From Paludibacteraceae bacterium (GTDB taxonomy: Bacteria; Bacteroidota; Bacteroidia; Bacteroidales; Paludibacteraceae): a stretch of DNA of 64,000 nt. Within the stretch, counting starts at the first letter, position 1, and every line of letters starts with the position of its first letter. Location: NCBI GenBank assembly GCA_017478725.1, contig JAFVDD010000006.1, forward strand, positions 1,169 to 65,168. The letters are read 5' to 3'. This document shows, in pieces, positions 1 through 64,000 of this stretch. The position numbers and the translations under genes were made by a program. The notes under the pieces are model-generated. The model had not been told where the DNA came from. It was given only the letters and a program-made list of their open reading frames with translations, and made no database searches.

Positions 1-156
1 TATTCCTAGGTCGGTTTGCAATGCCAGATGGTCATTAAAAAATGTTTTATAACTACCGCCATATAAAGTACCAACAATCGGACCAACAGCGTGTTTGTAC
101 TGTGCGCTAACGGAAAGAGCGCAGATGGCAAAAGCCAAAGTGAGTAATTTTTTCAT
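1..156 (-). CDS. small outer-membrane beta-barrel-like protein, N-terminal fragment (gene runs off the window start)
   Basis: Own translation of the minus strand from ATG 154-156 gives MKKLLTLAFAICALSVSAQYKHAVGPIVGTLYGG... This is a Sec signal peptide followed by Gly/aromatic-rich sequence. It is absent from the ORF track because it is truncated. Confidence 0.4.
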   Translation of the reverse strand, partial: MKKLLTLAFAICALSVSAQYKHAVGPIVGTLYGGSYKTFFNDHLALQTDLGI

Positions 157-189
157 AATGATAAAAATTTAAGTGATTAATGAATGTAG

Positions 190-654
190 TTAATAATAAG
201 AGAAAATAATTCTTCTGGTGATATTGGATCCATTTTGTTTGCGTCCATTCCAACGGCTTAAATGCAGTTCTGTAGCAGAAACGGATTCGATGGTATAAAC
301 AACTTCAGAGCCGTTTAATTCGCCATAAGAGAGATTGTTTCCGCGGATAGTCAATTGGTTGCCAGACACGCTCCAACGGAGAAGACGGCGTCCTCCCGTT
401 CCCAGGAATCCGTTTTCGTAGCAGGTGCCATCCGAATAGAACTGAATCCAGTAAGAACTATTCCTGATAACATCATATGCCTGAGAGTTGACCACATTGT
501 AGGCTTGTTGGAACTGCCAACGCTTAACCAGCATTTGCGACAAGGAGTTTGTATTTTCCGTTTTTGTGGAGGAAGTTGATGGCCGGAGAATAAAACAACC
601 GGCAGATCCTATACATATGAATGTAAGGACAAGGAATTTGATAAGGTTTTTCAT
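190..654 (-). CDS. lipocalin-like lipoprotein (hypothetical)
   Basis: 154-aa ORF with a signal peptide and lipobox Cys (IGSAGC). The W/G-rich pattern resembles the lipocalin-like domain. Its ATG overlaps the stop of the upstream gene (ATGA at 651-654). Confidence 0.6.
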   Translation of the reverse strand: MKNLIKFLVLTFICIGSAGCFILRPSTSSTKTENTNSLSQMLVKRWQFQQAYNVVNSQAYDVIRNSSYWIQFYSDGTCYENGFLGTGGRRLLRWSVSGNQLTIRGNNLSYGELNGSEVVYTIESVSATELHLSRWNGRKQNGSNITRRIIFSYY

Positions 655-1250
655 TTTGCTTTACGAGTAACATTACACATTTGACCTACAACTTGTATAT
701 ATGCTGACCACAGACGAAAAGCTTCGGTCAACTCACCTTCTCCTTTGATCTGGTTGACTTTATAGGTTGTCAATTTCTCTCCCGTGGTAGGGGCGATAAC
801 ATCTATATCTCCTATTACAGAGACGCCTCCTGTTTTACCATAACCAAAATATGAAGCAGCACCATTTCCCAAATCCAATCCTCTTACGTGGAAAATAATT
901 TTGTAATCAGGATTCTCTTCTTCGCGAACAAGCGTAGTCCATTTTCTAAAAACGACATTCCAATAGTTGAAAAATCTGTCATATACAAATTCTTGCGTTT
1001 GTCCCCATTCTTCTTGTCCCTTTTCTCCGCGTTCGGTTAGGATTTGCGCTAATGGTTTAGCTCCATCTTTTAGGGTGCCTTTGGATATTTGCCCGACATA
1101 GCAACTATCGTAGTCAAAGGTGAAAGATGCTTTTTTAGTTGCATCTTTGAGTATTGTCCCGGAACCGGAAGTTACTTCTACGCTCTTTTGTCCGGCAAAG
1201 GTGAGTGTTGACAGCATTGCGACAACACAGAAAGTAAGTAATTTTTTCAT
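651..1250 (-). CDS. secreted hypothetical protein
   Basis: 199-aa ORF with an N-terminal Sec signal (MKKLLTFCVVAMLSTLTFAGQ). I recognise no family. It is in an operon with the flanking lipoproteins. Confidence 0.55.
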   Translation of the reverse strand: MKKLLTFCVVAMLSTLTFAGQKSVEVTSGSGTILKDATKKASFTFDYDSCYVGQISKGTLKDGAKPLAQILTERGEKGQEEWGQTQEFVYDRFFNYWNVVFRKWTTLVREEENPDYKIIFHVRGLDLGNGAASYFGYGKTGGVSVIGDIDVIAPTTGEKLTTYKVNQIKGEGELTEAFRLWSAYIQVVGQMCNVTRKAK

Positions 1251-1273
1251 AATGTGAGTAAGTTATATTGATA

Positions 1274-1741
1274 CTATTGTTTTTTAGCGGGAAGGCCGGC
1301 GGTTCCTCCTTGGGGTGAAGATGGTGTTTCCGGTTCTTTGTATTTTGAGAAGGTTAATTCCATCCAATAATCGTTAGTAGAACCTGTAAAGAGTTTCATA
1401 GAAGAAGAATTGATGCTCTTCACTTGATATGTATCCAATAAAGCAGTGTTATAGCGATATCCATTAGTTTCATAGATATAAAGCATTTCTTTCTCTTCAT
1501 CGACCTTCCATGTTCCTTGCCAAAGTCCGTTCGGCCTTTCTTCGACTCCGGAGATAGTTAGTTTGCCGGAGGAGTAGAAGTTCCAGATTCCTCCGTCATT
1601 ATAGATATACCCATTACTATTTTTTATTTGGTTGCACTGCCAGACTCCTTTTATTTGATCTTTCAAAGAGCGATCCCATGGGCAAGCTTGCAGTGTTAAT
1701 ACAACGATTAGCAGAGTTAAACATTTCAATAGATTTTTCAT
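1274..1741 (-). CDS. lipocalin-like lipoprotein (paralogue-like of 190..654)
   Basis: 155-aa ORF with lipobox LTLQAC. It has the same size and GxW..F.S.G.L.I pattern as 190..654. Confidence 0.6.
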   Translation of the reverse strand: MKNLLKCLTLLIVVLTLQACPWDRSLKDQIKGVWQCNQIKNSNGYIYNDGGIWNFYSSGKLTISGVEERPNGLWQGTWKVDEEKEMLYIYETNGYRYNTALLDTYQVKSINSSSMKLFTGSTNDYWMELTFSKYKEPETPSSPQGGTAGLPAKKQ

Positions 1742-2124
1742 AAGTAAATAAGTTTTAAGTGGTGCCTACTCTTTGTCGGATTTTCGGCTTGCTCCGCAAT
1801 AAGGAGACATAAAAGAAAGCGGGACTGCATATTGCTGTTCCGCTTCATAGGGCTCTGGTATTGCCTTCACATCCGAACAAGCAACACGAGTCCACGCTGA
1901 ATATGTATCAGATACACGCCTATACCCAATGCTCCTGCTATGGATAAACAAGGAGCAAGCGTGAGAATACACACCCTCGGGACGCCTTGTGTTGCGATGT
2001 TTTGGATGTTGATGAATTTACCAGATTCTATGAAGCCAAAACAAAGCGTGTAAGACGCCTTTCATTATGTCTTGGATTTGTTCACCCTATAGTGGACCTA
2101 TAGCGATGAAATCAAATACGAGTG

Positions 2125-2132
2125 CAAAATTA
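2125..2132 (-). promoter_or_regulatory. candidate Bacteroidetes -7 box (TAATTTTG on minus strand) facing the lipoprotein operon
   Basis: The plus strand reads CAAAATTA, which matches TAnnTTTG on the minus strand. An A-run lies upstream. A second candidate box is at 2153-2160. The box sits about 385 nt upstream of the ATG at 1741. Confidence 0.35.
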
Positions 2133-2409
2133 CATAAAAAAAACGACACTTGCAAATTTATGTGTCATTTTTGTTGATTTTTAATATAAAGGCGAATGAG
2201 AGAAGGGGGAAAGGCGAAATGGAGAGGCGGATCCTCGCGCAAGTATGCGCGAGAAATGCAAGATGAAAATAACGGCGCGGTCAGTGACCGAGACGGTTTG
2301 GCGAACGGCGAAAGGTAAATGGTGAATGAATGCTGTATGGAATGGTAGATTAATAAATGAAAAAATGAGAAAAATTGCGCGGGCGCTTGCGTATGTGCGA
2401 AAAAATGCG

Positions 2410-2417
2410 TATCTTTG
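2410..2417 (+). promoter_or_regulatory. Bacteroidetes -7 promoter box TATCTTTG
   Basis: Exact TAnnTTTG match 37 nt upstream of the ATG at 2454. Confidence 0.6.
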
Positions 2418-2453
2418 CACGCTAAATCAGTAAATCATTAAATTGTAAATCAT

Positions 2454-2909
2454 ATGATACTTGACAAACTGGAGAACGCCGACAGGTACTTCGATTGCGT
2501 ACCGGGCTTTGAACAATTCATGAAATTCTACAACGAGAACGACCTTGAGGAACTGCCGGCGTGCAAGATTTATCTGGACGGCAAGAACCTGTTCGTAAAC
2601 ATCAACGATTTCAAGGGCAAAGAAGAAGCCAAATGCCGTATGGAGGCTCACCGCGACTATCTGGATATCCAGATTCCGCTGGGCGACGACGAGGTAATGG
2701 GCTGGAAGGCTCAGGTGGATTGTCAGGAGGTGACCCAGGAATACGACGAGGGTAAGGACGTAGAGTTTTACGCCGACAAAGCGGTTGCCAAATTCACCGT
2801 GCCGGCAGGCCACTTTGCCGTTTTCTTCCCTGAGGATGCGCACCAGCCGGGTATAGCTCCGGGCAAGGAGTACAGGAAGCTGATAGTGAAGACCCGCGTA
2901 AATCAATAA
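2454..2909 (+). CDS. YhcH/YjgK/YiaL (DUF386) family protein
   Basis: 151 aa. The motif EAHRDYLDIQIPLGDDEVMGW and the C-terminal FFPEDAHQPG are typical of the family. Confidence 0.75.
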   Translation: MILDKLENADRYFDCVPGFEQFMKFYNENDLEELPACKIYLDGKNLFVNINDFKGKEEAKCRMEAHRDYLDIQIPLGDDEVMGWKAQVDCQEVTQEYDEGKDVEFYADKAVAKFTVPAGHFAVFFPEDAHQPGIAPGKEYRKLIVKTRVNQ

Positions 2910-2910
2910 C

Positions 2911-2950
2911 CGAAATATCGACATGTCGACATACCGACAAATCGACAGAC
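2911..2950. repeat. period-8 degenerate tandem array, CGACATGN family (5 units)
   Basis: The units read cgaaatat cgacatgt cgacatac cgacaaat cgacagac. The array is intergenic between the yhcH-like gene and glgB. Confidence 0.9.
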
Positions 2951-2971
2951 CATCTAAAACACACAATAATT

Positions 2972-5101
2972 ATGGCAACGAAGAAAGTTAAACATCTGCC
3001 GATCGTGGCTCGGGATCCGTATCTGGAGCCATATGAGGGCGCATTGCAAGGCAGAGCCGATTACGCTGTACGCAAGGAGCAGGAGATCACCAGCGGTGCC
3101 AAACTCGCCGACTGGGCATCAGGATACCTCTATTTTGGGCTTCACCATAAAAAGCCTTACACGGATGCGAAAGGCAAGAAAGTAGCGGGCGAATGGATCC
3201 TCCGTGAGTGGGCTCCCAATGCCACGGCGATATATATCAAAGGCGACATGAACGGCTGGCAGAAAGACGAGAGATACCGTCTGCAGCCAGTCGGCAACGG
3301 TGTATGGGAGGCCAAACTGCCGGAGGATGCTATCCAGCATGAACAGCTGTATAAACTGCTGGTGGAATGGCAAGGCGGGTACGGCGAACGTATTCCGAGT
3401 TATGCGCGCCGCGTGGTGCAGGACGAGCAGACCAAGATTTTCTCCGCACAAGTGTGGGACGAGGAGGAGTATGTTTGGCGGAATAGAAAGCCGTCAGAAG
3501 TCAGCCGTCAGAAGTCAGCCGTCAGAAGTCAGCTGAAGGCAGAAAGCCCCCTCTTTATCTACGAGTGCCATATAGGCATGTCGAGCGAGCAGGAGAAAGT
3601 GAACAGTTATGAGGAGTTCCGCCGCGACGTGCTGCCGCGCATAGCCGAGTTGGGTTACAACTGCATCCAGATCATGGCCATTCAGGAGCACCCCTATTAC
3701 GGCAGTTTCGGGTATCACGTGAGCAATTTCTTTGCCGCGAGCAGCCGTTTCGGTACGCCGAACGAGTTGAAAGCATTGATAGACGATGCGCACGGAAGAG
3801 GCATGAAAGTGATCATGGACCTGGTACACAGCCACGCGGTGAAGAACGAGCTGGAGGGCTTGGGCAATTTTGACGGCACGGGCTATCAGTATTTCCACGA
3901 TGGTGCGCGGCGAGAGCACCCGGCCTGGGACAGTCTCTGCTTCAACTACGGCAAGAACGAAGTGCTGCATTTTTTGCTGAGCAACTGCAAGTTCTGGATT
4001 GACGAATATGACTTCGACGGGTTCCGCTTTGACGGCGTGACCTCGATGATTTACCTCAGCCATGGTCTGGGAGAAGATTTCAACGGCTACGGCAGCTATT
4101 TCAACGGCAACGAAGACGGCGATGCGATCATGTATCTGACGCTGGCGAACAAAGTGATTCACCAAGTCAAACCTGACGCCATCACGATAGCGGAAGAGAT
4201 GAGCGGCATGCCTGGTCTGGCCGCAAAGATAGAAGACGGCGGCGTAGGATTCGACTACCGTCTGGCGATGGGTATTCCGGATTTCTGGATCAAGTATATC
4301 AAAGAAGTGAAGGACGAGGACTGGAAAGCCGGACATATATTGTATGAAATGACCAACAGGCGTGAGGACGAGAAGACCATCAGTTATGCCGAGAGCCATG
4401 ACCAGGCGCTGGTAGGCGACAAGACAATCATCTTCCGGCTGGTAGATGCCGACATGTACTGGCATTTCGAGCACGGTCATGCCAACTATATGGTGGACCG
4501 CGGCATTGCGCTGCACAAGATGATACGTCTTGTGACGGCGAGCACCATCAACGGCGGCTACCTGACCTTCATGGGCAACGAGTTCGGCCATCCCGAATGG
4601 ATTGATTTTCCGCGTGAGGGCAACGGCTGGAGCTACAAATACGCCCGCAGACAATGGAGCCTTGTCGATAATCCGAACTATTTCTTCTCGGACCTCAACC
4701 GTTTTGACGAGGCGATGATTCACCTGCTGAGGGAGAACCTGTTTGTAGAGAAACCTACCGCCGCGGAGAAGAAATACGGCATCGGCAACCACCTGCCGTG
4801 GGTAATGAAATGTTGCGACAACGAGGGTGACCAAGTGGTGGCTTATACGCGCGGCGATCTGGTGTTCATCTTCAACTGGAACGGCCAGCGGTCGTTTGCC
4901 GATTACGGCATCCTGGTGCCAGAAGGCAAATACCAAGTGGTACTGAACACCGATGCGAAAGAGTTCGCCGGCTTCGGGCTGAGCGACGACAGCGTGGAGC
5001 ATTTCACGCAGCACGACGAGCTTTATGCGAAGGACGGGAAGGGCTGGCTGAAGATGTACCTGCCCGCAAGAAGCGCCGTGGTGCTGAAAAGGGGTAAATG
5101 A
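2972..5101 (+). CDS. glgB: 1,4-alpha-glucan branching enzyme (GH13, eukaryote-like type)
   Basis: 709 aa with the GH13 conserved regions DLVHSH, GFRFDGVTSM, AEEMSG and SHDQ, preceded by an N-terminal CBM48-like segment. Confidence 0.9.
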   Translation: MATKKVKHLPIVARDPYLEPYEGALQGRADYAVRKEQEITSGAKLADWASGYLYFGLHHKKPYTDAKGKKVAGEWILREWAPNATAIYIKGDMNGWQKDERYRLQPVGNGVWEAKLPEDAIQHEQLYKLLVEWQGGYGERIPSYARRVVQDEQTKIFSAQVWDEEEYVWRNRKPSEVSRQKSAVRSQLKAESPLFIYECHIGMSSEQEKVNSYEEFRRDVLPRIAELGYNCIQIMAIQEHPYYGSFGYHVSNFFAASSRFGTPNELKALIDDAHGRGMKVIMDLVHSHAVKNELEGLGNFDGTGYQYFHDGARREHPAWDSLCFNYGKNEVLHFLLSNCKFWIDEYDFDGFRFDGVTSMIYLSHGLGEDFNGYGSYFNGNEDGDAIMYLTLANKVIHQVKPDAITIAEEMSGMPGLAAKIEDGGVGFDYRLAMGIPDFWIKYIKEVKDEDWKAGHILYEMTNRREDEKTISYAESHDQALVGDKTIIFRLVDADMYWHFEHGHANYMVDRGIALHKMIRLVTASTINGGYLTFMGNEFGHPEWIDFPREGNGWSYKYARRQWSLVDNPNYFFSDLNRFDEAMIHLLRENLFVEKPTAAEKKYGIGNHLPWVMKCCDNEGDQVVAYTRGDLVFIFNWNGQRSFADYGILVPEGKYQVVLNTDAKEFAGFGLSDDSVEHFTQHDELYAKDGKGWLKMYLPARSAVVLKRGK
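3491..3534. repeat. 3 x 14-nt tandem repeat inside glgB (in frame)
   Basis: The unit ccgtcagaagtcag occurs exactly three times (3491-3532) and is translated as PSEVSRQKSAVRSQ. Confidence 0.95.
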
Positions 5102-5131
5102 ATCCGGATTTCCAGATTTCCGGATCTCTAG
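5101..5131. repeat. period-8 degenerate array, ATTTCCGG family
   Basis: The units read aatccgg atttccag atttccgg atctctag. The array starts at the last base of the glgB stop codon. Confidence 0.85.
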
Positions 5132-5156
5132 AAATATAGTCAAAAACAATATAGAG

Positions 5157-5939
5157 ATGAAAAAGATTATTTTCCAAGCATTGGCACTATGCACATTGGT
5201 ACTGTGTACGATGTTCACGGGTTGCCAGAAGAAAGCGAATTTGAAAGCCGAGTGGGAGGGCGTTTATCAACGTGCCACGTCTGCTTTCGAGCAAGTCTCT
5301 ACGCCTGACGAGGCCGAGTTGATCATGCAAAACCTCATTGACAGCGCGTATATACTGCTGGATGAAAATATGGGTGCGGAATACTCCGACAGTCTGTTTG
5401 CCGAGATGTATTATATGTTCTCGCCCGAGCAGAAAGAGGCACTCTTCGGCCGTATGGACCGTAAGATGACAGAGTCGGAGTTGATAGCCCCGATTCACAA
5501 GGTTTTCCTGCTGGAGCAAGCCACCTCCGCCAACAACCCTTACACCGATATTCTGGCACTAACGCCGGAAGGTAACGAGTTGTCGCTGAGTTCGCTGGTA
5601 GGCGAAAGCGACTACGTGCTGCTGGATTTCTGGGCCAGCTGGTGCGGTCCCTGCCGCCGTTTGATACCGGTATTGAAAGAGATTTACGCGGGCCAGCCGG
5701 CAGGACATTTCCAGATTTTGAGTTGCTCGGTTGACCGTGACGAGGACGCCTGGCGCAAAGCACTGGAGGAAGAGCAGATGCCATGGCCTCAGGTGCATGA
5801 GGAGGAAGGCATCTACGAGTGCTCCGACCTATACGGCGTACGGGCTATCCCCACCACCATCCTGATCAACCGCGAGGGTATCATCATCGCCCGCAATCCC
5901 GATGAGGCGCAACTGGAGGAGTTGCTTTTCGCAGAATAA
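5157..5939 (+). CDS. TlpA-like thioredoxin-fold thiol:disulfide oxidoreductase lipoprotein
   Basis: 260 aa with lipobox FTGC and the redox motif WASWCGPC. Confidence 0.8.
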   Translation: MKKIIFQALALCTLVLCTMFTGCQKKANLKAEWEGVYQRATSAFEQVSTPDEAELIMQNLIDSAYILLDENMGAEYSDSLFAEMYYMFSPEQKEALFGRMDRKMTESELIAPIHKVFLLEQATSANNPYTDILALTPEGNELSLSSLVGESDYVLLDFWASWCGPCRRLIPVLKEIYAGQPAGHFQILSCSVDRDEDAWRKALEEEQMPWPQVHEEEGIYECSDLYGVRAIPTTILINREGIIIARNPDEAQLEELLFAE

Positions 5940-5970
5940 ATGTATATATAATTAAATTGTAAATATCATT

Positions 5971-6780
5971 ATGCGTGTAATTATTGAACCTTCGTATGAC
6001 CTGCTGAGCCAGTGGGCTGCGAATTATGTAGCAAGACGAATCAATGAGTTTGAGCCGAAAGAGGGCAAGCCGTTTGTGCTGGGTCTGCCGACAGGCAGTT
6101 CGCCGCTGGGCATGTACAAAGCGCTGATAGAGCTCAACAAAGCCGGCAAAGTGTCGTTCAGAAACGTAGTGACCTTTAATATGGACGAGTATGTAGGTCT
6201 GCCGGAAGAGCACCCCGAGAGCTATCACAGCTTTATGTGGAACAATTTCTTCAGCCATATAGATATCCGCAAGGAGAATGTGAATATCCTGAACGGCAAC
6301 GCCGCCGATTTGGAGGCCGAGTGTGCCCGTTATGAGGAGAAAATCAAGAATATCGGCGGTATTCATCTGTTCCTGGGCGGTATCGGTCCTGACGGACACA
6401 TCGCATTCAACGAGCCGGGTTCGTCGCTGAGCAGCCGTACGCGCAAGAAAGAGCTGACCACCGACACTATTATCGCCAACAGCCGTTTCTTTGACAACGA
6501 CGTGAACAAAGTGCCGAAGACGGCGCTGACCGTAGGCGTAGGCACAGTGATGGACGCCAAGGAGGTGCTGATCATGGTAAACGGCCATAACAAAGCCCGC
6601 GCTTTGCAGCACGCTATCGAGGAGCCGATCAGCCATATGTGGACCGTCAGTGAGTTGCAGCGCCACCAGCATGGCATCATTGTCTGCGACGAGGCTGCCT
6701 GCGAGGAACTGAAACTCGGTACGTTCAAGTATTTCAAGGACATCGAGAAAAACAACCTTGACCCCAAGACGTTGTTGTAA
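5971..6780 (+). CDS. nagB: glucosamine-6-phosphate deaminase
   Basis: 269 aa. [22 protein letters not shown] and [16 protein letters not shown] are hallmark NagB motifs. Confidence 0.93.
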
Positions 6781-6801
6781 ATTAAAAATTACAAATTACG
6801 A

Positions 6802-8265
6802 ATGTTGGAAATCTATAATTCGTTAACACGATTCAAAGAGACGTTCAAGCCGCTGCACGAAGGGCATGTGGGCATGTATGTGTGCGGGCCGACCGTTTAT
6901 GGCGACGCGCATTTAGGACATGCCCGTCCGGCTATCACATTTGATGTGCTGTACCGGTATCTGCAGTATTTAGGATACAAGGTGCGCTATGTACGCAATA
7001 TAACGGATGTAGGCCATCTGGAGCACGACGCGGACGAGGGTGAGGACAAGATAGCCAAGAAAGCGCGGCTGGAGCAGTTGGAGCCGATGGAGGTGGTGCA
7101 ATACTACACCAACAGATATCACCGCGACATGGCGGCGCTGAATGTGCTGCCGCCTTCCATCGAGCCTCATGCGAGCGGCCATATCATCGAGCAGATTGCC
7201 TTTGTGCAGAAGATCCTTGACCGCGGCTACGCCTACGTAGCGAACGGATCGGTGTATATGGACGTAGAGAAATACGCCAAGGACTACCCGTACGGCAAAC
7301 TGAGCGGAAGGAACCTACATGATATTATCGCCGAGACGCGTGAACTGGACGGACAGAGCGAGAAGAAACACAGCTATGATTTCGCCCTTTGGAAAAAAGC
7401 AGCGCCCGAACATATCATGCACTGGCCGAGCCCGTGGAGCGAAGGTTTCCCCGGCTGGCATATGGAGTGCTCGACGATGGGCACCAAGTATCTGGGTGAG
7501 CAGTTTGATATCCACGGTGGCGGTCTGGACCTCATTTTCCCTCACCACGAGGCGGAGATAGCACAGAGTTGCGCCGCGCTGGGCAAGGAGAGCGTGCACT
7601 ATTGGATGCACAACAACATGATCACCATCGCCGGCAAGAAAATGGGTAAGAGTTACAACAATTTCATTACGTTGGAGCAGTTCTTCAGCGGCAATCACCC
7701 GTTGCTGAGCAAAGCTTTCGGCCCGATGGTCATAAGGTTCTTTATCTTGCAGGCTCATTACCGCTCGACGGTTGATTTCTCGTCGGAGGCGTTAGAGGCA
7801 GCAGAAAAAGGATTGCAGCGGTTGCAGGAAGCGTATGCGAGACTACAGAAGATCCAGCCTTCAGCCGTCAGCAGTCAGCCGTCTGATCTGCGTCAGCGTT
7901 GCCAAGAGGCCATGGATGACGATCTGAACACGCCGTTTGTGATTGCGGCGCTGTTTGACAGCGTGAAGGCTATCAATACCGTATGGGACGGCAAAGGCGC
8001 TATCAGCGAAGCCGACCTGAATGAACTGCGCGAGGTATGGAAGACTTACGCCATAGACATTCTTGGACTGCGGCTTGAAGAAACAGGCAACGGCGATGAC
8101 AGCCAGCAGAAAGCCTTCCACGGCGCCATTGATCTGCTATTAGGCATCCGTCTGCAGGCCAAGCAGAACAAGGACTGGGCGACCTCCGACAAGATACGCA
8201 ACGAACTGACCGCCCTCGGCTTCCAGATCAAAGATACCAAAGACGGATTCGAATGGAGTATCTAA
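6802..8265 (+). CDS. cysS: cysteine--tRNA ligase
   Basis: 487 aa with a class I HIGH-type motif (AHLGHARP), KMGKS (the KMSKS equivalent), and [16 protein letters not shown]. Confidence 0.95.
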
Positions 8266-8981
8266 GAGAGTTGATTCAGCAATGCAAAGCGCACAAAACG
8301 GTGACTGTCATCGCTTTGTGCGCTTTTGTGCTGGTGATAGCTGGTGTGGTCAGATGTTCCTGCCGCGTCGGGAATGCCCCGCAAGAGAGGCAGGAGATTG
8401 TGGAGGATCACATGGTCAAATATCCCGGCCGGACATTCAGCTACAAGGAGAAATTCAATGATTTGCAGTCGCGTCAATACGCCGTAGCTTCGCAGATCGG
8501 TTTGCCCCGTCCGCCCAAAGACCGTGCGGATGCGGCAAGCATGAAGAAGAAACTGCAACTGGTCACCAGCACAGAGAACTATATAGTGGACAGTTTGACG
8601 CACTCGGTGCCGTATCTGATACCGTCAGCAGCACGTGAGTTGGACGAGATAGGCGCTGAATGGGCGGATATATTAGCCCGTAACGGTCTGCCGCATTACC
8701 GTTTCCGCGTGACCTCTATTCTGCGTACCGAAGAAGATATCCGCGCCCTGCAGCGCAGCGGGAATATCAACTCCGTCACGCAGAGCTGCCACTGTTTCGG
8801 CACGACCTTCGACCTGGCATATATGCATTATGATAAGGTAACGCGCACGCGCGACTACGTGCATGAGGATAACCTCAAGCTGGTGCTCGGCCAAGTATTG
8901 CTGAACCATCAGCGGGCAGGCAAGATATACGTGAAATACGAATGGAAGCAGAGTTGCTTCCACATAACGGTAAGGCAATAG
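8253..8981 (+). CDS. membrane-anchored hypothetical protein, LAS/peptidase-M15-like core (possibly DUF5715)
   Basis: 242 aa with one N-terminal TM helix. [10 protein letters not shown] resembles the SxHxxGxAxD metal site of VanY/M15-type peptidases. It overlaps the cysS end by 13 nt. Confidence 0.45.
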
Positions 8982-9010
8982 GCTATATCAGCAGGTATAA
9001 TACATAAAAA

Positions 9011-9034
9011 GTCCACTCAAAGGAGTGGACTTTT
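9011..9034 (+). terminator. rho-independent terminator
   Basis: An 8-bp stem (gtccactc aaag gagtggac) is followed by TTTT, 30 nt after the stop at 8981. Confidence 0.75.
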
Positions 9035-9037
9035 CGG

Positions 9038-9111
9038 TAGCGGGACCCAGGATTGAACTGGGGACCTCATGATTATGAATCATGCGCTCTAACCAGCTGA
9101 GCTATCCCGCC
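9038..9111 (-). tRNA. tRNA with CAT anticodon (Met; a lysidine-modified Ile2 cannot be excluded)
   Basis: The manual cloverleaf is: acceptor GGCGGGA/TCCCGCT, D arm GCTC-AGCTGGTTA-GAGC, anticodon stem CATGA/TCATG with loop TTCATAA, T arm CCCAG-TTCAATC-CTGGG. Total 74 nt. Confidence 0.9.
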
Positions 9112-9139
9112 ATCGCGTTCGTTGTAACGAAAGCGGCTG

Positions 9140-9147
9140 CAAAGGTA
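9140..9147 (-). promoter_or_regulatory. -7 box TACCTTTG for the tRNA gene
   Basis: The plus strand reads CAAAGGTA, 29 nt upstream of the tRNA 5' end, with an A/T run further upstream. Confidence 0.55.
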
Positions 9148-9213
9148 CTGCTTTTTTTTGACATACGCAAATTATTTGCGCATTTTTTTGCGATTTTAGG
9201 CAATTATTGTATG

Positions 9214-9621
9214 TCAAGCTTTCTCAATAGCCTCCGCAATCGAGTTGGCAATGAACGCCATTTCTTCCGCAGGGAGACTGAGTTTGGGGTTGGTAAAGAG
9301 CATATCTTTCTCCGAGTTCATCGGCACAAGATGGATATGCACATGGTTGACCTCCATTCCCAGAACCGCCACGCCTACACGTTTGCAGCCTGTGGCAGCC
9401 TTGATACCCTTGGCAACTTGTTTGGCAAAAACCATCAGGTTTTGGAGCTGCTCGTCGGTAAGGTCGAAGATGTAATCAGCCTCCGGTTCTGCGAGTTTAG
9501 GTATGACCAGTGTATGGCCTTTCACTATCGGATTGATATCCAGAAAGGCATAGCATTTGTCGTTTTCGGCTACTTTGTAGCTCGGGATTTCACCTTTGAT
9601 AATACGCGTGAAGATAGTCAT
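9214..9621 (-). CDS. HIT (histidine triad) family protein
   Basis: 135 aa with the HVHIHLVP histidine triad. Confidence 0.9.
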   Translation of the reverse strand: MTIFTRIIKGEIPSYKVAENDKCYAFLDINPIVKGHTLVIPKLAEPEADYIFDLTDEQLQNLMVFAKQVAKGIKAATGCKRVGVAVLGMEVNHVHIHLVPMNSEKDMLFTNPKLSLPAEEMAFIANSIAEAIEKA

Positions 9622-9651
9622 GATAATGTACGATTTACGATGTACGATTTA

Positions 9652-10119
9652 TTAGAGGCTGATTTCCAGGACCTCGAACTCCATCAGTCCGGCGGGCACT
9701 TGCACTTTTGCAATCTCGCCCACTTTCTTGCCCAGCAGGCCTTTAGCGATAGGTGTAGTGACGGCTATCTTGCCTTCGGCGGAGTTTGCCTCGCCTTCTG
9801 TCACGATCTGGTAGGTTTTCTCGGCTCCGGTTTTCACCATACGGATGCGTACTTTGGTCAATATTTGCACCTCATTGGTGTTGATGTCGGCAGTATCTAA
9901 AACGCGTGCTTCCATGAGTTTGGCTTTGATATGCGCAATTTTGCTTTCCAGAATGCCTTGTTCCTCTTTCGCGGCGTCATACTCCGCGTTCTCGCTCAAA
10001 TCGCCTTTGTCCCGTGCCTCCGCAATAGCGGCAATGACACGCGGGCGCTCTACTGTCTCCAGATGACGGAGCTCCTCTTTCAGTTTTTGCAGACCTTCTT
10101 CGGTCATGTAGGTTGCCAT
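9652..10119 (-). CDS. greA: transcription elongation factor GreA
   Basis: 155 aa. The N-terminal coiled coil has the DLSENAEYDAAKEEQ motif, followed by a C-terminal FKBP-like domain. Confidence 0.93.
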   Translation of the reverse strand: MATYMTEEGLQKLKEELRHLETVERPRVIAAIAEARDKGDLSENAEYDAAKEEQGILESKIAHIKAKLMEARVLDTADINTNEVQILTKVRIRMVKTGAEKTYQIVTEGEANSAEGKIAVTTPIAKGLLGKKVGEIAKVQVPAGLMEFEVLEISL

Positions 10120-10304
10120 TAGCTTTATAATAGTTTAAGTGTTAATATTTGCGTGTTAAAATCTCGTTCGCAATAATCGCTTTGCGAACCTCCTCCATCT
10201 CCGTCAAATCGGGAACAGGAGCAGCGTTGTTTTTTGTCTCTTCCATTTTTTATTAAAAAAAGCACCCCAAACGGGGATTAACCGGGTTATTCTTGTTTTT
10301 TTGT

Positions 10305-10339
10305 AAAAAGTAATAGGAAACTTCACAGCCTCCTATTAC
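10305..10339 (-). terminator. rho-independent terminator downstream of miaB
   Basis: On the minus strand, gtaatagga-ggctgtgaagtt-tcctattac forms a perfect 9-bp stem followed by TTTTT. Confidence 0.65.
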
Positions 10340-10453
10340 CGTTAAACCTAAACCTTAACTATGAAAATTTATTTGTTTTCAATGCAAAAGTACTGCTTTT
10401 ATTTGAAATAGCCAAATTTTTCTGCAACTTTTTGCATTTTTTGTCATTTTTTC

Positions 10454-11803
10454 TTAAAATTCGGCTATTTTCCCCCTTAAAGTAGCCGCAGAAGCGTCCG
10501 TAACCGTGACATAAACCATATCACCGATTTTCTGGTCAGTACGCGGGAAGACGACCGTTTTGTACTGTTCGGTTCGTCCGTACATGTCGTCATGGCTGCG
10601 TTTGGAGAAACCCTCCACGAGCACCTCCACCGTTTTTCCTATTTCGCGTTGGTTGGAGGCGAGTGACAGTTGGTTTTGCAGGGCGATGATTTCGTTCAGT
10701 CGGCGCACTTTCTCTTCTTCCGGCACATTATCCGGCAGGTGTTTGTGGGCGTATGTGCCCGGACGCTCCGAGTATTTGAACATGAAAGCAGTGTCGAATC
10801 CCACTTCGCGCATGAGGCTGAGCGTTAGGGCATGATCCTCCAGTGTCTCGTCGTGGAAGCCGCAGAAGATATCCGTACCGATAGCCGCCTCGGGCAATAT
10901 ACGCCGGATAGCAGCAATGCGGTCGAGGTACCACTCGCGCGTGTATTTGCGGTTCATCAGTTTGAGGATGTGGTTGGAGCCTGACTGTACCGCAAGGTGG
11001 ATGAATTTGCACAGGTTCTTGTGACGGCTGATAGCTTCCAGGGTTTTGTCGGACATGTCTTTTGGGTGTGAGGTAGTGAACCGGATGCGCATTTGCGGTA
11101 CGGCCTCCGCTACCAACTCCAGCAGATCGGCAAAATCGATGACGGCGCCGTCCTCACGCCGGAAACAGTAGGAATTGACATTTTGCCCGAGCAGCGTGAC
11201 CTCTTTGTATCCGCGCGAGTACAGATCGCGCACCTCATTCAGAATGGATTCCACATCGCGGCTTCGTTCGCGTCCGCGTGTATAGGGCACTACGCAGTAG
11301 GAGCAGAAATTGTTGCACCCGCGCATGATACTCACAAACCCGCTGATAGACCTGCCTATACGCGCCGGAATAATCTGACGGTAGGTCTCCGTGGTGCTAA
11401 GCTCTACATTCATCGCTTTGTGGCCTTTTTCGCACTGCGCCAGCAGGTTAGGGATATCCAGATAGGCGTCCGGTCCGGCCACGAAATCCACGCCGTACTC
11501 ATCAATCAGTTCTTTGCCCATGCGCTCCGCCATACAACCGATGACACCGATGATTTTGCGGTCATTGCCGTACGCTTTCCGCCATTCGCTTTTCGCCATC
11601 AGTCCTTTCAGTTCGCGCAACCGGGCTCCTACTTTTTGCTCGGCGTTGTCGCGGATGGAGCATGTGTTCAGCAAAACGATATCTGAATCTTCCCATCGGT
11701 CGGTCATAGCGGCGTCAGTAGTTTGCATGATAGCCGCTACCACTTCGCTGTCCGCCACGTTCATTTGGCATCCGTAGGTCTCAATATAGAATTTTTTTTG
11801 CAT
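10454..11803 (-). CDS. miaB: tRNA-2-methylthio-N6-dimethylallyladenosine synthase (radical SAM MTTase)
   Basis: The track ORF was trimmed to the ATG at 11801-11803. The product starts MQKKFYIETYGCQMN and contains the radical-SAM CNNFCSYCVVP motif and a C-terminal TRAM domain. The upstream 96 codons of the track ORF run through the tRNA-Pro gene. Confidence 0.9.
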   Translation of the reverse strand: MQKKFYIETYGCQMNVADSEVVAAIMQTTDAAMTDRWEDSDIVLLNTCSIRDNAEQKVGARLRELKGLMAKSEWRKAYGNDRKIIGVIGCMAERMGKELIDEYGVDFVAGPDAYLDIPNLLAQCEKGHKAMNVELSTTETYRQIIPARIGRSISGFVSIMRGCNNFCSYCVVPYTRGRERSRDVESILNEVRDLYSRGYKEVTLLGQNVNSYCFRREDGAVIDFADLLELVAEAVPQMRIRFTTSHPKDMSDKTLEAISRHKNLCKFIHLAVQSGSNHILKLMNRKYTREWYLDRIAAIRRILPEAAIGTDIFCGFHDETLEDHALTLSLMREVGFDTAFMFKYSERPGTYAHKHLPDNVPEEEKVRRLNEIIALQNQLSLASNQREIGKTVEVLVEGFSKRSHDDMYGRTEQYKTVVFPRTDQKIGDMVYVTVTDASAATLRGKIAEF

Positions 11804-11842
11804 AAAAATCGCATTAAATTTGCATATATCAAAAAAAAGCAG

Positions 11843-11850
11843 TAATTTTG
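11843..11850 (+). promoter_or_regulatory. -7 box TAATTTTG for tRNA-Pro
   Basis: TAnnTTTG match 28 nt upstream of the tRNA 5' end, preceded by an A-run. Confidence 0.55.
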
Positions 11851-11877
11851 CACCCGCTTTCGTGAAAACGGATGCGG

Positions 11878-11951
11878 CGGGGAGTGGCGCAGCCCGGTAG
11901 CGCAACGGTCTGGGGGACCGGAGGTCGCGTGTTCGAATCACGTCTCCCCGA
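11878..11951 (+). tRNA. tRNA-Pro (GGG)
   Basis: The manual cloverleaf is: acceptor CGGGGAG/CTCCCCG, D arm GCGC-AGCCCGGTA-GCGC, anticodon loop CTGGGGG (anticodon GGG, G37), T arm GCGTG-TTCGAAT-CACGT. Total 74 nt. Confidence 0.9.
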
Positions 11952-11953
11952 CA

Positions 11954-11986
11954 AAACGGAATCCTTTGTGGTTCCGTTTTTGTTTT
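11954..11986. terminator. bidirectional hairpin terminator between tRNA-Pro and the convergent TPR gene
   Basis: The stem aaacggaa ... ttccgttt is followed by TTGTTTT and preceded by an A-run on the other side. Confidence 0.6.
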
Positions 11987-11988
11987 AT

Positions 11989-14664
11989 TTATTTCACCAG
12001 TGGCAGGTTCACCTCTGCCACGGCTTGCACCTCTACGCCGATGAGTGCTTTTTGCATCCCGGTATCTTTGCGTACCAGTCCGATCCACCACTCGGCTTCA
12101 TCCATCTCTCCAAAACCGCTTACGCGCAGCGCGCAGCCTTCGCCCAGTACGGGCATTTTCTGCAAATCGAAGTCCCGAATAAGGAACTGCGAGAAATTGA
12201 ACAACGCCACTTGGTAGAGCAGTTCGTTGAGCGCGTTGTCGTCCATCTTGGGCAGCCTCAGCAGAACAACGGAAGGCTGTTTGCGGTCGTCGCTCCATTG
12301 TTGTGCGGCAACCGTGTCGGCCGCAGGAGCGGAGAGTTCGCCGCGTTTGTCAGCCAGGCTGCCGGTAGAGCCGCCTTGCTTGCTCTCCATTCCTTGTCCA
12401 AGCATAGCCAGCATATCTTTGGCCATAGCTCCCAGTTCACTCTCCGGATAACGGGCTACCAGATCCTGCAGTTCGCCGGTAAACGCCTGTTGCCCCTCCG
12501 TACGCGCTACCGCCACAGCGTTCAGGAACAAGAACCGGGGCATCAGAGGGCTGAGCGGGAACTCTGTTTCTGCGTACTTTTTGTCGGCTTTCACCTGTTG
12601 GTACCGGCCTTTGGTGTAGGCGGTATAGGTCTGTGCGTATAGTGAATCCTGCTCCTGCGCCATTCGTTGCAGACGGGCAAAATAGCCGGGCTGGCTGACT
12701 ATCCTGGCCTGGGTGGATTGCGGATAATGCTGTATGATTTTGTTGCGCCAGACGGCAGCCTCGTCGGTGTCGTTGGTGCGGAGTGCTTCCAGATAATAGG
12801 AATAGTAAATATCCAGTAGTGAGGGGTGACCTTCCGCACGTTCTTCCAATTGGCGCAGTGTCTCTGCGGCCTGCGTCAGGTCGTGCAGGTCGTCGCGGTA
12901 GATATAAACCATCTCCACCATCGCTTCGCGCCACAGGCTGTCGCTGGCGGCCAGATCCTGTTCGGAATGAGGTATCTGCTGCAGGTAATACTCGGGTTTG
13001 TGGTTGTCTGTCTCGCGTGCTACGGGAGCCGGTGCCGCAGAGTCAGAGGCCATGGTGAGGGAATCATTCAGTTCGACCAATAGTTCGTCTTCTTCGGGCA
13101 TCGAGGCTGTCACTTGTTTGTTCATACGCCTCCAGTTGTCCTCCAGCGTACGGTTGCCCCATCGCCGACGCCATTCCTGTGCGCCCTGACGCAACAGTTG
13201 CGGATTGTAGAAATACCACTCGCCTTTCTGGGCTCCTCCCCCCAGCATATTAGCGGTGTTCACACTTCGCGGCAGGTTATCGCCTCTGGCTGCATCACGG
13301 GCGTTTTGTGCCAGTTGTGCCGAGTCGGCTTTCTCCCGGGCTATCAGGCCGGCGATAATCTTGTCCACTACCGCGCGCTGCTCGGTTTCGCTCAGTAGGC
13401 TCAGGTTTTGCAGCGAGTCCTGCAATTGTGCTTGGTTGTAATACACAATCAGTTGGTCCAGCACCTCCGAGCGTTGGCGGATACGCTCATAGCGTTCGTC
13501 GCCGGCCGTCAGGATAGTAGCCGCCTCGCGGTAGCAAGGCTGCGCATCCACATAATCATGACGGTCGTAATAGATGTCACCTGCGCGCACCAGTATATCC
13601 GCTTTGGCGCTACCGGCTTGCGTAGCCTCGGTGATGGCTTTGGCGTACATCTCCAATGCCTTGGCGGTGTCGCCCTGAAGGAGATAGATATTACCCATGG
13701 AGCCGTAGATGCGGTCCAGACGGTCTTTGTTTTTGGATTGCTTGCTCATGGTGCGTAACCGGCGCAGTGAGTTTTTGCCGCCCAGCTCAGCGATACGGAT
13801 ACGGGCATTGAAATCCATCTCATTGCTTGGAGCCATCCGGATAACGGATTTATAGGCATGGATGGCGTCGTCCTTGTCGCCCTCCATTTCGTATAACTGC
13901 CCCATCACATACGCAAACCGCGGGCGGTAGATCTTGCGTTTCTCATAGGGAGTGGCTATTTTGACGAATGGCAACGCGGCGTGGTATTGACCGCTATGCA
14001 GCAATATATCCGCTTTGACCGCCGAATAGAAACGCGCATCCTTGCGGCTCAAGGCATCCACCTGAACGCGGTTGAGTATATCTTCCGCCTCGTATTGCCA
14101 GCCCATCTCGGAATACGCCCGCGCAATCCACAACTGGCATTGCGCTACTATATTCGGATCGTTGGCATAATGGCGGGCTACATAATTGAATGTACTGACC
14201 GCCCCGAGGAAATCGCCTTTGTGAAACTCCGCCTCGCCCAGTCGCAGCCAGGCGCGGTACATCTCTGCGTTAAACTCTTCCGACTCCAGCCATAGTTTGT
14301 ATTTGGGGTCTTTGGCACGCTTGGGATCACGTTTGGGTTTGGATTTGATAGAATGAAGTTTGATGCACTTGCGGCATTTCTCAATGGTTTTGTCCATTTG
14401 TGAGGCTGAGGCCTCGGCGGCTTTGTGATTGCTCACAGGATACAGATTGAGCACACGGCTGTAGTCATCCTCGTTGGCGTCACGGATGGCTTTCAAGCCT
14501 TCCTCGTAGGCAATGTTGCCGTTGTAAAGAATGTTATATTTGACTTTGGTTTGGTGGAACGAACGGGTAGCCCACGTATTTTTCTGCGTAGAGCACGACA
14601 TCATTGCCAGACTCATTAAGCCTGTTATGATTCCAATCCCTATAATCCTGCAATCTTTCATCAT
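11989..14664 (-). CDS. porW: TPR lipoprotein, SprE/PorW-like (type IX secretion component)
   Basis: 891 aa with lipobox AMMSC, followed by STQKNTWATRSFHQTKVKYNILYNGN, which matches my memory of SprE/PorW N-termini. Multiple TPR units follow. The family assignment is from memory only. Confidence 0.55.
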   Translation of the reverse strand: MMKDCRIIGIGIITGLMSLAMMSCSTQKNTWATRSFHQTKVKYNILYNGNIAYEEGLKAIRDANEDDYSRVLNLYPVSNHKAAEASASQMDKTIEKCRKCIKLHSIKSKPKRDPKRAKDPKYKLWLESEEFNAEMYRAWLRLGEAEFHKGDFLGAVSTFNYVARHYANDPNIVAQCQLWIARAYSEMGWQYEAEDILNRVQVDALSRKDARFYSAVKADILLHSGQYHAALPFVKIATPYEKRKIYRPRFAYVMGQLYEMEGDKDDAIHAYKSVIRMAPSNEMDFNARIRIAELGGKNSLRRLRTMSKQSKNKDRLDRIYGSMGNIYLLQGDTAKALEMYAKAITEATQAGSAKADILVRAGDIYYDRHDYVDAQPCYREAATILTAGDERYERIRQRSEVLDQLIVYYNQAQLQDSLQNLSLLSETEQRAVVDKIIAGLIAREKADSAQLAQNARDAARGDNLPRSVNTANMLGGGAQKGEWYFYNPQLLRQGAQEWRRRWGNRTLEDNWRRMNKQVTASMPEEDELLVELNDSLTMASDSAAPAPVARETDNHKPEYYLQQIPHSEQDLAASDSLWREAMVEMVYIYRDDLHDLTQAAETLRQLEERAEGHPSLLDIYYSYYLEALRTNDTDEAAVWRNKIIQHYPQSTQARIVSQPGYFARLQRMAQEQDSLYAQTYTAYTKGRYQQVKADKKYAETEFPLSPLMPRFLFLNAVAVARTEGQQAFTGELQDLVARYPESELGAMAKDMLAMLGQGMESKQGGSTGSLADKRGELSAPAADTVAAQQWSDDRKQPSVVLLRLPKMDDNALNELLYQVALFNFSQFLIRDFDLQKMPVLGEGCALRVSGFGEMDEAEWWIGLVRKDTGMQKALIGVEVQAVAEVNLPLVK

Positions 14665-15389
14665 TACAGCAATCCCTTCACATGGCTTTGTGCTGCGACA
14701 AACTCTTTCAGATAGAACGGCTCGTAATAGGCTATCTTATCCATCGGCAGAGCTTCGCCTTGCTTGAGCCTTTGTTCCGCCAAAATGCCCATGTATTGCG
14801 CTTCCGGCACTATTTCCGGAATAAAACGGTAATTCGGGGAATCCAATATCGTTTGGCATTTGGCTGCTCCGTCGCCGAAATAACACACCTCCTCCTTATC
14901 GCTTAATTGTTCTTTTGCGTTCTCGTCCATGATCGCTGCCCGAACGTCGGTCTTTGGCACCAAATTCGTATCGTACACCGCTGTATAAACCTCCATCCGG
15001 CGTGCATCAATCATCGGCAGCAGCAGAGTCCGCCCATTGATATCAGGGTTTTGCGCCTTGGCAGCACTGCAGAGTATTTCCAAGGTGGGAATAGCAATCA
15101 GCGGTACATTCATTCCATAGCAAAGCCCTTTGGCAGTACTGGTACCGATGCGCAATCCCGTGTAACTGCCCGGCCCTTCGCTTATTGCTAAGGCATCGAT
15201 GGTTTCTCGGGGTTTTATCGGGGTTTTATCGGGGTTTTCCCGATGCATTAACAATTGTTCGATATATCGGGGTAGCAGTTTGGCGTGGTTGCCGCCTTCG
15301 CGACTGATCAGTTGTTCCACCACCGCACCGTCTTTCCAGAGGGCTGCCGAACAAACAGAAGTACTCGTTTCTATACAAAGGATGGTCAT
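14664..15389 (-). CDS. tsaB: tRNA threonylcarbamoyladenosine biosynthesis protein TsaB
   Basis: 241 aa with MTILCIETSTSVCSAAL and GPGSYTGLRIG motifs. Confidence 0.9.
   Translation of the reverse strand: MTILCIETSTSVCSAALWKDGAVVEQLISREGGNHAKLLPRYIEQLLMHRENPDKTPIKPRETIDALAISEGPGSYTGLRIGTSTAKGLCYGMNVPLIAIPTLEILCSAAKAQNPDINGRTLLLPMIDARRMEVYTAVYDTNLVPKTDVRAAIMDENAKEQLSDKEEVCYFGDGAAKCQTILDSPNYRFIPEIVPEAQYMGILAEQRLKQGEALPMDKIAYYEPFYLKEFVAAQSHVKGLL
15207..15239. repeat. 3 x 11-nt tandem repeat inside tsaB (in frame)
   Basis: The units read tcggggtttta tcggggtttta tcggggttttc. On the coding strand they encode ENPDKTPIKPR. Confidence 0.95.
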
Positions 15390-15417
15390 CTCTTACTTTT
15401 TAAGCCAAAAATCGGTG

Positions 15418-15425
15418 CAAAGGTA
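15418..15425 (-). promoter_or_regulatory. -7 box TACCTTTG for tsaB
   Basis: The plus strand reads CAAAGGTA, 29 nt upstream of the ATG at 15389. Confidence 0.55.
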
Positions 15426-15433
15426 CAAAAAAT

Positions 15434-15465
15434 AATTGATAATTGAAAATTGATAATTGAAAATT
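15434..15465. repeat. period-7 degenerate array (AATTGAT/AATTGAA x4.5) between divergent promoters
   Basis: The units read aattgat aattgaa aattgat aattgaa aatt. Confidence 0.9.
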
Positions 15466-15488
15466 TTGCATATTCGGTATTTTTTTGT

Positions 15489-15496
15489 ATCTTTGC
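15489..15496 (+). promoter_or_regulatory. -7 box TATCTTTG for cobB
   Basis: TAnnTTTG match 35 nt upstream of the ATG at 15531, with a T-run upstream. Confidence 0.6.
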
Positions 15497-15530
15497 ACCA
15501 TCAAAACCAACTCCAAATCTCTAATCACCA

Positions 15531-16223
15531 ATGAAAATCGTTGTTTTTACAGGAGCCGGCGTCAGTGCCGAGAGCGGTTTGGGTACTTTCCGTGACAGCG
15601 ACGGGCTATGGGAGCATTACCGCGTAGAGGATGTATGCACGCATGACGCCTGGCTGACCAATCCGCAGTTGTGTGTCAAGTTCTATAACGACCGTCGCCG
15701 CGACACGCTGGCAGCGAAACCCAATGCCGCACATTTTGCCATCACGCGTTTGCAACAGTTTTTCCCGGAAACACAGATTATTACGCAGAATATAGATGAT
15801 CTGCATGAGCGTGCCGGTGCCAGGAATGTAGTGCATCTGCACGGTGAAATCACCAAACTGCGTTCTTCCCTTAATGAGACGGCCACGGTGCCGTTGGAGG
15901 GCTGGGAGCAGCACTACGGAGACAGGCATCCGGACGGGTCGCTGCTGAGGCCGTATATTGTTTTCTTTGGCGAAGGAGTGCCGTATTTCGATGAGGCCTG
16001 CCGTATTGTGGCTACAGCAGATATCATGCTGGTGGTAGGTACCAGCCTGAATGTCTATCCGGCGGCTTCGCTTCTCCATTATACCCGCCCGGGAATACCT
16101 ATCTATTTCGTGGATCCCGGTATGCCGGAGTTCGGTGTTTGGGCGGACCATATCACCCATATTCGCAAACCTGCCACCCAGGGAGTGCCGGAGGTGGTGG
16201 AAAAACTGATTGCCAATGGATAA
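15531..16223 (+). CDS. cobB: NAD-dependent protein deacylase (Sir2 family)
   Basis: 230 aa with GAGVSAESGLGTFRD, QNIDDLHERAG and HLHGE motifs. Confidence 0.9.
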   Translation: MKIVVFTGAGVSAESGLGTFRDSDGLWEHYRVEDVCTHDAWLTNPQLCVKFYNDRRRDTLAAKPNAAHFAITRLQQFFPETQIITQNIDDLHERAGARNVVHLHGEITKLRSSLNETATVPLEGWEQHYGDRHPDGSLLRPYIVFFGEGVPYFDEACRIVATADIMLVVGTSLNVYPAASLLHYTRPGIPIYFVDPGMPEFGVWADHITHIRKPATQGVPEVVEKLIANG

Positions 16224-17091
16224 GCCGCTTGTTCGTTTGCTGGTATGGTTGGCGTTGATGGCAGTATGTACATTGACGGCAATGGGCATCTGGCTCCTTG
16301 TTTTTGATGGCAGTCAGACTACCGAAGGGCTCAAATGGCTGCAATTCCTGCAAACTATCGGTACTTTTCTTTTGCCTGCCATTTTAGGCGCATGGCTATG
16401 GTCGCGTGAGCACAAGCCTTTTGCATGGCTGCGGCTTGATTGTGGTTTTTCCTGGCAGGTAGGGCTTTTGGCGGTGGCAGCAATGATTTGCGCAGTGCCC
16501 GGAATCAACCTGCTGGCGGATCTGAACAGCCGTGTTGATCTGCCGGAAAACCTCGATTTCATCGAACAAATCTTGCGTCAACAGGAAGATGCTGCTTCCG
16601 CACTTACCGAGCGTTTCTTGCACGCCGATAATGCAGGAGTGCTATTGGTCAATGTCGGATTGCTTGCCCTGCTTCCGGCGTTGGCAGAGGAAATCTCTTT
16701 CCGCGGTACGCTCCAGCAGATTATCTCCAACAGCGATGCCTCCATAGCCAGGCGCCGAAGGCTTACCGCGGCAGCTATCTGGCTCACGGCATTCATTTTC
16801 TCCGCCATTCATATGCAGTTCTACGGTTTTATACCGCGTATGCTCATGGGAGCCATGTTCGGGTATGTTTTCGTGTGGACAGGCAGCCTTTGGGTGCCGG
16901 TTCTCATGCATGCAACCAACAACGGTCTGGCAGTCATTGCTTACTACCTGTTGGGAGGCGAGGCGGATGACAAAACATGGGCGGACACCATCGGTACAGG
17001 TGCGATGTGGTGGCTGGGCATAATCAGTATTATTGTTACTGTTCTTTTGTTATATACTCTTTATCAACACACTCAAAAACAACAATCATGA
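16216..17091 (+). CDS. CPBP family intramembrane glutamic endopeptidase (CAAX protease-like)
   Basis: The track ORF begins at a TTG at 16210. The first ATG is at 16216 and overlaps the cobB stop. The product is polytopic with the EEISFRG and FSAIH ... HATNN motifs. Confidence 0.8.
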   Translation: MDKPLVRLLVWLALMAVCTLTAMGIWLLVFDGSQTTEGLKWLQFLQTIGTFLLPAILGAWLWSREHKPFAWLRLDCGFSWQVGLLAVAAMICAVPGINLLADLNSRVDLPENLDFIEQILRQQEDAASALTERFLHADNAGVLLVNVGLLALLPALAEEISFRGTLQQIISNSDASIARRRRLTAAAIWLTAFIFSAIHMQFYGFIPRMLMGAMFGYVFVWTGSLWVPVLMHATNNGLAVIAYYLLGGEADDKTWADTIGTGAMWWLGIISIIVTVLLLYTLYQHTQKQQS

Positions 17092-18968
17092 AACACAACC
17101 AATTTGTCTTGACTCTGATTGCAGCTACGGTGATTTCCCTGCCGGCAATCAGCGCTATCAGAGTGCACACTATCGGTGATTCCACCATGGCAGATTACGA
17201 CGAGTCCACTACGGACAAACGCGGTTGGTGCACCTATCTCGGCTCGTTTTTTGACCCGGAGTCTGTTACGGTCAACAACCGTGGCAAATCAGGAGCCGAT
17301 ACCCGCCAGTTCTACACCTCTGGTAACCTGTGGGCTTCCACCAAGAGCCAGATGTCGGCCGGCGATTACCTTCTCATCCAGTTTGCTCATAACGATGAGG
17401 GTACCGTAACTTATGGTATGGATAATGAGGAGTATGCGGCCTATTGCACAGCCAACGGGCAGCCTGCACCTACCGATGCACGCGGCACCAATCCGCAGAC
17501 TACCTATCGTGATTTCCTCCGCAAATTCATCCGGGAGGCACGTGAATTGGGGGTCAATCCCGTGCTGGTAGGACCTATATGCCGCAAGTATTTCTCCGGC
17601 AATGATATCCGTCGCAACGGCCGTCATGATTTAGGGGACAGTTTCTCCAAAATAGAGGGTGGCAAGCTTCTGGAGAAGCAGTCGCTGCCTGCTGACGACC
17701 ACACGATGGATTATGTGTATGCCATGAGCGTGGTGGCAGAGGAAGAGAATGTGCCGTTTGTCAACCTCACCGAAGCAACGCGTGAGTTGTATCTTCAATA
17801 CGGCGAAGCCCAATGCACCCAGTTGCTGTTCTGCAGCGGCGACAACACACATACAGCCACTCTGGGTGCGAACCTTATTGCACGCCGGGCAGCACAGTTG
17901 CTCAAAGATGCAGGTATTCTGGCTGACTATATTGATATTCCTACCTCCATTACTGCTACACCGGCTGTGCTGGAAATAGGCGAAGTGTATAGCGGTGTGC
18001 AGGTCAACAAAGAGATTCTGCTTACAGGATTCGGTCTTTCACCCGAAGCCGGAAAGGTTACTATTACCACTACCGGCAGCAATTTTACATTGTCGGTGGA
18101 TAATGCGAATTTTGCATCTTCTGTCGAGGCGGAATATGCCGGTGCTACACTCTTCCAGCGTGTATATATACGCGCTAACTATGCCGGCAAAGGATCTGTA
18201 GTTGAGAACATAGTGATCACCAGTGGCGAAACAGAGATCACCGTGCCGGTTTCTGCTTCCATTATCTCTTTGGAAGGCGGCGCAACAGTCAAAGCTACCT
18301 GGGCTATTGATGCCAAACCCATTCCCGAGGCTGTGGCTGAAGGTCCTATTGCCACTTCCCTCACGCTTGCCCATATGGTAGCAACGGACACCAAGGCTGA
18401 ATTTACTTATGGTGACAACACGGCATTTGAGATGGTGCGTATCCACAACGCGGATGACGAAGGTCAGAAAGCCAATTGGCCTGCTGGTGAGATTGATGAG
18501 AATGTTACACGATACATAGATTTTGCTGTCACTGCTCCTGCCACAATGGAAGTCCGTATAACGGGTATATCCATGTTAATGTCGGCGCACAGTACAAGTT
18601 CTATGTGCTGTCACATTAATACAGGTTTTGGTGATGAATTTACCGGTGTGAAAACAATCTATGAGCGCAAAAATATTCCTAACAAAACAGTAGAGAAAGT
18701 AGAAATCACACCGACGCTGACGATTCCTGCCGGTGAGACATTGCATGTACGTATTCTACCTTGGCATGATCTGGGAGATGCTAAAAACGGCAAGTATATC
18801 TGTCTTAAGGATGTAGAGATCAAGGGTATGGCTTTCGAACCGCAGCAGGAAGCGATTGAGCAAACCGGTGCACAGACACGCAGCGCCAAAGTGTTTGAAA
18901 ACGGTATTCTGTATATTGTCCGTCCGGATGGTACTCGCTATACAATAGACGGAAACCAAGTCCGTTAA
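17088..18968 (+). CDS. secreted SGNH/GDSL esterase (CE12 rhamnogalacturonan acetylesterase-like) with C-terminal beta-sandwich domains and a short conserved tail
   Basis: The start was trimmed to the ATG at 17088 (ATGA overlap with the upstream stop). After the signal peptide come the IGDSTMADY, NRGKSG, AHNDEG and GDNTHT blocks, about 250 aa of extra domains, and the tail KVFENGILYIVRPDGTRYTIDGNQVR. Confidence 0.75.
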   Translation: MKHNQFVLTLIAATVISLPAISAIRVHTIGDSTMADYDESTTDKRGWCTYLGSFFDPESVTVNNRGKSGADTRQFYTSGNLWASTKSQMSAGDYLLIQFAHNDEGTVTYGMDNEEYAAYCTANGQPAPTDARGTNPQTTYRDFLRKFIREARELGVNPVLVGPICRKYFSGNDIRRNGRHDLGDSFSKIEGGKLLEKQSLPADDHTMDYVYAMSVVAEEENVPFVNLTEATRELYLQYGEAQCTQLLFCSGDNTHTATLGANLIARRAAQLLKDAGILADYIDIPTSITATPAVLEIGEVYSGVQVNKEILLTGFGLSPEAGKVTITTTGSNFTLSVDNANFASSVEAEYAGATLFQRVYIRANYAGKGSVVENIVITSGETEITVPVSASIISLEGGATVKATWAIDAKPIPEAVAEGPIATSLTLAHMVATDTKAEFTYGDNTAFEMVRIHNADDEGQKANWPAGEIDENVTRYIDFAVTAPATMEVRITGISMLMSAHSTSSMCCHINTGFGDEFTGVKTIYERKNIPNKTVEKVEITPTLTIPAGETLHVRILPWHDLGDAKNGKYICLKDVEIKGMAFEPQQEAIEQTGAQTRSAKVFENGILYIVRPDGTRYTIDGNQVR

Positions 18969-18987
18969 TCAACTGACATACGCCTTC

Positions 18988-19025
18988 AAAAATAGCATCC
19001 GCAAAACCGCGGATGCTATTTTTTG
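18988..19025. terminator. bidirectional rho-independent terminator
   Basis: The 12-bp stem aatagcatccgc / gcggatgctatt is flanked by an A-run and a T-run and lies between convergent genes. Confidence 0.8.
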
Positions 19026-19036
19026 TCCATACACCA

Positions 19037-19651
19037 TTACAACTCACCTGCTTCCACCAGATTGATGACCCGTTCGATTATCTTATCCTTGTCACTGGCA
19101 TCGTATTCCTCTTTCAGGTCATTCTTGAAAAGTTTCGCTACAAACTGCCAGAAATTGGCGGACGCTTTGCCTCTGTATTGCTTGATCAGTTCGTAGCTCG
19201 TTTTGTCCGTTTCGCGGTCCATCAGCAACATCAGCATCCGGCCCTGACTGGCGTACATACCGCGGAAATCTTTCTCGTATTTTCTGAATAACTGTTTTTC
19301 ATACGCATGCCACCATTTTTTCCGGGCTTTCTTGTCCGGAAGTTTGGCCAGTTCGGCATCCGCATAGGCCATATCCCGCGTGATCTCTTTGGCGTAAGGC
19401 AGACATTTCTTGACATCCCGCACGGTGCGCCAATAGAAGCGCTCCTGTTTCTTGTTCTTGAACCGCATAGGCGGATAGACGTACATCTCATGCAGCCATG
19501 CCAGGTACATGGTATCGCCGTTGTCGATACGCAGCATACAGGAGTCGATGTAGTGGTTTTTTCTCTCTATCGGACGGCTGATTATAGTATTGGCAGCGAA
19601 CAAATCCATGCTCACTGCCAATACAATCAATATGTGCAGTAGTCGTTTCAT
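19037..19651 (-). CDS. DUF4294-like secreted protein
   Basis: The track ORF starts at a TTG; the first ATG (19649-19651) gives MKRLLHILIVLAVSMDLFA. The conserved block is YVYPPMRFKNKKQERFYWRTVRDVKKCLPYAKEI. The family name is from memory. Confidence 0.6.
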   Translation of the reverse strand: MKRLLHILIVLAVSMDLFAANTIISRPIERKNHYIDSCMLRIDNGDTMYLAWLHEMYVYPPMRFKNKKQERFYWRTVRDVKKCLPYAKEITRDMAYADAELAKLPDKKARKKWWHAYEKQLFRKYEKDFRGMYASQGRMLMLLMDRETDKTSYELIKQYRGKASANFWQFVAKLFKNDLKEEYDASDKDKIIERVINLVEAGEL

Positions 19652-19681
19652 TCCAATGGCTAACTGCAAAGAATGTGCCAA

Positions 19682-21172
19682 TTAGTAATTCAGCGCAAAA
19701 ACGACGCGACCTGCTGACGGTTTGCCGGTCAGGATGCACTTGCCCGGCTCGTTCTTATGACCGGGGAGGTCTGCCAGAGGAATACAGCGGATAGTGGCTT
19801 TCGTTTCATCTTTGATGCGCTGCTCGGTCTCGGCGGTGCCGTCCCAATGTGCCAGCAGGAAGCCGCCTTTCTTCAACTCCTCTTTGAACTCCTCATAGCT
19901 GTTCACTTCGCGGGTGTTGGCAATACGGAAATCCAGAGCTTTTTTCAGCAGGTTCTTCTGAATCTCTTCCAGCAGATTCTTCACAATATCTACGATTCCA
20001 TCGATAGAAATGGTCTCTTTGGTCTGCGTGTCACGACGGGCAATCTCAATAGTGCCGTTCTCCAGATCGCGGCCGCCCATAGCCAGACGAACAGGCACAC
20101 CTTTCAACTCATAATCGGCGAACTTGTACCCCGGTGTATATTTCTCGTCGGTATCTACCTTGACGCGGATACCCAAAGCCTTGAGTTCATCGGCAATAGG
20201 ATTCAGTTTGACCATCAGTTTCTCCAAATCCTCTTGTTTCTTGAAGATAGGCACGATAACTACCTGTATCGGTGCCAGGTGGGGCGGGAGAACAAGGCCG
20301 TTGTCATCGGAGTGCGTCATGATCAGCGCACCCATCAGACGGGTGGAAACACCCCAAGACGTTGCCCATACATATTCGTATTTGTTCTCTTTGCTCAGGA
20401 ACTGTACGTCAAAACTCTTGGCAAAATTCTGCCCCAGGAAATGGCTTGTGCCGGCCTGCAATGCTTTGCCGTCCTGCATCATTGCTTCGATACAGTAGGT
20501 GTTCAGGGCCCCAGCAAAACGCTCGTTGGGCGATTTGACACCTTTGACAACAGGGATTGCCATCACGTTCTCCGCAAAATCAGCATATACATCCAGCATC
20601 TGACGGGCGTAATCCTCCGCTTCTTCTTTGGTTGCATGCGCCGTGTGGCCTTCCTGCCAGAGGAACTCAGCCGTACGCAGGAACAGACGCGTACGCATCT
20701 CCCAGCGCATTACATTGCACCACTGGTTGCAAAGAATAGGCAGGTCGCGGTAAGAGGAAATCCAGTTCTTGTATGTGCTCCAGATAATTGTTTCGGACGT
20801 CGGCCGGATAATCATCTCTTCCTCCAGTTTGGAGTTAGGATCCACGACAACTCCTTTCCCGTTCGGGTCTTTCATCAGACGATGGTGGGTGACGATAGCG
20901 CTCTCTTTGGCAAAACCTTCTACGTGTTCTGCCTCGCGGCTGAAGAATGATTTGGGGATGAGGAGCGGGAAATAGGCGTTCTTTACACCGCGCTCTTTGA
21001 ACCGGCGGTCCAATTCAGCCTGAATAGTTTCCCATATAGCATAGCCATAAGGTTTGATTACCATACAGCCACGTACGGCACTTTGTTCGGCGAGATCGGC
21101 TTTGACAACCAATTCGTTATACCATTTGGAGTAATCCTCGCTGCGAGGAGTCAGTTTTTGATAATTTGCCAT
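19682..21172 (-). CDS. proS: proline--tRNA ligase (archaeal/eukaryote-like type)
   Basis: 496 aa with class II aaRS motifs and the typical N-terminus [22 protein letters not shown]. Confidence 0.93.
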
Positions 21173-21183
21173 AATTATATGTA

Positions 21184-22431
21184 TTAAACTGCCTGTTGGA
21201 GTCGGTAGAGGTCAGCTTTGTCTATTTTTTCTTGTGCGTAAGCGCGTGTGACTACGAACGACTGAGTGATACCGAGTTTCTTTTTGCCGGGCATCTCAAA
21301 CATCATATCGGTCATCACAGTCTCCATCAGTCCGCGCAATCCACGGGCGCCTAATTTATACTCCAGCGCCTTGTCCACAATATAATCCAATGCTTCATCG
21401 GTAAAACTGAGCGTAATACCGTCCATTGCCATCAGTTTTCTGTACTGCTTGGTCAGCGCATTCTTGGGCTCGGTCAGAATATTACGCAACGCCGTGCGGT
21501 CAAGAGGCTGCAGATAGGTCAGCACCGGCAGACGGCCTATAATCTCCGGTATCAGACCGAACGACTTGAGATCCTGAGGAGCTATGTATTGCAGCAAATC
21601 GTTTTTGTCCACCCGTGCTGCTTTCTGCTGGGCGTCAAATCCCACAACCTGCGTGTTCATTCGCTGGGCTATCTTGCGCTCTATCCCGTCAAAAGCACCG
21701 CCGCAGATGAATAGGATATTTTTGGTATCTACGTGAATATACTCTTGGTCCGGATGTTTGCGTCCGCCTTGGGGAGGTACATTCACAATCGACCCTTCCA
21801 GTAGTTTCAGCAATCCCTGTTGTACACCCTCTCCGCTGACGTCACGAGTGATGGACGGATTCTCGCTCTTGCGTGCAATTTTGTCGATTTCATCGATAAA
21901 AACGATACCTCGCTGAGCTTTCTGTACATCATATTCGGCATCCTGCAGCAGGCGTACCAGCAGCGACTCTACATCCTCGCCTACATAGCCGGCTTCCGTC
22001 AGTGTGGTGGCGTCCACAATAGCGAACGGCACTTTCAGCATTTTGGCTATTGTGCGGGCCAGAAGCGTCTTGCCCGTTCCGGTAGAACCTACCAGAAGGA
22101 TGTTGCTTTTCTCGATCTCTACATCATCATTGCTTTTTTCCTGCAACACACGTTTATAGTGGTTATATACCGCAACCGACAGAAAACGTTTGGCGTTCTC
22201 CTGACCGATTACGTATTGATCGAGAAAATCTTTGATTTGTTGGGGAGTAGGCAGTTCGCTCATTGTGAGTGACAGCGGCTCGGAGGTGGGTTTGGTAGCG
22301 GTTAGAAGCATCGTATGCCCCGCCTCTATACACTCGTTGCATATCAGGCTGCCGTCCATGCCGCTGAACATCTCCGGCATCTCGCGACCGCAGAAACTGC
22401 ATACTTCCGGTTGTGGTTGTTTTCTTGCCAT
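21184..22431 (-). CDS. clpX: ATP-dependent Clp protease ATP-binding subunit ClpX
   Basis: 415 aa with an N-terminal C4 zinc finger (CSFCG ... CNEC), Walker A GSTGTGKT and the IVFIDEIDK motif. Confidence 0.95.
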
Positions 22432-22452
22432 GCGCGCGCGTACCTAAAATTA

Positions 22453-23142
22453 TTAGTTGTTTTTGCGTGTGTACACGCGGTCAATCATTCCGTACTCCAA
22501 CGCTTCCTTGGCGGTCATCCAGTGGTCGCGGTCTGCGTCCTGACGTATCTGGTCAATGGATTTGCCGGAGTGGTCGGAAATAATCTGATAGAGTTCGTCC
22601 TTCAGTTTAAGAATCTCTTTGGCGGTAATCTCTATATCAGATGCCTGACCCTGAATACCTCCCAGCGGCTGATGGATCATCACGCGGCTGTGCGGCAGAG
22701 CGGCACGCATGCCTTTCTCGCCGGCTACCAGCAGTACGGCACCCATCGAGGCGGCCAGACCGGTACAGATAGTGGCTACTTTGGCACCCACAAACTGCAT
22801 CGTGTCGTAGATGCCCAATCCGGCATATACCGATCCGCCTGGAGTATTGAGATACAGATGAATGTCACGCTCGCTATCTACCGAATCCAGATATAGTAAC
22901 TGGGCCTGGATCACATTGGCGGTGTAGTCATTAACCTCGGTTCCGAGAAAAATGACACGGTCCATCATCAAGCGGCTGAACACATCCATCTGCGTCACAT
23001 TCAGCTGGCGCTCCTCAAGAATAGTGGGGGAGATATATCCGCCGGAGGCGAGCACGGTGTTCGCGCTCTGCGACAAGACCTTCTCCACATGCATGGAGTT
23101 AAGGCCTTGCGCAGCGGCGTATTTCAAAAAATCATTCTTCAT
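22453..23142 (-). CDS. clpP: ATP-dependent Clp protease proteolytic subunit ClpP
   Basis: The track start is a TTG; the first ATG is at 23140-23142. The product shows the GLAASMGAVLL (Ser) and MIHQPLGG (His) motifs. Confidence 0.93.
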   Translation of the reverse strand: MKNDFLKYAAAQGLNSMHVEKVLSQSANTVLASGGYISPTILEERQLNVTQMDVFSRLMMDRVIFLGTEVNDYTANVIQAQLLYLDSVDSERDIHLYLNTPGGSVYAGLGIYDTMQFVGAKVATICTGLAASMGAVLLVAGEKGMRAALPHSRVMIHQPLGGIQGQASDIEITAKEILKLKDELYQIISDHSGKSIDQIRQDADRDHWMTAKEALEYGMIDRVYTRKNN

Positions 23143-23174
23143 GTACAATGTGCGAATGTGCGATGTACAACTTG

Positions 23175-26100
23175 TTATTTTTTGGCAGAGGCTTTCGCTT
23201 CTGCTTTTTTGGCACGTGCCATCTGGATATCATAGGCTATCGGCGATGCGATGAACATGGACGACCATGTACCTACAATCACACCTACAAGCAGTGCAAA
23301 TACAAAGCCCTGAATCGTTTCGCCACCGAATACAAAGATTGCCAACAGCACTACGAATGTACTCATTGAGGTGGAGAACGTACGGCTGAGGGTATTGTTC
23401 AACGCATCGTTGATGTTCTGCTTGCGGTCACGTTTCGGATAGAGCTTGTTGTACTCGCGTACGCGGTCGAAGATAACCACGGTATCGTTGATCGAGTAAC
23501 CGATAACGGTCAGGATAGCAGCGATAAACGCTTGGTCGATCTCCATGGAGAAAGGCATGATCTTCCAAAGGATGGCATATAGACCCAGTACAATCACTGT
23601 ATCGTGTGCCAAGGCTGCCAATGCACCTACTGAGAAGGCAAAATTGCGGAAACGCAGCAGGATATAGAGGAAGATACCGAGCAGCGCAGCCACGACAGCC
23701 CAAACGGCGCTGGTGGTGATATCGTCTGCGATAGCCGGTCCTACTTTCTGGCTCGACATGATTCCTACGTTCGCGTTAGACTCGGTAGAGTGGAAATCCT
23801 CGAAGGTTATTTCATCGCCCAGGAACGGCTTGCAGCCTTCGAACAACAGACCCTCGATATACTCGTCTGCCTCAGCGTTATCTTCATGGATGCGGTAGTT
23901 GGTGGAGATACGTACCTGATTGGCGTCATTACCATAGGTGATAACGTTCAGACCAAAGGTCTCGCCGTCTTCCAGTGTGGCGCGTAAGGTGTTATCAAGC
24001 GACTCACGGACATCCTGGGTGTTGATGTTCCGGTCGAAACGAACGACATAGTTGCGTCCACCGGAGAAATCAATACCCAGATTCAGTTTGCCGAAGATAT
24101 GCGGTTCCAGACCCAGAATAGCGAAGATCACCAATGCGCCAGACAGGCAGTAAGCCCACTTGCGTGCGTTGATGAAATCGAAATGCATGTTCTGCAGGAA
24201 GTTCTGCATCAGCTTGGTGGTGAAACTCAGTTCCTTGGCGTTGTCCTTGGATGCATAATCCTCCAGAAGCAGACGGGTGATGAACACGGCTGTCAGGAAC
24301 GAAGAGATGATACCGATCATGTAGGTTACAGCGAAGCCCTTGATAGGACCGGTACCAAAGATAGCCAGAATAGCACCCGTCAGGAACGAGGTCACGTTGG
24401 CATCTACAATCGCGGTGATGGCACCCTTGAAACCGTCCTCGATAGCTTTGCGCATACCCTTGCCGCCGCGAAGCTCCTCACGTATACGCTCGTAAATCAG
24501 CACGTTGGCATCCACTGCCGTACCCATCGTCAGCACGATACCGGCAATACCCGGCAGGGTCAGCACGGCGGAGAACGAAGCTAAAATACCTAACAGCAGG
24601 AACACGTTGCATAGTAATGCAAAGTCCGCAATCAGACCCGGTATCCAGCCGTAATAGAAAATCATATAAATCAGGATAAGGCAGAAGCCCAGAGCGAATG
24701 ACCACAAACCGGACTGAATAGCCTCACGACCCAGCGACGGACCTACCACGCTCTCCTCGATGATGCGGGCGGGAGCCGGCATCTTACCGGATTTCAGAGT
24801 GTTGGCCAAGTCTTTGGCTTCTTCTACGGTGAAGTTACCGGTAATCTGGCTGTTGCCGCCGGCTATCTCGTTCTGCACCGTCGGGAAACTATATACAAAG
24901 CCGTCCAGTACGATGGCTACCGATTTGCCGATGTTGTCTTTGGTCAGACGCTGCCAGGTCTTTGCGCCCTCGGCGTTCATCGACATGGACACATTGGCAT
25001 ATGCGCTCAGCTGCGAGAAATCCGCACGGGCGTCGGTGATCACATCGCCTTCCAGCGAAGCACGACCGTCACGCTGTGCCTTCAGTGCTACCAACTGATA
25101 GTAACTGCCGGCCTCATCGATGGCTTTTACTGTCCAATAGAAACGTGCGTCACGAGGCAGAACGGCTTTTGCAATCTGCGAGTTCAGCATGGCGTTCACC
25201 TTGGCGGTGTCCGTGTAATGAACGGTACCTACTACCGGACCGCGGAAGGCCTGACCGGCCTGGTTGACCTGGGGATTCAGAATACCGAACAAGGGGTTCT
25301 GGCGTTTGTATTCAGCCAACTGTGCCTCTTGGTCGGCCTCAAGCGCTGCGCTGTCGCTGGCGAGGTTATCTACCAGTTCTGCCAACTCATCGCTCTCTGC
25401 CTTGGCGCTTTGTACATCGTTCTTTTGTACTTCTTTTGTGCTTTGTACTTCCTCGCTTTGTACATTGCTTGCGGCATACTCGCGGTTGATCTGAGCCAGC
25501 AACGGGAGGATCTCACTGTTCTCATAGGTCTCCCAGAACTCAAGGTTGGCGCTTCCCTGCAGAAGTTTACGGACACGCTCAGGCTCTTTGATACCCGGCA
25601 ACTCAATCAATATACGGCCCGGCTGTGTCAGCTTCTGGATGTTCGGCTGAACAACACCGAAACGGTCGATACGCGTACGGAGCACGTTGAAAGAGTTGTT
25701 GATGGCGCCGTCAACCTCCTCGCGGATAACACGCTCTACCTGATCGTTGGTTGAGTTCAGCGTTACTTTGTCTTTCAACTCGAAAGTGGAGAAAATAGAT
25801 GCCAACTGGGCATCCGGATCCACCTCTTTGTAGGATTCGATGAAAAGGGTAACGAAGTCTGCTCCGCTCGTTTTCTGCTTCTGGCGGGCACGAGCCATCG
25901 CCTCTTTGTAATTCGGCGTCTCGTTATGACCGCTCAAAGCGTCCAGAATGTCCGGAACAGACACTTCCATCGTTACGTTCATACCACCCTTGAGGTCAAG
26001 ACCAAGGTTGATCTCTTTCTCACGGCACTCTTTCAAAGTGTAGCCGAACCACACTTTCTTGGTCGCGATGGAATCAAGATACTGATACTCCTTGACTGCA

Positions 26101-26225
26101 TCGCCGGAGGCGTACTCTTTCGCTTTGTTGTCATAATGACTCGTTACGAGAGAGAACGACAGATAGAAGGCGCATACCAATGCAAGGCATACTGCCAAAA
26201 ATCGTACAAGTCCTTTGTTTTGCAT
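23175..26225 (-). CDS. secDF: protein translocase subunit SecDF (fused)
   Basis: 1016-aa fusion typical of Bacteroidota. It has a large periplasmic domain followed by two 6-TM bundles (GLDLKGG, LTLPGIAGIVLTMGTAVDANVLIYERI). Confidence 0.93.
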   Translation of the reverse strand: MQNKGLVRFLAVCLALVCAFYLSFSLVTSHYDNKAKEYASGDAVKEYQYLDSIATKKVWFGYTLKECREKEINLGLDLKGGMNVTMEVSVPDILDALSGHNETPNYKEAMARARQKQKTSGADFVTLFIESYKEVDPDAQLASIFSTFELKDKVTLNSTNDQVERVIREEVDGAINNSFNVLRTRIDRFGVVQPNIQKLTQPGRILIELPGIKEPERVRKLLQGSANLEFWETYENSEILPLLAQINREYAASNVQSEEVQSTKEVQKNDVQSAKAESDELAELVDNLASDSAALEADQEAQLAEYKRQNPLFGILNPQVNQAGQAFRGPVVGTVHYTDTAKVNAMLNSQIAKAVLPRDARFYWTVKAIDEAGSYYQLVALKAQRDGRASLEGDVITDARADFSQLSAYANVSMSMNAEGAKTWQRLTKDNIGKSVAIVLDGFVYSFPTVQNEIAGGNSQITGNFTVEEAKDLANTLKSGKMPAPARIIEESVVGPSLGREAIQSGLWSFALGFCLILIYMIFYYGWIPGLIADFALLCNVFLLLGILASFSAVLTLPGIAGIVLTMGTAVDANVLIYERIREELRGGKGMRKAIEDGFKGAITAIVDANVTSFLTGAILAIFGTGPIKGFAVTYMIGIISSFLTAVFITRLLLEDYASKDNAKELSFTTKLMQNFLQNMHFDFINARKWAYCLSGALVIFAILGLEPHIFGKLNLGIDFSGGRNYVVRFDRNINTQDVRESLDNTLRATLEDGETFGLNVITYGNDANQVRISTNYRIHEDNAEADEYIEGLLFEGCKPFLGDEITFEDFHSTESNANVGIMSSQKVGPAIADDITTSAVWAVVAALLGIFLYILLRFRNFAFSVGALAALAHDTVIVLGLYAILWKIMPFSMEIDQAFIAAILTVIGYSINDTVVIFDRVREYNKLYPKRDRKQNINDALNNTLSRTFSTSMSTFVVLLAIFVFGGETIQGFVFALLVGVIVGTWSSMFIASPIAYDIQMARAKKAEAKASAKK

Positions 26226-26302
26226 AGTTTGTATTTGTTTTTTAGTTTGATATTTTTCGTCCTTCAGCGCGTGTACGAAGGGTGCGCACGCGAAAAAGCG
26301 TG

Positions 26303-26310
26303 CAAAGTTA
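26303..26310 (-). promoter_or_regulatory. -7 box TAACTTTG for secDF
   Basis: The plus strand reads CAAAGTTA, 78 nt upstream of the ATG at 26225, with an A/T run upstream. Confidence 0.5.
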
Positions 26311-26367
26311 CAACTTTTTTTTCATTTATGCAAATAAAAACGGAATTTTTTGGCGCTTTGAGCGTCA

Positions 26368-27000
26368 TTATGAGCGAATTGCGGATAGAATAGCCTGTAA
26401 TTCTTCTATATCGGCGCAACTTTGCCACCCGCAATAACGCGTCGCAGCTGAACGGTTGGCTTCCAAATCATCTACAAAAATGACGGGCACCTGACATTCT
26501 CCATTCGCCATTACCACCTCCGCCGCACGCTCGAAAATCTCTCTGCCGGGCTTTGAGCAATGCATCTCGTGCGAGAGAAAACATTTCTCAAACAGCGATG
26601 AAAACCCCGGATACTCCCCGGTTGTATGCTGCCAGTGAAGCTCGTTGTTGTTCGACAATAAATACAACCGATAACCCTCTTTGCGCAGTTCTTTCAAATA
26701 CGCAATTCTCTCTGGCGGGATGCCCGCGTGCATCCGGTTCCACGAGTTAATGACATCCAACGGACGAATTTCATGCGTCGCCATAGAGCAGATTTTATCG
26801 ATGAAATCGGTACTTTTTATTTCTCCGCGCTCGTATCGGGCCATGAGCGAGTCTGACTGGCCTTCTCCGTTGGTGCCTAAGCCTAATTCGCGCTGCATAG
26901 CCTCACGCCCGATCAAGGCCTCGAACGCTCCTATGCAGCCGGGCATGTTGTGTTTCATCAACACGCCGCCCAAATCAAGCACGATGATCGTTGGCTTCAT
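26368..27000 (-). CDS. HAD-superfamily hydrolase (subfamily IA-like)
   Basis: 210 aa with motif I VLDLGGVL and a late FVDD motif. Confidence 0.75.
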   Translation of the reverse strand: MKPTIIVLDLGGVLMKHNMPGCIGAFEALIGREAMQRELGLGTNGEGQSDSLMARYERGEIKSTDFIDKICSMATHEIRPLDVINSWNRMHAGIPPERIAYLKELRKEGYRLYLLSNNNELHWQHTTGEYPGFSSLFEKCFLSHEMHCSKPGREIFERAAEVVMANGECQVPVIFVDDLEANRSAATRYCGWQSCADIEELQAILSAIRS

Positions 27001-27021
27001 AGCTCATTCTTGTTTTTCGCC

Positions 27022-28785
27022 TTATTCCTCACTGAAATGTACCAGCACATGCCGGTAGGAATTGAATATCTTGGATTTGCTCACGAAGCCGAGATAGCGG
27101 CGCTCGTCATCCACCACAGGCAGGTTCCATGCACCGGTGTCTTCAAATATCTCCATCACTTTTTCCATGGGCAAATCATGTTGCAGCACGGCCGGAGGAG
27201 AGGTCATCAGTTGCCCTACGGTAAACCGTTTGTACAGCCGTGGCTGGAACATAATATTGCGCACCTCATCCAAGAGAAGGACTCCTCTCAAACGCCCGTC
27301 ATGGTCAATGACCGGGAATATGTTACGCCGGCTCTCGCTGATTATTTTTACCAGTTCGCCTAAGGTCATCTCAGGGAAAATGGTCTTGAGGTCGGTCTCC
27401 AGCACATTGTCCATCTTCAGGAGCGTGAGCACATTCCTGTCTTTGTTGTGCGTCAGCAGTTCGCCTTTCTGGGCCAGACGCATCGCATACAACGAGTGAG
27501 GCTCAAACAGCATAATCGTCAGATACGAAACCACGCTTACTATCATCAGCGGCATAAACAGATGGTAGCCGCCTGTCAGTTCGGCAATCAGGAAAATACC
27601 TGTCAGCGGCGCGTGCATTACGCCGGACATCAGTCCAGCCATGCCCACTAACGCAAAATTGGCTTCGGGTATAGCCAGACCGCTCATATTCATGATACGT
27701 GCCGTCAAAAAACCCGTAATAGCGCCCATGAATAGCGAGGGCGCAAAAATTCCTCCTACGCCGCCGGCGCCATTGGTAGCCACAGAGGCTACAATCTTGA
27801 ATAATAAAATGGACCCGAAATAGGTCAGTAGCAGCCAATAGCCGTTGCGGGCTGCCCATTCATTGTGCTCCAGCGGACTGTTTTCCAAGGCGGACATGCA
27901 ATCGCCGTTAATCAGTTGGCGGATCACATCATAGCCTTCGCCGTATAATGGAGGGAAAATAAAGATCAGGAGACTCAGTGTCGCGCCGCCTACCAGCAGT
28001 TTGACCCACATGTTGGTTATCGTGTGCTTGAACCAACGCTCCAGTTTGTTCATGCCGCGGGTGAAATACAGGCTGACGAAACCGCATACCAGACCCAATA
28101 CCAGATACCACGGGATACGGCTTACTACAAAATCCTCATAGTTGTTCAGCGGGAACATAGGTTCCATGCCCGTCAGGATGTACGAAATAGCGGTTGCTGT
28201 GACCGATGAAATCAGTAGCGGCGCCACCGAAGTCATCGTCAGATCCATCAACAATACCTCCAGCGTGAAAACCAATCCGGCTATAGGAGCTTTGAAGATT
28301 CCTCCTACCGCGCCTGCGGCGCCGCAACCAATCATCAGCATCATTGTTTTCTGGTCCAGACGAAAGGCCTTGGCCATGTTCGAACCGATAGCCGCACCTG
28401 TCAGCACAATAGGTGCCTCGGCTCCTACCGAACCGCCGAAACCGATGGTCAGGCCCGAACCGATGATCGAGCTCCACATATTATGCGCCTTGATAATCGA
28501 CTTGCGCTGGCTGATGGCATAGAGAATCTTGGTGATACCGTGGCTGATGTCGTCGCACACTACAAATTTGACAAACAGTGCCGCCAGCGTGATACCTATA
28601 AAAGGAGTGATCAGATACCACCATGTGTTGCCCTCGCCTATCAGCTGCTCCTCCACCAGCCATTGTATCAGGTGGATCAAGGATTTCAGCAATGTGGCCG
28701 CTAAAGCGGAGAGCGCACCTACGAAGAACGAGAGAAGCAACACCAATTGCTTCTCGCTGATGTGACGCTCGCGCCACTCAATCAT
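27022..28785 (-). CDS. ClC family voltage-gated chloride channel/antiporter with a C-terminal CBS pair
   Basis: 587 aa with GSGLTIGFGGSVGAEAP, GIFKAPIAG and GIFAPSLFMG selectivity-type motifs, plus a CBS region. Confidence 0.85.
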   Translation of the reverse strand: MIEWRERHISEKQLVLLLSFFVGALSALAATLLKSLIHLIQWLVEEQLIGEGNTWWYLITPFIGITLAALFVKFVVCDDISHGITKILYAISQRKSIIKAHNMWSSIIGSGLTIGFGGSVGAEAPIVLTGAAIGSNMAKAFRLDQKTMMLMIGCGAAGAVGGIFKAPIAGLVFTLEVLLMDLTMTSVAPLLISSVTATAISYILTGMEPMFPLNNYEDFVVSRIPWYLVLGLVCGFVSLYFTRGMNKLERWFKHTITNMWVKLLVGGATLSLLIFIFPPLYGEGYDVIRQLINGDCMSALENSPLEHNEWAARNGYWLLLTYFGSILLFKIVASVATNGAGGVGGIFAPSLFMGAITGFLTARIMNMSGLAIPEANFALVGMAGLMSGVMHAPLTGIFLIAELTGGYHLFMPLMIVSVVSYLTIMLFEPHSLYAMRLAQKGELLTHNKDRNVLTLLKMDNVLETDLKTIFPEMTLGELVKIISESRRNIFPVIDHDGRLRGVLLLDEVRNIMFQPRLYKRFTVGQLMTSPPAVLQHDLPMEKVMEIFEDTGAWNLPVVDDERRYLGFVSKSKIFNSYRHVLVHFSEE

Positions 28786-28829
28786 CCTATCGTAGAACTT
28801 GTAATTCGTATTCTCTGATTTTTAATGAT

Positions 28830-30005
28830 CTACTCGTCCCAGCCGATGCCTTTGTATTTGTCGAGATCCCACTCTTCCTCTACCTCATTGAGGTAAATAG
28901 TGTGCTCTTCTTCATCTGATTGCTGAGGACCGTCATCTGAAGGCTCTATCGCTGTGACATCTATCGGCGCATGGCTGATTTCGATGACCTGGTTCTGCTC
29001 CTTGTTGAGTTCCACCCACAGCGCATCTTTGAGCGCGTCGATACCCTCGCCGGATACCGATGAAATCGGGAGAACCGGAATGTCCAGTTCCTTGCTCAAC
29101 CGCTGGCAATCTATCTCAGGAAGCGGATGCCCCTCATCATCTACGCGCGGGATATCTGTCTTGCTGATGGCTAAAATACGTGCCTTGGTGAGCAGTTCCG
29201 GGTTGTATTGCTCCAGTTCGTGCAGCAGGATAGTGTATTCCTTCCGGATATCTTCGCTCGTTGCCGGCACCATAAACAGCAGCACCGCGTTCCGCTCAAT
29301 GTGCCTGAGGAACCGCAGGCCTAAACCCTTGCCTTCGCTGGCACCCTCTATGATTCCCGGAATGTCCGCCATGCAGAAGGAACGGCCGTCGCGATAAGAG
29401 ACAATACCCAACTGCGGCGTCAGCGTAGTGAACGGATAGTCGGCTATCTCAGGCTTGGCGGCGGATACCACACTCAGCAGAGTCGATTTGCCGGCATTCG
29501 GGAAACCTACCAGTCCTACGTCGGCCAATACTTTGAGCTGCATGATTACTGTCCGCTCTTGTGCCGGTTCACCCGGTTGGGCATAACGCGGAGCCTGATT
29601 GGTTGCTGTACGGAAATGCCAGTTGCCCAAGCCTCCGCGGCCGCCCTTGAGCAGTACCACGCGCTCGTCGTGCTCCTTCACCTCGCAGATATATTCGCCC
29701 GTCTCGCCGTCGTAAACCACTGTACCGCAAGGTACTTCGATAATCTTGTCCTCGCCGTCTTTTCCGAACGAACGGCTCTGACCGCCTTTGCCGCCATCGG
29801 TAGCCATAATGTGTTTCTGGTACTTCAGGTGCAGCAGCGTCCATAGGTTGCGGTTGCCATGCAGGATGATCGACCCGCCTTTGCCTCCGTCGCCGCCGTC
29901 AGGACCGCCTTTGGGCAGATACTTGGCGCGATGAAGGTGCATACAACCTGCGCCGCCCTTGCCCGAGCGGCAGTAGATCTTCACGTAGTCGATGAAATTG
30001 GTCAT
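28830..30005 (-). CDS. obg: GTPase Obg
   Basis: The start was trimmed to the ATG at 30003-30005 ([11 protein letters not shown]...). The product has a Gly-rich Obg fold ([14 protein letters not shown]) and G1 GFPNAGKST. Confidence 0.9.
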
Positions 30006-30033
30006 GGAGATGTACGATTTGACGATGTGCGGT

Positions 30034-30600
30034 TTATTTATCCAGAATGCGCTCGATCTGCAGGAACACATCTTCCACTCCGTGGTTGCCGTTTACAGCC
30101 ACGTAGTTGCCATGGTGCAGATAATAATGGGCGATAGGTTCTGTTTGGTTGTGATAGACGGCTATGCGGTGACGGATGGTATTCAGATTGTCATCTGCGC
30201 GACCGCTCACTTTGCCGCGCTCTATCAGTCGCTGAATAAGCAACTGCTCATCTACCAGCAGGTCAATCATCACGGCGTCCATGCCGTATTTTTTGAGCAA
30301 CTCAGTAAGTGATTCGGCTTGCGCCACCGTACGGGGATAACCGTCAAAAATAGTTCCCTTGCAGTCTCCGGGTAGCGAGGAGATATAGTTCTCTATCACG
30401 CCGTACATCATATCATCCGGCACCAGGTTGCCCTGCGAAATCAGGGCGTCGATCTGTTTGCCCAGTTCGCTGCCTTTGGCTATTTCCGCACGCAGCACAT
30501 CACCCGTCGAGAGGTGTTGCAAACCATACTTTTTTACAATCAGTTCCGATTGGGTGCCTTTGCCGCTTCCCGGCGCACCGCACAAAATAATATTCAGCAT
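30034..30600 (-). CDS. adk: adenylate kinase
   Basis: 188 aa with the P-loop [10 protein letters not shown]. Confidence 0.93.
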
Positions 30601-30684
30601 ATGTTAATGTACATAGGGACGATGTACCATGTACGAAGAATGTCCCAATTTAAAATAAACAGACTTATAAAATCAACAGACGCA

Positions 30685-30718
30685 AAACGAGTTGCCCGTT
30701 TTGCAGAGCAACTCGTTT
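30685..30718 (-). terminator. hairpin terminator downstream of hup
   Basis: The 11-bp stem is aaacgagttgc / gcaactcgttt. The T-tract on the minus strand is only moderate. Confidence 0.5.
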
Positions 30719-30737
30719 GTGAAGCTACATTGCCTGA

Positions 30738-31001
30738 TTAGAGAGCAAGTTTAGCACCTACTTTAGCCTTAACGACCTTCTTTGCAGGTACGTTTACAAC
30801 CTCACCGGTACGCGGGTTTTTAGCCTTGCGGGCCGGACGCTGTGCCGGAGCGAGGGTCAGATAACCAACGAGCTGTACGCTCTCACCTTTCTTAACTGCC
30901 TCAACTGCTGCCTCAAGAGCTGCGTCAAGAACCTTAGCTGCCTCAGCTTTGCTAACCTGAGCCTTAGCTGCTACTGCTTCAATAAGACCTTGTTTGTTCA
31001 T
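30738..31001 (-). CDS. hup: HU family DNA-binding protein
   Basis: 87 aa. It begins MNKQGLIEAVA and has the beta-arm RPARKAKNPRTGEVVNVPAKKV. Confidence 0.9.
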   Translation of the reverse strand: MNKQGLIEAVAAKAQVSKAEAAKVLDAALEAAVEAVKKGESVQLVGYLTLAPAQRPARKAKNPRTGEVVNVPAKKVVKAKVGAKLAL

Positions 31002-31066
31002 AATCCTAAGATGTTTTGAAATTATTAATAATAATGATTGATTGGTTTCAATCCCAAAATCGACGA

Positions 31067-31074
31067 CAAAGTTA
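31067..31074 (-). promoter_or_regulatory. -7 box TAACTTTG for hup
   Basis: The plus strand reads CAAAGTTA, 66 nt upstream of the ATG at 31001. Confidence 0.5.
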
Positions 31075-31190
31075 CAAAATTTTATTTAATCTGCAAATAT
31101 TTTTTTCAAAAAAATGCGCTTTTTACTGAAAAATACTGTATTTTTGGTTAAAATGTACACTTTTTGTTCGCTTATATCAAAGAAAAGTAG

Positions 31191-31198
31191 TACTTTTG
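31191..31198 (+). promoter_or_regulatory. -7 box TACTTTTG, implying a near-leaderless rhomboid mRNA
   Basis: TAnnTTTG match ending 9 nt before the ATG at 31207. Confidence 0.45.
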
Positions 31199-31206
31199 CA
31201 CCTGTT

Positions 31207-31977
31207 ATGAGAAATTTACCTCCGGTTACACGCTATCTCTTGATAGCCAATTTTGTGATTTATTTGCTGGCTGATATATTTCAGCGTTATGGCGTTGATC
31301 TGAACTTCCTGTGCGGTCTGCATTTCGTTTCTGCGCCTACGTTTCATTGGTGGCAGCCGTTCACCTATATGTTTTTGCATGCCAATCTCGGCCATATTTT
31401 CTGCAACATGTTTGCTGTATGGATGTTCGGACCGATGATAGAGAACGAATGGGGTCAGCGCCGTTATCTGATTTACTATCTGGTCTGCGGTCTCGGAGCC
31501 GCGATAGTGCAGGAGGCGGTATGGTCGTTGATGCTGACGGAAATGGGTACGCACTATAGTGCTGCGGCCTTGGAGCAATACGCGGCGGCGCTGAACACAA
31601 TCGGTGCTTCCGGAGCCGTATTCGGTATCCTGTTTGCTTTCGGGTGGCTCTATCCGGATGTGCCGCTGTATATACTCTTTATTCCTGTTCCTATTCGCGC
31701 ACGCGTGTTCGTTATATTGTATGCAGCGTTCGAACTCTTTGCCGGTCTGGGCTCGGTTGCAGGCTTTGCGGCAGACAATGTGGCGCATTTTGCCCATCTG
31801 GGAGGAATGCTGTTCGGCTGGCTGCTCATCCTGTGGTGGCGCAAGCATGACTGGCGGGAGCCGCGGCTGCCGGAGTGGCTGGTACGCCTGTTCAAAGGCA
31901 AAGACAACCACACGCGTCTTGACAGCACCGGCAACAACCGTTTCGGCGGATACCACTATCATAAAGGGGAAAGGTGA
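31207..31977 (+). CDS. rhomboid family intramembrane serine protease
   Basis: The start was trimmed to the ATG at 31207 because the promoter box lies inside the longer track ORF. The motifs are HANLGH, GASGAVFG (catalytic Ser) and HFAHLGGMLFG (His). Confidence 0.85.
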   Translation: MRNLPPVTRYLLIANFVIYLLADIFQRYGVDLNFLCGLHFVSAPTFHWWQPFTYMFLHANLGHIFCNMFAVWMFGPMIENEWGQRRYLIYYLVCGLGAAIVQEAVWSLMLTEMGTHYSAAALEQYAAALNTIGASGAVFGILFAFGWLYPDVPLYILFIPVPIRARVFVILYAAFELFAGLGSVAGFAADNVAHFAHLGGMLFGWLLILWWRKHDWREPRLPEWLVRLFKGKDNHTRLDSTGNNRFGGYHYHKGER

Positions 31978-32010
31978 GAAGAAGTACGAAGGTACGATGT
32001 GCGAAAGGCA

Positions 32011-32931
32011 TTACCACACTAATGTGGCTGCTACCGGCCGGTGATCCGAGCCGGTAGCTTCTTTTATGATCCTGCAATCGGCAGGAACAAGGCTCTTGGA
32101 ACAGAGAATATAATCGATGTGTACGCCCAAGCCGCGTTTCTTGCAGGTCGTGCCCCACTGTCCCCAGGAGGTCTCTGCCCAGGCGTCACGCAGACCGTGG
32201 CTCAGCTTGAGATAGGTGTAACTCATAGGTGTGGAATTGAAATCTCCCACTACAATCACGGGGTAAGGGCTGGCGTCTATCTCTTTGCGTACGATGCGTG
32301 CCTGCTCGCGTCGCAAAGGGCGCGCGCGTTTCCATTTCTTCTCCAGTTTCTGTGCCGACGAGCGCACGCCTTCGTAATTGCGCATCTGTTCCGCTTCGGC
32401 TATATCCTCCGCTTTGAAACTGTATGACTCCAAGTGGTTGTTGAAGAGGCGGAGAGTGTCGGTTCCTACCACTATGTCGCAGCGGTTGGAGAGGTTGCCG
32501 CGGGTAGCGTAATGGATGGACTGTTTGTGGATAAGCGGGTATTTGCTCCACACCATTGTGCCGAACTGGTGCCGGCTGTCGTATTGCGAGAAATCCAGGT
32601 AGGAATACTTGTATTGGCGGCTCATGATCTCTCTGACCTCCGCCAGAGTCAGCCAGCGCGGATTCTTATATACATCCACTTCCTGCAAACATACGACATC
32701 CGCATCCTGTGCAGCCAGGTATTTCAGCACATCATTCTCCGCCGGCTTTTTATAGCGGCTCATGGCGTTGGTGTTCCACGTCAGTACCGTCAGCTGGTGC
32801 GGTTTGTCGGCCAGCTCTGCCTCGGTAGGGGTACTGCCGTGGCTGAACATCAGCCATACGCATCCGCCTACTGCCGCCAGCAGCAGCAAATGGACCACAC
32901 GCCGGAATATATGTCCTCTATTCCCTTTCAC
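32011..32931 (-). CDS. endonuclease/exonuclease/phosphatase (EEP) family protein, membrane-anchored
   Basis: 306 aa. The start codon at 32929-32931 is GTG. The product has an N-terminal TM helix, LTVLTWN, CLQEV and a terminal GSDHRPV motif. Confidence 0.75.
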   Translation of the reverse strand: MKGNRGHIFRRVVHLLLLAAVGGCVWLMFSHGSTPTEAELADKPHQLTVLTWNTNAMSRYKKPAENDVLKYLAAQDADVVCLQEVDVYKNPRWLTLAEVREIMSRQYKYSYLDFSQYDSRHQFGTMVWSKYPLIHKQSIHYATRGNLSNRCDIVVGTDTLRLFNNHLESYSFKAEDIAEAEQMRNYEGVRSSAQKLEKKWKRARPLRREQARIVRKEIDASPYPVIVVGDFNSTPMSYTYLKLSHGLRDAWAETSWGQWGTTCKKRGLGVHIDYILCSKSLVPADCRIIKEATGSDHRPVAATLVW

Positions 32932-32948
32932 CTTTCACTTTTCACCTT

Positions 32949-34532
32949 TCAGTTCCCTTTCGGCACCATAGTGACCAGAGGAATCACCATTTCCTCCAGC
33001 GATATACCGCCGTGCTGGAAAGTGTTGCGGTAGTATTGCGCATAGTAATTGAACTGGTTGGGGTAGGCGAAGAAATCGCTGCCGGTGCAGAACATATAAC
33101 TGCTGCTCACGTTCGGGCAGGGCAGTCCTACGCGTTTCGGCTGCTCGACAGTCATCACGCTTTTGCTGTTGCAGTTGAGCGCTTTGCCTACCTTGTAGCG
33201 GATATTGGTGTTGGTGTTTTTGTCGGCGATGATTTGTACGGCATTCTTCACGCGGGTGGTGCCGTGGTCGGTGGTCAGCACCAGTGTGTAGCCCGACTCG
33301 GCGGCGCGTTTCAGCAGGTTGTAGGTGGGCGAGTGTCTGAACCAGCTCAGTGTCAGACTGCGGTAGGCCGCTTCATCGTTAGCCAGCTCGCGCATCATCT
33401 TGCTCTCCGTCCGCGAGTGGGAAAGCATGTCGATGAAATTGAGCACGACGATATTGAGCGGAGTCTTGGTGCCTTTGAGTTGCGCAATGACGCGTTCGCA
33501 GAAATCGCTTTCGTTGACTTTCCAATAGGTGAAGGTCTCGCGCCGGCGGTAGCGGTCCAGAAGTGTTTGTACGAGTTCTTTTTCGTATTGGTTCTTGCTC
33601 TCCTCATCGCCTTCCTCCACCCAGTATTGCGGATACATCTCCTGTATCTGCAGCGGCAGCAGACCCGAGAAAATAGCGTTACGGGCATATTGTGTGGCGG
33701 TAGGCAGGATGGACATATACTGTTCTTCCTGACGGATGGTATAAAACTCGCTCAGCAGCGGCTGGATGGTTTTCCACTGGTCGTAACGGAAATTGTCAAT
33801 CACGCACAGCAGCACTTTCTCCCCTTTGTCGAGAAGAGGGAATACCGAGTGCTTCATCACGTTGTGCGACAGGATGATGTCGCCGGAATTATCCCCTTTC
33901 GGCTTTGGGTTTTCCACCAAGGAGACATAGTTTTTCTGCACCCATTTGCCGAAGGCGGCATTGGCCTGTGCGCGCTGGTCTTCCAGCATGGACCGCATGG
34001 GTGAGTTCTCCAACTCGATATCCCAGTGGCTGAGTGTCCGCTCTACGGCTTTCCATTCGTCAAACGTGGCGGCGGTGTCTATCATATACGATATATCGCT
34101 CCATTCCTGGCGGTAGTTGTCGCGTGCGTGCTCGCTCACAATGGCCTGCTGATGGATATGTTTTTTCAGGCACAGCAGTATCTGGTTGGGATTGACGGGC
34201 TTGATCAGGTAATCGGCTATTTTCTCGCCGATAGCCTCCTCCATGATATGCTCTTCCTCGCTCTTGGTGATCATCACAACCGGCACTTCCGGCCGCAGTC
34301 GCTTGATCTCCTGCAGTGTCTCCAGACCCGTGAGACCGGGCATGTTCTCGTCCAGAAAAACGATGTCTATCGCATCGCTCTCTCCGTGTGGCTCCCCTGC
34401 TCCGGTTCGGAAACGGTCCAGAGCATCGCGGCCGTTGGTGGCGGTCACCACTTCATAACCTTTGTTGTTCAGATAAATGATGTATGGTTGCAACAAATCT
34501 ATTTCGTCATCAACCCAAAGTATTTGGCTCAT
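32949..34532 (-). CDS. porX: response regulator with a PglZ/alkaline-phosphatase-like domain (PorX family)
   Basis: 527 aa with a receiver domain (ILWVDDE ... FLDENMPGLTG ... KP) fused to a PglZ-type domain (LNFIDMLSH, TTDHGT). The family name is from memory. Confidence 0.7.
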   Translation of the reverse strand: MSQILWVDDEIDLLQPYIIYLNNKGYEVVTATNGRDALDRFRTGAGEPHGESDAIDIVFLDENMPGLTGLETLQEIKRLRPEVPVVMITKSEEEHIMEEAIGEKIADYLIKPVNPNQILLCLKKHIHQQAIVSEHARDNYRQEWSDISYMIDTAATFDEWKAVERTLSHWDIELENSPMRSMLEDQRAQANAAFGKWVQKNYVSLVENPKPKGDNSGDIILSHNVMKHSVFPLLDKGEKVLLCVIDNFRYDQWKTIQPLLSEFYTIRQEEQYMSILPTATQYARNAIFSGLLPLQIQEMYPQYWVEEGDEESKNQYEKELVQTLLDRYRRRETFTYWKVNESDFCERVIAQLKGTKTPLNIVVLNFIDMLSHSRTESKMMRELANDEAAYRSLTLSWFRHSPTYNLLKRAAESGYTLVLTTDHGTTRVKNAVQIIADKNTNTNIRYKVGKALNCNSKSVMTVEQPKRVGLPCPNVSSSYMFCTGSDFFAYPNQFNYYAQYYRNTFQHGGISLEEMVIPLVTMVPKGN

Positions 34533-35589
34533 AGTTTCTCCATTTGTTTATCAGGTTAGCCATGTCTTCCGGCCATTCGCTGTCAAAAAACATGCGTTCG
34601 CCGGTGCGCGGATGGGTGAACCCCAATGTGCGTGCGTGCAACACCTGGCGCGGACACAGCGCAAAACAGTTTTCTATGTATTGTTTGTATTTCTGGGTGC
34701 GCAGACCTTTCAGTATCTCCATTCCTCCGTATTTCTCATCGGCAAAGAGGGGATGCCCGATATGTTTCATATGTACACGGATCTGGTGGGTCCGTCCGGT
34801 CTCCAGCTTGCACTCCACAAGCGTCACGTACGGGAAACGCTCCAGCACCCGCCAGTGGGTCACCGCCTCTTTGGCCTGCGGACATTCCTCGGGATCCCAG
34901 ACGCGGTAGATGGTGCGGTCGCGGTTGTCGCGGGCCAAAGCACCTACAATCGTGCCGCTGTCCTCCTTGAATGTCCCCCAGACCAGAGCGTTGTAAGTCC
35001 GCTCGGTGGTGTGGTCGAAGAACTGTTTGCCCAGGTTGGCTTTCGCCTCCGGCGTTTTGGCGATCAGCAGCAGTCCGCTGGTGTCCTTGTCAATGCGGTG
35101 AACAAGACCTATGGACGGATCATTCATGTCAATCTGACTACTGAAGGCGGATGGCTGAGAGCTCTCTTTTTCAAAATGCCATGCGAGCGCGTGCAGCAAG
35201 GTGTGCTCGTAATTGCCGTGACCGGGGTGAACCACCAAGCCTGCGTTTTTGTTGACTACCAGCAGGTCCTCGTCCTCGTAAACGATATGGAGCGGTATGT
35301 TCTCCGGCGTGATGGTGTAGTCGTGCGGTTCGTGGTCCAGCAGCACCTGGACTACATCGCCGGGCTTGACTTTGTAGCTGGCGGCTACGGGTTTGCCGTT
35401 CACCCACACATTGCCGGCGTCCGCAGCCGTCTGGATACGGTTGCGGCTGGTGTTGGTCATATGCTCGGCAAGGTATTTGTCAACCCGCACTTTGCCCTGA
35501 CCCTTATCTACCTCACACCGCCAGCGCTCCCATATGTCTTCATTCGTCCATTCGTCCATTAGAACATTCGCCTTTCGCCGTTCGTCCAT
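34510..35589 (-). CDS. rluD: RluA-family 23S rRNA pseudouridine synthase (RluD-like)
   Basis: The track start is a TTG; the first ATG is at 35587-35589, in a TAATG overlap with the upstream stop. The product has an S4 domain and the catalytic HRIDKDTSGLLL motif. Confidence 0.85.
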   Translation of the reverse strand: MDERRKANVLMDEWTNEDIWERWRCEVDKGQGKVRVDKYLAEHMTNTSRNRIQTAADAGNVWVNGKPVAASYKVKPGDVVQVLLDHEPHDYTITPENIPLHIVYEDEDLLVVNKNAGLVVHPGHGNYEHTLLHALAWHFEKESSQPSAFSSQIDMNDPSIGLVHRIDKDTSGLLLIAKTPEAKANLGKQFFDHTTERTYNALVWGTFKEDSGTIVGALARDNRDRTIYRVWDPEECPQAKEAVTHWRVLERFPYVTLVECKLETGRTHQIRVHMKHIGHPLFADEKYGGMEILKGLRTQKYKQYIENCFALCPRQVLHARTLGFTHPRTGERMFFDSEWPEDMANLINKWRNYEPNTLG

Positions 35590-35590
35590 T
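35541..35590. repeat. period-8 degenerate array (6 units) forming the 5' end of rluD
   Basis: The units read cattcgtc cattcgtc cattagaa cattcgcc tttcgccg ttcgtcca. They are translated as MDERRKANVLMDEWTNE. Confidence 0.85.
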
Positions 35591-36407
35591 AAAACCAACT
35601 GTCATCTTCGTTGCTGCTGCCGGAGGTGGCTGTTTTCTCAATGTCGGTAGAGAGATAGAGTGTTACGGTCTCGCCTTCGGTCAGTTGTTCTCCTGTTTCG
35701 GGCACCTGGTTATACACATAGGCGGGTATGCTGTCCTGACGCGGTTCGTCGTAATGGGTGGCGCCTACGGTCAGCCGTCTGCTCAGCAGCAAACTTCTGG
35801 CATCCTGCAGTGTCAATCCTACCACATTGGGTACAATCACTTTGTTGGTTCCCTTGCCAAAACCTATTACCAGCCGCACTTTGGTGCCCAGTTCCACCAT
35901 CTCGCCCGGCTGAACACTCTGGCCGTTGGCTTTGACATCGAGTACCAGATCGCGGTAGGCGGAGGGTTCGTATTCATATACGCTGTCCACTCTCAGTCCC
36001 ATTCCGCGGAGGGTGGTCTCCGCCTGACGGTAACTCATGTCCTGCAAGTTCGGCATAGCCACTTTGGGCCGGCCGCTGGCGTTGATGGTTAGATACACCA
36101 CCCGCCCTGCCTTGGCATGACTGTTGCCCTGCGGATCCTGGTCAACAATCGTGCCAAACGGCACTTTGCTGGAATACGTACTGTCCACTATCTGCGTATT
36201 CAGACCCTGGTCATGCAAAATCAGCTCCGCCTGCTCGCGTGTGAGACCTTTTACATCCGCTACCGTAACCTCCACTCCGTGCTGTGTGTAGCCGCGCAGC
36301 CAGATAATCAGGCAGGTCAGTACAATGCCGGCTACTATCACCGCGGCGGCGATATTGGCGATAACAAAATAGGTGTCTTGTTTATCCCAAAATTTCTTTT
36401 TGTCCAT
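35589..36407 (-). CDS. PASTA domain-containing membrane protein
   Basis: 272 aa with an N-terminal TM helix and three PASTA-like repeats (V.V.DV.GLT...A...L). Confidence 0.75.
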   Translation of the reverse strand: MDKKKFWDKQDTYFVIANIAAAVIVAGIVLTCLIIWLRGYTQHGVEVTVADVKGLTREQAELILHDQGLNTQIVDSTYSSKVPFGTIVDQDPQGNSHAKAGRVVYLTINASGRPKVAMPNLQDMSYRQAETTLRGMGLRVDSVYEYEPSAYRDLVLDVKANGQSVQPGEMVELGTKVRLVIGFGKGTNKVIVPNVVGLTLQDARSLLLSRRLTVGATHYDEPRQDSIPAYVYNQVPETGEQLTEGETVTLYLSTDIEKTATSGSSNEDDSWF

Positions 36408-36427
36408 GAATTGTAAAATTTAGTGTG

Positions 36428-36435
36428 CAAAATTA
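36428..36435 (-). promoter_or_regulatory. -7 box TAATTTTG for the PASTA-rluD operon
   Basis: The plus strand reads CAAAATTA, 21 nt upstream of the ATG at 36407, with an A-run upstream on the minus strand. Confidence 0.55.
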
Positions 36436-36467
36436 CTATTTTTTTTGGACATGTGCAAAAAAGTTCG

Positions 36468-36475
36468 TACTTTTG
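36468..36475 (+). promoter_or_regulatory. -7 box TACTTTTG for the Cys-rich lipoprotein gene
   Basis: TAnnTTTG match 64 nt upstream of the ATG at 36539. Confidence 0.55.
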
Positions 36476-36538
36476 CAGTCGATTTTCGCATAAAGGCGGA
36501 GATTTAACGTTTTTAAAGCTTTAAAATGTTTTTTTAGT

Positions 36539-36730
36539 ATGAAGAAAATGCTTCTTATCGTAGCAGTTGCATTCGCTGCAATCAGCTGCTGCGGCAACAA
36601 GGGCGAGCAGAAATGTGCAGAGAAACAGTGCTGCAAAGACAGCGCTGCTGTATGCTGCCAGGCTGACAGTGCTAAATGTTGCGCTGACAGCGTAAAGGCT
36701 TGCTGTGCTGACACTACTCTGGCTGAGTAA
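36539..36730 (+). CDS. 63-aa cysteine-rich small lipoprotein (12 Cys, five CC pairs)
   Basis: It has its own promoter box, a signal peptide with lipobox AISC, and the periodic pattern CC-x6-8-CC. A strong terminator follows directly. The overlapping antisense ORF 36436..36744 has no such signals. Confidence 0.7.
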   Translation: MKKMLLIVAVAFAAISCCGNKGEQKCAEKQCCKDSAAVCCQADSAKCCADSVKACCADTTLAE

Positions 36731-36765
36731 TCCCTGTTGCTCAAATTTTAAGGTACAGAACCTGA

Positions 36766-36797
36766 AAGAAGCGACCCGTTCGGGCCGCTTCTTTTTG
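36766..36797 (+). terminator. rho-independent terminator
   Basis: The stem agaagcgaccc / gggccgcttct has one mismatch and is followed by TTTTT. Confidence 0.75.
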
Positions 36798-36801
36798 TAT
36801 T

Positions 36802-36841
36802 ACTAGTCAGCTAGTCAACTAGTCGGCTAGTCAACTAGTCC
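36802..36841. repeat. period-8 CTAG array (5 x CTAGTCNN)
   Basis: CTAG occurs at 36803, 36811, 36819, 36827 and 36835. The last unit supplies the gpmI stop codon. Confidence 0.95.
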
Positions 36842-38370
36842 TTGATCAGACACCGCCCCGTCATCTCTTCGGGCTGCTCGATACCCATGATATGGCAGAG
36901 CGAGGGTGCCACATCGGCGAGGATGCCGTTCTCCACCCGGGCGTTCTTATGATCGCGGCTGATATAGATGAACGGTACGGGGTTGAGCGAGTGCGCGGTG
37001 TTGGGTGTGCCGTCGGGGTTGATGGCATAGTCGCAGTTGCCGTGGTCGGCGATGACGATAATCTCATAGCCGTTCTCCAGTGCCGCCTCAATCACTTTGT
37101 GCGAGCATTCGTCAATCGTGCGCACAGCCTGCTCGATAGCCGTATAAACGCCGGTGTGCCCTACCATGTCGCCGTTGGCGAAATTGAGGGTGATATAGTC
37201 GAATTTCTGCGTTTGGATAGCCGCTACCAGTGCTTCGGTCACCTCGGGAGCGGACATCTCCGGCTTGAGGTCGTACGTAGGCACTTTGGGGCTGGGGATG
37301 AGGATGCGCTCCTCGCCCGGATACTCAGCCTCGCGGCCGCCGTTGAAGAAGAAAGTCACGTGGGCGAATTTCTCGGTCTCGGCGATGCGCAGCTGTTTCA
37401 TACCCAGACGGCTGACCACTTCGCCCAGCGTGTTCTCTACGTTCTCTTTGGGGAAGAGGATATGCAGGCCGGTGAACGAACTGTCGTACGGCGTCATGCA
37501 GCAGTAGTGCAAGCCCGGGATAGTGTGCATCCCTTGCTCGGGCATGTCTTGTTGCGTGAGTGCGATAGTAATCTCCTTGGCGCGGTCGTTGCGGTAGTTG
37601 AAGAAGATCACTACGTCGCCTTCGGCTATCCGTCCGTCGCAGGTGGCGTTGATGAGCGGCTCCATGAACTCGTCGGTGTCTTTATGCTCCTCGGTGTGGC
37701 GGTCGTAGCAGCCCTGTACGGCGGCTACCATGTCGGTCTCCTGACGTCCTGCGCCGTTCACCAGTTGGTCGTACGCCACTTTGATGCGCTCCCAGCGTTT
37801 GTCACGGTCCATGGCGTAGAATCGTCCGATGATAGAGGCTATGTGTGCGCCGTTGGCGTTGCATACCTGCTGCAGGTCGTTCACAAAACCCTTGCCGCTG
37901 CGCGGATCCGTGTCACGGCCGTCCATGAAACAATGGACGAACGTCCTGTCGGCTATGCCGTACTCTTTGGCGATCTCTACGAGTTTGAACAGATGATCAA
38001 GCGAACTGTGTACGCCGCCGGTGGAGCAGAGCCCCATCAGATGCAGTTTCTTGCCCTGAGCCTGCGCAGCCCGGTAGGCGGCGACAATCTCCGGGTTTTG
38101 CATGATCGAGTTGTCGCGAATCGAGCGGTTGATCTTCACCAGGTCCTGATACACCACGCGGCCGGCACCGATGTTCAGGTGTCCCACTTCGGAGTTGCCC
38201 ATCTGGCCGTCCGGCAGACCTACGTTCTCGCCGCTGGCTTGCAGTTGCGAGTGCGGATATGTCGCCAGCAGCGCGTCCCAATGGGGCGTAGGCGTGCAAT
38301 AAATCACATCCGCTTTGGTTTTATTTCCGATTCCCCATCCGTCGAGAATCATCAGTAATGCTTTACTCAT
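36835..38370 (-). CDS. gpmI: 2,3-bisphosphoglycerate-independent phosphoglycerate mutase
   Basis: 511 aa with the [19 protein letters not shown] and ADHGN motifs. Confidence 0.95.
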
Positions 38371-38432
38371 ATCTATAAATCTTAACAGTTTAACTATTTA
38401 ACGTTTCGATGTATCGAAACCATTTTAACTCT

Positions 38433-38894
38433 TTAACGCGCAAGTTTCATCACTTGCGCTATGGTGCGCGGGTCGTCCGCTTCGCGGAGCGACTGGCGTT
38501 TGTCGTAGCTGTGCTTGCCCTGGCAGAGCGCAATCTCCATCTTGGCGAGACCCTTCTCGTTGATGTAGAGCAGCAGCGGCACAATCGTTTTGCCGGTGTC
38601 CTTGGTGGCTTTTTCCAGTTTGCGTATCTCGCGGCGCTGCAGCAGCAGTTTGCGGTCGCGCTTGGCCTCGTGGTTGGCGTAGGAACCGAAACGGTACTCG
38701 GCTATATGCATCTGCTTGACGTACATCTCGCCGTGCTCCACCTGACACCAGCTGTCCACCAGCGAGGCTTTGCCCTCACGGATGGATTTGATCTCTGTGC
38801 CGAAGAGCTGGATTCCGGCGGTGTAGCGGTCCAGAATGATATATTCAAACCTCGCCTTGCGGTTTTCTATCCGTATGTTGCTCTTCTGTCTCAT
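38433..38894 (-). CDS. smpB: SsrA-binding protein SmpB
   Basis: 153 aa with NRKARFEY ... GTEIKSIR ... and a basic C-terminal tail. Confidence 0.93.
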   Translation of the reverse strand: MRQKSNIRIENRKARFEYIILDRYTAGIQLFGTEIKSIREGKASLVDSWCQVEHGEMYVKQMHIAEYRFGSYANHEAKRDRKLLLQRREIRKLEKATKDTGKTIVPLLLYINEKGLAKMEIALCQGKHSYDKRQSLREADDPRTIAQVMKLAR

Positions 38895-40011
38895 TATTAC
38901 TATACTCTTCCTTGCTTTGACCGTCGGCTGACTGTCGGCTGACCGTCGGGGTGGCCGCGGTGTTGACCGCCACGCGTTTATACTTCTTCTGTCTCTGCTC
39001 CCATCGCTCGCGGGCGTATTGCTGCATGTCGATCACAGTGTCGTTCTCGTCAATGATCTCCAGGCCGAAAATCGTCTCGATGATATCCTCCAGCGTCAGG
39101 ATGCCTACGAAACAGCCGTACTCGTCTATCACCTGCGCTATCTGGCTCTTTTGTTTGAGCATACTGTCAAAGATAGTGCCGAGCGTGAGATCCTGGTCGA
39201 AAGCCGGCAGCGGACGTTTGATGGAGCCGAGCGTTTTGCGGAAATGGTCTTCGGTCAGATCCTCCAGCGCGTCGTTGCGCAGAACATAGCCGGTGATGTA
39301 TTCCGGCGAGGCGGGGCTGTATAGCGGAATACGCGAGAAATGGTCGTATTCGTCGCTGTCGTAATAGGCGCGGAGGGTCATGTTCTCCGGCGCAATCTTG
39401 GCCACCACGCGCGGCGTCATCACATCGTAGGCATGGATGGTGTCGAGACGCATGAGGTTCGTGAAAATCTTGTTCTCATCCTCATCTACCACGCCTTCTT
39501 CTTCGCCTACATTGACCATCGCCAGCACTTCCTCGCGGCTGACCGACGGATCGTCTTCGTCGGTTGGGAAAGCCTTGGTAATCAGCTCGATGACCCATAC
39601 CAGCGGGTAGAGCACAACAATCAGCAGGCGTATCATGCGTGCGGCAAAACCCATCAGTTCGCGCCAATAGGTAGTGCCGATCATCTTGGGTATGATCTCC
39701 GAGAAGATAAGTATCAGGATTGTAGTGAGGGCGGAAACGAGTCCGAACCATTTCGAGCCGAAAAGGATAGTAGCCTGTGCGCCCACACCGGCGGCACCGA
39801 TAGTGTTGGCGATGGTGTTGAGGGAGAGGATGGCGGCAAGAGGCCGGCCGGTGTCCTCCTTGTAACTCTCCATCAGTTTGGCGGGCGCGTAGCCCTCCTC
39901 GAGCCGCAGATTGATATAACTGATCGACGTGGACATCAACACCGACTCCAGCACGGAGCACAGGAAACTGACACCCATCGCCAGCAGCAAATACAATAAA
40001 AGTAATCCCAT
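38845..40011 (-). CDS. CNNM/DUF21 + CBS-pair hemolysin-family (CorC/HlyC-like) membrane protein
   Basis: 388 aa with an N-terminal DUF21 4-TM domain and a CBS pair. Its low-complexity C-terminal tail overlaps smpB by 50 nt. Confidence 0.8.
   Translation of the reverse strand: MGLLLLYLLLAMGVSFLCSVLESVLMSTSISYINLRLEEGYAPAKLMESYKEDTGRPLAAILSLNTIANTIGAAGVGAQATILFGSKWFGLVSALTTILILIFSEIIPKMIGTTYWRELMGFAARMIRLLIVVLYPLVWVIELITKAFPTDEDDPSVSREEVLAMVNVGEEEGVVDEDENKIFTNLMRLDTIHAYDVMTPRVVAKIAPENMTLRAYYDSDEYDHFSRIPLYSPASPEYITGYVLRNDALEDLTEDHFRKTLGSIKRPLPAFDQDLTLGTIFDSMLKQKSQIAQVIDEYGCFVGILTLEDIIETIFGLEIIDENDTVIDMQQYARERWEQRQKKYKRVAVNTAATPTVSRQSADGQSKEEYSNNETEEQHTDRKPQGEV
38918..38950. repeat. 3 x 11-nt tandem repeat in the C-terminal tail of the CNNM gene
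   Basis: The units read tgaccgtcggc tgactgtcggc tgaccgtcggg. Confidence 0.9.
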
Positions 40012-40028
40012 AATGTTAAAAAATCATG

Positions 40029-40036
40029 CAAAGATA
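40029..40036 (-). promoter_or_regulatory. -7 box TATCTTTG for the CNNM-smpB operon
   Basis: The plus strand reads CAAAGATA, 18 nt upstream of the ATG at 40011. Confidence 0.55.
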
Positions 40037-40068
40037 CACTTTTTTTTGCATATATCCAAAAAAAGTAG

Positions 40069-40076
40069 TACTTTTG
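40069..40076 (+). promoter_or_regulatory. -7 box TACTTTTG for the 40128 gene
   Basis: TAnnTTTG match 52 nt upstream of the ATG. It is divergent from the previous promoter. Confidence 0.55.
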
Positions 40077-40127
40077 TAGCCGATTTCGTAAAATTGAACG
40101 GTGAAAACTGAAAACTGAGAACTGAAA

Positions 40128-40553
40128 ATGACAAAGTTATCGGAAATATTAGCTATAACCGGCAAGCCCGGTTTGTACAAACTGGTCAGCCGCGGCAACA
40201 ACATGCTGATTGTGGAGAGTCTGGTGGACGGCAAACGTACGCCTACCTATGCCCGCGACAAGATTGTGGCGCTGAGCGATGTGTCGATGTTCACCAACGC
40301 CGATGATGTGCGCCTGAGCGAGGTGCTCACCTCCGCCGGCAAGAAAGAGGGGTTGCAGCCCGTGGCGATGGATCCCAAGAAAGCCGCCAACGCGGAGCTG
40401 CAGGCATGGTTTGACGAGGTGCTGCCCGACTGGGACCGCGACCGGGTCTATCCTTCGGATATCCGCAAACTGATCTCGTGGTACAACATCCTCGTGAAGG
40501 CCGGTATCACCGATTTCAGCCTGGAGGAAGAGCCCGCCGAAGAGGAAAAATAA
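40128..40553 (+). CDS. conserved hypothetical protein (DUF5606-like)
   Basis: 141 aa. The N-terminus ILAITGKPGLYKLVSRGNNMLIVESLVDGKRTPTYA matches my memory of this Bacteroidota family. Confidence 0.55.
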   Translation: MTKLSEILAITGKPGLYKLVSRGNNMLIVESLVDGKRTPTYARDKIVALSDVSMFTNADDVRLSEVLTSAGKKEGLQPVAMDPKKAANAELQAWFDEVLPDWDRDRVYPSDIRKLISWYNILVKAGITDFSLEEEPAEEEK

Positions 40554-40598
40554 CTAGTCAGCTAGTCAACTAGTAAACTAGTCGCCTAGTCAGCTAAA
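40553..40598. repeat. period-8 CTAG array (5 x CTAG + CTAA)
   Basis: CTAG occurs at 40554, 40562, 40570, 40578 and 40586, and CTAA at 40594. Confidence 0.95.
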
Positions 40599-40607
40599 AG
40601 AATACGT

Positions 40608-41540
40608 GTGCTCGTACGAGCAATCATTGATATCATAGAATCTGTAGCGCCACGGAGTGCCCAGGAGGAATGGGATAACTCGGGAATGCAGGTAGGTGAC
40701 ACGGGACAGGAGGTGAACTCCGTCCTCTTGACCACAGACGTTACGCCGGCTGTGGTCGATGAAGCCGTTAGGCTTGGTTGCCAACTTATCATCAGCCATC
40801 ATCCGCTTTTGTTCCACGGACTCAAACAGGTCTGCGGCCAGAGTGCGCAGGCGCAAGCGGTGGAGGCTTGTATCCGCCACGGCATAGCCGTCTATTCCGC
40901 CCATACCTCGCTCGACAGCGTCTGGGGCGGCATCAACACCCGTCTGGCTGACCTTCTCGGCATAACCGATTACCGCATCTTAGTGCCAAAACCGGGGGCC
41001 CCGCGAAACGCTAACGAAGCGATGTTTCGTGGGGAGAGCGGAGGCACAAGTTGCTTTAATGACCGCGCGGCGGTCAGTCCTTGCAACCTTGTTGCCGAAC
41101 GCGAAGGTCTCGGTATCATCGGCTCTTTACCCGCCCCCATGGATTTTCACTCCTTTTTAGTACACGTGCGCGACACGCTCGGTGCCACGTACGTGCGCTA
41201 CACACTCCCAACTCCTTTAAGGGAGGGGTCTATGGTAGGCTTTCTCCCCTCCTTGCAGGGAGGGGGCGGGGGTAGGCTTGTTACCACCGTCGCCCTCTGC
41301 GGAGGCAGCGGAGCGGAGTTTATAGGCGAGGCAATAGCCCAAGGCGCGGATGTCTATATTACCGCCGATTGCAAGTACCATGAGTTTCAGGACGCCGGCG
41401 GCAAAATAGCTCTCGTTGATATTGACCACTGGGTGAGCGAGAGGCATTGCCGCGAGATCTTCCGCGATTTGCTGACGCCCCACGGCATCGACTGCCGCAT
41501 CAGCCAAGCCGACCAAACACCGATACAAGTATTACAATAA
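40608..41540 (+). CDS. Nif3-like dinuclear metal centre protein (YbgI/GTP cyclohydrolase 1 type 2 family)
   Basis: 310 aa with a GTG start at 40608. The motifs are EEWDNSG, ISHHPLLF, ALCGGSG, TADCKYHEF and DHWVSE. Confidence 0.8.
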   Translation: MLVRAIIDIIESVAPRSAQEEWDNSGMQVGDTGQEVNSVLLTTDVTPAVVDEAVRLGCQLIISHHPLLFHGLKQVCGQSAQAQAVEACIRHGIAVYSAHTSLDSVWGGINTRLADLLGITDYRILVPKPGAPRNANEAMFRGESGGTSCFNDRAAVSPCNLVAEREGLGIIGSLPAPMDFHSFLVHVRDTLGATYVRYTLPTPLREGSMVGFLPSLQGGGGGRLVTTVALCGGSGAEFIGEAIAQGADVYITADCKYHEFQDAGGKIALVDIDHWVSERHCREIFRDLLTPHGIDCRISQADQTPIQVLQ

Positions 41541-41705
41541 CAAATCATAAATAACCATTATCCCCTCTCTGAACTAAGAGGCGTTCTCGTAAATCGAGAC
41601 GCAAACCGAAGCCGAAGGCTGTTTGCGGATCGAAGAGCGGGAACATGGCGAAAGATCTTATGAGCGACATCGTCGCGAATCGTTCTGAGCCATAGTTCAC
41701 GCGAC

Positions 41706-42437
41706 ATGGCAACAAAAGAAATGACAGTAGAGGAGCGTTTGCGTACGCTCTACCAGTTGCAGCAGGTCAATTCGAAGATTGACTCGCTCCGCACCCTCGC
41801 GGGCGAACTGCCGCAGGAAGTGAAAGACATGGCAGACGAGGTGGAGGGCTTGAAAACCCGTCTCGCCAATATCGAGAACGATATCAAGGAGTGCGAGACG
41901 CAGATCTCCGACCACCGCGTGCGTACCGAGAACGCCAATGCCTCTATCTCGCGCTACAAAGAGCAGCAGAACAACGTCCGCAACAACCGTGAGTTCGACA
42001 ACCTGAACAAGGAAATCGAGTATCAGGAGCTGGAGATCGAGGCTTCGCAGCGCAAGATCAAACACTACAACGCCGAGTTGGAGCAGCGTCTGCAGGACAA
42101 AGCTGCCACCACCAAAACGATCGAAGAGCGTACGGTGGATCTCAACCAGAAACGTTCCGAACTGGATCAGATCCTGGCGGAGACCAAGGCGGAGACCGAA
42201 GCCCTGGTGCTCAAATCCGGCGAACTGGAGAAGAAGATCGACGAGCGTCTGCTCTCCGCTTTCAAACGTATCCGCAAGAACGCCCACAACGGTCTGGCGG
42301 TCGTTAAGATCGAGCGCGACAGCTGCGGCGGTTGCCATGCCAAGATCCCTGCACAGCGTCAGTTGGATATCCGTACCCGCAAGAAAATCATCGTTTGCGA
42401 GTTCTGCGGTCGTATCCTCGTTGACCCGGAGATGTAA
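41706..42437 (+). CDS. coiled-coil C4 zinc-ribbon protein (COG1579/DUF164 type), the usual Nif3 neighbour
   Basis: 243 aa with a long coiled coil and C-terminal CGGCH ... CEFCGRIL. Confidence 0.8.
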   Translation: MATKEMTVEERLRTLYQLQQVNSKIDSLRTLAGELPQEVKDMADEVEGLKTRLANIENDIKECETQISDHRVRTENANASISRYKEQQNNVRNNREFDNLNKEIEYQELEIEASQRKIKHYNAELEQRLQDKAATTKTIEERTVDLNQKRSELDQILAETKAETEALVLKSGELEKKIDERLLSAFKRIRKNAHNGLAVVKIERDSCGGCHAKIPAQRQLDIRTRKKIIVCEFCGRILVDPEM

Positions 42438-42608
42438 GACCGCTTTTCTTCGTCTCCGAGCCGGATTTCCCACATTTTTTTACCTCTGTACCTGATTCGT
42501 TTTCAGCCGATTACAAGATGCTTATCGGGGGCATCTCAGAGTCATCTCGTGAGCGCATCGGAAGCAAGTCGGAGTCAAATAGTTTTTTTACCATCCCAAT
42601 TTTCATCA

Positions 42609-42638
42609 AAGAGACCTTCATTCGAGGGTCTCTTTTTT
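42609..42638 (+). terminator. rho-independent terminator
   Basis: An 8-bp stem (aagagacc ... ggtctctt) is followed by a T-run. It lies 170 nt after the stop at 42437. Confidence 0.7.
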
Positions 42639-42724
42639 ATCCCCGCATACCCATTTTGCAAAGTGAATATAGCAAAATAGATGATTTCCGTCAATTTTTA
42701 CACATAAGTCTCAAAAAAATAATG

Positions 42725-42732
42725 TATCTTTG
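42725..42732 (+). promoter_or_regulatory. -7 box TATCTTTG for the giant surface-protein gene
   Basis: TAnnTTTG match with an A-run upstream, 110 nt before the first ATG at 42842. Confidence 0.6.
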
Positions 42733-42763
42733 CACGCTATTTTTGATATGCGCGCCCAAAATT

Positions 42764-42808
42764 ACTAGTCAGCTAGCAAGCTAGAAACCTAGTCAGCTAG
42801 TCAACTAC
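42764..42808. repeat. period-8 CTAG array in the 5' leader of the giant gene
   Basis: CTAG occurs at 42765, 42773, 42781, 42789 and 42797, then CTAC at 42805. Confidence 0.95.
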
Positions 42809-42841
42809 CCGAGATAATAAATCACAACAATACCTGATACG

Positions 42842-45800
42842 ATGAAAAACAATTTACTTGATTGGAACGAAGAGCCCTTAAATTTACAGGGGGGGGTATT
42901 CGCAAAGAAAAACACAATGCGAGGTGAAACAAGCATGGGAGTTTCCGCAGTCTGCGCAACCTCTGCGCAACCTCTGCTGAAATACGCGGCATGCCTGTTG
43001 GCTGTGCTATGCCTCGGAGTAGGACAGGTTTGGGGACAGACGCTGGTGGAAACAGACAATATGGAGACTTCTTCTGGAACAGGTACGTCAATGACTGTAA
43101 GTGGCTTTAATCGCAATAGCAGTTGTGACCAGATTTCTCAATCTACAGAGGCAAGAACTGGTACTTACTCAATGAAGACAGAGAAAAATGGAAACGGTGA
43201 GGTCAATGTAAAAACCTCGAACGCTTCTATATCTGTAGCAAAAAGTGAGTATTTATATTGTATAGGCTGGGCGAAAATGGAAAGTAGCGATGTACCCACC
43301 ACTCCTAATGCCAATATTTATGCCCAAGCAAATAGTTATATAGGGGGGAATGGAAAAGGAGACTCAGTCCGTTTAAATAATAGTACATGGCGTCGTTTTA
43401 CATCAAGCAAGAAAGCAAGTAATGCAGTATCGAATGCATCTGTTTTGCTATTGCGTAAACACGGAAGCAAATTGGCAATTCTTTTTGACGATGTTGTAAT
43501 CTATACATCCTCCAATGCTTCTGTTGATATAACTGCTCCTACAGCCGCTTCATCTGCAAGTGCAACGACAAGTAGTATAGATTGGACTTGTGGTTCGGAT
43601 GATAATACAGGTATTCAAAATACATTGATTTGGAGACGCACAAGTAGTTCTGCAGATGATCTTACATTAAATGACCAGGGTGTATATGCTGCAAGTGCTA
43701 CCGACCAAAGCGGTCACTGGACTTGCGTGAGTGCTACGGTAGGAGCAGCAGCAACGAGTTATGCAGGCACATTCTCTTCTGGCGACCGCTATGCCATTGT
43801 TCACAGAGACTTGGCTTACAACTATTCATCGCCAACTTATGTGTCTATCCCTGCCGCTGCTCCTTCAAATACGTATTACTATCGCGGGACGGATAACTCT
43901 TGGGGGGCAACGGCGATGACACCAAGCGAGGGAGGAACATATGAGTATATTGCCTCAACAGCTACAACCAACCAGTTTAAAATAGCACTTTCTGAGTCGG
44001 GATGGGATTACAATCATAATTACAATTGGTCCGGCTTCTTTATGACAGACCAGAATATTAATTTGGGCGACTATAATAGTGACGACTGTTATATTTGGGA
44101 TGCACCATCGAGTTACTATATCATAGTATTCAAACCAAGCACAGCGGTTAATAGTTCGTCTAATCCGCATATCTGCGTATCGAGAACCTTACCGGACGAC
44201 AGCCCTTCCGGTTTGGCAGAAACCAAGACGGTTTATCTGGATCCAGACGTATGGGAAGCAGGTGGTGCGAAATATGCTGTATGCTATGTAGAGCATAATG
44301 GTGAATGGTCCGGTTTTATGACTGCCAGTCCGTGCTTTGACGGCGTGTACCAAACCACTATTCCGGTATGGGTTAGTAATGTGGAGATTGTTCGTTTCAA
44401 CTCAACAGCCACAGAAAGTGAAATCAGTTATGATGGCGGCAAATGTTGGAACTATTCCGGTCACCTCAGTTCGATGCCTTCGGGTGCCGCACGATTTACC
44501 GTTGCTCAAACCGGCGGAACATGGAATGACTTGAATACCTCTAACTGGTCAACGCCCTCCATTCCGACCTACACAATCAATTATGCGAAAGGAACAGTGC
44601 CTTCCGGCGGTGGTTCCATCAGTGGCAGCAAGAGCGATGAGAGCAAGACTTGCGGCGTGGATTTCACTTTGCCTAATAGTACCGTTTTCACCATTACCGG
44701 TTACACACAAACCGGTTGGGCAACATCATCCGGCGGAAGCAAGGCATATGAGCTTGGCGGCAGTTATACAGGAAATGCCAACCAAACGTTCTATCCGTTT
44801 TGGACGGCCAACAATTATACCTTGACATGGATAACGGACGGCGATGCGTTGACCGGCAGTTATACAACAGGCACGGTAGCTTTCGGTACTGCAATCACCG
44901 CACCAAACACCCCGACCAAGACAGGATATAATTTTGCGGGTTGGGATGTAACACCGGCTTCGACCATGCCTGCGGATAATACAACCTATACGGCTACTTG
45001 GACTGCCAAGACCACATCGCTCACGCTCAACCCGAACACCGATAATCACGGAACTGGTAGCAACGTAGCCGTTACAGCCACCTACGCGGCTGTACTGCCG
45101 TCCTTCACCAAAGCCACACCGGCTGAAGGCTATGTGTTGGAGGGTTATTACACCACCGCTTCGGGCGAAGGCACAAAGATTATCAATGCCGACGGAACAC
45201 TCGTTGCCAGTACTGACTATACCTCTGACGATAGCAAGTGGAACAGCGAAATAGCTTCACTCACCTTGCATGCACGATATGATGAAATTGCGTATTGTAC
45301 AACCCTTAATCCTGCTACTTCCGGTTCTTCTCCTACGGCTAAATACGATGAGATAAACATGCAAACCGGCAGCACAGGAGGATCGATTGTTACTGCCGGA
45401 GCAAAGAGCTCTTATAGCGAATCATTTTCTTACACGACGAACGGTCTTAAGTTTAATAAAGGTGGAGCCGACTCAGTCCGTGTTATTCTGGAGAACAATA
45501 TGCGGGCAGGAACCGTGCTCACGTTTGTCATAAACAATGAAACTGGTAGCAAAAGCCAAGGTTTGTACTTAAAGAACTTGAGCAAGACTACAAAAAAGGA
45601 TATGATTCGTCCCGGAACCGGAACGGGAGATACCACCTATGTCTATACTGTAGTGGCAGAGGACGGCTTAGCCGGAACTAACCAATTCATTCTAAGCCGA
45701 GCCTCCTCTTCTGCAGCTCTCAAATCGCTTAAGGTGCATAACTGCGGTAGTGCAGCAACAACCTACAATGTGACGCACACACTGAGTCACGTAACAAAGA

Positions 45801-48800
45801 ATAGTGGTGCTACTTCTGCGCTTGTAGGTGCCAATTACACAGCGGTTTTTACCGATGACATGGGCTTCGATTTGCCTTCAACTATCACAGTAGAGGTGAA
45901 TGGAGAGGAGAAGACGGTTAATACTCACTACACATGGAATCAAGAAACAGGAACAGTAGTCATCTATGGCGCATATGTGACGGATGATATCGAAATCACC
46001 ATCACCGGAGTGGATGAGGGCTATACCATCACCAACGGCAGTCCTTCCGGTGGTAGCATTGCTATCACCTTTAATGATGAAGCGGTCACTAAAGCACAGG
46101 AAAATGACCAAGTGAATATTGTGGCCACACCAAGTACCGGCTATAGTTTCAGCAGCTGGAGTATCTACAAAACAGGCGATGCCGGTACAACTGTGTCGCC
46201 TAACGCATCAACGGCTTCTACCTATTTCACCATGCCTGCCTATGGCGTGACGGTGGATGCAACGTTTACCGCCATCAACTACGCCATTACACACGCCGCT
46301 GCCGACAACGGCACCTATACTGTCCAAGTGGCGAGCGGCGACCCTGTATCCGAAGGAACAGGCGTGAACGCCAATTATGGTCAGACAATCACGCTGGCTG
46401 CTACACCGGGAAGCGGCTATGTGCTTGATCACTGGACAGTGACAGAGACCGTAAGCGGCGATCCCATATCGGTCACCAACGCCACGCTGGAGACTGCTAC
46501 GTTCACCATGCCGGCTGTGGCTGTAACGATAGTGCCGACATTCAAAGCCACGCCTAACATTTATTACTACAAGGATGCGACACGCTATGTCTCTTCCACG
46601 TATAAGAATCCGGAAGGAGGCACCGCGGGCAGTGGCGACAACAAAAACCTGACTACTCCGTGGAAGATGTGCGATGCCTGCGTCGCAGGTGTGGACAGCG
46701 TGGTTGTGACGAATGGTCAGTATGACGGCAAGGGCAATTACATGGACGCCTATATCAAACTGGGTATAGGTGGCAATGCTACAAGCAAGAACATCATCTT
46801 TGGAATCAAGAACGGTTATACGGCTTCTTCAATCAACCTCAAGATAGGCGGCTATAGTGCTAACCCGACAGTGACACTGAAAAAACTGACAAGCGGAAGC
46901 TTGGGCGATGCAATCGCTTATACCGGCACGATAGGTGGAGTGGCTACGAAAGAGAATGACTTCAGCGCTATTACATGGAGCAATCAAGCAGCCGGTGTGT
47001 ATGTACTCAATGTAAGTTCCAAGAACTCCTATATCTCAGAAATAGATATCCAAACCACGCCGCTCAACTACACCGTCACCCTCAACGCCAACGATGGTAC
47101 AATCAACGCCGGCAATGTGACGAGTTACACGTACGGCACGGGCGCAACCCTGCCGACCGATGTGACGAAGGATAATTACACCTTCGGCGGCTGGTACGAG
47201 GCAAGCGATTTCAGCGGAAGCGCGGTCACTACTATCTCTACCACCGACTACGGCAATAAGACCTATTACGCCAAATGGTATGCCAGTGACTACTCCTATA
47301 CTCCTACTCAGTCGAGCGGCACGCTGGCAGAGGGAGAAGTGGCTGTCACTTCTACGAACGGCGTACTGAAATATACGCCGTCAGCAGGAGCCGGCTCTCC
47401 GTCTATGTACTACGAAAGTTTCGGTAGTCCTTCACGCAACGGTTTGCGCTTCAACGGAAGCGGGCAATGTATGGCTACTATCTATCTGCAAAAGAACATG
47501 CAGGCGGGAACCATCATTACCGCTACTATTGCATCTGTAAGTAGTGATAAGGAATGCGGATTAGAACTCTGCACTACCGGTAGTGAGACAGTGACCACAT
47601 GGTCATGGACGCCGGTTGAGAATGCAGAGGAACATACGTTCACATATACCGTGACGGCAGAGGATGATTTGGCAGGAACTAATGTGTTCCGGTTGAAACG
47701 TCACAATGCAGATATACGTATCATTTCCCTCATCGTTGCCAACTGCAGCAACACGGAGGCTACTTGTACAGTGACCTACCACAGCAATGGCGCTACGTCG
47801 GGCAGCGCACCGGATGCTGCCAACTACCTCACGGGCACCGATGTGATAGTGAAGGACAACACCGGTCTGCTGCAAGCGGACGGTAATCTGGTCTTTGCCG
47901 GTTGGGCGACATCGCTTGACCGCGCCAATGCCGGTACGGTGGACTACAATCCTGCTGCCGGCGCAACGATAGAGACCATAACGGCAGATGTCAACCTCTA
48001 TCCGGTTTGGAAGACAGGATACTACTTTATTTCGCTGGCAGGTTATAGCGCAAACGGCACACTGAATACAACGGATTTTACCACCCCCAAATCCATCATA
48101 ACGGACAAAAGACGTACCGTGAACGAAGTAACGTTTAGCACCAGTGTGTTTAGAATGAGTAAAACGCCTAATGACGGTAATGTAGAGCAGACATTTGCAG
48201 GAACAAACCTGGCGGATGGTAAGAGTTGCTTCATATACGATACCAAGACTACCCAAACAGATATTTCTATCTATGTGTATAACGACGATGAGTCCAATGC
48301 GATACCTATCTGCTACCGCGTATTGAAAGAAGGAGATATTCAGGATGTAGTCCAGGTGGACATCCCAGCTAATAGCGGCATGGTGGTGAATATCCCTACT
48401 ATCACGCATACCAAAGGAACGCGTGTGCTCTTTGGTGCCGGTACAAGGAATGGTTCCGACTACGGAAAAATCAATTTCACTCAAGTCAGAGCCATCGAAA
48501 CAGGTATCGCTGTGCCACAAGCGGGTGAGGCTGGTTTCGAACTGGCCGTACCCGGACGTTTTACGGCTTCAAAAGATGCAGCAAGTTCGATTGACGGCTT
48601 GACGTGTATTCCTAATGATAATGTACATATCATTGACGGTAAGAAAAATACGATTCCGTTGACCGGCGCACAGGATGTAGAGGCAACGCAATACATCAGT
48701 TTCACTACATCCGGTTCTGTACAATTGCAAGTTACGCCAAAGAATGCGCAAGACCGCGTCACATTCTATGTGAAGAAAGACAGCCGTACGTTTACTTCGT

Positions 48801-51800
48801 CAGACACCCCGTATGGTAAGCGAAATACCATTACTTCCGTCAATCTTCCTGAAGCAGGCACATGGTATATCCTATCCGGTGAAAGTGCTTCGACGAAAGA
48901 TATAGTCATTACCAAGATAGCCTTTGTAGCCGCGCCGGTGATTACGTACGACGCCAACGGCGGTACGGGCGAAATGAGCACAAGTACCTGTAATGCTGCG
49001 GCAAATAGTTTCACACCGCCGACCGGCTATTCGTTCGCCGGTTGGAACACGGCGGCCGACGGAAGCGGCACGGCTTATGCCGTCGGCGACGAGACACTCA
49101 CCGACCTCACCCTCTATGCCCAATGGAGTGTGAACTCCTACACTATCACCCTCGACAAGAACGGCGGCAGTACAGACGGAACGGCAACGGTGAGTTACGG
49201 TGGCGCACGTGCTACGGTGAGCGCAGCACCGACCTATAGCGGCTATGAAGTGACAGGCTATTTCACGGAAGCTGCGGGAGGCATAAAAGTGCTGAATGCA
49301 GACGGTTCGTCCGCCGATAATAACGTAACAGGTTATTTCACAGACAGCGTATGGACCAAGACGGCGGATTGCACATTATTTGCGCATTGGGGTGTGACAC
49401 CTACCGCTGAGTACCTCTATCGTGCAAAGAGCAATTTATCGGGATGGGAAAGTACGACATATCCTTTATCCTCTGCAACAGCGGAAACGTGGCAGTTTGA
49501 GTGTAAATGGCCAAGCCGGATGTTCGCCATCGAACAGTTTGAGGTGCCCGACTTCGCGACTGCGAAGACGTTGACGCTGACCCTGACGCTGACGACCAAA
49601 GGTGCGAACGGAAAAATGGGTGTATGGTGTTATCCGCATGAGATACCTACCAGCTATTCGGACGACTATGCTTCGTTCTTCACACAGGTAGAAGAAGTGA
49701 CGGGCGTAGCCGTCAACAGCACGAGCGGAGCGTTCGCGCATCAGTTGGCGGTGAGCGACTGTAGTAATGCCACAGGTCGCACATGGACACTCACGATGAA
49801 TGCCGGTTCTATCACACCGGTGGGCTACAAACCCGACGGAACAACGGCTATCGTGCAGTTGCTGGTATCGTCCTACACCCCTGCTATGGAAACACAGATG
49901 AAGTTCTATACCAACAACTCCGCCAACACGATGGCTACGCGTCCGAAACTGTCGGTAGCGTATTACAGCGGTGATGTTGCGTATCCGAAGGCAGAGATCA
50001 ACTATCGCACGAATACAGGAGGTACCAAATGGAGTTTTGTGAAAGAGAACGATGACTATGACAACTTCGAAACCAACGCCGACGCGCAGATATTCACGGT
50101 AGAGCAGTTTGTGATAGAAAACTATAGTCCTGACCGCAAATATACGCTGACGTTAAGCAAGCACGCCGACCCTGTGCAGACGATTGCTGTATGGGACTTC
50201 CCGTACGTGTTGCCTATAAGCACAGAGGTGGGATGCAGTAGTCTGGTAGCGGATATAGAGAGCGTGACGGGAGTAGATTTGTCCGCAGGCTCCTATACCT
50301 ATTCGGGTCAGATAGCTGCCGTCGCCTGTACGGACAACAAGTGGACTTTCACCGTTCCGGGCTATAAGCTGACACCTGTTTCCAAAGACGGGAATAACAC
50401 TGCGGTGGTGAACCTGTTGTTGACCAGTAGCAGCAAGGCAACGTATAAGACCAACCATACGGACAATGCCGACGGCGTGAAACCAACGCTCGCTTATACA
50501 AGCACCTATCCTGTGCGTATTGACGGCGGAGATTACTACTACGACCTCAAGACTGCTTATGATGCGGCAGCGGCGAACGATGTCATCTATATCTGTCAAG
50601 ATTTCGAGCAAACGGGTGAAGGTTCTGGGACTCTGATTACGATAGAGAAAGCGCTGACGATAGCCGGTGAGAATGGTGTGAAAACCATTACGCGCGGATA
50701 TAGGAAAGACCAACAGCTCATTCAGGTGAAGAGCAACTGTACATTCCGCGACCTGATCTTCGAAGGCAAAGAGGCTGATAGATCAGGTGGCCGTGACGTG
50801 ATAGAGGTATATAATAAAAGTACCAACACCGATGTGACGTTTGACAACGTGACCTTCAGCAAGTTCAAGAATGATGCTACCAACCGCGGTATTGTTTCTG
50901 TGAACAACCATGCAAAAGTGACATTCAACGATGTGATGTTTGTAGGCTGCGTCGTGCCCGATACTTGCGGTGATATAGGTGTGCTCGGAAGTTCACGCAA
51001 TATAGTAGTAACAGGAACGCTCAATGCACCGGAAGGCGTATATCTGGAGAAGGACAAACGGGTAGAAAATAGCAGCGCAACCTATAGTGTAATAACGCCG
51101 ATACATGTGTCGTATGACTACAGGCATGGCTATTCTGCCATACTGACGGTAGGAGATGAAGCGACATACAACCGGTTCTCGGTAGCCAACACAGGATGGT
51201 ATAAGATGTTCGTTCATCCCGGAGGCAAGAACGAACTGGCTGTCAAGCATGGTACCTATATCACGTTCGACAAGAACGGCGGTGACGCTGATGGTAGTGC
51301 TGAAGTTGCAGCAGATAGCACGGACACCTACGTGACACCTATCACTCATGTTACGCGCGTCGGTTACAACCTCACGGGCTATTACACGGCTCCCTCTGCC
51401 GGCACCAAGGTGCTGAACGCGGACGGTACGTATGCCGCCACCAATGTGACAGGGTATATCACCGACGGCAAGTGGACGCATGCCAATGTGACCCTGACCC
51501 TCTATGCCCAATGGACACCAGGCGAATTGACCTTCACCGGCGAAACGGACGCTCACTGGAGCACCGCCTCCAACTGGTCGCCGGCTATGCTGCCGACGAT
51601 AGAGCACGACGTAGTGATAGAGGCACCGGTGACGGTGGATATACCCGATGCCCGGGCTGCTTCTATTGCGCTCACCGGCTCTGCCACCATGACCGTCCAA
51701 GCCAACCAAGCTCTGGTGGTAGCAGGTACCATCACCAAGAGCGGTGCAGCTCCTACGGCGACGGATCTTCTGCTGGAGTCATCCGCGGCGGGCAACGCCA

Positions 51801-53035
51801 CGCTGATATTTGACAACTCCAACTCGGCTGCCGCCACCGTGGAGATGTACAGCAAGGCCTCGGCGGCTACTACACCCTGGTCGTGGCAGTATATAGGAGT
51901 GCCGTTCACCAGCGCCAATGCTGAACAGACCTACTATGGCGGATATATGTACGGCTGGAAAACCGATGGCTCGGGTTGGGAGACAGTTACCAGATCCACT
52001 ACCCTCAATGCCTTCACCGGTTATAGTATCTCTTATCCTGCCACCAGCCATACCTATTCAATGACCGGCACGCTGGCTCAGACGACGAGCAAGGACATCG
52101 CCGTCCCGGCAGGCAAGGATATGGTGGTAGGCAACAGCTGGACGGCGCCGATACAGATCAAGCAACTGCGTGACGATGACTTCACCAACCTGCTCAAGAA
52201 CATCTATCTCTACAACACCGGCATGGACTCCACGGGTACCGGCATTGAGGCAAGCAGCCGCTATGAGGCAGGCACCTACCTGACCATACCTATCTACTCA
52301 TCGCCCTACACAGGCGATAGTGTGATCAGTTCGTTGCAGGGCTTCTTCGTGACCAACACTTACGGCAGTGACGGTTCGCTGCACCTCAGCTATGACGACC
52401 ATGTGCGTCCGGCTGCCGGCAATAGCGTAGTAGCCGGACCGATGCATGCGCCCAGACGTATGCCTGCGGCGGAAGAGGCAAGTCCGGCAATCGTGAAACT
52501 CATCGCCGGCGGCAGCCGCTACGACGACCGTCTGGTGCTGCTGGAGCGTGGTGATTTCACCACCGGCTATGATGACGGTTGGGACGGCGAGAAATGGCCC
52601 GGAGGAGAAAACTCGCCTGCCCTCTACGCCACCCGTGCGGACGGTACGGCCGATGCGGTAAGCGCTATTCCCGAACTGGAAGGAACACCTCTCACCTTCC
52701 GCGCAGGCGAGGATGATGTATATACACTGCGTATGGAGTACAAGGCACGGGATGCGGAACCGCTCTACCTCTATGACACCTATATGAACGCGTACACACG
52801 CGTAGAGGACGGGGCAACCTATTCGTTCCTGACCTACGACAAGGATACGCATACACGCTTTATCCTCACGCGCTACAGGTCACCGCAAGTGGCTACCGGA
52901 GACGAAGCCGCCTCCGATGCCTCACGGAAGGGAAGAGCTACTAAGCTGATCATCGATCAGAAGCTTTATATCCTGCGCAACGGTGTCTTGTATGACGCTA
53001 CAGGCAAATGTGTGAAACAAGGGTTGAACCGGTAA
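42842..53035 (+). CDS. giant (3397-aa) secreted multidomain surface protein with CBM-like modules, Listeria-Bacteroides (InlB B-type) repeats, DNRLRE-like modules, a right-handed beta-helix and a conserved C-terminal tail
   Basis: Single uninterrupted 10.2-kb ORF. The signal-peptide h-region LLKYAACLLAVLCLGVGQVWG suggests the true start may be the ATG at 42917 or 42935. Repeated GY.F.GW....G......LYA.W modules occur at about 44570-45285, 47060-47280, 47760-48010, 48935-49395 and 51250-51525. A beta-helix-like segment lies at about 50510-51250. Domain names rest on motif recognition only. Confidence 0.85.
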   Translation: MKNNLLDWNEEPLNLQGGVFAKKNTMRGETSMGVSAVCATSAQPLLKYAACLLAVLCLGVGQVWGQTLVETDNMETSSGTGTSMTVSGFNRNSSCDQISQSTEARTGTYSMKTEKNGNGEVNVKTSNASISVAKSEYLYCIGWAKMESSDVPTTPNANIYAQANSYIGGNGKGDSVRLNNSTWRRFTSSKKASNAVSNASVLLLRKHGSKLAILFDDVVIYTSSNASVDITAPTAASSASATTSSIDWTCGSDDNTGIQNTLIWRRTSSSADDLTLNDQGVYAASATDQSGHWTCVSATVGAAATSYAGTFSSGDRYAIVHRDLAYNYSSPTYVSIPAAAPSNTYYYRGTDNSWGATAMTPSEGGTYEYIASTATTNQFKIALSESGWDYNHNYNWSGFFMTDQNINLGDYNSDDCYIWDAPSSYYIIVFKPSTAVNSSSNPHICVSRTLPDDSPSGLAETKTVYLDPDVWEAGGAKYAVCYVEHNGEWSGFMTASPCFDGVYQTTIPVWVSNVEIVRFNSTATESEISYDGGKCWNYSGHLSSMPSGAARFTVAQTGGTWNDLNTSNWSTPSIPTYTINYAKGTVPSGGGSISGSKSDESKTCGVDFTLPNSTVFTITGYTQTGWATSSGGSKAYELGGSYTGNANQTFYPFWTANNYTLTWITDGDALTGSYTTGTVAFGTAITAPNTPTKTGYNFAGWDVTPASTMPADNTTYTATWTAKTTSLTLNPNTDNHGTGSNVAVTATYAAVLPSFTKATPAEGYVLEGYYTTASGEGTKIINADGTLVASTDYTSDDSKWNSEIASLTLHARYDEIAYCTTLNPATSGSSPTAKYDEINMQTGSTGGSIVTAGAKSSYSESFSYTTNGLKFNKGGADSVRVILENNMRAGTVLTFVINNETGSKSQGLYLKNLSKTTKKDMIRPGTGTGDTTYVYTVVAEDGLAGTNQFILSRASSSAALKSLKVHNCGSAATTYNVTHTLSHVTKNSGATSALVGANYTAVFTDDMGFDLPSTITVEVNGEEKTVNTHYTWNQETGTVVIYGAYVTDDIEITITGVDEGYTITNGSPSGGSIAITFNDEAVTKAQENDQVNIVATPSTGYSFSSWSIYKTGDAGTTVSPNASTASTYFTMPAYGVTVDATFTAINYAITHAAADNGTYTVQVASGDPVSEGTGVNANYGQTITLAATPGSGYVLDHWTVTETVSGDPISVTNATLETATFTMPAVAVTIVPTFKATPNIYYYKDATRYVSSTYKNPEGGTAGSGDNKNLTTPWKMCDACVAGVDSVVVTNGQYDGKGNYMDAYIKLGIGGNATSKNIIFGIKNGYTASSINLKIGGYSANPTVTLKKLTSGSLGDAIAYTGTIGGVATKENDFSAITWSNQAAGVYVLNVSSKNSYISEIDIQTTPLNYTVTLNANDGTINAGNVTSYTYGTGATLPTDVTKDNYTFGGWYEASDFSGSAVTTISTTDYGNKTYYAKWYASDYSYTPTQSSGTLAEGEVAVTSTNGVLKYTPSAGAGSPSMYYESFGSPSRNGLRFNGSGQCMATIYLQKNMQAGTIITATIASVSSDKECGLELCTTGSETVTTWSWTPVENAEEHTFTYTVTAEDDLAGTNVFRLKRHNADIRIISLIVANCSNTEATCTVTYHSNGATSGSAPDAANYLTGTDVIVKDNTGLLQADGNLVFAGWATSLDRANAGTVDYNPAAGATIETITADVNLYPVWKTGYYFISLAGYSANGTLNTTDFTTPKSIITDKRRTVNEVTFSTSVFRMSKTPNDGNVEQTFAGTNLADGKSCFIYDTKTTQTDISIYVYNDDESNAIPICYRVLKEGDIQDVVQVDIPANSGMVVNIPTITHTKGTRVLFGAGTRNGSDYGKINFTQVRAIETGIAVPQAGEAGFELAVPGRFTASKDAASSIDGLTCIPNDNVHIIDGKKNTIPLTGAQDVEATQYISFTTSGSVQLQVTPKNAQDRVTFYVKKDSRTFTSSDTPYGKRNTITSVNLPEAGTWYILSGESASTKDIVITKIAFVAAPVITYDANGGTGEMSTSTCNAAANSFTPPTGYSFAGWNTAADGSGTAYAVGDETLTDLTLYAQWSVNSYTITLDKNGGSTDGTATVSYGGARATVSAAPTYSGYEVTGYFTEAAGGIKVLNADGSSADNNVTGYFTDSVWTKTADCTLFAHWGVTPTAEYLYRAKSNLSGWESTTYPLSSATAETWQFECKWPSRMFAIEQFEVPDFATAKTLTLTLTLTTKGANGKMGVWCYPHEIPTSYSDDYASFFTQVEEVTGVAVNSTSGAFAHQLAVSDCSNATGRTWTLTMNAGSITPVGYKPDGTTAIVQLLVSSYTPAMETQMKFYTNNSANTMATRPKLSVAYYSGDVAYPKAEINYRTNTGGTKWSFVKENDDYDNFETNADAQIFTVEQFVIENYSPDRKYTLTLSKHADPVQTIAVWDFPYVLPISTEVGCSSLVADIESVTGVDLSAGSYTYSGQIAAVACTDNKWTFTVPGYKLTPVSKDGNNTAVVNLLLTSSSKATYKTNHTDNADGVKPTLAYTSTYPVRIDGGDYYYDLKTAYDAAAANDVIYICQDFEQTGEGSGTLITIEKALTIAGENGVKTITRGYRKDQQLIQVKSNCTFRDLIFEGKEADRSGGRDVIEVYNKSTNTDVTFDNVTFSKFKNDATNRGIVSVNNHAKVTFNDVMFVGCVVPDTCGDIGVLGSSRNIVVTGTLNAPEGVYLEKDKRVENSSATYSVITPIHVSYDYRHGYSAILTVGDEATYNRFSVANTGWYKMFVHPGGKNELAVKHGTYITFDKNGGDADGSAEVAADSTDTYVTPITHVTRVGYNLTGYYTAPSAGTKVLNADGTYAATNVTGYITDGKWTHANVTLTLYAQWTPGELTFTGETDAHWSTASNWSPAMLPTIEHDVVIEAPVTVDIPDARAASIALTGSATMTVQANQALVVAGTITKSGAAPTATDLLLESSAAGNATLIFDNSNSAAATVEMYSKASAATTPWSWQYIGVPFTSANAEQTYYGGYMYGWKTDGSGWETVTRSTTLNAFTGYSISYPATSHTYSMTGTLAQTTSKDIAVPAGKDMVVGNSWTAPIQIKQLRDDDFTNLLKNIYLYNTGMDSTGTGIEASSRYEAGTYLTIPIYSSPYTGDSVISSLQGFFVTNTYGSDGSLHLSYDDHVRPAAGNSVVAGPMHAPRRMPAAEEASPAIVKLIAGGSRYDDRLVLLERGDFTTGYDDGWDGEKWPGGENSPALYATRADGTADAVSAIPELEGTPLTFRAGEDDVYTLRMEYKARDAEPLYLYDTYMNAYTRVEDGATYSFLTYDKDTHTRFILTRYRSPQVATGDEAASDASRKGRATKLIIDQKLYILRNGVLYDATGKCVKQGLNR

Positions 53036-53051
53036 TAGAAAGGGCAAGACA

Positions 53052-53654
53052 ATGAAGACTACTATCAAAAACATATTACTGGTCATCAGCGCAACTCTTT
53101 GTCTCAATGCAGAGTCTGCCACCAAACCGCACTACGATTTCTATTCCACCAGTATGCTCTCGCCCAACAAGCAGTCCAACTACGCTCCCTCGCATATCAA
53201 CCAGAGCGGGAAAGTGAAGGTGCAGAGCAATACTGCCGAACTCAGGAGTTTCAACCGGCGTATGGCCGGAGGCACTCCGGGCGAGGTGTTCAGTGCCGAT
53301 CTGTTCCACCGTGCCGCTGCAGCACAAACTATCGGAGGAGGCGGCGAATCGTTCACTCCGGCATCGTCCAGCAATACGCACCATAGCGGCAGCCGCGGAG
53401 TCAACTATACCAATCAACTACCATCCGTATCGCTCTCGGCGCTCAAGATCTCCCGCCAGAACACGGAGAACATCACCGTGGCGGCAGCTACGGCCGATGA
53501 GGCGGGACGTCCCTCGCATAACCGTTTTCCGGGTACGCCGGGTTCGGAGGGCGAACAGCTGCCTCTGGGCGATGCAGTGCTGCCGCTCATGCTGATGGCG
53601 ATACTATATACGGGGGTGCGTCTGATGCGCAGAAAACCAGCAAAACTACTGTGA
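53052..53654 (+). CDS. 200-aa secreted low-complexity protein with a C-terminal motif-TM-basic tail (sorting-signal-like)
   Basis: It starts 16 nt after the giant gene. It has an N-terminal signal peptide, a Ser/Gly/Ala-rich body, and the ending LPLGDAVLPLMLMAILYTGVRLMRRKPAKLL. Confidence 0.65.
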   Translation: MKTTIKNILLVISATLCLNAESATKPHYDFYSTSMLSPNKQSNYAPSHINQSGKVKVQSNTAELRSFNRRMAGGTPGEVFSADLFHRAAAAQTIGGGGESFTPASSSNTHHSGSRGVNYTNQLPSVSLSALKISRQNTENITVAAATADEAGRPSHNRFPGTPGSEGEQLPLGDAVLPLMLMAILYTGVRLMRRKPAKLL

Positions 53655-53661
53655 TTGAATA

Positions 53662-55152
53662 ATGAAGCGATTATTTATCCTGCTGCCTTTGGCGTGTCTG
53701 CTGTTCGCCTCCTGCAGCCCTTACCAGCCTGCGCGGTGCTATAGCCGCGAGATGATCAACGCCCGCATGACCGCGTGGTACAACAAGGACAACTGCGTAG
53801 GCTTTCCCAACGCCAACAGCACCAACGGTATCACCCTTCCCGAGAACGCTGCTACGTGGGACTATGTCTCCGGCGTGGTGGCCAAAGGTATATTGGATGT
53901 GTGGCAGTACTATCAGGATAGCGCATGGGCGGACGCGTGGTATATAGGTATCGCCCGGTGGGCGGACAGCCTGAATGAGGACGAACTGAACGAACTGGTG
54001 CGCGGCGGCATACTCGATGACCTCAACTGCGCCAAGGTCTTCATGGGCCTGTACGAGGGCGCCAAACCCGGCGGCAGGTTTGAGAACGCCGAACGGGCTG
54101 CGTATTACATGCAGCAGATGCAGCGAGCGGCACAGGGGTTGGCGGAGCACAAAGCCAAATACTCGATTCAACTACCCGCTACCGCGGATGGTGACGAGCC
54201 GGAGGTGAACGGCGGATGGATGCACAAGGCTACCGATAATCCCGAGAAAAGTTATTGGGGACAGATGTGGTGCGACGGAGCATACATGGGTCCCGCACTT
54301 TTGGCACAATTATTGCAATATGGTACATGTGAAGGCACGGGGCTGGGATGGAATGATGTAGTGAAACAGTTTACAGCCTCGTGGCCTTACCTTTGGGACG
54401 AAGAGAAACAACTCCCCTATCACGTCCTTTTCACCGATATTACTACCAATAGGAACGCGCGCACTATATACGAGTGCGGGCACGCATATCCGTGTCAACG
54501 GTCAACTGTCAACTGCCAACCATCAACTATTTACCACTCCGAGGAGTATTGGGGACGGGCGGCTGGATGGTATATCCTGGCGATGGTGGATGTGATGGAA
54601 GCGTATATGGATAATTGGAAGGCGCATGGCGAATGGACAAATGGCGAAAGCCTGCCTGAGAAGGCGGATTTCAATACGCTGCATGGGTATTTCACCAAAC
54701 TGGCTAACGGTCTGGTAGCCCGTCAGGACAAAGAGACCGGCTGCTGGTACCAGTTGTTGCAGTACGGTCCCGAGAAATGCGCCACGCAGGGGGTGGATGA
54801 CACCGGCTCGGAGAAATATACCAATGTAGCCGAAGGCGGCACGCAGTGCAACTATTTGGAGTCCTCGGCTACGTGCCTTATCACCGCCGCGCTGCTGAAG
54901 GCTACGCGTCTCGGATTGGGCGACTACGCCGAAGCAGGCAGACGCGGCTTTGAAGGCATACAGCGCACGTTTGTGCGCAACAACCTGACCATCACCTCCT
55001 CGTGCCAGTCGGCCGGCCTCAGCCATGACCGCAACGGCACCGCGGCGTATTACCTGATCGGCAAGGATGTGCCAATCCAGGACAACACCGAAGGCAAAGT
55101 CCTCGGCACCTATCTGATGGCCGCCGTGGAATATGAAAGAGCCTGCCACTGA
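53662..55152 (+). CDS. GH105/GH88-type unsaturated (rhamno)galacturonyl/glucuronyl hydrolase lipoprotein
   Basis: 496 aa with lipobox LLFASC. The motifs QMWCDGAYMG (the WxDGxYM type) and WGRAAGWY are hallmarks of the family. Confidence 0.75.
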   Translation: MKRLFILLPLACLLFASCSPYQPARCYSREMINARMTAWYNKDNCVGFPNANSTNGITLPENAATWDYVSGVVAKGILDVWQYYQDSAWADAWYIGIARWADSLNEDELNELVRGGILDDLNCAKVFMGLYEGAKPGGRFENAERAAYYMQQMQRAAQGLAEHKAKYSIQLPATADGDEPEVNGGWMHKATDNPEKSYWGQMWCDGAYMGPALLAQLLQYGTCEGTGLGWNDVVKQFTASWPYLWDEEKQLPYHVLFTDITTNRNARTIYECGHAYPCQRSTVNCQPSTIYHSEEYWGRAAGWYILAMVDVMEAYMDNWKAHGEWTNGESLPEKADFNTLHGYFTKLANGLVARQDKETGCWYQLLQYGPEKCATQGVDDTGSEKYTNVAEGGTQCNYLESSATCLITAALLKATRLGLGDYAEAGRRGFEGIQRTFVRNNLTITSSCQSAGLSHDRNGTAAYYLIGKDVPIQDNTEGKVLGTYLMAAVEYERACH

Positions 55153-55202
55153 GACAGGCACACCCGCTAAAACGACAAAGCTCGCCCGCTAAAACGAAAA
55201 GA

Positions 55203-55227
55203 CTCGCCTCAACGGGCGAGCCTTTTC
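55203..55227 (+). terminator. rho-independent terminator after the GH105 gene
   Basis: The stem ctcgcc-tcaacg-ggcgag is followed by CCTTTTC. Confidence 0.6.
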
Positions 55228-55230
55228 ATT

Positions 55231-55251
55231 ACTAGTCAGCTAGTCAACTAA
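55231..55251. repeat. short period-8 CTAG array (CTAG, CTAG, CTAA)
   Basis: CTAG occurs at 55232 and 55240, and CTAA at 55248. The last unit is the stop codon of the minus-strand OMP gene. Confidence 0.9.
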
Positions 55252-57215
55252 AACCTGAACGTTGCTCCCACCAGGAAATTGATACCCTGGGAGGTGTAGC
55301 CGTAATAGATGTCGTTCTTGTAGTGAATGAAATTGTTCACTTGGGCAAAGAGCGTCAGGTTGGGCTTGGGCTCCGGGCGGAGCGGTAACTCCCCGCCCTC
55401 TGAGTGCTGATGGCTTACAGCTGAACGCTTACCTCCTACCCACATGTTATACTGCATGCCGAGATCCAACTCTACGGTAGGTTTGAGCAAGTGCTCGCCA
55501 TCCGTCGCCAGCGCCAGACGGCTGCCGGCAAAATGGTTGTCGGAATAGAGCGACCAGTGCTTGTCTATCTTCCCGTCCACGCGCAGGCCTAACTGCCAGT
55601 TGGCATGGTCATATACAGTGCGGCTGTTGTTGGCAAGAACATCGGTGAGTTCCGTGCAAGTGGAGGCGTACTGATAGCCGTTGTTCTCATAGCGCAGGGC
55701 ACGCCAGAAATAGTAGTCCCCGTACAGGTTGACGCGTACGATATCACGATAGTGGTAGTTGAACTGGGCTCCCACCTTTCCGCGGCTGTAGTCGCAATAG
55801 GTATAACTGAAATCGCCGGCATGCACAAAAGCATTGAACGCCGCTGGCATATAGCGTGCGCTGTCGGTCACGGCAATGAGGGTGGTGGTGTTCAGATAGA
55901 GAGCGTAGCCTCCGTGGAGCTCGATGAGCAGGTCGCGGTAGGGCCGTATATGGAAGCCCAGTTCGGCATCCACCGGCGTATGCGGCGCTGCGTGGTGGGA
56001 GATGATACCTGCATGGATAACACGGTAGCGGTTCTGCTCCATGAACGCCTGCAACGTACCCATGGCGTGGGAGCCGGTGGCGTCGGCATAGAGCGTGAGC
56101 CATTTCTTGGCTATCTGCGCCTCCAGATGCACATGAGGCGACGGGGCAAAACTGAGGTTGTTGACGCCGGAGAGGCTGTTCTGGCCGCGACCTATGTTCA
56201 TATCCAGATTGACGCCCACGTGGAGCTGCACGCGACGGCTGTTGTAGGCATAATAGGGTTCCAGACGGATATTATGGCGGCTGTTGTACATCGTGGAGGG
56301 AATAGTTGCCGCCAGATTGCCGTTCAGGCTGAGGAAATTGTTCTGCACATAGAGTACGGCTCCTACGTGGTGGAAATCACGGCTCCAGTCGAACGACGCA
56401 TGTGTACGTATCTGGTGCTCGGCTACGGCATTGGGTTTGGCAAAGAGCATATAGCCTGTCTGCACGCGGTACTGCACCTCCTGTTTGGCGTTGGAGCGGA
56501 CACCTATATAGGCCTCTGCGGTCCAGAGGGAGGTCTGGTCGGCAGGGGTGATAGTGCGCGGCTCGGGATAGAGCGTTTTGGTGCGATCCCATGCGCCGGC
56601 ACTGCCTTGTGCGTAGTCGTAGAAACGGCCGTATTTGTTGTAGAACACATTGCCGCCGTTGATGCCGAAATAGACGCTGCAAGCGGAGAACGGGTGGGAG
56701 AAATCAAAACCGAGCTTGGTTTTGCTGAGTGCTCTGAGTCCCCATTGGGCACGATGATGGGCATACACGTCCAGTATGGAGCGTTTGCCGTCGTCCAGAC
56801 GGTAGCCGAAATCAAAGAGCGTGTTCGTGTGTCCCAGTCCGCCGCGTACGTAGCCGTTGTAGGACTGGCCTTCGCCGAATCGTGTGGGCTGAGAGAGCAG
56901 TGGCTGCAAGCCGGTTTCTGTTTTCACCTCTACGGCATAGTTGGAATAGCTGACCTCAACCGGCTCAATAGTTGTTTCCACGATAGCGGGTTTGGTAGCC
57001 ACCTTGCCGGCTGCCCGGATGACAGGCTGGAAATCACGCTCTACCGTCACGGAGCGGTTGAGTGCACTGTCGCTCTGCGCCGAAGCAGGAGTAAGGAATA
57101 AGGACAATGGAATAAGGACAAAAATGTATCGGCTGATAGTATTCGCTCTTTTGTCTTTCAGCGAAGCGGTCTTTATTCTTTCAGCGAAGCGGTCTGTATT
57201 ACTCGTCATCATCAT
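55248..57215 (-). CDS. large outer-membrane beta-barrel protein (putative porin-like; no TonB plug recognised)
   Basis: 655 aa with a signal peptide ending PASAQS, alternating aromatic/Gly-rich strands throughout, and the C-terminal OMP signature GATFRF. It overlaps the upstream TPR gene by 17 nt. Confidence 0.65.
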   Translation of the reverse strand: MMMTSNTDRFAERIKTASLKDKRANTISRYIFVLIPLSLFLTPASAQSDSALNRSVTVERDFQPVIRAAGKVATKPAIVETTIEPVEVSYSNYAVEVKTETGLQPLLSQPTRFGEGQSYNGYVRGGLGHTNTLFDFGYRLDDGKRSILDVYAHHRAQWGLRALSKTKLGFDFSHPFSACSVYFGINGGNVFYNKYGRFYDYAQGSAGAWDRTKTLYPEPRTITPADQTSLWTAEAYIGVRSNAKQEVQYRVQTGYMLFAKPNAVAEHQIRTHASFDWSRDFHHVGAVLYVQNNFLSLNGNLAATIPSTMYNSRHNIRLEPYYAYNSRRVQLHVGVNLDMNIGRGQNSLSGVNNLSFAPSPHVHLEAQIAKKWLTLYADATGSHAMGTLQAFMEQNRYRVIHAGIISHHAAPHTPVDAELGFHIRPYRDLLIELHGGYALYLNTTTLIAVTDSARYMPAAFNAFVHAGDFSYTYCDYSRGKVGAQFNYHYRDIVRVNLYGDYYFWRALRYENNGYQYASTCTELTDVLANNSRTVYDHANWQLGLRVDGKIDKHWSLYSDNHFAGSRLALATDGEHLLKPTVELDLGMQYNMWVGGKRSAVSHQHSEGGELPLRPEPKPNLTLFAQVNNFIHYKNDIYYGYTSQGINFLVGATFRF

Positions 57216-60174
57216 TTACCTCCTTTTCTGCGGGTTGTTCTATCTTGTCCAGTTTGGCGAGACGGTCGCTGATGAGTGCGGGTATATCATCGCCGGTGAT
57301 GGTGTAGTTCTGCTGTAGTGCGAGCAGGTACTGGCGCGCCTGGAATGTCTCGCCGCGGCGGGTGTATATATCGCTCAGCAGGATGAGTGCGCGTGCGAGC
57401 CAGTATTGCTGGCTGGTGCTCATGCCGGTGAACGACATCACCTCTGCTTCCGCCTCGTCAAGCTGACCTGACTCAAACCGGCTTTGTGCCAGCAGGTATT
57501 TGGCTTCGGCGCCCTGCGCTGTGCGTACCTCGCTGGACAGCTGTTTGAGGTCCGGCTGGGCTTTCTCCCATTCGCCTTGAGCCGTATAGGCTTTGGCGCG
57601 GCAGTAGAGCGCTTCGTTGCGCACTGCCTCGTCCGGCTGGTCGTTCAGCAGTTGGCCGGCTATGTCGATAGTAGCCGTATGGCGTCCCAGCAGTGATGAG
57701 CAGCGCAGGATACCTACGCGGGCCACGATACTGTTCTCGCGGGTGGACGCCAGTGCGTTCATGCGATAGAAAGCCTCCAGCGCCGCTGCGTAGTCTCCGC
57801 GGTCGTAGTAGATCTCTGCCATACGTGTGGCTGCTTCCTCCTGATAGGGATTGGCTGCGAGATCAGCCAGCTGGCTGTATTGCTCCAATGCTTCCGCATT
57901 TCTGCCCAGGCGGTAATACGAGTCGGCAAGATAGTAGAGAGCCGTGGTGCAGTATCTGCCTCCGGCACAGTAACGCCGTATATATTCGCTCAGCGGCTCC
58001 GTGGCTTTCTGATATGCCGCCTGCATATACTGCATCTCTGCGGCGGCAAAGAGCAGGCTGTCCTCGCGTGTAGTGACGGTCATATTCAGTTTGGCGAGAT
58101 TCTTGGTATAGGCGAGGTACTCGTCTATACGGTTTTGCTCCACATACAGGGCCTGCAGGGTCTCCAGCGCCGTGTAGGCCTCCTCTGTAGCCGGATATTT
58201 CTCTATGGTCTGGCGGTAGGCGGCTATAGCCTGGTCGGTCTGGTTGAGGTTGCGGTAGAGCATTGCGCGCTCCAGCGAGGCCTTGCGGGCAAGGGCGGAG
58301 TGGGGATAGGTGTTGAGCAGTTGCTCATAGGTGGTGATAGCTCCGCGCTCGTCGTTGAGCTGAAGTTGCGCACGCGCTGTCTCATACATACCGTCGTCGG
58401 CATAGTCGGATTTGGGATAACGGGTGGTCAGGGTGCGCAGCGCTGCTATCTTGTCGTTGTATTGGCGCAGCAGACCCAGTGCATAGCCGCGCTGGAAGAG
58501 CGCATAGTCGGCTCCTACGGCCTGGAGGTTGCTTACCTGGGTGTAATAGCTGATAGCCTGTTTGAAATCACGGGCGTTGAAATAGCAATCGCCTATACGG
58601 TTGAGCGCATCGGCATAAGTGGCATCGCCCGTATCGGCTCCGTCTATATAGGTGGTGAAAGCTGTGCGTGCCTGATCGTAATGGTTTTGCGAGAAAGCGC
58701 AGTAGCCTTCCAGGTAGCGCGCTATCCGGTAGTTGGCCGATTGCTTGGCGTCATGGCGGGCGAAGAAGGACTGCAGGTCGCTCTCGCATGCGCTGTAGTC
58801 ACGCAGACGGTATTCCGCTTCGGCACGTATATAGAGTGCCTCGGTGGTGTAGCGGTCGCTCTCGTTACGGTGGCTGACCACTTCGCCTGCGCGGTCAATA
58901 GCCTGCTGCATCTTGCCTTGCAGAAATCCGTCGGCTGCCAGTTGGTAGCGCAGATACTGCTTGGTCTCCAGCATCTTGGGAGTGGGGTCGGAGATACTGT
59001 CCAGCGTGGCAATGGCTGCAGCGTAGTTCTTGCTTTGCATCAGCGCCGAACTCAGCAACTGGTAGATATTGCTCTCGTATTTGGAATCAGGAAAAGCATG
59101 CAGGAAATCATTGAACGCCTTGACCGACTCGCCCAAAGCCGACGAAGAACGATAGGAGCAGAGGGTGTAGTTGTAGGCAGCCTCCTCGGTGATAGCAGGC
59201 GTGAGGCGGTAGCTGGCGGCAGCCTGATACCACAGCTGTGCCTGCTCGGGTTGGTTCATATGGATATAGGCATGACCGATGGTCAGGCAGGCCGACTCGC
59301 TCAGCGTGTCCGGCTGCTGTTTGATCAGTTTCAAATGGCGGATGGCGTCCGGATAGCGGTTCAGTCTGTACTCGGCATGACCGAGCAGGTACAGGTCCTC
59401 GCGCCGCAACTCCTCCTTGCGCTCCTGAGCGTCCTGTTCGTATTGCTGCAACTGCTCAGCCGCCTCTTCGTAGCGCCCGTCGCGATAGCGTATCTCGCCC
59501 AGCATACGGTGCAGCTCGCCGGATAAATCATTGTCCGGCTGGGTGCGCAGCAGCATGACAATACGCTCCTCCGCCTCATCATAGCGTCCCTGGATATAGT
59601 CGGTCTGCGCGATGAAATAGGGCACAGTCTTGGCGTATTCGGGCATCTGCTCCAGACGCTTGAGTGAAGGCAAAGCCTTGTCGTACTCGCCCGTTTTGTA
59701 CATACAATAGGCGTAGTAATAGTCGGCGCGGGTGGAATAGCGGTTGTCGGATTTGGACAGATGACCGAAATAGATAGCCGCCCGCCCGTAGTCCTGCAGC
59801 ATCAGATAGGAGTAGCCGCGATAGAAGGAATAGTCGTGCTGGTGAGCCCGTCCGAGTGCGCTGATGTCAATAGGCTCCAGTACCTTGAGGGCTTGTTTGT
59901 AATGACCGCGCTCTACCTGCAGTATTCCCTGCATCAGATTGACTTCGTCGGCAAACGTGGTGTAGGGAAACTCCTGCATATAGGCCTTCAAATCGCGCTG
60001 GAGCACCGAGGTGTTGCCGCTACGGCTGTCAAAACGCTCTGCCAGTGCGTTGTAGCGCACTTCCATCTCCGTCGTCTGCGCGAAAGCTCCGCTTAATGGC
60101 AAAAGATAAAAGACAATCGACAGGACGATATGACGACATGTCGATATGTCGAAAAACTTAGTTAGTAATGTCAT
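57199..60174 (-). CDS. 991-aa secreted multi-TPR protein (YbgF/CpoB-like repeats)
   Basis: A signal peptide is followed by TPR-type A..Y.....Y..A periodicity along the whole length. Its ATG overlaps the potD stop (ATGA at 60171-60174). Confidence 0.7.
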   Translation of the reverse strand: MTLLTKFFDISTCRHIVLSIVFYLLPLSGAFAQTTEMEVRYNALAERFDSRSGNTSVLQRDLKAYMQEFPYTTFADEVNLMQGILQVERGHYKQALKVLEPIDISALGRAHQHDYSFYRGYSYLMLQDYGRAAIYFGHLSKSDNRYSTRADYYYAYCMYKTGEYDKALPSLKRLEQMPEYAKTVPYFIAQTDYIQGRYDEAEERIVMLLRTQPDNDLSGELHRMLGEIRYRDGRYEEAAEQLQQYEQDAQERKEELRREDLYLLGHAEYRLNRYPDAIRHLKLIKQQPDTLSESACLTIGHAYIHMNQPEQAQLWYQAAASYRLTPAITEEAAYNYTLCSYRSSSALGESVKAFNDFLHAFPDSKYESNIYQLLSSALMQSKNYAAAIATLDSISDPTPKMLETKQYLRYQLAADGFLQGKMQQAIDRAGEVVSHRNESDRYTTEALYIRAEAEYRLRDYSACESDLQSFFARHDAKQSANYRIARYLEGYCAFSQNHYDQARTAFTTYIDGADTGDATYADALNRIGDCYFNARDFKQAISYYTQVSNLQAVGADYALFQRGYALGLLRQYNDKIAALRTLTTRYPKSDYADDGMYETARAQLQLNDERGAITTYEQLLNTYPHSALARKASLERAMLYRNLNQTDQAIAAYRQTIEKYPATEEAYTALETLQALYVEQNRIDEYLAYTKNLAKLNMTVTTREDSLLFAAAEMQYMQAAYQKATEPLSEYIRRYCAGGRYCTTALYYLADSYYRLGRNAEALEQYSQLADLAANPYQEEAATRMAEIYYDRGDYAAALEAFYRMNALASTRENSIVARVGILRCSSLLGRHTATIDIAGQLLNDQPDEAVRNEALYCRAKAYTAQGEWEKAQPDLKQLSSEVRTAQGAEAKYLLAQSRFESGQLDEAEAEVMSFTGMSTSQQYWLARALILLSDIYTRRGETFQARQYLLALQQNYTITGDDIPALISDRLAKLDKIEQPAEKEVNDDDE
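60118..60157. repeat. period-8 array, CGACATGN family (5 units), inside the 5' end of the TPR gene
   Basis: The units read cgacagga cgatatga cgacatgt cgatatgt cgaaaaac. They are translated as FFDISTCRHIVLS. Confidence 0.9.
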
Positions 60175-61418
60175 CTTGCAAGTTTGATTTCATTCCACAT
60201 CTCCAGCAGCATCTCCTGGCTCTCGCCGGCGTCGTGCATGAGGGCGCAGCGGTCAATAGTGCTCTTGTCGGCATAATAGACCGGATTGAGGTGCAGCGCA
60301 TGCGGATCAAGCATCTCTCCCTCTACCTCAATCGGCTCCTCGCCGAAGAAATAGCTGGCATCCACACTCTCCGGCCACTCCTCCTCGTCGTTTTGCTCCT
60401 CCAGAATAGTAGCGGCGGCATTGACACCTCCGGCGCAGGAAACATAGCCGATCTCGTTCATGTTAGCCAATGCGTTGTCGGCGCGGCACATATAGTCGAT
60501 GAAATAGGTGGCGGCTTTGGTGTTCTTCGCATATTTGGGAATTACCCAGCCGTCAAACCACACGTTAGAACCCTCCTCAGGTACGATGTAATCGAGCAGC
60601 ACGCCTACTTCGGCAGCCTCTTCAATCGCAAACTGTGCGTCGCCCGACCAGCTCAGGTTCATCCATGCCTTGCCTTTGGTCATCTCCTCTTTGCCAAAGT
60701 CAACCTCCCATCCGCATATCTGTTTCTTGGCTTTCAGGAGCACTTGTTTCACAGCCTCGACGCGCTCGGGAGTGATGTCGCGCACCAGTTCCTCGCGGGT
60801 CACTTTGCCTGCGGCAATCTGGTCTTTGAACGTATAGAGAACAAGCACCGAATACACATCGCGGAAAGCGTCCTTCATGAGTACGCGGTTCTCAAACTTG
60901 GGATTGAGAATAGCTCCCCATGTTCGCAGGTCCTCGCGGTTGACGTACTGCGGGTTGTAGATAAAACCTGTGGTGCCCCACATATAGCCGGCAGTGTAGT
61001 CCTTCACTTGGATGTCAGCGCTCGGCGCCATCTGCTGGAACTGATTTACTACATACGGCGCGATGTTGTCGAAATACCAAATGCTGTCGGGAATCAGGTC
61101 TTTCCGGATGGGTTGGATAAGGCCTTTTTTCAGCATACGCTCGATGATGTACTCCGACGGGCAGAATACGTCGTAGTCCTCATGACCGATCTCAATCTTG
61201 GTAAGGGCGGTCTCGTTGATATCAAAAGTCTCATAAACGAGTTGCACTTTCTCGCCTGTTTGGTCGAAATACCATGATTCGAAGTTCTCCTTGACGTCCT
61301 CGTCTATATAGTCCGCCCAGTTGAGCACTTTGAGTTGGTGTGCACGGTCAGCACCGCCGCAGGAAATCATGAGAAATACAAAGGTTGAAAGTACAAAGTA
61401 CAAAGAGATTTTTTTCAT
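60171..61418 (-). CDS. potD: spermidine/putrescine ABC transporter substrate-binding lipoprotein
   Basis: 415 aa with lipobox MISC and a PotD/PotF-type solute-binding fold (LKVLNWADYID, FCPSEY). Confidence 0.8.
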   Translation of the reverse strand: MKKISLYFVLSTFVFLMISCGGADRAHQLKVLNWADYIDEDVKENFESWYFDQTGEKVQLVYETFDINETALTKIEIGHEDYDVFCPSEYIIERMLKKGLIQPIRKDLIPDSIWYFDNIAPYVVNQFQQMAPSADIQVKDYTAGYMWGTTGFIYNPQYVNREDLRTWGAILNPKFENRVLMKDAFRDVYSVLVLYTFKDQIAAGKVTREELVRDITPERVEAVKQVLLKAKKQICGWEVDFGKEEMTKGKAWMNLSWSGDAQFAIEEAAEVGVLLDYIVPEEGSNVWFDGWVIPKYAKNTKAATYFIDYMCRADNALANMNEIGYVSCAGGVNAAATILEEQNDEEEWPESVDASYFFGEEPIEVEGEMLDPHALHLNPVYYADKSTIDRCALMHDAGESQEMLLEMWNEIKLAR

Positions 61419-61450
61419 TGCAGTAAATTATTTATTGTTTTTGTTTTGTT

Positions 61451-61497
61451 TTATCTGTTATCTGGTTATCCGGAATTCTGGAAATCCGGCATTCTAA
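61451..61497. repeat. period-8 array, ATTTCCGG family (6 units)
   Basis: The units read ttatctg ttatctgg ttatccgg aattctgg aaatccgg cattctaa. The last unit contains the potC stop codon (61494-61496). Confidence 0.85.
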
Positions 61498-62849
61498 TTC
61501 TTCTTATCCTTGTCTGCTCTTATATTGATGACGATGAGCACGGTCAGCATAACGAGCAGAATGATGGTGAATAGCGGCCTCAGTTCGGGCGTCAGACCTC
61601 CCTTGCGGGCATCGGAATAGATGAAGGTACTCAGCGTCTCCAGTCCGCCGCTGCCTTTGGTGAAGAAGGTCACGCCGAAATCATCTACCGAGAGTGTCAG
61701 TGCGAGTATGAATCCTGATAGCATACCCGGCCACAACTCCGGCAGCATCACCATCCTGAGCGCTTGCGCAGGTGTGGCGCCGAGGTCCAGTGCCGCCTCG
61801 TAGGTATTGGGGTTCATCTTGCTGAGCCGCGGCAGTACGCTGAGTACAACGTACGGCGTACAGAATACCACATGCGCAATACATACGGTCGCCAATCCCT
61901 GGCTCATACCCAATGCTACGAATAGCAGGAAGAGTGATATACCCGTAATGATATCCGGATTGATCATCGGCACGGAGTTGAGGAAACTGACTACTTTGCG
62001 CTGACGGGCACGCATGTTATAGATGCCTATCGCCGCCAATGTACCCAAGAGGGTGGAGCAGACCGCCGCAATGAGGGCGATGACTACGGTGTACCAGATG
62101 GCACTGTTGAGACCCGCACCGGCATGACCGGTAAAGAGATTGGCATACAGGTTCATGGAAAATCCTGTCCAGTTGCCCAGCACCTTGCTTTCCGTGAACG
62201 AGAATACGGCAATCAGGGCGATAGGTGCGTACAGCACAATGAGCAGCAGCCATAGATACAGCTGCGAACCTATATGTCTCCGGTTGCCCATCCGCTTGCG
62301 TCGTAGTGTCTCCTGTTCTACGGCCGGCAACTCACGCTCTTTCCTGCGACGGCGGACCACCATGCCAGCATACACGATACCCGTTGCCAGCAGCAGGCCG
62401 GAGAACACAAACCATATCCAGCCGTAGCTGCGGCTGACGGATGTCTGTTCGCGGACGTACTGCTCAAACACGTCATAGGCGTTCTGTACCAAAACGCGCT
62501 TCGTACGGTTGCGAGGGATGGCATTTGTCCTCCATACTACCCATTCGCAGTTGTTCTCGTCGGTGTAACTATAGATACTGTCGCACCATGTACCCAACTC
62601 GTCTATGGGCCTGTTGGCAAATACATAGTCCAGCGAGTCCTGAAAGCGGAAAGCCGATTGCTGAATGCGGATATTCACTTTCTCCGCCGCATATGTATCG
62701 GGAAACTCGTCCAGCAATGTGACGGTCCCCGTTGCAGCTACCTTCAGTTCGTACGTCAGGTTCGACTGGGCAGAAGCACTCAAGCTGAGCAATATTACTA
62801 TCGACATGACGACATGACGACATGACGATATGTCGAAAAATCTTTTCAT
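61494..62849 (-). CDS. potC: ABC transporter permease PotC fused to a 186-aa N-terminal signal-peptide + extracytoplasmic domain + TM segment
   Basis: 451-aa ORF. Residues 187-451 (ATG at 62289-62291) form a normal-length PotC with a binding-protein-dependent permease core. Residues 1-186 have no stop separating them from PotC. The ATG at 62847-62849 overlaps the potB stop (ATGA). Confidence 0.75.
   Translation of the reverse strand: MKRFFDISSCRHVVMSIVILLSLSASAQSNLTYELKVAATGTVTLLDEFPDTYAAEKVNIRIQQSAFRFQDSLDYVFANRPIDELGTWCDSIYSYTDENNCEWVVWRTNAIPRNRTKRVLVQNAYDVFEQYVREQTSVSRSYGWIWFVFSGLLLATGIVYAGMVVRRRRKERELPAVEQETLRRKRMGNRRHIGSQLYLWLLLIVLYAPIALIAVFSFTESKVLGNWTGFSMNLYANLFTGHAGAGLNSAIWYTVVIALIAAVCSTLLGTLAAIGIYNMRARQRKVVSFLNSVPMINPDIITGISLFLLFVALGMSQGLATVCIAHVVFCTPYVVLSVLPRLSKMNPNTYEAALDLGATPAQALRMVMLPELWPGMLSGFILALTLSVDDFGVTFFTKGSGGLETLSTFIYSDARKGGLTPELRPLFTIILLVMLTVLIVINIRADKDKKN
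62802..62841. repeat. period-8 array, CGACATGN family (5 units), inside the 5' end of the potC fusion ORF
   Basis: The units read cgacatga cgacatga cgacatga cgatatgt cgaaaaat. They are translated as FFDISSCRHVVMS. Confidence 0.9.
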
Positions 62850-63640
62850 ACCAGTCCTCCTTTCTCTCCTCCTGAGTCGTGGTCGCCGAAGAACGACGTC
62901 AGACCGATAATCACGAGCAGTACGAGGCTGAGCACAGCTCCGTAGTTGAGCAGGTCGGTCGTGGTGATGTAGTCCTGAATGAGCGAGCCGAACAGTTTGA
63001 TGTTGTTATGCGTCAGCAGTTCGGCTATAGCGAATGTGCTGACGGTAGGCATGAATACCATAACAATGCCGCTGTAAATACCCGGCATCGAGAGAGGGAC
63101 AATCACTTTCCAAAAACTCTGTGCGCGGTTGGCGCCCAGATCCTGGGCCGCCTCGATGAGCGAGGTGTCCATTTTTTGGAGGGTGTTGTAGATAGGATAA
63201 ATCATAAACGGCAGGTAGTCGTAGCAAAGGCCGAAAAGCAGTGCGCCTTCGCCAAGCGGCAAGCCGAACATATTGAAAAGTTCTACCGTAGCTACCGTGC
63301 GGAGCAGAAAATTGATCCACATCGGCAGAATAAAGAGCATCGCCATCACCTTGGGCGTACGGAAATCCTCCATCGCCATGATATAGGCGGCGGGATAACC
63401 GATCAGCAGACAGATGAGGGTGTTGAATACAGCTATCATGACCGAGTAGAGAAAGGTCTGGATAGCTTCGCTATGGGTGAAGAACTTCGCGAAATTGCGG
63501 AGCGTGAAGGTGCCGTTGATATCCGTCAGGGCATAGTAGCCCACCAATATCAGCGGCAGCACGACAAATAGCAGCATGAACAGGATATACGGCCATGCCC
63601 ATGTCCGCCGCGAAGATACTATTTGAATCAACTTACTCAT
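62846..63640 (-). CDS. potB: spermidine/putrescine ABC transporter permease PotB
   Basis: 264 aa with 6 TM helices and an EAA-type loop (IEAAQDLGANRAQSFWKVIVP). Confidence 0.85.
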   Translation of the reverse strand: MSKLIQIVSSRRTWAWPYILFMLLFVVLPLILVGYYALTDINGTFTLRNFAKFFTHSEAIQTFLYSVMIAVFNTLICLLIGYPAAYIMAMEDFRTPKVMAMLFILPMWINFLLRTVATVELFNMFGLPLGEGALLFGLCYDYLPFMIYPIYNTLQKMDTSLIEAAQDLGANRAQSFWKVIVPLSMPGIYSGIVMVFMPTVSTFAIAELLTHNNIKLFGSLIQDYITTTDLLNYGAVLSLVLLVIIGLTSFFGDHDSGGEKGGLV

Positions 63641-63654
63641 TGTTGTTCTGGTTT

Positions 63655-63684
63655 TCTAGTTGACTAATTGGCTAGTCGGCTAGT
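63655..63684. repeat. period-8 CTAG array (CTAG, CTAA, CTAG, CTAG)
   Basis: CTAG occurs at 63656, 63672 and 63680, and CTAA at 63664. The CTAG at 63672 supplies the potA stop, so PotA ends ...KLAD encoded by the array. Confidence 0.9.
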
Positions 63685-64000
63685 TTGTTGATTAGTATCT
63701 CCTTCGGTGGAATGACTATACCTACGCGGTCGCCGTCGTCCCATACATCGTTGGTGTTGACATACAGGTCGTGGCCTTCGTCCGTACGGATGGTCAGTTG
63801 GTAGTGATTGCCCTTGTATAGGATGAAATGTACCTCGCCGGACAGTTTGCCTTCTTCCTCGTAGTCCTGCAGGTCAATCGAGCGGAAGGGAACACGCACT
63901 TGCACTTTCTCGCCTGCCTCCATACCTTCTGTCTGTTTCGGCATCACTTCCCATTCGGCATCTATAAACCGCACTTTGCCGTTTTTGAGCACTTCTCCCT
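63672..64000 (-). CDS. potA: spermidine/putrescine ABC transporter ATPase PotA, C-terminal (TOBE-like) part; gene continues past the window end
   Basis: The reading frame stays open to position 64000, and the track's M is an internal GTG. The beta-rich regulatory domain sits upstream of potB, potC and potD in the canonical order. Confidence 0.7.
   Translation of the reverse strand, partial: GEVLKNGKVRFIDAEWEVMPKQTEGMEAGEKVQVRVPFRSIDLQDYEEEGKLSGEVHFILYKGNHYQLTIRTDEGHDLYVNTNDVWDDGDRVGIVIPPKEILINKLAD

Follow-up and report, generated by a model that had tools for sequence, protein, structure and literature searches.

Between the divergent genes of a TsaB-like protein (14664..15389, minus strand) and a SIR2 protein (15531..16223, plus strand) lies an array of similar, non-identical heptamers, and we were led to ask whether such 'rhyming' repeats exceed chance in this DNA, whether they are peculiar to it and how they arise. 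The window, as we call the whole stretch analysed, comprises 64 kb from an uncultured rumen member of the Bacteroidales/Paludibacteraceae, and arrays were called with Tandem Repeats Finder (TRF) at a score of at least 30. At the locus itself (15432-15465) a period of 7 is matched at 88% and a period of 14 at 100%, and the autocorrelation at lag 7 is significant (p<0.0005). The array ends at TTTG (15465-15468), 19 nt upstream of TAtcTTTG (15488-15495), and we take these two, from the Bacteroides consensus, to be the -33 and -7 boxes of a Bacteroidetes promoter.

The whole window contains 48 merged arrays covering 1447 nt (2.3% of its length), compared with 7.7+/-2.3 arrays and 162 nt expected from 100 dinucleotide shuffles, and TRF rows scoring at least 44 number 28 against 0.47 in these shuffles. 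When every junction was shuffled on its own (200 shuffles), the 18 arrays and 555 nt of intergenic DNA compared with 1.3+/-1.2 arrays and 29 nt, the shuffle maximum being 6. Arrays of period 7-8 reach 43.8 per 100 kb, as opposed to 3.6+/-2.2 in Markov shuffles, so that the excess amounts to a factor of 6 in the whole window, 14 in intergenic DNA and 12 for period 7-8. Arrays take up 10% of the intergenic but 1.4% of the coding bases, with densities of 3.4 and 0.45 per kb respectively, and 16 of 22 intergenic arrays have a period of 7 or 8, the latter being as frequent in the window as the former. Most have 2-6 copies at 70-100% match, perfect ones being few (3489-3533, 15434-15465 as a 14-mer, and 42951-42977). 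CRISPR arrays consist of 24-48 nt repeats with unique spacers of similar length, and this class was ruled out, as the units found here measure 7-23 nt and are directly adjacent.

The sequence-only reading had held that almost every gene junction is built from such repeats and had listed twelve sites. Arrays are indeed far above chance, but a TRF array occurs in just 18 of the 34 junctions of at least 10 nt (53%); a few further junctions (among them 38379-38437 and 63641-63671) are periodic yet fall under the TRF threshold. Autocorrelation against 2000 shuffles gave p<=0.0005 at seven of the twelve sites, and two (55161-55204 and 23141-23169) draw their support from TRF instead; arrays were thus located as described at nine sites, while three are weak, namely 30601-30640 (p=0.07), 31981-32010 (p=0.11) and the region 2190-2400, in which significance is limited to 2330-2400 (p=0.0015). 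Intergenic arrays and array-like sites include the following.

2911..2947, plus strand: CGACATNN in 4.6 copies, CGACAT family (TRF); begins 2 nt past the DUF386 stop and leaves 24 nt to the GlgB-like ATG
5103..5125, plus strand: TCCGGATT/TCCAGATT in 2.9 copies (TRF), 2 nt past the GlgB-like stop; its CCGGAWTTCCNGA motif is found again at 61451-61493
5937..5971, plus strand: AT-rich array, 17 nt in 2.1 copies, filling the redoxin/NagB-like junction (TRF)
6779..6803, plus strand: AAATTAC in 3.6 copies, filling the entire 21-nt NagB-like/CysS junction (TRF)
9629..9651, minus strand: TACGATT in 3.3 copies (mRNA sense AATCGTA), filling the GreA/HIT junction (TRF)
15432..15465, no strand assigned: AATTGAT/AATTGAA, 7 nt in 4.9 copies (perfect 14-nt dimer in 2.3 copies; TRF)
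23147..23163, minus strand: AATGTGCG, 8 nt in 2.1 perfect copies, SecDF/ClpP junction (TRF), with ATGTACA copies on its flanks
30601..30640, minus strand: irregular ATGTAC copies that make up a weak tandem array, upstream of the gene for adenylate kinase
31978..32010, no strand assigned: GTACGA/GTGCGA-type copies in the convergent rhomboid/EEP junction, under the TRF threshold
32924..32951, minus strand: CCTTTCA in 4 copies (sense TGAAAGG), directly adjacent to the PglZ stop and with 25 nt to the EEP start
35541..35590, minus strand: CATTCGTC in 6.5 copies (sense GACGAATG) at the PASTA stop and RluB-like start (TRF)
36802..36840, plus strand: ACTAGTCA/GCTAGTCA in 4.9 copies (95% match as a 16-nt dimer), with a terminator on one side and the iPGM stop on the other
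38379..38437, minus strand: GTTAAANN copies flanking a GGTTTCGATACATCGAAAC hairpin in the SmpB/iPGM junction (periodic, p=0.001)
40102..40128, plus strand: TGAAAAC in 3.9 copies, running into the DUF5606 ATG (TRF and autocorrelation)
40552..40596, plus strand: CTAGTCAG-family array in 5.6 copies, from the DUF5606 stop codon to 11 nt before the putative NIF3 start (GTG 40608)
42765..42807, plus strand: CTAGTCAG-family array in 5.4 copies, leader of the giant Flg_new protein gene
55163..55208, no strand assigned: 22-nt direct repeat in 2.1 copies (TRF score 76) after the GH88 gene stop
55231..55250, plus strand: CTAGTCAG-family array in 2.5 copies directly after a terminator hairpin
61451..61493, minus strand: TTATCTG and CCGGAWTT copies beside the permease gene stop
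63641..63671, minus strand: degenerate 8-periodic junction with a decayed CTAGTTGACTAAT copy of the CTAGTCA family (p=0.0005)

Several of these arrays overlap or adjoin gene ends. The TAG stop of iPGM is supplied by the last CTA of the array at 36802-36840, and that of the convergent gene 55248..57215 by the array at 55231-55250. The array upstream of the RluB-like gene contains several in-phase ATGs, and the N-terminal residues that it would encode are not conserved among orthologues. For the EEP gene, a GTG within 32924-32960 had been read as the start; this codon (32931) is probably not the start, because the indel of one 7-nt unit in a relative with 89% identity would shift the frame of the coding region, and the gene caller puts the start at 32898. 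An exact-protein look-up with the GTG-started EEP gave no match because that start is probably wrong. The NIF3 start at GTG 40608 is suggested by conserved N-terminal coding in orthologues, and the conserved block 3' of the array at 40552 was rejected as an RNA element, as on reading by eye it represents this N-terminal coding region. No Rfam RNA family covers any array in the window.

With respect to placement, arrays lie close to the upstream stop codon (median distance 7.5 nt) and leave about 22 nt free ahead of the start codon (47 vs 23 junctions, p=0.006). The 32 nt between the copies at 61451-61493 and the next start codon, for example, are A-rich in mRNA sense and free of arrays. Co-directional junctions carry 4.06 arrays per kb, convergent ones 1.85 and divergent ones 1.71, the first class thus being 2.2 times denser than the others. 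Arrays are also found in frame within protein-coding regions, among them those of conserved enzymes:

3485..3548, plus strand: AGCCGTCAGAAGTC in 3.2 perfect copies, GlgB-like protein, residues 172-193
7855..7883, plus strand: CAGCCGT in 4.1 copies, CysS, residues 352-361
15203..15238, minus strand: 11 nt in 3.3 copies, TsaB-like protein (ENPDKTPIKPRET)
35131..35166, minus strand: heptamer array of sense TCAGCCA type, encoding ESSQPSAFSSQI of a variable loop in a conserved pseudouridine synthase
42951..42977, plus strand: TCTGCGCAACC, 11 nt in 2.5 perfect copies, N-terminal region of the giant protein
57087..57200, minus strand: 14 nt in 1.9 perfect copies and 23 nt in 2.3 copies, first 43 codons of the ORF 55248..57215
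60114..60153, minus strand: CGACAT-family block (sense TTCGACATATCGACATGTCGTCAT...), codons 8-20 of a TPR protein ORF, residues 8-19 being FDISTCRHIVLS
62798..62837, minus strand: CGACAT-family block, codons 5-17 of the longest ABC permease ORF, residues 5-16 being FDISSCRHVVMS

The last of these could be leader rather than coding sequence if an array-internal ATG is the true start. Elsewhere in the Bacteroidales, coding DNA is dominated by periods 9 and 12 and intergenic DNA by period 7.

The density of period 7-8 arrays in the window is far above that of E. coli K-12 (1.0 per 100 kb vs 4.1 expected), in agreement with the earlier reading, and S. meliloti pSymA has 2 per 100 kb. The suspicion that the window is also unusual among Bacteroidales was not borne out: its total of 7.5 arrays per 10 kb is surpassed by 25 of 80 Bacteroidales loci, and its period 7-8 density, which ranks 6 of 81 and is about 2.5 times the Bacteroidales mean, lies inside the range of its own clade. 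Per 100 kb, arrays of period 7-8 number 31.1 in twelve sister species, 17.1 in 68 further Bacteroidales loci (1.15 Mb in total) and 21.7, vs 3.8 expected, in three cultured isolates. The phenomenon is therefore lineage-wide in Bacteroidales and strongest in the rumen Paludibacteraceae-like clade to which the window belongs. A high density of short tandem repeats has been reported for Bacteroidota (PMC12699852), and our search of the literature available to us found no Bacteroides-specific account of heptamer arrays.

Comparison of relatives showed that the arrays turn over rapidly. At five orthologous junctions (PglZ/EEP, EEP/rhomboid, PASTA/RluB, SmpB/iPGM and DUF5606/NIF3) the unit differs per species or the array is missing, and junctions with an array are longer by roughly the array length. 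A metagenome scan with the PASTA protein yielded a single useful close relative (L091, 89% nucleotide identity to the window), which has exactly one TGAAAGG unit fewer in the PglZ/EEP array and lacks the 58-nt block 30615-30672 in which the copies at 30601-30640 lie. Indels of 21, 22, 14 and 21 nt occur within arrays between L010 and L012 (92% identity), and a 45-nt array is present in one and missing in the other of L009 and L011. In-frame arrays of conserved enzymes are entirely different between the latter two genomes, which are 92% identical, and the loop of the pseudouridine synthase consists of another heptamer array in nearly all sister species and is missing from L015. A higher-order period beats the base period at 15434-15465 (100% vs 88%), 3489-3533 (100% vs 71%), 36802-36840 (95% vs 80%) and L010 15019-15070 (100% vs 73%), and the perfect 14-, 16- and 21-nt higher-order copies reflect recent local duplication of already diverged units. 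Inverted array pairs are also present. Exact-protein look-ups gave contigs of essentially one strain only, and the four assemblies, perhaps not independent samples, are identical over 37 kb (0 indels in 16.8 + 20.4 kb, 99.99-100% identity); the lack of copy-number differences among them is expected for short degenerate arrays.

From these observations, the arrays are probably a by-product of frequent slippage-type tandem duplication and subsequent decay in tolerant DNA rather than a dedicated device. Short stretches would often be duplicated head to tail in Bacteroidales, mainly in units of 7 or 8 nt and also of 9, 11 and the multiples 14, 16, 21 and 22 nt, the likely cause being slipped-strand mispairing or template switching in replication. 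Once two copies are present, further slippage may add or remove whole units or blocks of units, point mutations would then blur the copies into their rhyming appearance, and variant units may spread through the array and let its unit sequence drift quickly. Selection would purge harmful arrays and leave those in tolerant DNA, such as the stretch from the stop codon to the zone of about 20 nt ahead of the next start codon, spacers by terminators or promoters, N-terminal signal regions, and surface loops or linkers of proteins, as long as the overall length is divisible by three and the unit brings no stop codon into the sense strand. Slippage or template switching, which the sequence-only reading had proposed as well, fits the whole-unit indels, the perfect higher-order copies and the inverted pairs. 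The excess over chance, the placement, the species-to-species turnover, the whole-unit indels, the recent duplication of local blocks and the in-frame arrays are direct observations; slippage as the mechanism, the reason for the 7-8-nt preference and the neutrality of the arrays are inferences. Purely local slippage does not account for one unit turning up again at loci that lie far apart in a genome, and in-frame enzyme arrays must change by 21-nt steps or whole blocks, which also counts against it.

As a class, the arrays are best explained as the Bacteroidales case of the known prokaryotic heptanucleotide repeats. Heptanucleotides are described as the commonest long simple-sequence-repeat class of prokaryotes, and slippage has been proposed for them (Mrazek 2007, as summarised in PMC4679880 and PMC4692102). 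These long repeats with 5-11-nt units are, in outline (Mrazek, Guo & Shah 2007), tandem arrays of units that are not multiples of three, 7 nt being commonest, mostly outside coding regions, with units that are multiples of three within them, in excess over random expectation and variable among related genomes. The window arrays share the head-to-tail 5-11-nt units, the excess over random sequence, the non-coding bias and the variation between genomes; compared with this outline they differ in being short (2-6 copies) and degenerate, so that perfect-repeat searches would mostly miss them, in having period 8 as often as period 7, and in using many units per genome. Individual heptamer families comprise the cyanobacterial STRR, GGGAATC and GGGGA(T/C)T of Xanthomonas and Nostoc (PMC4692102), and TAACTGA, which occurs in Beggiatoaceae, cyanobacteria and a few Bacteroidetes including Paludibacter (PMC4679880). 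STRR, GGGAATC and TAACTGA resemble the window arrays in being intergenic and often beside start or stop codons, in filling the same junctions of relatives with other lengths and sequences, and in forming inverted pairs. Those families place one unit at many loci of a genome, whereas the window has several small families instead of one dominant unit and carries in-frame arrays in conserved enzymes. No tandem TAACTGA, GGGAATC, GGGGAYT, CCCCAGT, TTGGTCA or GACTGGG was found in the window, the nearest being AAACTGA at 40102-40128, one base off the TAACTGA repeat of Beggiatoaceae (PMC4679880).

Two further systems are less similar. A REP/BIME element consists of one imperfect palindrome, 20-40 nt long and with a conserved head, that is scattered over the genome in numerous copies and has a cognate RAYT (IS200/IS605-like Y1) transposase. 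The CTAGTCAG arrays are likewise short and extragenic, lie mostly at gene 3' ends by terminators, contain palindromes (ACTAGT) and are dispersed without common flanks; unlike REPs, they are tandem 8-mers with 4-5 copies in 64 kb and without a GTAG-type head, no RAYT gene was seen within the 64-kb window, and most other arrays are not palindromic. Phase-variable contingency repeats (e.g. the tetranucleotide tracts in Haemophilus and Neisseria) are likewise tandem repeats close to the starts of genes and vary through slippage. Their tracts are long and perfect and differ among cells and strains, whereas the window arrays are degenerate and identical across the four assemblies, which are perhaps not independent samples.

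The recurrence of units within a genome is a reason to consider, in addition to slippage and not in its place, that arrays or seeds of them spread through a genome in pieces some 20-45 nt long, copied from locus to locus with local remodelling afterwards, possibly by ectopic gene conversion, inter-array template switching or a mobilising activity. Canonical units are identical in 3.9% of within-genome and in 0.7% of between-genome pairs, and 63 unit pairs with at most one mismatch were found within genomes compared with 29.6+/-5.8 after label shuffling; families comprise 2-9 loci per 20-64 kb, with sharing 2-5 times the between-genome level. The resulting 'dialects' are genome-specific: the window has CTAGTCAG at 4-5 sites, CGACAT at 3-4 and CCGGAWTT at 2, while L010/L012 have TCAGCNG at 4-9 sites, L009 has TAATTYT at 5 and L006 has ATTTGAN at 3. 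The same junction can be filled by each genome's own unit, as in DUF5606/NIF3 (CTAGTCAG in the window, TCAGCNG in L010/L012) and downstream of the iPGM stop (CTAGTCAG in the window, ATTTGAC in L006 and L014, TGAAAGAG in L016). The four CTAGTCAG arrays have a common 16-nt higher-order unit, a shared 16-20-mer and a common left edge, and they contain 17 of the 22 CTAG sites of the window (77%), a tetranucleotide present there at 0.09 of expectation. Independent local seeding of these arrays is very unlikely because of the shared 16-20-mer and left edge together with these rare CTAG sites. A general enrichment of palindromes in arrays was discarded, as only CTAG is concentrated there to such a degree, whereas the other 15 palindromic tetranucleotides have 0-8.5% of their occurrences in arrays, which make up 2.3% of the window. 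Similarly, the CGACAT blocks at 60114-60153 and 62798-62837 (about 40 nt) are homologous and begin and end alike although the genes that carry them are unrelated, and family members are mostly co-oriented (48 vs 15 pairs), with ten pairs informative on gene direction versus absolute strand divided 5:5.

Nevertheless, a transposase, terminal repeats, target-site duplications and common flanks were not seen, and a larger mobile element around the CTAGTCAG arrays was rejected, as their flanks are unrelated. Genome composition or motif-dependent expansion rates may cause part of the likeness within genomes, which was sampled over just 20-64 kb each, and ordinary recombination may have spread the families slowly. 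We consider such copying between loci a possible, if rather doubtful, contribution. Its stronger form, an active non-local writing of genome-specific 7-8-nt repeat blocks into junctions, leaders, signal regions and enzyme loops of Bacteroidales, appears unlikely; if true, templated inter-array copying or an enzyme activity would give each genome its dialect, for example the CTAGTCAG arrays with their CTAG sites, and would account for in-frame arrays being replaced as a whole when genomes have diverged by only 8%. In IMG/VR, a single sequence, represented by three contigs, has a similar array and an inverted counterpart to it, a fourth match being a chance 17-mer; this is uninformative on viral origin.

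A selected function was proposed as well, with the arrays serving as spacers, insulators or linkers. As cis-elements they would be protein-binding sites in a 7-8-nt register or unstructured spacers aiding initiation without Shine-Dalgarno sequences, the candidates being RNA-binding proteins of the S1, cold-shock and RRM types and, for the CTAG arrays, a protein that binds DNA. The 8-bp register of the CTAG arrays is presumably comparable to tandem trp-repressor half-sites. The density excess in co-directional junctions could reflect function rather than tolerance, CG(T/C)ACAT and CGACAT copies have the orientation of the mRNA at every site where the neighbouring genes specify it, arrays are mildly A-rich in the sense strand (0.36 vs 0.32), and 45% vs 22% have zero predicted structure; like proposals exist for TAACTGA repeats upstream of start codons (PMC4679880). 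However, orthologous junctions contain unrelated units or none, the arrays adjoin the stop codon and keep about 20 nt before the start codon free, and they are found just as well in protein loops, in signal regions and at convergent junctions. Moreover, the folding energy of array RNA is the same in sense and antisense (p=0.34), and shuffled versions of the arrays are less structured than the arrays themselves, for which reasons unstructured leaders were rejected as a general account. Taken together, a role as cis-elements is quite improbable, and the suggested spacer, insulator or linker function found no support.

Chance, low-complexity composition or a metagenome-assembly artefact is of negligible probability, even though three of the twelve listed sites are individually non-significant and AT-rich DNA is rich in low-score TRF matches (B. 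anthracis pXO1, 70 per 100 kb vs 28 expected), in view of the 6- to 14-fold excess over dinucleotide and Markov shuffles, the agreement of the four assemblies, arrays far shorter than sequencing reads and the same kind of arrays in cultured isolates.

If the arrays are thus mutational litter left by duplication and decay, they are both a hindrance and a resource: they shift start-codon calls (in the window those of the EEP, NIF3, RluB-like and permease genes), place lineage-specific inserts in conserved proteins and make intergenic alignments across Bacteroidales species unreliable. The data suggest that the short-insertion spectrum of Bacteroidales differs strongly from that of E. coli, which bears on models of genome-size balance, on strain typing in the gut microbiome with unit numbers as markers, and on the origin of new spacers, signal peptides and protein linkers. 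The preference for 7-8 nt and the re-use of units have been a long-standing question since the cyanobacterial, Xanthomonas and Beggiatoa accounts, and the Bacteroidales offer many culturable and genetically tractable species in which both can be studied.

Tandem Repeats Finder (TRF) at a low threshold (score of at least 30) returned 55 rows for the 64-kb window, corresponding to 48 merged arrays with a total of 1447 nt, compared with 7.7 ± 2.3 arrays (162 nt) in 100 dinucleotide-preserving shuffles, and 28 rows scored at least 44 against 0.47 in the same shuffles. The excess over composition-matched sequence proposed in the sequence-only reading was thus confirmed. When every junction was shuffled on its own (200 shuffles, at most 6 arrays), the 3.9 kb of intergenic DNA with its 18 arrays (555 nt) again exceeded expectation (1.3 ± 1.2 arrays, 29 nt). 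The array at 15432-15465 (AATTGAT AATTGAA AATTGAT AATTGAA AATT) was described by TRF either as a 7-nt unit present 4.9 times or as a 14-nt dimer repeated perfectly 2.3 times. Nine of the twelve sites named from sequence alone were reported by TRF; autocorrelation gave p ≤ 0.0005 at seven, with TRF supporting 23141-23169 and 55161-55204 in addition, and three were weak, namely 30601-30640 (p = 0.07), 31981-32010 (p = 0.11) and most of 2190-2400, where significance was confined to 2330-2400. On a gene map combining gene calls with Pfam and Rfam results, 18 of the 34 junctions of at least 10 nt (53%) held a TRF array and a few others were periodic below threshold, so that 'almost every gene junction' was too strong. 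The existence of the arrays is therefore real and statistically solid, their extent overstated. An assembly artefact as their source is ruled out by four independent assemblies that match the window with 0 indels over 37 kb and by the same arrays in cultured isolates.

Relatives were collected by an iPGM protein scan with one genome per species, which placed the window among uncultured rumen Bacteroidales/Paludibacteraceae and gave sister-species loci (L006-L017, 84-95% protein identity) and loci of other Bacteroidales (L018-L085, 71-77%), the latter including Bacteroides oleiciplenus, Parabacteroides massiliensis and P. hominis.

Arrays per 100 kb (all periods; period 7-8)
Window: 75; 43.8
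Sister species (238 kb): 93; 31.1
Other Bacteroidales (1.15 Mb): 60; 17.1
E. coli K-12 (100 kb): 12; 1.0
S. meliloti pSymA: 26; 2
B. anthracis pXO1: 70; 6
Nostoc plasmid: 66; 10

Against first-order Markov shuffles, period 7-8 arrays reached 12x expectation in the window and 5.7x in three cultured isolates, but showed no excess in E. coli and pXO1. The density, called unusual for a bacterial chromosome, is extraordinary next to E. coli but a trait of Bacteroidales overall: 25 of 80 loci exceed the window in total density, and for period 7-8 it ranks 6th of 81. High array density is a Bacteroidales-wide property, strongest in the window's clade. The sister-species locus L010 (21.5 kb) held 21.8 arrays per 10 kb, about 3x the window density, including a 123-nt TCAGCNG array (4358-4480) and period-9 runs in mirror-image sets (1038-1156 against 3240-3327).

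Arrays covered 10% of intergenic versus 1.4% of coding bases in the window, and 5.9% versus 0.9% in other Bacteroidales. Junction density over 81 sequences was 4.06 per kb for co-directional, 1.85 for convergent and 1.71 for divergent pairs. In 70 co-directional junctions holding one array each, the median gap to the upstream stop was 7.5 nt and the free stretch before the next start 22 nt, with 47 arrays closer to the stop and 23 closer to the start (p = 0.006); in the window the repeat-rich stretch 61451-61493 and four arrays (2911, 5103, 32924 and 40552) are all placed in this way. Within genes, arrays lay at:

42951-42977, first codons of the giant Flg_new protein
57087-57200, first codons of an ORF
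60114-60153, first codons of a TPR protein
62798-62837, first codons of an ABC permease
GlgB-like residues 172-193, in frame
CysS residues 352-361 (10 residues), in frame
TsaB-like residues 51-63, in frame

Other features were noted in the window:

1763-1797 (-), DUF805b RNA motif (RF02914) matched at 41.7 bits, within a divergent region of 712 nt (1742-2453)
9038-9111 (-), tRNA gene
11878-11951 (+), tRNA gene inside an apparent overlap of two large ORFs in the longest-ORF list, so that the MiaB-like gene ends or starts earlier than its longest ORF suggests
36539-36730 (+), 63-aa ORF with lipoprotein-like signal (..AISCCGN..), Cys-rich body with internal repeats (CCKDS.., CCQADS.., CCADS.., CCADT..), an 18-nt indel in the close relative L091, and a clear terminator behind it
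40608-41540 (+), NIF3 (DUF34) gene, called from ATG 40686; its start is almost certainly GTG 40608, as 40608-40690 encodes a conserved N-terminus (..IIDIIESVAP..WDNSG..) kept in all sister species
41541-41705 (+), 165 non-coding nt separating NIF3 from a 243-aa protein that lacks Pfam hits; blocks are conserved in L007 and L012 (e.g. CGCCTCTTAG..AGAGGG; GCTCTTCGrTCyGCAAAC on the opposite strand), Rfam gave nothing at a cutoff as loose as E ≤ 1, and the stretch is possibly a leader or RNA element not described so far
42842-53035 (+), giant 3397-aa ORF with Flg_new / Flg_new_2 domains, its start called differently between assemblies (3366 and 2997 aa)

At five orthologous junctions the unit differed by species or the array was absent, and array-bearing orthologues were longer by about the array length. 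Between PglZ and EEP, GAAAGGT-type units in the window corresponded to TTAAATGG in L006, ACTGAAT in L009 and AAATCAT in L011, with no array in L010 and L012. L091 (89% nucleotide identity) has three TGAAAGG units where the window has four, an exact 7-nt indel, and is missing a block of 58 nt, with an array in it, that lies upstream of adenylate kinase. L010 and L012 (92% identity) differ within arrays by 21, 22, 14 and 21 nt, and a 45-nt TAATTYT array of L009 is missing from L011. The same turnover was seen, most strikingly, in an RluB/RluD-like pseudouridine synthase, examined in the window, L006-L016 and L091, in which a heptamer array encodes in frame the surface loop between WHF and IDxNDP (35131-35166, - strand) and has its own unit in almost every genome: TCAGCCA-type in the window, AATTAAA in L006 and L016, ACAAAGT in L010 and L012, AATGACC in L009, ATCAATC in L011 and AGTCAAG in L013, the loop being absent from L015. 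Across these genomes the enzyme is otherwise highly conserved, including the protein sequence on either side of the loop, and L009 and L011, although 92% identical overall, have unrelated loops.

Several arrays matched better to a double or triple unit than to the single unit in TRF (15434-15465, 100% against 88%; 3489-3533, 100% against 71%; 36802-36840, 95% against 80%; L010 15019-15070, 21 nt, 100% against 73%), indicating that already diverged units were recopied as a block. This is what slippage or unequal exchange within a tandem array classically leaves behind. Inverted array pairs were present in Parabacteroides (AGTTGAA... / ...CAACTTT) and on one IMG/VR contig. Heptamer or octamer pairs about 20-25 nt apart (AGTTGAA xN ... 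CAACTTT xN; CAGCTAGT x3 ... CTGACTAGCTGACC) were located at L080 17565-17643, L085 17721-17806 and L097 ~4130-4230; they would fold as long hairpins with tandem-repeat stems and would be the expected product of template switching across a hairpin. Both observations fit the proposed origin by slippage or template switching, and local slippage plus selection is probably the whole story.

An additional, non-local copying process could be considered for the genome-specific families, as unit families recur at distant loci more often within one genome than between genomes. Identical canonical units made up 3.9% of within-genome but 0.7% of between-genome pairs, and pairs with at most one mismatch numbered 63, where 1000 label shuffles gave 29.6 ± 5.8 and never more than 56. 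In the window, one family comprises:

36802-36840 (+), CTAGTCAG-type array
40552-40596 (+), CTAGTCAG-type array
42765-42807 (+), CTAGTCAG-type array
55231-55250 (+), CTAGTCAG-type array
near 63660 (~63655-63685, +), decayed copy

All start with (T/A)(T/A)ACTAGTCAGCTAG and have a 16-nt dimer in common, while their flanks are unrelated. They contain 17 of the 22 CTAG sites of the window, in which this tetranucleotide is strongly avoided (249 expected; 0.09 of expected frequency); the remaining 15 palindromic tetranucleotides show no comparable clustering in arrays. As read from the sequence, two of the CTAGTCAG arrays provide the TAG at which a convergent gene stops. Similarly, the CGACAT blocks 60114-60153 and 62798-62837 agree at both ends in unrelated host genes. 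Sister genomes have dialects of their own (TCAGCNG in L010/L012, TAATTYT in L009, ATTTGAN in L006), and a given junction is filled by whichever unit is that genome's dialect. The STRR, GGGAATC and TAACTGA repeats resemble this pattern and were described without a mechanism (PMC4692102, PMC4679880). We consider such an additional non-local process unlikely.

The suggested role as spacers, insulators or linkers found no support. RNA folding energy of 151 junction arrays did not differ between the sense and antisense strands (p = 0.34), arrays were predicted to be less structured than neighbouring array-free pieces solely through composition and more structured than their own shuffles, and arrays come and go at orthologous junctions and occur in protein loops. 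Individual arrays may nonetheless have a role.

Heptanucleotides are the commonest class of long simple-sequence repeats in prokaryotes, with slippage as the proposed cause (Mrazek 2007, as cited in PMC4679880 and PMC4692102), and in a 2025 survey Bacteroidota stood out by a high density of short tandem repeats (PMC12699852); at a coarse level these surveys agree with the present densities. Our literature search found no paper on these arrays in Bacteroides specifically. The best-supported reading is that the window holds a new, unusually rich instance of this known class, and that replication-type short tandem duplication followed by decay would act across Bacteroidales, its products persisting wherever selection tolerates them.

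Follow-up and report, generated by a model that had tools for sequence, protein, structure and literature searches.

One question raised by this locus is why a genome from which the tetranucleotide CTAG has nearly been eliminated keeps it in tandem arrays beside its genes, and whether these arrays have a role there. The window, i.e. the whole stretch of 64,000 nt analysed here, belongs to a member of the Paludibacteraceae (Bacteroidales) from gut or rumen. It contains 22 CTAGs, where a Markov model predicts about 127 and the base composition about 249, and the observed/expected ratio of 0.17 is the lowest among the 16 palindromic tetramers of the window. Twenty of the 22 are found inside five arrays and 2 elsewhere, while across 81 kb of the source genome 24 of 28 CTAGs are array-borne. 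The pattern (CTAGN4)x3+CTAG matched 6 times in the window and not once in each of 100 dinucleotide-preserving shuffles. Likewise, a scan of the window with CTAGTCARCTAGTCAR, allowing up to 3 mismatches, gave 17 matches versus 1.1 expected, which were confined to the five array loci. The first-pass annotation had regarded CTAG as avoided and its clustering as unlikely to be chance; indeed, the clustering in arrays far exceeds chance, and every array stands out because the remainder of the genome has hardly any CTAG. The five loci are unlinked and spread over 27 kb, and a sixth array is located in the same genome 2.1 kb beyond the window end. The arrays and the signals next to them are as follows.

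36768..36797 (+): intrinsic terminator hairpin, GAAGCGACCCGTTCGGGCCGCTTC followed by TTTTTG, belonging to a small Cys-rich ORF (36539-36730)
36798..36842 (+): array 1, ATTA followed by CTAGTCAG CTAGTCAA CTAGTCGG CTAGTCAA CTAGTCCT
40550..40605 (+): array 2, (A)TAA stop followed by CTAGTCAG CTAGTCAA CTAGTAAA CTAGTCGC CTAGTCAG CTAAAAGA and ATAC
42725..42732 (+): TAtcTTTG promoter motif, about 32 nt upstream of array 3
42760..42808 (+): array 3, ATTA followed by CTAGTCAG CTAGCAAG CTAGAAAC CTAGTCAG CTAGTCAA and CTAC
55203..55226 (+): intrinsic terminator, CTCGCCTCAACGGGCGAG followed by CCTTTTCATT, directly before array 4
55227..55254 (+): array 4 (short), ATTA followed by CTAGTCAG CTAGTCAA CTAAAACC
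63652..63687 (-): array 5, reverse orientation and degenerate, reading CTAGCCGA CTAGCCAA TTAGTCAA CTAGAAAA on the - strand

Reading the sequence at all five loci showed the period-8 units that had been described for them, and in the three long arrays five CTAGs each, 8 nt apart, at the expected starts (36803/11/19/27/35; 40554/62/70/78/86; 42765/73/81/89/97; the other arrays have theirs at 55232/40 and 63656/72/80). The locus at 63655-63684 differs in being degenerate and oppositely oriented; Tandem Repeats Finder (TRF) called period 8 at the four other arrays with 2.5-5.6 copies, whereas this fifth one comprises 4 degenerate units. Array 1 is flanked on one side by the 3' end of gpmI (-) and on the other by the terminator of the small Cys-rich ORF (+), a hairpin 5 nt before the array that is kept in sister species directly after the gpmI stop. 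The gpmI stop (36835-36837) is provided by the fifth CTAG of this array, and the last 'unit' consists of the final gpmI codons (K-D-stop). Array 2 is placed exactly between the TAA of a DUF5606/DUF6852 gene and the GTG start (40608) of a NIF3 gene. Array 3 would belong to the 5' UTR of a gene for a 3397-aa protein with Flg_new repeats (ATG 42842) and is found 34 nt upstream of the start codon and 327 nt past the nearest upstream ORF. The TAtcTTTG at 42725 presumably corresponds to TAnnTTTG, the -7 promoter motif of Bacteroidetes, and its position upstream of the array makes it probable that array 3 belongs to a transcribed leader. Array 4 directly follows the intrinsic terminator of a GH88 gene (+), and its degenerate CTAA unit supplies the TAG stop (55248-55250) of a convergent 655-aa ORF. 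The first TAG of array 5 (63672-74) is the stop of a potA-like ABC ATPase, and the ATG of a permease (63640) follows 15 nt past its last CTAG. Hence, all three stop codons that had been ascribed to arrays are array-supplied; the naming of the 655-aa ORF as a porin-like outer membrane protein found no support, since this ORF has no Pfam match. A SusC/SusD identity for the 991-aa and 655-aa ORFs was also discarded, because Pfam gave faint TPR matches for the former and none for the latter. An Rfam scan over the window returned 2 tRNAs and a DUF805b motif only, and no Rfam family matched the arrays.

The arrays are no assembly artefacts. Two ENA metagenome assemblies (L001, L002) contain identical copies of arrays 1-3, and array 5 recurs unchanged in three contigs of three assemblies (L187-L189), in line with the expectation that real arrays should return in independent assemblies. 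The contigs carrying arrays are 99.99-100% identical to the window and thus come from the same strain; the copy number is constant across all assemblies found, a constancy within one strain in which variation is not detectable.

The first-pass annotation had read the arrays as devices that stop translation entering from either side. The geometric part of this claim is correct: repeating CTAG with a period of 8 places stops in all three frames of both strands, and in every one of the five arrays all six frames contain a stop codon. Moreover, the stop of a gene is abutted or supplied by the array at 5 of the 6 arrays of the source genome. However, a sequence with stops in six frames cannot sit inside an ORF, so that boundary location and stop supply are forced outcomes and no evidence of function. 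The same logical point on stops and location has been made for the TAACTGA repeats (MacGregor 2015, PMC4679880). The statement that all arrays sit at gene boundaries is therefore true of the arrays and without functional weight, and the proposed refutation, i.e. arrays being as frequent inside ORFs, cannot fail as a test because the stops bar them from ORFs. The arrays are placed outside ORFs at the stop, in the gap between stop and start or in the leader, and an abutting array becomes the stop of its ORF.

A comparison of orthologous junctions, which had been suggested as a check, was more informative. In sister Paludibacteraceae, whose gpmI is 83-91% identical, the array junctions are empty, with TAA followed directly by GTG or by the terminator, and no CTAG arrays were found in about 115 kb of sister-species DNA (L167-L173, L182, L183), the orthologous junctions included. 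The window has TAA, a 52-nt array and GTG where TAA and GTG are adjacent in the sister locus L168, and the C-terminus LIKD of gpmI is kept, with the array TAG in place of TAA/TGA. The arrays are thus lineage-specific insertions made directly at a stop codon or in the gap that separates it from the next start, and the empty orthologous sites reveal the exact insertion point. Since the sister junctions are empty, the genes work without an array, and any function of the arrays is dispensable. The arrays are not the ends of a mobile element, a possibility already raised in the annotation, since what separates them is a set of housekeeping genes with conserved synteny in relatives (gpmI, smpB, CNNM, DUF5606, NIF3). 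MITE or insertion-sequence termini were also rejected for lack of target duplications, none being present at the insertion junctions in comparison with L168; no terminal inverted repeats were seen at the array junctions, and neither a transposase family nor a RAYT transposase occurs among the Pfam domains of the genes called on about 53 kb of the source genome (L001/L002, L184, L187, i.e. genes outside about 11-31 kb of the window).

The consensus unit CTAGTCAR, composed of a palindromic (A/G)CTAGT core and a 2-nt spacer, is present in 3-6 copies per array. In RNA form, five tandem copies of the unit read (CUAGUCAA)5. A purine occupies position 8 in 24 of the 28 units, by which each CUAG helix would reach 6 bp in RNA. 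The core is far better kept than the spacer, with mismatches at 4 of 112 CTAG positions versus 24 of 84 TCA positions (p=7e-7); the difference persists for interior units only (1/64 versus 8/48, p=0.005) and in the comparison across species (0/16 versus 3/12), while in the arrays of all taxa the flanking units keep CTAG no better than TCA. Arrays 1 and 4 have 23 identical nt at their 5' ends, 16 of which are also found in array 3, the common 5' end of the copies being ATTA-CTAGTCAGCTAGTCAACTA; array 2 has the 22-nt core ACTAGTCAGCTAGTCAACTAGT in common with other arrays, and arrays 1-4 display a common G/A alternation between units. The identical 5' ends suggest copying and not local slippage, which is also disfavoured because the units are imperfect. 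Distinctive for the arrays are the palindromic CTAG/ACTAGT core kept more than the spacer, a predicted imperfect hairpin and the extreme degree to which CTAG is concentrated in them.

Intergenic arrays of short hepta- and octanucleotides have reportedly been known since the cyanobacterial STRR heptamers of Mazel in 1990. The CTAG arrays have a unit within the 5-11 nt and at least 3 copies typical of this class, recur at unlinked loci, occur sporadically in single lineages and vary by whole units. With STRRs, and with the 'long simple sequence repeats' of prokaryotes (Mrazek 2007, as far as that work is cited in PMC4679880), they have in common that they form dispersed, non-coding, lineage-specific tandem families of 7-8 nt with whole-unit copy changes; STRRs differ by the cyanobacterial phylum, another unit and often longer arrays, and neither a palindromic core nor a CTAG concentration is known for them. 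The closest likeness in habit is to the TAACTGA repeats, a 7-nt unit in 2-6 copies, almost all intergenic, which has from dozens up to hundreds of loci in a genome and is found sporadically in taxa that include Bacteroidetes and also in Paludibacter propionicigenes; a translational role has been proposed for it, most copies point forward to a nearby start, and some overlap the upstream stop (MacGregor 2015, PMC4679880), an overlap due to the stops that the forward repeat has in three frames. Both kinds are intergenic, mostly point toward the start, may overlap the upstream stop and have a unit that is not a multiple of 3. The TAACTGA unit, however, is non-palindromic with predicted unstructured RNA, and its reverse orientation is open (LSVISYQ) and occurs inside ORFs, whereas the CTAG octamer is self-complementary, has stops on both strands and resides in a genome otherwise nearly free of its core tetramer. 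Judged by their units (CTAGTCAR versus TAACTGA), the CTAG arrays resemble the TAACTGA repeats in kind without being the same family.

In Geobacter metallireducens, families of 16-49 loci are known in which a unit of 7-8 nt (GTTGCTYN, MTYCTGA, GGACCGG) is repeated four or five times in tandem, and the octanucleotide sites were annotated as putative global regulator sites (PMC2700814); they have other motifs, often form opposite-strand pairs and are in part intragenic. The earlier statement that no described element of such design was known is thus contradicted by the TAACTGA and Geobacter families. REP/BIME elements (PMC3733652) are similar as imperfect palindromes of about 40 nt, able to form a hairpin, at extragenic 3' ends and intercistronic sites, in either orientation, lineage-specific and probably transcribed, and differ in that the CTAG arrays are tandem octamers and not a unique stem-loop. 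A REP-like stem-loop is indeed predicted by minimum free energy (MFE) for the arrays, with a palindromy that stems solely from the CTAG cores, and GTAG or CGTC tags (GTAG/CTAC- and CGTC/GACG-types examined) do not consistently flank them. A literature search for the exact repeat sequences returned as its only match an unrelated plant W-box probe. The CTAG arrays are a variant of the short intergenic tandem repeat class and not a new kind of element.

This assignment agrees with the other repeats of the source genome, in which further junctions hold different 7-8 nt arrays (TCCGGATT, AAATTAC, ATGTCGNC and others). Several of these siblings lack stops in some frames, and the unit CGACATAT at an equivalent junction is stop-free in both orientations. 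Of the 28 period-7/8 TRF matches, 19 fall in intergenic DNA or less than 100 nt from the first ATG of an ORF, which together make up ~8% of the window. The generalisation that all period-8 arrays have a palindromic tetramer core is only partly true, being followed by units with CTAG, CATG, TTAA and TCCGGA/TCTAGA and broken by CGAC, AATGGACG, TGAAAAC and GTGAAAG. Outside the source genome, CTAG arrays occur sporadically in metagenome-assembled genomes of other Paludibacteraceae and Bacteroidales. In two other Bacteroidales species of about 85% identity (L049 and L125), an array is retained at the orthologous junction with a 16-nt (two-unit) indel. In L170 and L183 the spacers that hold arrays in the window are filled with 15-16-mers and 47-nt units, respectively. 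A scan of metagenomes with the 20-mer core gave 8 matches, none of them from the species of the window. Some cross-genome arrays mix CTAGTCAA with TTGGTCAA; the heptamer TTGGTCA is a described cyanobacterial STRR unit. A universal cross-phylum CTAGTCAN element was considered, as a genome scan gave at least 119 loci, spread over many phyla and about 80 genomes, and was rejected. The motif is found at 10 loci in viral contigs, where control octamers have 7 and 10, and since the controls are equally frequent the cross-phylum matches look like generic octamer background; in other phyla the orientation is unbiased (11:11 and 14:16, from crude gene calls), and CTAG is not specifically conserved in these arrays. 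We read the cross-phylum CTAGTCAN arrays as independent lineage-specific expansions. The looser pattern (CTAGN4)x5 matched 45 loci in viral contigs, all unrelated octamer minisatellites with other spacers and uninformative here.

What the arrays could do as RNA is suggested by their predicted folding and their orientation. The three long arrays have predicted MFE values between -13.1 and -16.8 kcal/mol; the z-scores, between -3.4 and -4.0, are partly trivial in that shuffling breaks the CTAG palindromes. An unstructured leader, as a reading, was dropped because the arrays are predicted to fold. At co-directional gene pairs of the source genome, 4 of 4 arrays are in sense and end 1-34 nt before the start; at loci 5 and 6, i.e. 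two of these four, the first unit supplies the upstream stop, and array 2 starts directly after TAA. In the sixth array the predicted helix pairs the CUAG of the stop codon with the CUAG beside the AUG. A tally by hand over Bacteroidales gave about 12 sense versus 3 antisense arrays (binomial p=0.035), and antisense arrays between co-directional genes do exist (L177/L178, L106).

The reading that we favour, with a confidence somewhat short of even, is a dispersed, STRR-like, lineage-specific repeat, any role of which would be exerted by a hairpin transcribed at 3' ends and at junctions between cistrons. Array copies with a common 5' end were inserted recently into the source genome, and owing to their six-frame stops copies can persist only outside ORFs. 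The arrays would be transcribed within mRNAs, in Bacteroidales probably mostly read in the direction of transcription, and, because CUAG is self-complementary, they may fold into an imperfect hairpin whose helices of 4-7 bp alternate with 2x2 internal loops. Where the flanking genes are co-directional, the 5' arm would contain the upstream stop, and the downstream start would follow 1-18 nt past the 3' arm. A terminating ribosome would then have to melt the hairpin, and this melting could serve to couple the following cistron translationally or to tune its translation, while at 3' ends the hairpin could serve as a REP-type stabiliser. Arrays 1 and 4 are located between convergent genes beside a good terminator, and a coupling role makes no sense there. 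On this reading, six-frame termination sets where the element survives and is a side benefit at most, not its reason.

A strong rival, which we consider less probable than the favoured reading, is a neutral or selfish repeat that arises by slippage, gene conversion or transposition-like seeding, is purged by selection from ORFs and has no function. It accounts well for the lack of arrays at the same junctions of sister species, for spacers that each lineage fills with unrelated repeats of its own, for the many unrelated 7-8 nt arrays of the source genome, for a frequency in viral contigs not above that of control octamers and for the boundary location forced by the stops. It explains less readily that the CTAG core is far better kept than the spacer, both within the genome and across two species, and this in a genome with 2 CTAGs outside the arrays of the window versus about 127 expected. 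The imperfect units with their common G/A alternation are unlike fresh slippage products, and the sense bias in Bacteroidales and the array retained between two species of about 85% identity also speak against it.

Tandem palindromes with this period are also known as protein targets. The MetJ repressor reads a palindromic box in 2-5 tandem copies with 8-bp period, TrpR reads ACTAGT-NN-ACTAGT with cores 8 bp apart, and the ring oligomers HutP and TRAP read spaced UAG triplets in RNA. It is conceivable, and in our opinion unlikely, that an oligomerising factor of the MetJ/TrpR type on DNA or of the HutP/TRAP type on RNA reads (A)CTAG(T) every 8 nt; if so, with CTAG so scarce elsewhere, the arrays would serve as a genome-wide address of high specificity. 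Their (A/G)CTAGT cores every 8 bp, the palindrome and the 2-6 copies resemble the met-box and trp operators in architecture, a conserved core with a freely varying spacer is what such binding would leave, 24 of 28 CTAGs being in arrays is in accordance with it, and both orientations are found, as expected of a palindromic site. However, no candidate protein was identified, and the known cases are single operators or attenuators of specific operons with a known protein, whereas the arrays are many. About 6 arrays in 81 kb imply that a genome has hundreds of them, more than a repressor dedicated to an operon would need. Moreover, 4 of 5 arrays are located at 3' ends or in intercistronic spacers and array 3 about 32 nt past the promoter motif, so that promoters are not overlapped; sister species do without arrays, and a palindromic DNA site does not require the sense bias of Bacteroidales. 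A wider version, in which the (A/G)CUAGU arrays, as the address of an oligomeric factor or as self-folding coupling hairpins, build a genome-wide post-transcriptional cistron-to-cistron translation network in Bacteroidales that have no Shine-Dalgarno sequences, with the six-frame stops as integral part, we regard as just as improbable.

Least likely of these, by a small step, is the original proposal of six-frame translational insulators selected to stop ribosomes in any frame and from either side at gene boundaries. To our knowledge, Bacteroidetes have no Shine-Dalgarno-guided initiation, so that stray ribosomes at junctions could matter, and the conserved CTAG core does carry the stop; yet position and stop supply are logical consequences of the sequence, and between co-directional genes there is no translation for the stops on the antisense strand to end. 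No translation enters array 3, which a promoter motif precedes and which lies 327 nt past the closest ORF upstream, sister species keep bare TAA-GTG and TAA-terminator junctions, and sibling arrays include stop-free units such as CGACATAT. Moreover, backup stops are under weak selection, which would not hold an identical 20-23-mer at several loci. Among simpler classes, an intrinsic terminator was rejected since the arrays are followed by CCTTGA, AAAAGA, CCCGAG or AAACCT and the terminator scan finds a hairpin at 55203 and none in the arrays, and a CRISPR-like repeat, a DNA uptake sequence and a replication-polar motif were rejected on anatomy, the GC skew across the window being uninformative.

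For the favoured repeat with a possible hairpin role, the palindromic core provides a testable structural prediction, namely a hairpin joining the upstream stop to the downstream start. In practical terms, gene callers end ORFs in CTAG arrays, and assemblers may collapse them. If a role in coupling or mRNA stability holds true, the arrays would bear on operon expression in Bacteroidales that initiate without Shine-Dalgarno sequences; if no role is found, they would be a good marker of a mutational process by which repeats are seeded.

The five period-8 CTAG arrays proposed in the first-pass annotation are present at all of their loci when the sequence is read at each, and every array carries at least one stop codon in all six reading frames. 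With a GC content of 51.7%, the window contains only 22 CTAGs in total, whereas a first-order Markov model predicts about 127 and base composition about 249. The O/E of 0.17 is the strongest depletion among the palindromic tetramers in the window; the trinucleotide TAG is not avoided (676 copies). The five arrays account for 20 of the 22 CTAGs, at intervals of exactly 8 nt. Period-8 runs of four CTAGs occur six times versus none in 100 dinucleotide-preserving shuffles, and the two-unit consensus with up to three mismatches has 17 matches, at array loci only, versus 1.1 expected. In the window, the avoidance of CTAG and its non-random clustering are well supported. The presence in other assemblies, proposed earlier as a check, was found as well: two metagenome assemblies carry arrays 1-3 with unchanged sequence, and three contigs do so for array 5; hence the arrays are no assembly artefacts. 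These contigs match the window at 99.99-100% identity and are therefore uninformative on array polymorphism.

The arrays of this genome are located as follows:
36802-36841, plus strand: array 1, flanked by a terminator hairpin and the end of gpmI
40553-40598, plus strand: array 2, preceded by the TAA of a DUF5606/DUF6852 gene and followed by the GTG at which a NIF3 gene starts
42764-42808, plus strand: array 3, ending 34 nt ahead of the ATG that starts a 3397-aa gene, with a promoter motif upstream
55231-55251, plus strand: array 4, after a detected terminator, giving a convergent ORF its stop
63655-63684, reverse orientation: array 5, reaching from the stop of potA to 15 nt short of a permease ATG
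2.1 kb beyond the window end: a sixth array, occupying the whole stop-to-miaA spacer

The first TAG of the sixth array is the upstream stop, and the miaA ATG lies 1 nt past its last CTAG. When NIF3 is read from the GTG at 40608, the extension represents a typical NIF3 N-terminus and the Pfam profile is matched from position 1. TAnnTTTG motifs, which we take to be the typical Bacteroidetes promoter motif, recur across the window. Arrays indeed supply the stops of gpmI, the 655-aa ORF and the potA-like ABC ATPase, but the label "porin-like" for the 655-aa ORF was not kept, as it has no Pfam match. The closest named gpmI relatives are from Paludibacteraceae MAGs. Convergent with gpmI lies a small, seemingly unannotated ORF (36539-36730, plus strand), with a promoter motif and a terminator of its own, for a Cys-rich lipoprotein-like peptide of 63 aa (MKKMLLIVAVAFAAISCCGNKGEQKCAEKQCC...); in the sister species locus L168, a 50-aa gene called downstream of gpmI is equivalent by position alone. 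Two longer direct repeats were also noted, a 22-nt unit CCCGCTAAAACGAAAAGACTCG in 2.1 copies (55163-55208) past the GH88 stop and ahead of the terminator beside array 4, and a 23-nt unit in 2.3 copies (57147-57200) close to the start of the 655-aa ORF. Rfam matches at gathering score in the window comprise a DUF805b RNA motif and two tRNAs (1763-1797 (-), 9038-9111 (-), 11878-11951 (+)).

The comparison of orthologous junctions, also suggested before, was done with loci of relatives that share 83-91% identity in gpmI. Their CTAG is likewise depleted (2-7 per 6-21 kb versus 9-37 expected), and no intergenic CTAG array occurs in about 115 kb of their DNA. At the DUF5606/NIF3 junction of L168, TAA and GTG abut, whereas 52 nt of array lie in between in the window; at the gpmI 3' junction, L168 and L182, another sister-species locus, have TAA and then the terminator, whereas the array is interposed in the window. 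The gpmI C-terminus LIKD is the same as in L182 and in the sister-species locus L170, with the array TAG substituting TAA/TGA. Neither target duplication nor inverted termini are visible at the compared junctions. By these comparisons, the arrays are recent insertions placed at stop/start junctions. They are not the ends of a mobile element, because the genes between them are housekeeping genes syntenic in the relatives. Equivalent spacers in sister lineages hold unrelated repeats of their own. The only period-8/9 CTAG cluster in the relatives' DNA comprises five CTAGs in L168 (6414-6452; CTAGTGAAC CTAGGGGC CTAGGGGTT CTAGGGATC CTAG), apparently within the NIF3 coding region, which is odd given the CTAG depletion.

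The four plus-strand arrays share a common 5' start, ATTA or ATAA followed by CTAGTCAGCTAGTCAACTA, as well as the G/A alternation, and diverge only toward the 3' end; judged by this pattern, they are probably copies of one sequence rather than products of local slippage. Among the six arrays, mismatches affect 4/112 CTAG positions versus 24/84 positions of the following TCA (p=7e-7), and in interior units only 1/64 versus 8/48 (p=0.005). In two other Bacteroidales species, an array is kept at one orthologous stop-to-start junction with flanks 85% identical; it shows a 16-nt (two-unit) indel and changes at 0/16 CTAG versus 3/12 spacer positions. The arrays represent a dispersed, lineage-specific family of palindrome-cored octamers, in which the CTAG core is unusually conserved, in a genome otherwise almost CTAG-free.

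Tandem 7-8 nt arrays at gene boundaries are a general habit of this genome. Nineteen of 28 period-7/8 TRF hits fall in sequence that either lies between genes or is no more than 100 nt from the first ATG of an ORF; such sequence makes up approximately 8% of the window. Other junction array units are TCCGGATT, AAATTAC, ATAATTG, AATGTGCG, TGAAAAC, TTATCTGG and the ATG-containing ATGTCGNC family, and several of these siblings are free of stop codons in at least one orientation. The dispersed ATGTCGNC family (62802-62836, 60118-60152, 2911-2947; unit given for the reverse strand) has period 8 and an ATG or CATG in each unit. In two ORFs unrelated to each other, a copy directly follows the first ATG; one ORF is annotated with an ABC-permease domain (BPD_transp_1), the second encodes 991 aa with faint TPR hits. 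Both copies encode the near-same peptide KFFDIS(S/T)CRH(V/I)V(M/L)SIV, which means either that translation really starts further downstream or that a DNA repeat was recruited as N-terminal (signal-like) coding sequence. The two-locus family TCCGGATT/TCCAGATT (5103-5140 (+), 61440-61490 (-)) repeats the palindromic hexamers TCCGGA/TCTAGA every 8 nt, with its two copies in opposite orientations and both in stop-to-start spacers, and includes the CTAG at 5128, one of the two non-array CTAGs. Period-8 ATGTRCGA/GTACGA units occupy three short spacers (23143-23175, 30601-30650, 31978-32010), and in the SmpB-gpmI spacer (38371-38432 (-)) GTTAAANN octamers with a TTAA core and period 8 flank the perfect hairpin GGTTTCGAT-ACA-TCGAAAC.

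Scanned for CTAGTCANCTAGTCANCTAG, 185,579 species genomes gave at least 119 loci; the matches listed cover, by our own count, about 80 genomes from many phyla, with 5-10 loci each in, for example, Ca. Hadersleviella, one Chloroflexota MAG, one Hyphomicrobiales MAG and Acidobacteriota MAGs, and include several Paludibacteraceae and Bacteroidales MAGs. We read the cross-phylum matches as a probable octamer-array background plus independent lineage-specific expansions, since control octamers are as frequent (viral contigs: 10 loci versus 7 and 10 for controls) and arrays outside Bacteroidota show neither orientation bias nor special retention of CTAG; one conserved element was rejected on the same grounds. 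Bacteroidales arrays are mostly oriented along transcription (about 12 sense versus 3 antisense, p=0.035, a hand tally including this genome) and typically span from a TAA/TAG stop to 0-40 nt from the next ATG. In Chloroflexota (Ca. Hadersleviella, Caldilineaceae and others; loci L085, L104, L105, L128, L132, L133, L149 and others), (CTAGTCAG)n is regularly followed by a CCAAAAAG-like linker and (GCTGAART)n; this partly self-complementary composite, with many loci per genome, looks like a distinct REP/MITE-like family. In the Hyphomicrobiales MAG (L066, L076, L088, L117, L143, L150), CTAGTCAG units continue straight into GCTAGAGG/GCTAGATA octamer arrays, making it a second genome that tandemly joins several different CTAG-containing octamers.

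The exact array sequences were found in no relevant paper of our literature search and in no Rfam family. However, the kind of element is already described, contrary to the initial statement, for example as TAACTGA repeats and Geobacter octanucleotide families. The TAACTGA heptamers (2-6 copies) are nearly all intergenic, mostly aimed at a start codon a few nucleotides off, and are sporadically distributed among Cyanobacteria and among Bacteroidetes, Paludibacter propionicigenes being one carrier; a role in translation through S1, Csp or CsrA-like proteins is a proposal only (MacGregor 2015, PMC4679880). Families of four or five tandem hepta-/octanucleotides in the Geobacter metallireducens genome are regarded as putative global regulator sites (PMC2700814), and a Nostoc preprint describes effects on reporters for heptamer repeats near start codons. 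REP elements share the hairpin and the extragenic habit, but have GTAG/CGTC tags and RAYT partners, neither of which was seen with the CTAG arrays.

As RNA, the arrays are predicted to form imperfect hairpins with 4-7 bp helices and 2x2 internal loops, owing to the self-complementary CTAG and to a purine at position 8 of 24/28 units. The long arrays have MFEs of -15.6, -13.1 and -16.8 kcal/mol (z -3.4 to -4.0, but shuffling trivially breaks palindromes), and in the sixth array the CUAG with the upstream stop is predicted to pair with the CUAG adjoining the downstream AUG. They are not intrinsic terminators, because none of them is followed by a U-tract. Our leading, still tentative reading is that the arrays are transcribed within mRNAs and act, if at all, as such hairpins, which at intercistronic junctions might couple or tune how the following cistron is translated, while those at 3' ends might work REP-like. 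A neutral or selfish repeat is a strong, somewhat less probable rival. It is improbable that the arrays are binding sites for a putative oligomeric protein; architectural parallels, to be taken as leads only, are the MetJ met boxes (8-bp tandem palindromes, 2-5 copies), the trp operator (ACTAGT-NN-ACTAGT) and the UAG-repeat RNA sites of HutP/TRAP. The gene-boundary position and the supply of stops, on which the six-frame insulator was based, are true; however, six-frame stops by themselves explain where arrays survive and why they donate stops, hence they are no evidence for stopping translation as the selected function. The array-free sister species, the location of array 3 in a leader and the sibling arrays without stops all speak against the insulator, which is the least probable explanation. 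The first-pass observation is thus confirmed, and its interpretation is supported in part. The CTAG arrays are valuable as a particularly clean model of short intergenic tandem repeats, a class that has long lacked an explanation.

Follow-up and report, generated by a model that had tools for sequence, protein, structure and literature searches.

Rumen Bacteroidales without classical polysaccharide-utilisation loci are thought to depend on large multi-modular proteins exported through type IX secretion systems (T9SS), and counts of T9SS cargo are usually restricted to matches of the canonical sorting-domain models. In the type A sorting domain, the C-terminal half is the part needed for secretion in Porphyromonas gingivalis. 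Among the systems described so far, multi-modular CAZymes are exported via the T9SS by Bacteroidales of the rumen ('Candidatus Paraporphyromonas polyenzymogenes'; Naas et al., 2018, PMC5831590), and the giant T9SS adhesins of the SprB/RemA type carry a type B CTD and have a PorP/SprF partner gene (PMC9143113).

Here we describe a locus in a 64,000-nucleotide stretch of the genome of an uncultured, rumen-type member of the Paludibacteraceae, which live mostly in the rumen and in herbivore guts (contig JAFVDD010000006.1; hereafter the window), where a gene for a giant mosaic protein is followed by a small partner gene (Table 1). We read the product as a T9SS-linked, surface-displayed, glycan-binding protein whose passenger is rebuilt by module exchange at a fixed locus, and we put the probability of this reading at about 0.55.

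Table 1. Positions of the features of the giant-gene locus and of T9SS-related genes in the window
Feature	Position	Strand	Basis or remark
T9SS PorW/SprE gene	11989..14664	-	NF052312, 641.7 bits vs cutoff 250
Secreted GDSL esterase with the same short tail, ending KVFENGILYIVRPDGTRYTIDGNQVR	16977..18968	+	second tail-bearing protein in window
T9SS response regulator PorX gene	32949..34532	-	NF052313, 740.2 bits vs cutoff 300
Terminator-like hairpin and U-run, ending the upstream Zn-ribbon transcription unit	42608..42641	+	12-bp stem, -17.4 kcal/mol
Candidate giant-gene promoter element TATCTTTG	42725..42732	+	fits TAnnTTTG
Giant ORF, 10,194 nt, 3397 aa from first ATG	42842..53035	+	3397 codons without stop
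G8 homopolymer, between first ATG and M32 start	42881..42888	+	sequence reading
Sec signal peptide; hydrophobic core aa 45-63; predicted cleavage between VWG and Q, after aa 65	42935..43036	+	hydropathy
Module N1, aa 67-345; lowest GC3 of the gene (0.305)	43040..43876	+	composition, homologues
Module N2, aa 346-576; two aromatic-rich sub-modules	43877..44569	+	homologues
First Flg_new (InlB B-repeat) block, with three repeats (aa 577-795)	44570..45226	+	Pfam, jackhmmer
Module A copy 1, aa 846-1005; end DGLAGTNQFILSR...LKSLKVHNC	45377..45856	+	internal alignment
Flg_new_2 (divergent InlB B-repeat) block, three repeats	45857..46573	+	Pfam
Module M3, aa 1245-1408	46574..47065	+	one homologue, in L071
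Flg_new repeat, aa 1410-1478; best Pfam stretch	47069..47275	+	Pfam, jackhmmer
Module A copy 2, aa 1513-1665; end DDLAGTNVFRLKR...IISLIVANC	47378..47836	+	internal alignment
Module M4, aa 1756-2003	48107..48850	+	no match among fetched loci
Flg_new block, two repeats, aa 2033-2168	48938..49345	+	jackhmmer
Tandem beta-sandwich pair with CBM96-like fold: B1 (aa 2187-2377), B2 (aa 2378-2552)	49400..50497	+	duplication, AF2, Foldseek
Module BH, aa 2553-2803; probable right-handed beta-helix	50498..51250	+	AF2, Foldseek, homologues; weak fold evidence
Flg_new repeat, aa 2806-2875	51257..51466	+	jackhmmer
Conserved C-terminal unit, aa 2893-3365	51518..52936	+	38 database matches, 73 loci, alignment, AF2
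Short C-terminal tail ATKLIIDQKLYILRNGVLYDATGKCVKQGLNR, like the first half of the T9SS type A sorting domain	52937..53032	+	profile alignments
Partner gene o200, 200 aa, 17 nt after giant gene	53052..53654	+	sequence features, 67 related loci
Gene for a GH88/GH105 (YteR)-like lipoprotein, 8 nt after o200	53662..55152	+	Pfam, PDB matches, lipobox-like N-terminus
Terminator-like hairpin closing the giant-o200-GH88-like unit	55203..55220	+	convergent gene beyond

Integrity, composition and position of the giant gene

A preliminary description of this DNA had reported a single ORF of 10,194 nt, and this was confirmed. The ORF is intact: the frame is free of stops and its product is 99.97-100% identical across four independent assemblies, namely ENA P0044 and P0098, the NCBI MAG protein MBR1877573.1 (named 'InlB B-repeat-containing protein' by NCBI) and Logan P0099, which contains all 3397 residues. 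Because four assemblies give the same protein, a chimera or frameshift is very unlikely, and we ruled out both as the source of the ORF. The gene caller starts at M32 (42935), which is likely the true start and gives a protein of 3366 aa. The signal peptide proposed earlier is also supported: in the hydropathy analysis on which it rests, aa 45-63 form the hydropathy maximum of the entire protein, and the predicted cleavage site follows.

The giant gene, o200 and the GH88-like gene form one unit between terminator-like hairpins, the upstream of which has a z of -5.55 against shuffles. TATCTTTG fits TAnnTTTG, the consensus of the -7 element in Bacteroidetes promoters as known from Bacteroides, and may thus serve as the promoter of the giant gene. 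A sigma-70 promoter scan was uninformative, with 16 sites against 16.6 expected. An upstream 88-aa ORF (42518-42784) was rejected as a gene; it matches no family and runs across the region of the terminator and promoter.

The order DUF5606-NIF3-Zn ribbon-giant-o200-GH88-like, followed by a 655-aa ORF, a TPR gene and potDCB, is present in other Paludibacteraceae genomes. Because this chromosomal position is conserved, the giant gene is not an insertion, and the earlier suggestion of an insertion that separates the Nif3/zinc-ribbon pair from the pot operon is not supported by synteny; a recent insertion was rejected on the shared gene order. The AT-rich start of the gene is real, with a GC of 0.40-0.46 at 42800-44600 compared with about 0.55 in the flanks, and a GC3 of 0.305 in the first module compared with 0.63-0.76 in flanking genes and 0.667 in the last 500 codons. 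GC3 thus climbs from 0.31 to 0.67 in the 5' to 3' direction, and the 3' unit is host-like in composition. The low GC3 of the first module would favour either a recent insertion by horizontal transfer or chimeric assembly; however, the gradient is family-wide, being seen in 46 of 52 family members, and the earlier reading of the AT-rich 5' end as the mark of one acquisition is not supported. With the shared gene order, the single sequence found in four assemblies and the composition of the 3' unit also standing against it, we consider such an origin highly improbable.

At this fixed locus the passenger is swapped wholesale between related species. Compared with the window, L007, the positional orthologue, shows 57-94% identity in the flanking proteins and 49% in the C-terminal unit, and its passenger has only Flg_new repeats in common with the giant protein. 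Modules N1, N2, A, M3 and B-BH reappear in other giants with changed order and copy number, and the related loci include tandem arrays of paralogues.

Repeats and modules of the passenger

The passenger of about 2,800 residues consists of unrelated, probably beta-sandwich modules with InlB B-repeats as spacers. Some ten Flg_new/InlB B-repeats in six blocks account for about one fifth of the giant protein. Pfam detects Flg_new (PF09479) in six stretches (E 1.4e-39, 134.5 bits vs cutoff 27) and Flg_new_2 (PF18998) in three (56.6 bits vs cutoff 23.6), NCBIfam TIGR02543 scores 28.3 bits, and jackhmmer places the blocks at aa 577-795, about 1061-1223, 1410-1478, 1642-1712 (weak), 2033-2168 and 2806-2875. 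With six blocks located, the preliminary count of at least five is correct.

Searches with ten non-repeat segments against Pfam at E<=10 returned noise only (Herpes_MCP, Y_Y_Y, BNR and the like). By sequence, none of the non-repeat modules showed a catalytic or carbohydrate-binding family, and the profiles of modules A, N1, N2 and B-BH found nothing among PDB sequences. Homologues of N1 lie in the vicinity of the N-terminus in giant proteins of L012 and L043, and a giant protein of L010 has one at aa 344-587; those of N2 occur in L041 and L069, and those of module A in L023, L019, L009 and P0045. Neither N1 nor N2, the region first described as jelly-roll/CBM-like, had a Pfam match or a PDB sequence-profile match. 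By our own reading of its residues, N1 may bear CBM4_9/22-like and FN3-like motifs.

Both module duplications claimed before were borne out. The two copies of module A align over aa 852-999 and 1517-1662 (39% identity, E 9e-20), and the B pair over aa 2218-2371 and 2408-2551 (29% identity, E 1.5e-16), a second alignment widening the latter (aa 2187-2295 / 2382-2484, E 6e-09). The giant gene contains no DNA-level repeat longer than 33 nt; the A and B duplications are therefore old, and a recent internal duplication was ruled out on the same ground. The module-end motifs quoted in the preliminary description were located at 45659-45742, 47660-47743, 49940-49963 and 50477-50497, so its coordinates are good to about 100 nt.

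The B1-B2-BH unit gave the only fold match to carbohydrate-binding modules. In the AlphaFold model of aa 2185-2805, pLDDT was 80-90 in B1 and B2, and Foldseek matched this model to the alginate-binding CBM 7vbo (probability 1.00, TM 0.53) and the chondroitin-sulfate-binding CBM 8wab (probability 1.00, TM 0.60), to which the B modules are 11-15% identical in sequence. No Pfam or NCBIfam (DNRLRE) model matched aa 2185-2555, and the profile of the B region had 0 matches among PDB sequences. The label 'DNRLRE/CBM96-like' given to these modules hence holds at the level of the fold and fails at that of the sequence family. The right-handed beta-helix proposed for BH is weakly supported: its model shows short regular strands at a pLDDT of 50-70, GH87 beta-helix catalytic domains match it with E 7e-4 to 3e-3 (probability 0.77-0.87), and the homologues P0049 and P0052 have weak DUF4957 matches, in P0049 inside the helix region; BH itself has no Pfam match. 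BH always co-occurs with B1-B2, and the three move as one unit. With 56 homologues among 1.84 billion representatives in an exhaustive search, this unit is rare; non-exhaustive homologue searches had found four relatives only. P0039-P0042 are stand-alone B1-B2-BH proteins, P0042 sits within an arabinan/pectin-type gene cluster, and in P0049 the B modules share one chain with an alginate-lyase domain.

Because no CAZyme or CBM family is detected by sequence, we infer glycan binding by the giant protein from this one fold match together with gene context. The passenger could otherwise be a general adhesin or protective coat, serving cell-cell, host or particle attachment or acting as a phage decoy, with modules that lack sugar specificity and a variability that stems from phage or host pressure. 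The full replacement of the passenger between close relatives at a fixed locus, the tandem paralogue arrays and the lack of a detected catalytic domain are in line with this, as are the InlB B-repeats, which typically build the stalks of adhesins (bioRxiv 10.1101/2021.12.07.471604). However, the CBM96-like fold of the B modules, the B-BH homologues fused to a lyase domain or placed inside a sugar-utilisation cluster, and the GH88/GH105-like neighbour gene all speak for sugars as ligands, and we consider a coat or adhesin of this general kind unlikely.

The C-terminal unit, its tail and the partner gene

The C-terminal region of about 500 aa was present as first described, and is in addition the conserved and family-defining part of the protein, a point that had been overlooked. 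The T9SS connection and the small partner gene had escaped notice as well. The unit terminates at least 73 giant proteins (73 loci, species-representative genomes) of up to 5,785 residues, nearly all from Paludibacteraceae and uncultured Bacteroidales from herbivore guts. It is marked by the motifs WQYIG.PF, GNSWTAPI, LQGFFV, MHAP.R, DDRL.LLER.DF..G.D.GWDG and RF.LTR, and is modelled by AF2 as three domains with a pLDDT of 81.5. It has no Pfam or NCBIfam model, and Foldseek returned no PDB match at E<=0.001 for the model, the three-domain whole chain being a poor query.

The tail of about 30 aa that follows resembles the first half of the type A sorting domain (hhalign 95.9% with a shared anchor; 58%, P 1e-4, with the tail alone) and is without its C-terminal half. 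Neither the giant protein nor its last 100 aa matched TIGR04183 at E<=1 or Pfam (PF18962) at E<=10, and the NCBIfam models for T9SS type B (TIGR04131) and type C gave nothing at E<=1. These missing matches and the missing second half of the domain count against a T9SS reading. In the relatives L027, L053, L059, L061 and L069, a TIGR04183 domain comes after the C-terminal unit, with scores of 25-34 bits that exceed the 23-bit cutoff. Conservation of the short tail is strong, and over 60 proteins carry it at their very end; it also closes unrelated secreted proteins, namely the GDSL esterase of the window, P0039-P0042, and P0043, which has an F5/8 type C domain. The same genome encodes a T9SS; the T9SS genes seen in the window are PorW/SprE and PorX, and the core genes porK/L/M/N and sov fall outside it.

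The partner o200 opens with a signal peptide and continues with a disordered region rich in Ser and Gly; next come a P[LIV]GDA motif and a transmembrane helix, and its C-terminus bears an RRK cluster. It is not barrel-sized; members of its family are disordered proteins of 130-220 aa with one C-terminal helix. It has no meaningful Pfam or NCBIfam match, the one NCBIfam match (E 0.07) being spurious. Among the related loci, 67 have a partner gene 3' of the giant gene; relatives with a complete type A CTD have it as well, so the partner is not tied to the short tail. The C-terminal unit and its partner have diversified together (Mantel p about 0.001, r = 0.60), and paralogous unit/partner pairs of one genome each resemble their counterparts elsewhere more closely than they resemble one another. 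Co-inheritance of adjacent genes alone can yield such co-diversification, without physical interaction.

Tail, unit and partner might constitute their own route for sorting or anchoring, which would be either T9SS-independent or a separate class of T9SS cargo. The partner, facing the periplasm and held by a C-terminal anchor in the inner membrane, would then act as a dedicated chaperone or anchor, or else its P[LIV]GDA-helix-RRK end would itself be a sorting signal of the exosortase/rhombosortase kind. Such a route would fit a tail that is conserved at the very end of so many proteins without the CTD half needed by the canonical models, a partner that recurs and diversifies with the unit, the position of both outside all Pfam/NCBIfam families, and the layout of the partner's C-terminus as motif, hydrophobic helix and basic cluster. 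Yet the partner also follows relatives with the full type A CTD, the short tail occurs on proteins without unit or partner gene, T9SS genes lie within the window, and gene maps show no sortase-like gene next to these loci; on balance, a route of this kind seems improbable to us.

The third gene of the unit encodes a GH88/GH105-like protein (PF07470, 124.8 bits vs cutoff 26.6; 4wu0, E 2e-16; 1nc5, E 2e-8) that has about 120 residues more than the solved enzymes. It comes after giant-plus-o200 pairs in about 35 loci and is missing from about half of the related loci, and its linkage to the giant locus may in part be plain synteny.

Proposed function and comparison with known systems

In the reading that we favour, the giant protein would be exported by Sec and would then cross the outer membrane via the genome's own type IX secretion system. 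The C-terminal unit would remain at the cell and, with the small partner, would form an export or anchoring platform, from which the variable passenger would point outward and bind plant polysaccharides, most likely anionic ones of the pectin type. The adjacent unsaturated-uronyl-hydrolase-like enzyme would work in the same pathway as this binding. The locus would stay chromosomally fixed and the passenger would be reassembled via module exchange among family members, which would account for the protein's mosaic make-up as well as for the AT-richness at the 5' end of its gene.

Literature searches turned up no account of the C-terminal unit, of the tail or of the partner protein. It is conceivable, if somewhat doubtful, that the unit, the abridged CTD-like tail and the obligate C-tail-anchored partner make up an undescribed export/anchoring cassette. 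Such a cassette would add another class, partner included, to the type IX cargo, akin to the type B CTD with PorP, and by it Paludibacteraceae would display freely exchangeable giant passengers at fixed chromosomal loci. Proteins of this family, which share a C-terminal unit that no model covers, a tail like a truncated sorting domain and a dedicated partner gene, would escape canonical sorting-domain screens. Should the tail function as a signal, current predictions of the secretomes of these fibre-degrading bacteria fall short, and the cassette would be a natural display scaffold for very large modular passengers. B1-B2-BH, A, N1, N2, M3 and M4 are, in addition, candidate new carbohydrate-binding or carbohydrate-active families.

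With InlB B-repeat proteins (PF09479/PF18998) the giant protein shares about ten repeat copies above the Pfam cutoffs, but it differs from Listeria InlB in having no LRR or GW modules and in using the repeats as spacers over a minor part of its length. The B modules share the beta-sandwich fold of the CBM96/DNRLRE modules 7vbo and 8wab, and P0049 pairs them with a polysaccharide lyase domain, whereas their low identity and the lack of a DNRLRE/NCBIfam or Pfam match set them apart.

Like the type A CAZyme cargo, the giant protein belongs to a rumen/herbivore-gut Bacteroidales host with T9SS genes in the same genome, and has a Sec signal peptide and a long multi-modular passenger with modules of the carbohydrate-binding type; some members of its family that have the C-terminal unit carry a TIGR04183 domain. 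It differs in having no recognised catalytic CAZyme domain and, in place of a TIGR04183/PF18962 match, a half-domain-like tail, and its locus adds a 500-aa pre-tail unit and an obligate small partner. To our knowledge, neither of these additions has been described for type A cargo.

Compared with the SprB/RemA type, the giant protein has no match to a type B CTD, and the o200 family, with its disordered chain and single helix, is unlike the PorP/SprF beta-barrel; nor is the source organism known for gliding. What the two have in common is a giant repetitive surface protein with a dedicated small partner gene directly 3', and a partner and C-terminal region that diversify together.

The giant gene, its repeats and its duplicated modules

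The giant gene was read in the window as one unbroken ORF, as the preliminary description had held. By exact look-up, the zinc-ribbon gene next to it lies on an ENA metagenome scaffold of 111,870 bp, on which the giant gene is annotated with M32 as its start and gives 3366 aa. The protein's 90%-identity cluster has four members (two from ENA, the NCBI MAG protein MBR1877573.1 and one from Logan), which were 99.97-100% identical across their full overlap; one of them carries all 3397 residues. As these near-identical copies come from different sources, an assembly chimera or a frameshift, which the preliminary description had named as refuting its claim, is very unlikely. The most hydrophobic segment of the entire protein precedes VWG|Q, a pattern that suits a Sec signal peptide; a signal peptide had been listed in the preliminary description. 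The G8 homopolymer downstream of the first in-frame ATG could be a slipped-strand site affecting start choice or expression of the ORF.

Coordinates of the features discussed (nt, in the window; aa, in the giant protein)
Feature	Position	Strand	Remark
PorW/SprE gene	nt 11989-14664	-	
GDSL-family esterase gene	nt 16977-18968	+	663 aa, secreted
PorX gene	nt 32949-34532	-	
Giant ORF	nt 42842-53035	+	3397 codons
G8 homopolymer	nt 42881-42888		between first in-frame ATG (42842) and M32
Gene-caller start, M32	nt 42935		
Partner gene	nt 53052-53654	+	200 aa; starts 17 nt past giant gene
GH88/GH105 (YteR)-like lipoprotein gene	nt 53662-55152	+	8 nt after partner gene
655-aa protein gene	nt 55248-57215	-	no Pfam or NCBIfam family
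991-aa TPR protein gene	nt 57199-60174	-	YbgF/BamD-like repeats, weak PorW-like stretch
AT-rich stretches outside giant gene	nt 1-2400, 9900-10500, 30600-31200		GC 0.38-0.43
Hydrophobic maximum	aa 45-63		
Module A copies	aa 852-999, 1517-1662		
Module B copies	aa 2218-2371, 2408-2551		second alignment: 2187-2295, 2382-2484
B1-B2-BH	aa 2185-2805		
C-terminal unit	aa 2893-3365		

On the whole protein, Pfam returned only Flg_new, the InlB B-repeat, in six stretches (E 1.4e-39) and Flg_new_2 in three, and the sole NCBIfam match was the corresponding repeat. At least five repeat blocks had been claimed; an internal jackhmmer search located six. Both proposed internal duplications were recovered by chunk-wise BLASTP, with 39% identity (E 9e-20) between the module A copies and 29% (E 1.5e-16) between the module B copies, the latter pair being widened by a second alignment (E 6e-09). 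The duplications are old: at the DNA level, the gene has no repeat exceeding 33 nt. Ten non-repeat segments gave no credible match to Pfam even at E ≤ 10, and profile searches with modules A, N1, N2 and B-BH gave zero matches among PDB sequences.

The C-terminal unit and its partner gene

The C-terminal region of about 500 aa, mentioned and left undescribed in the preliminary description, is where the protein is conserved. Database searching yielded 38 unannotated relatives of this unit, and a scan with one genome per species placed it in 73 loci. Nearly all of these loci belong to Paludibacteraceae or to uncultured Bacteroidales, sampled from rumen, goat, sheep, yak, deer, horse and pig; several genomes have more than one. 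In every case the unit was C-terminal, in proteins of ~800 to >3,800 residues in these loci and of up to 5,785 residues in the protein library. It had no match in Pfam. Its AlphaFold model was confident (pLDDT 81.5) and comprised a short solenoid-like cap, two beta-sandwiches and a terminal four-strand meander; as a whole-chain query it found no significant match in the PDB.

The partner protein begins with a signal peptide, continues as a disordered Ser/Gly-rich body and ends in a conserved P[LIV]GDA motif, a single hydrophobic helix and a basic cluster. Neither Pfam nor NCBIfam has a model for its family, a member of which was found by profile search immediately 3' of the C-terminal-unit gene in 67 related loci, with either tail type. 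Pairwise identities of unit and partner were correlated (r = 0.60, Mantel p ~0.001). Nine loci had two pairs each; paralogues within such a locus shared 27-37% (unit) and 16-28% (partner) identity, and in eight of the nine the identity to counterparts in other genomes was 47-91% and 48-100%, the exception being L069 (35-38% and 29-32%). The two genes are thus duplicated together and diverge together. Two consecutive giant-partner pairs were seen in L012, L034, L036, L037, L040, L043, L047, L054, L055, L063 and L069.

A GH88/GH105-like gene follows about 35 of the giant-partner pairs, and two paralogues of it stand in tandem in L005, L014 and L018 (~12000-15200). The protein in the window is ~120 residues longer than solved YteR-type enzymes and aligned with them in three separate stretches, so it has insertions relative to them. 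The upstream zinc-ribbon unit ends at a strong hairpin that carries a U-run (z = -5.55) and a terminator-like hairpin lies 3' of the GH88-like gene, so that the three genes between them look like one transcription unit.

The short tail and the type IX secretion system

After the C-terminal unit we found two alternative endings, a full type A domain or a tail of ~30 residues. Endings in L027, L053, L059, L061 and L069 scored 25-34 bits against TIGR04183, the T9SS type A model (cutoff 23). The giant protein ends in the short tail, K-x-[IL]-I-x-d-x-K-l-Y-I-l-x-n-G-x-l-Y-D-A-t-G-K-x-V-K. This tail matched no family model. Profile-profile alignment paired it with the first half of the type A domain, with a probability of 95.9% when the shared preceding motif was included and of 58% (P 1e-4) when the tail was aligned by itself; lYDAtGk.V then fell on vYDaaGrL in the middle of that domain. 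By this alignment, the tail looks like an abridged sorting domain without the last ~36 residues.

The same tail (KVFENGILYIVRPDGTRYTIDGNQVR) ends the GDSL esterase in the window and is thus a general tag in this organism; it also ends stand-alone B1-B2-BH proteins, the F5/8 type C protein P0043 and, among the fetched loci, several smaller proteins. The esterase itself has weak similarity to the pectin acetylesterase PaeY. PorW/SprE and PorX, both far over their NCBIfam cutoffs, are encoded in the same window, so the organism has a type IX system.

Passenger replacement and proposed role

The gene order (DUF5606, NIF3, zinc ribbon, giant, partner, GH88-like and, on the opposite strand, the 655-aa protein, the 991-aa TPR protein and potD/C/B) recurs on both sides in L007, on the upstream side in L011 and on the downstream side in more than 15 loci. 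By this recurrence, the gene is not an insertion between the Nif3/zinc-ribbon pair and the pot operon; artefact and recent insertion are essentially excluded. The 655-aa and TPR genes, convergent to the giant operon, are found at this place in more than 15 related genomes. Between L007 and the window, flanking proteins were 57-94% identical and the C-terminal unit 49%, and the modules and repeats preceding the unit (the passenger) had only Flg_new repeats in common. Modules N1, N2, A and M3, by contrast, reappear in giants of other genomes, where they take other positions.

The reported AT-rich 5' break is real: GC3 was 0.305 in N1, 0.44-0.62 for most modules in the middle (one Flg_new repeat reached 0.68) and 0.667 for the C-terminal unit, compared with 0.63-0.76 for flanking genes. 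A single acquisition does not fit, as the gradient is family-wide, with passenger GC3 below that of the unit in 46 of 52 relatives. Two scenarios fit it: exchangeable, AT-richer passenger modules carried on a resident 3' platform, or a passenger that evolves faster and under less constraint. Low GC alone is not unique to the 5' end of the gene, given the other AT-rich stretches in the window.

B1-B2-BH behaves in evolution as a single unit, and an exhaustive HMMER search found just 56 relatives among 1.84 billion representative proteins. They include the giants P0045 (5785 aa) and P0046 (5331 aa), both with module A and the C-terminal unit, as well as secreted stand-alone proteins 650-870 aa long. 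In three of the latter (P0040-P0042), a domain lies about 150 residues before the tail (alignment A3, columns 705-900), and its motifs Y.TFC.PF, EAG.PYL, YLGA.NQLY and G.RAYF resemble, by eye, those of C-terminal-unit domain 2 (WQYIG.PF, GY.I, LQGFFV), which hints at a common pre-tail domain. An AlphaFold model from five input sequences gave pLDDT 80-90 for B1 and B2 and 50-70 for BH. The B modules matched the alginate-binding CBM 7vbo and the chondroitin-sulfate-binding CBM 8wab (Foldseek probability 1.00, TM 0.53-0.60), and the P0042 gene cluster includes GH97, a GH51-type arabinofuranosidase and araA/B/D. The proposed CBM96-like reading is thus supported by fold and context, though not as membership of that family. 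The proposed beta-helix is plausible and weakly supported, the whole model matching GH87 beta-helix catalytic domains at E ~1e-3 and P0049, which has an alginate-lyase domain, matching DUF4957 weakly across the BH region.

In summary, the earlier observation was confirmed and its interpretation supported in part. Our best-supported reading is that of a T9SS-linked, surface-displayed, hypervariable glycan-binding protein. It would act alongside a small membrane partner and, in many cases, alongside an unsaturated-uronyl-hydrolase-like enzyme. Less likely alternatives are a separate sorting route built on the tail and the partner, and a non-glycan role as adhesin or coat. Because NCBI already names MBR1877573.1 'InlB B-repeat-containing protein [Paludibacteraceae bacterium]', the novelty is not in size or repeats; new are the C-terminal unit, for which no model exists, the tail, an abridged sorting-domain-like element that other secreted proteins have too, and the obligate partner gene. 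Unlike T9SS type A cargo, the giant protein does not have that class's defining feature, and we therefore file it as a variant that probably works like type A cargo, not as a member of the class. The closest published precedent is provided by the multi-modular T9SS CAZymes of the rumen bacterium 'Ca. Paraporphyromonas polyenzymogenes' (PMC5831590).
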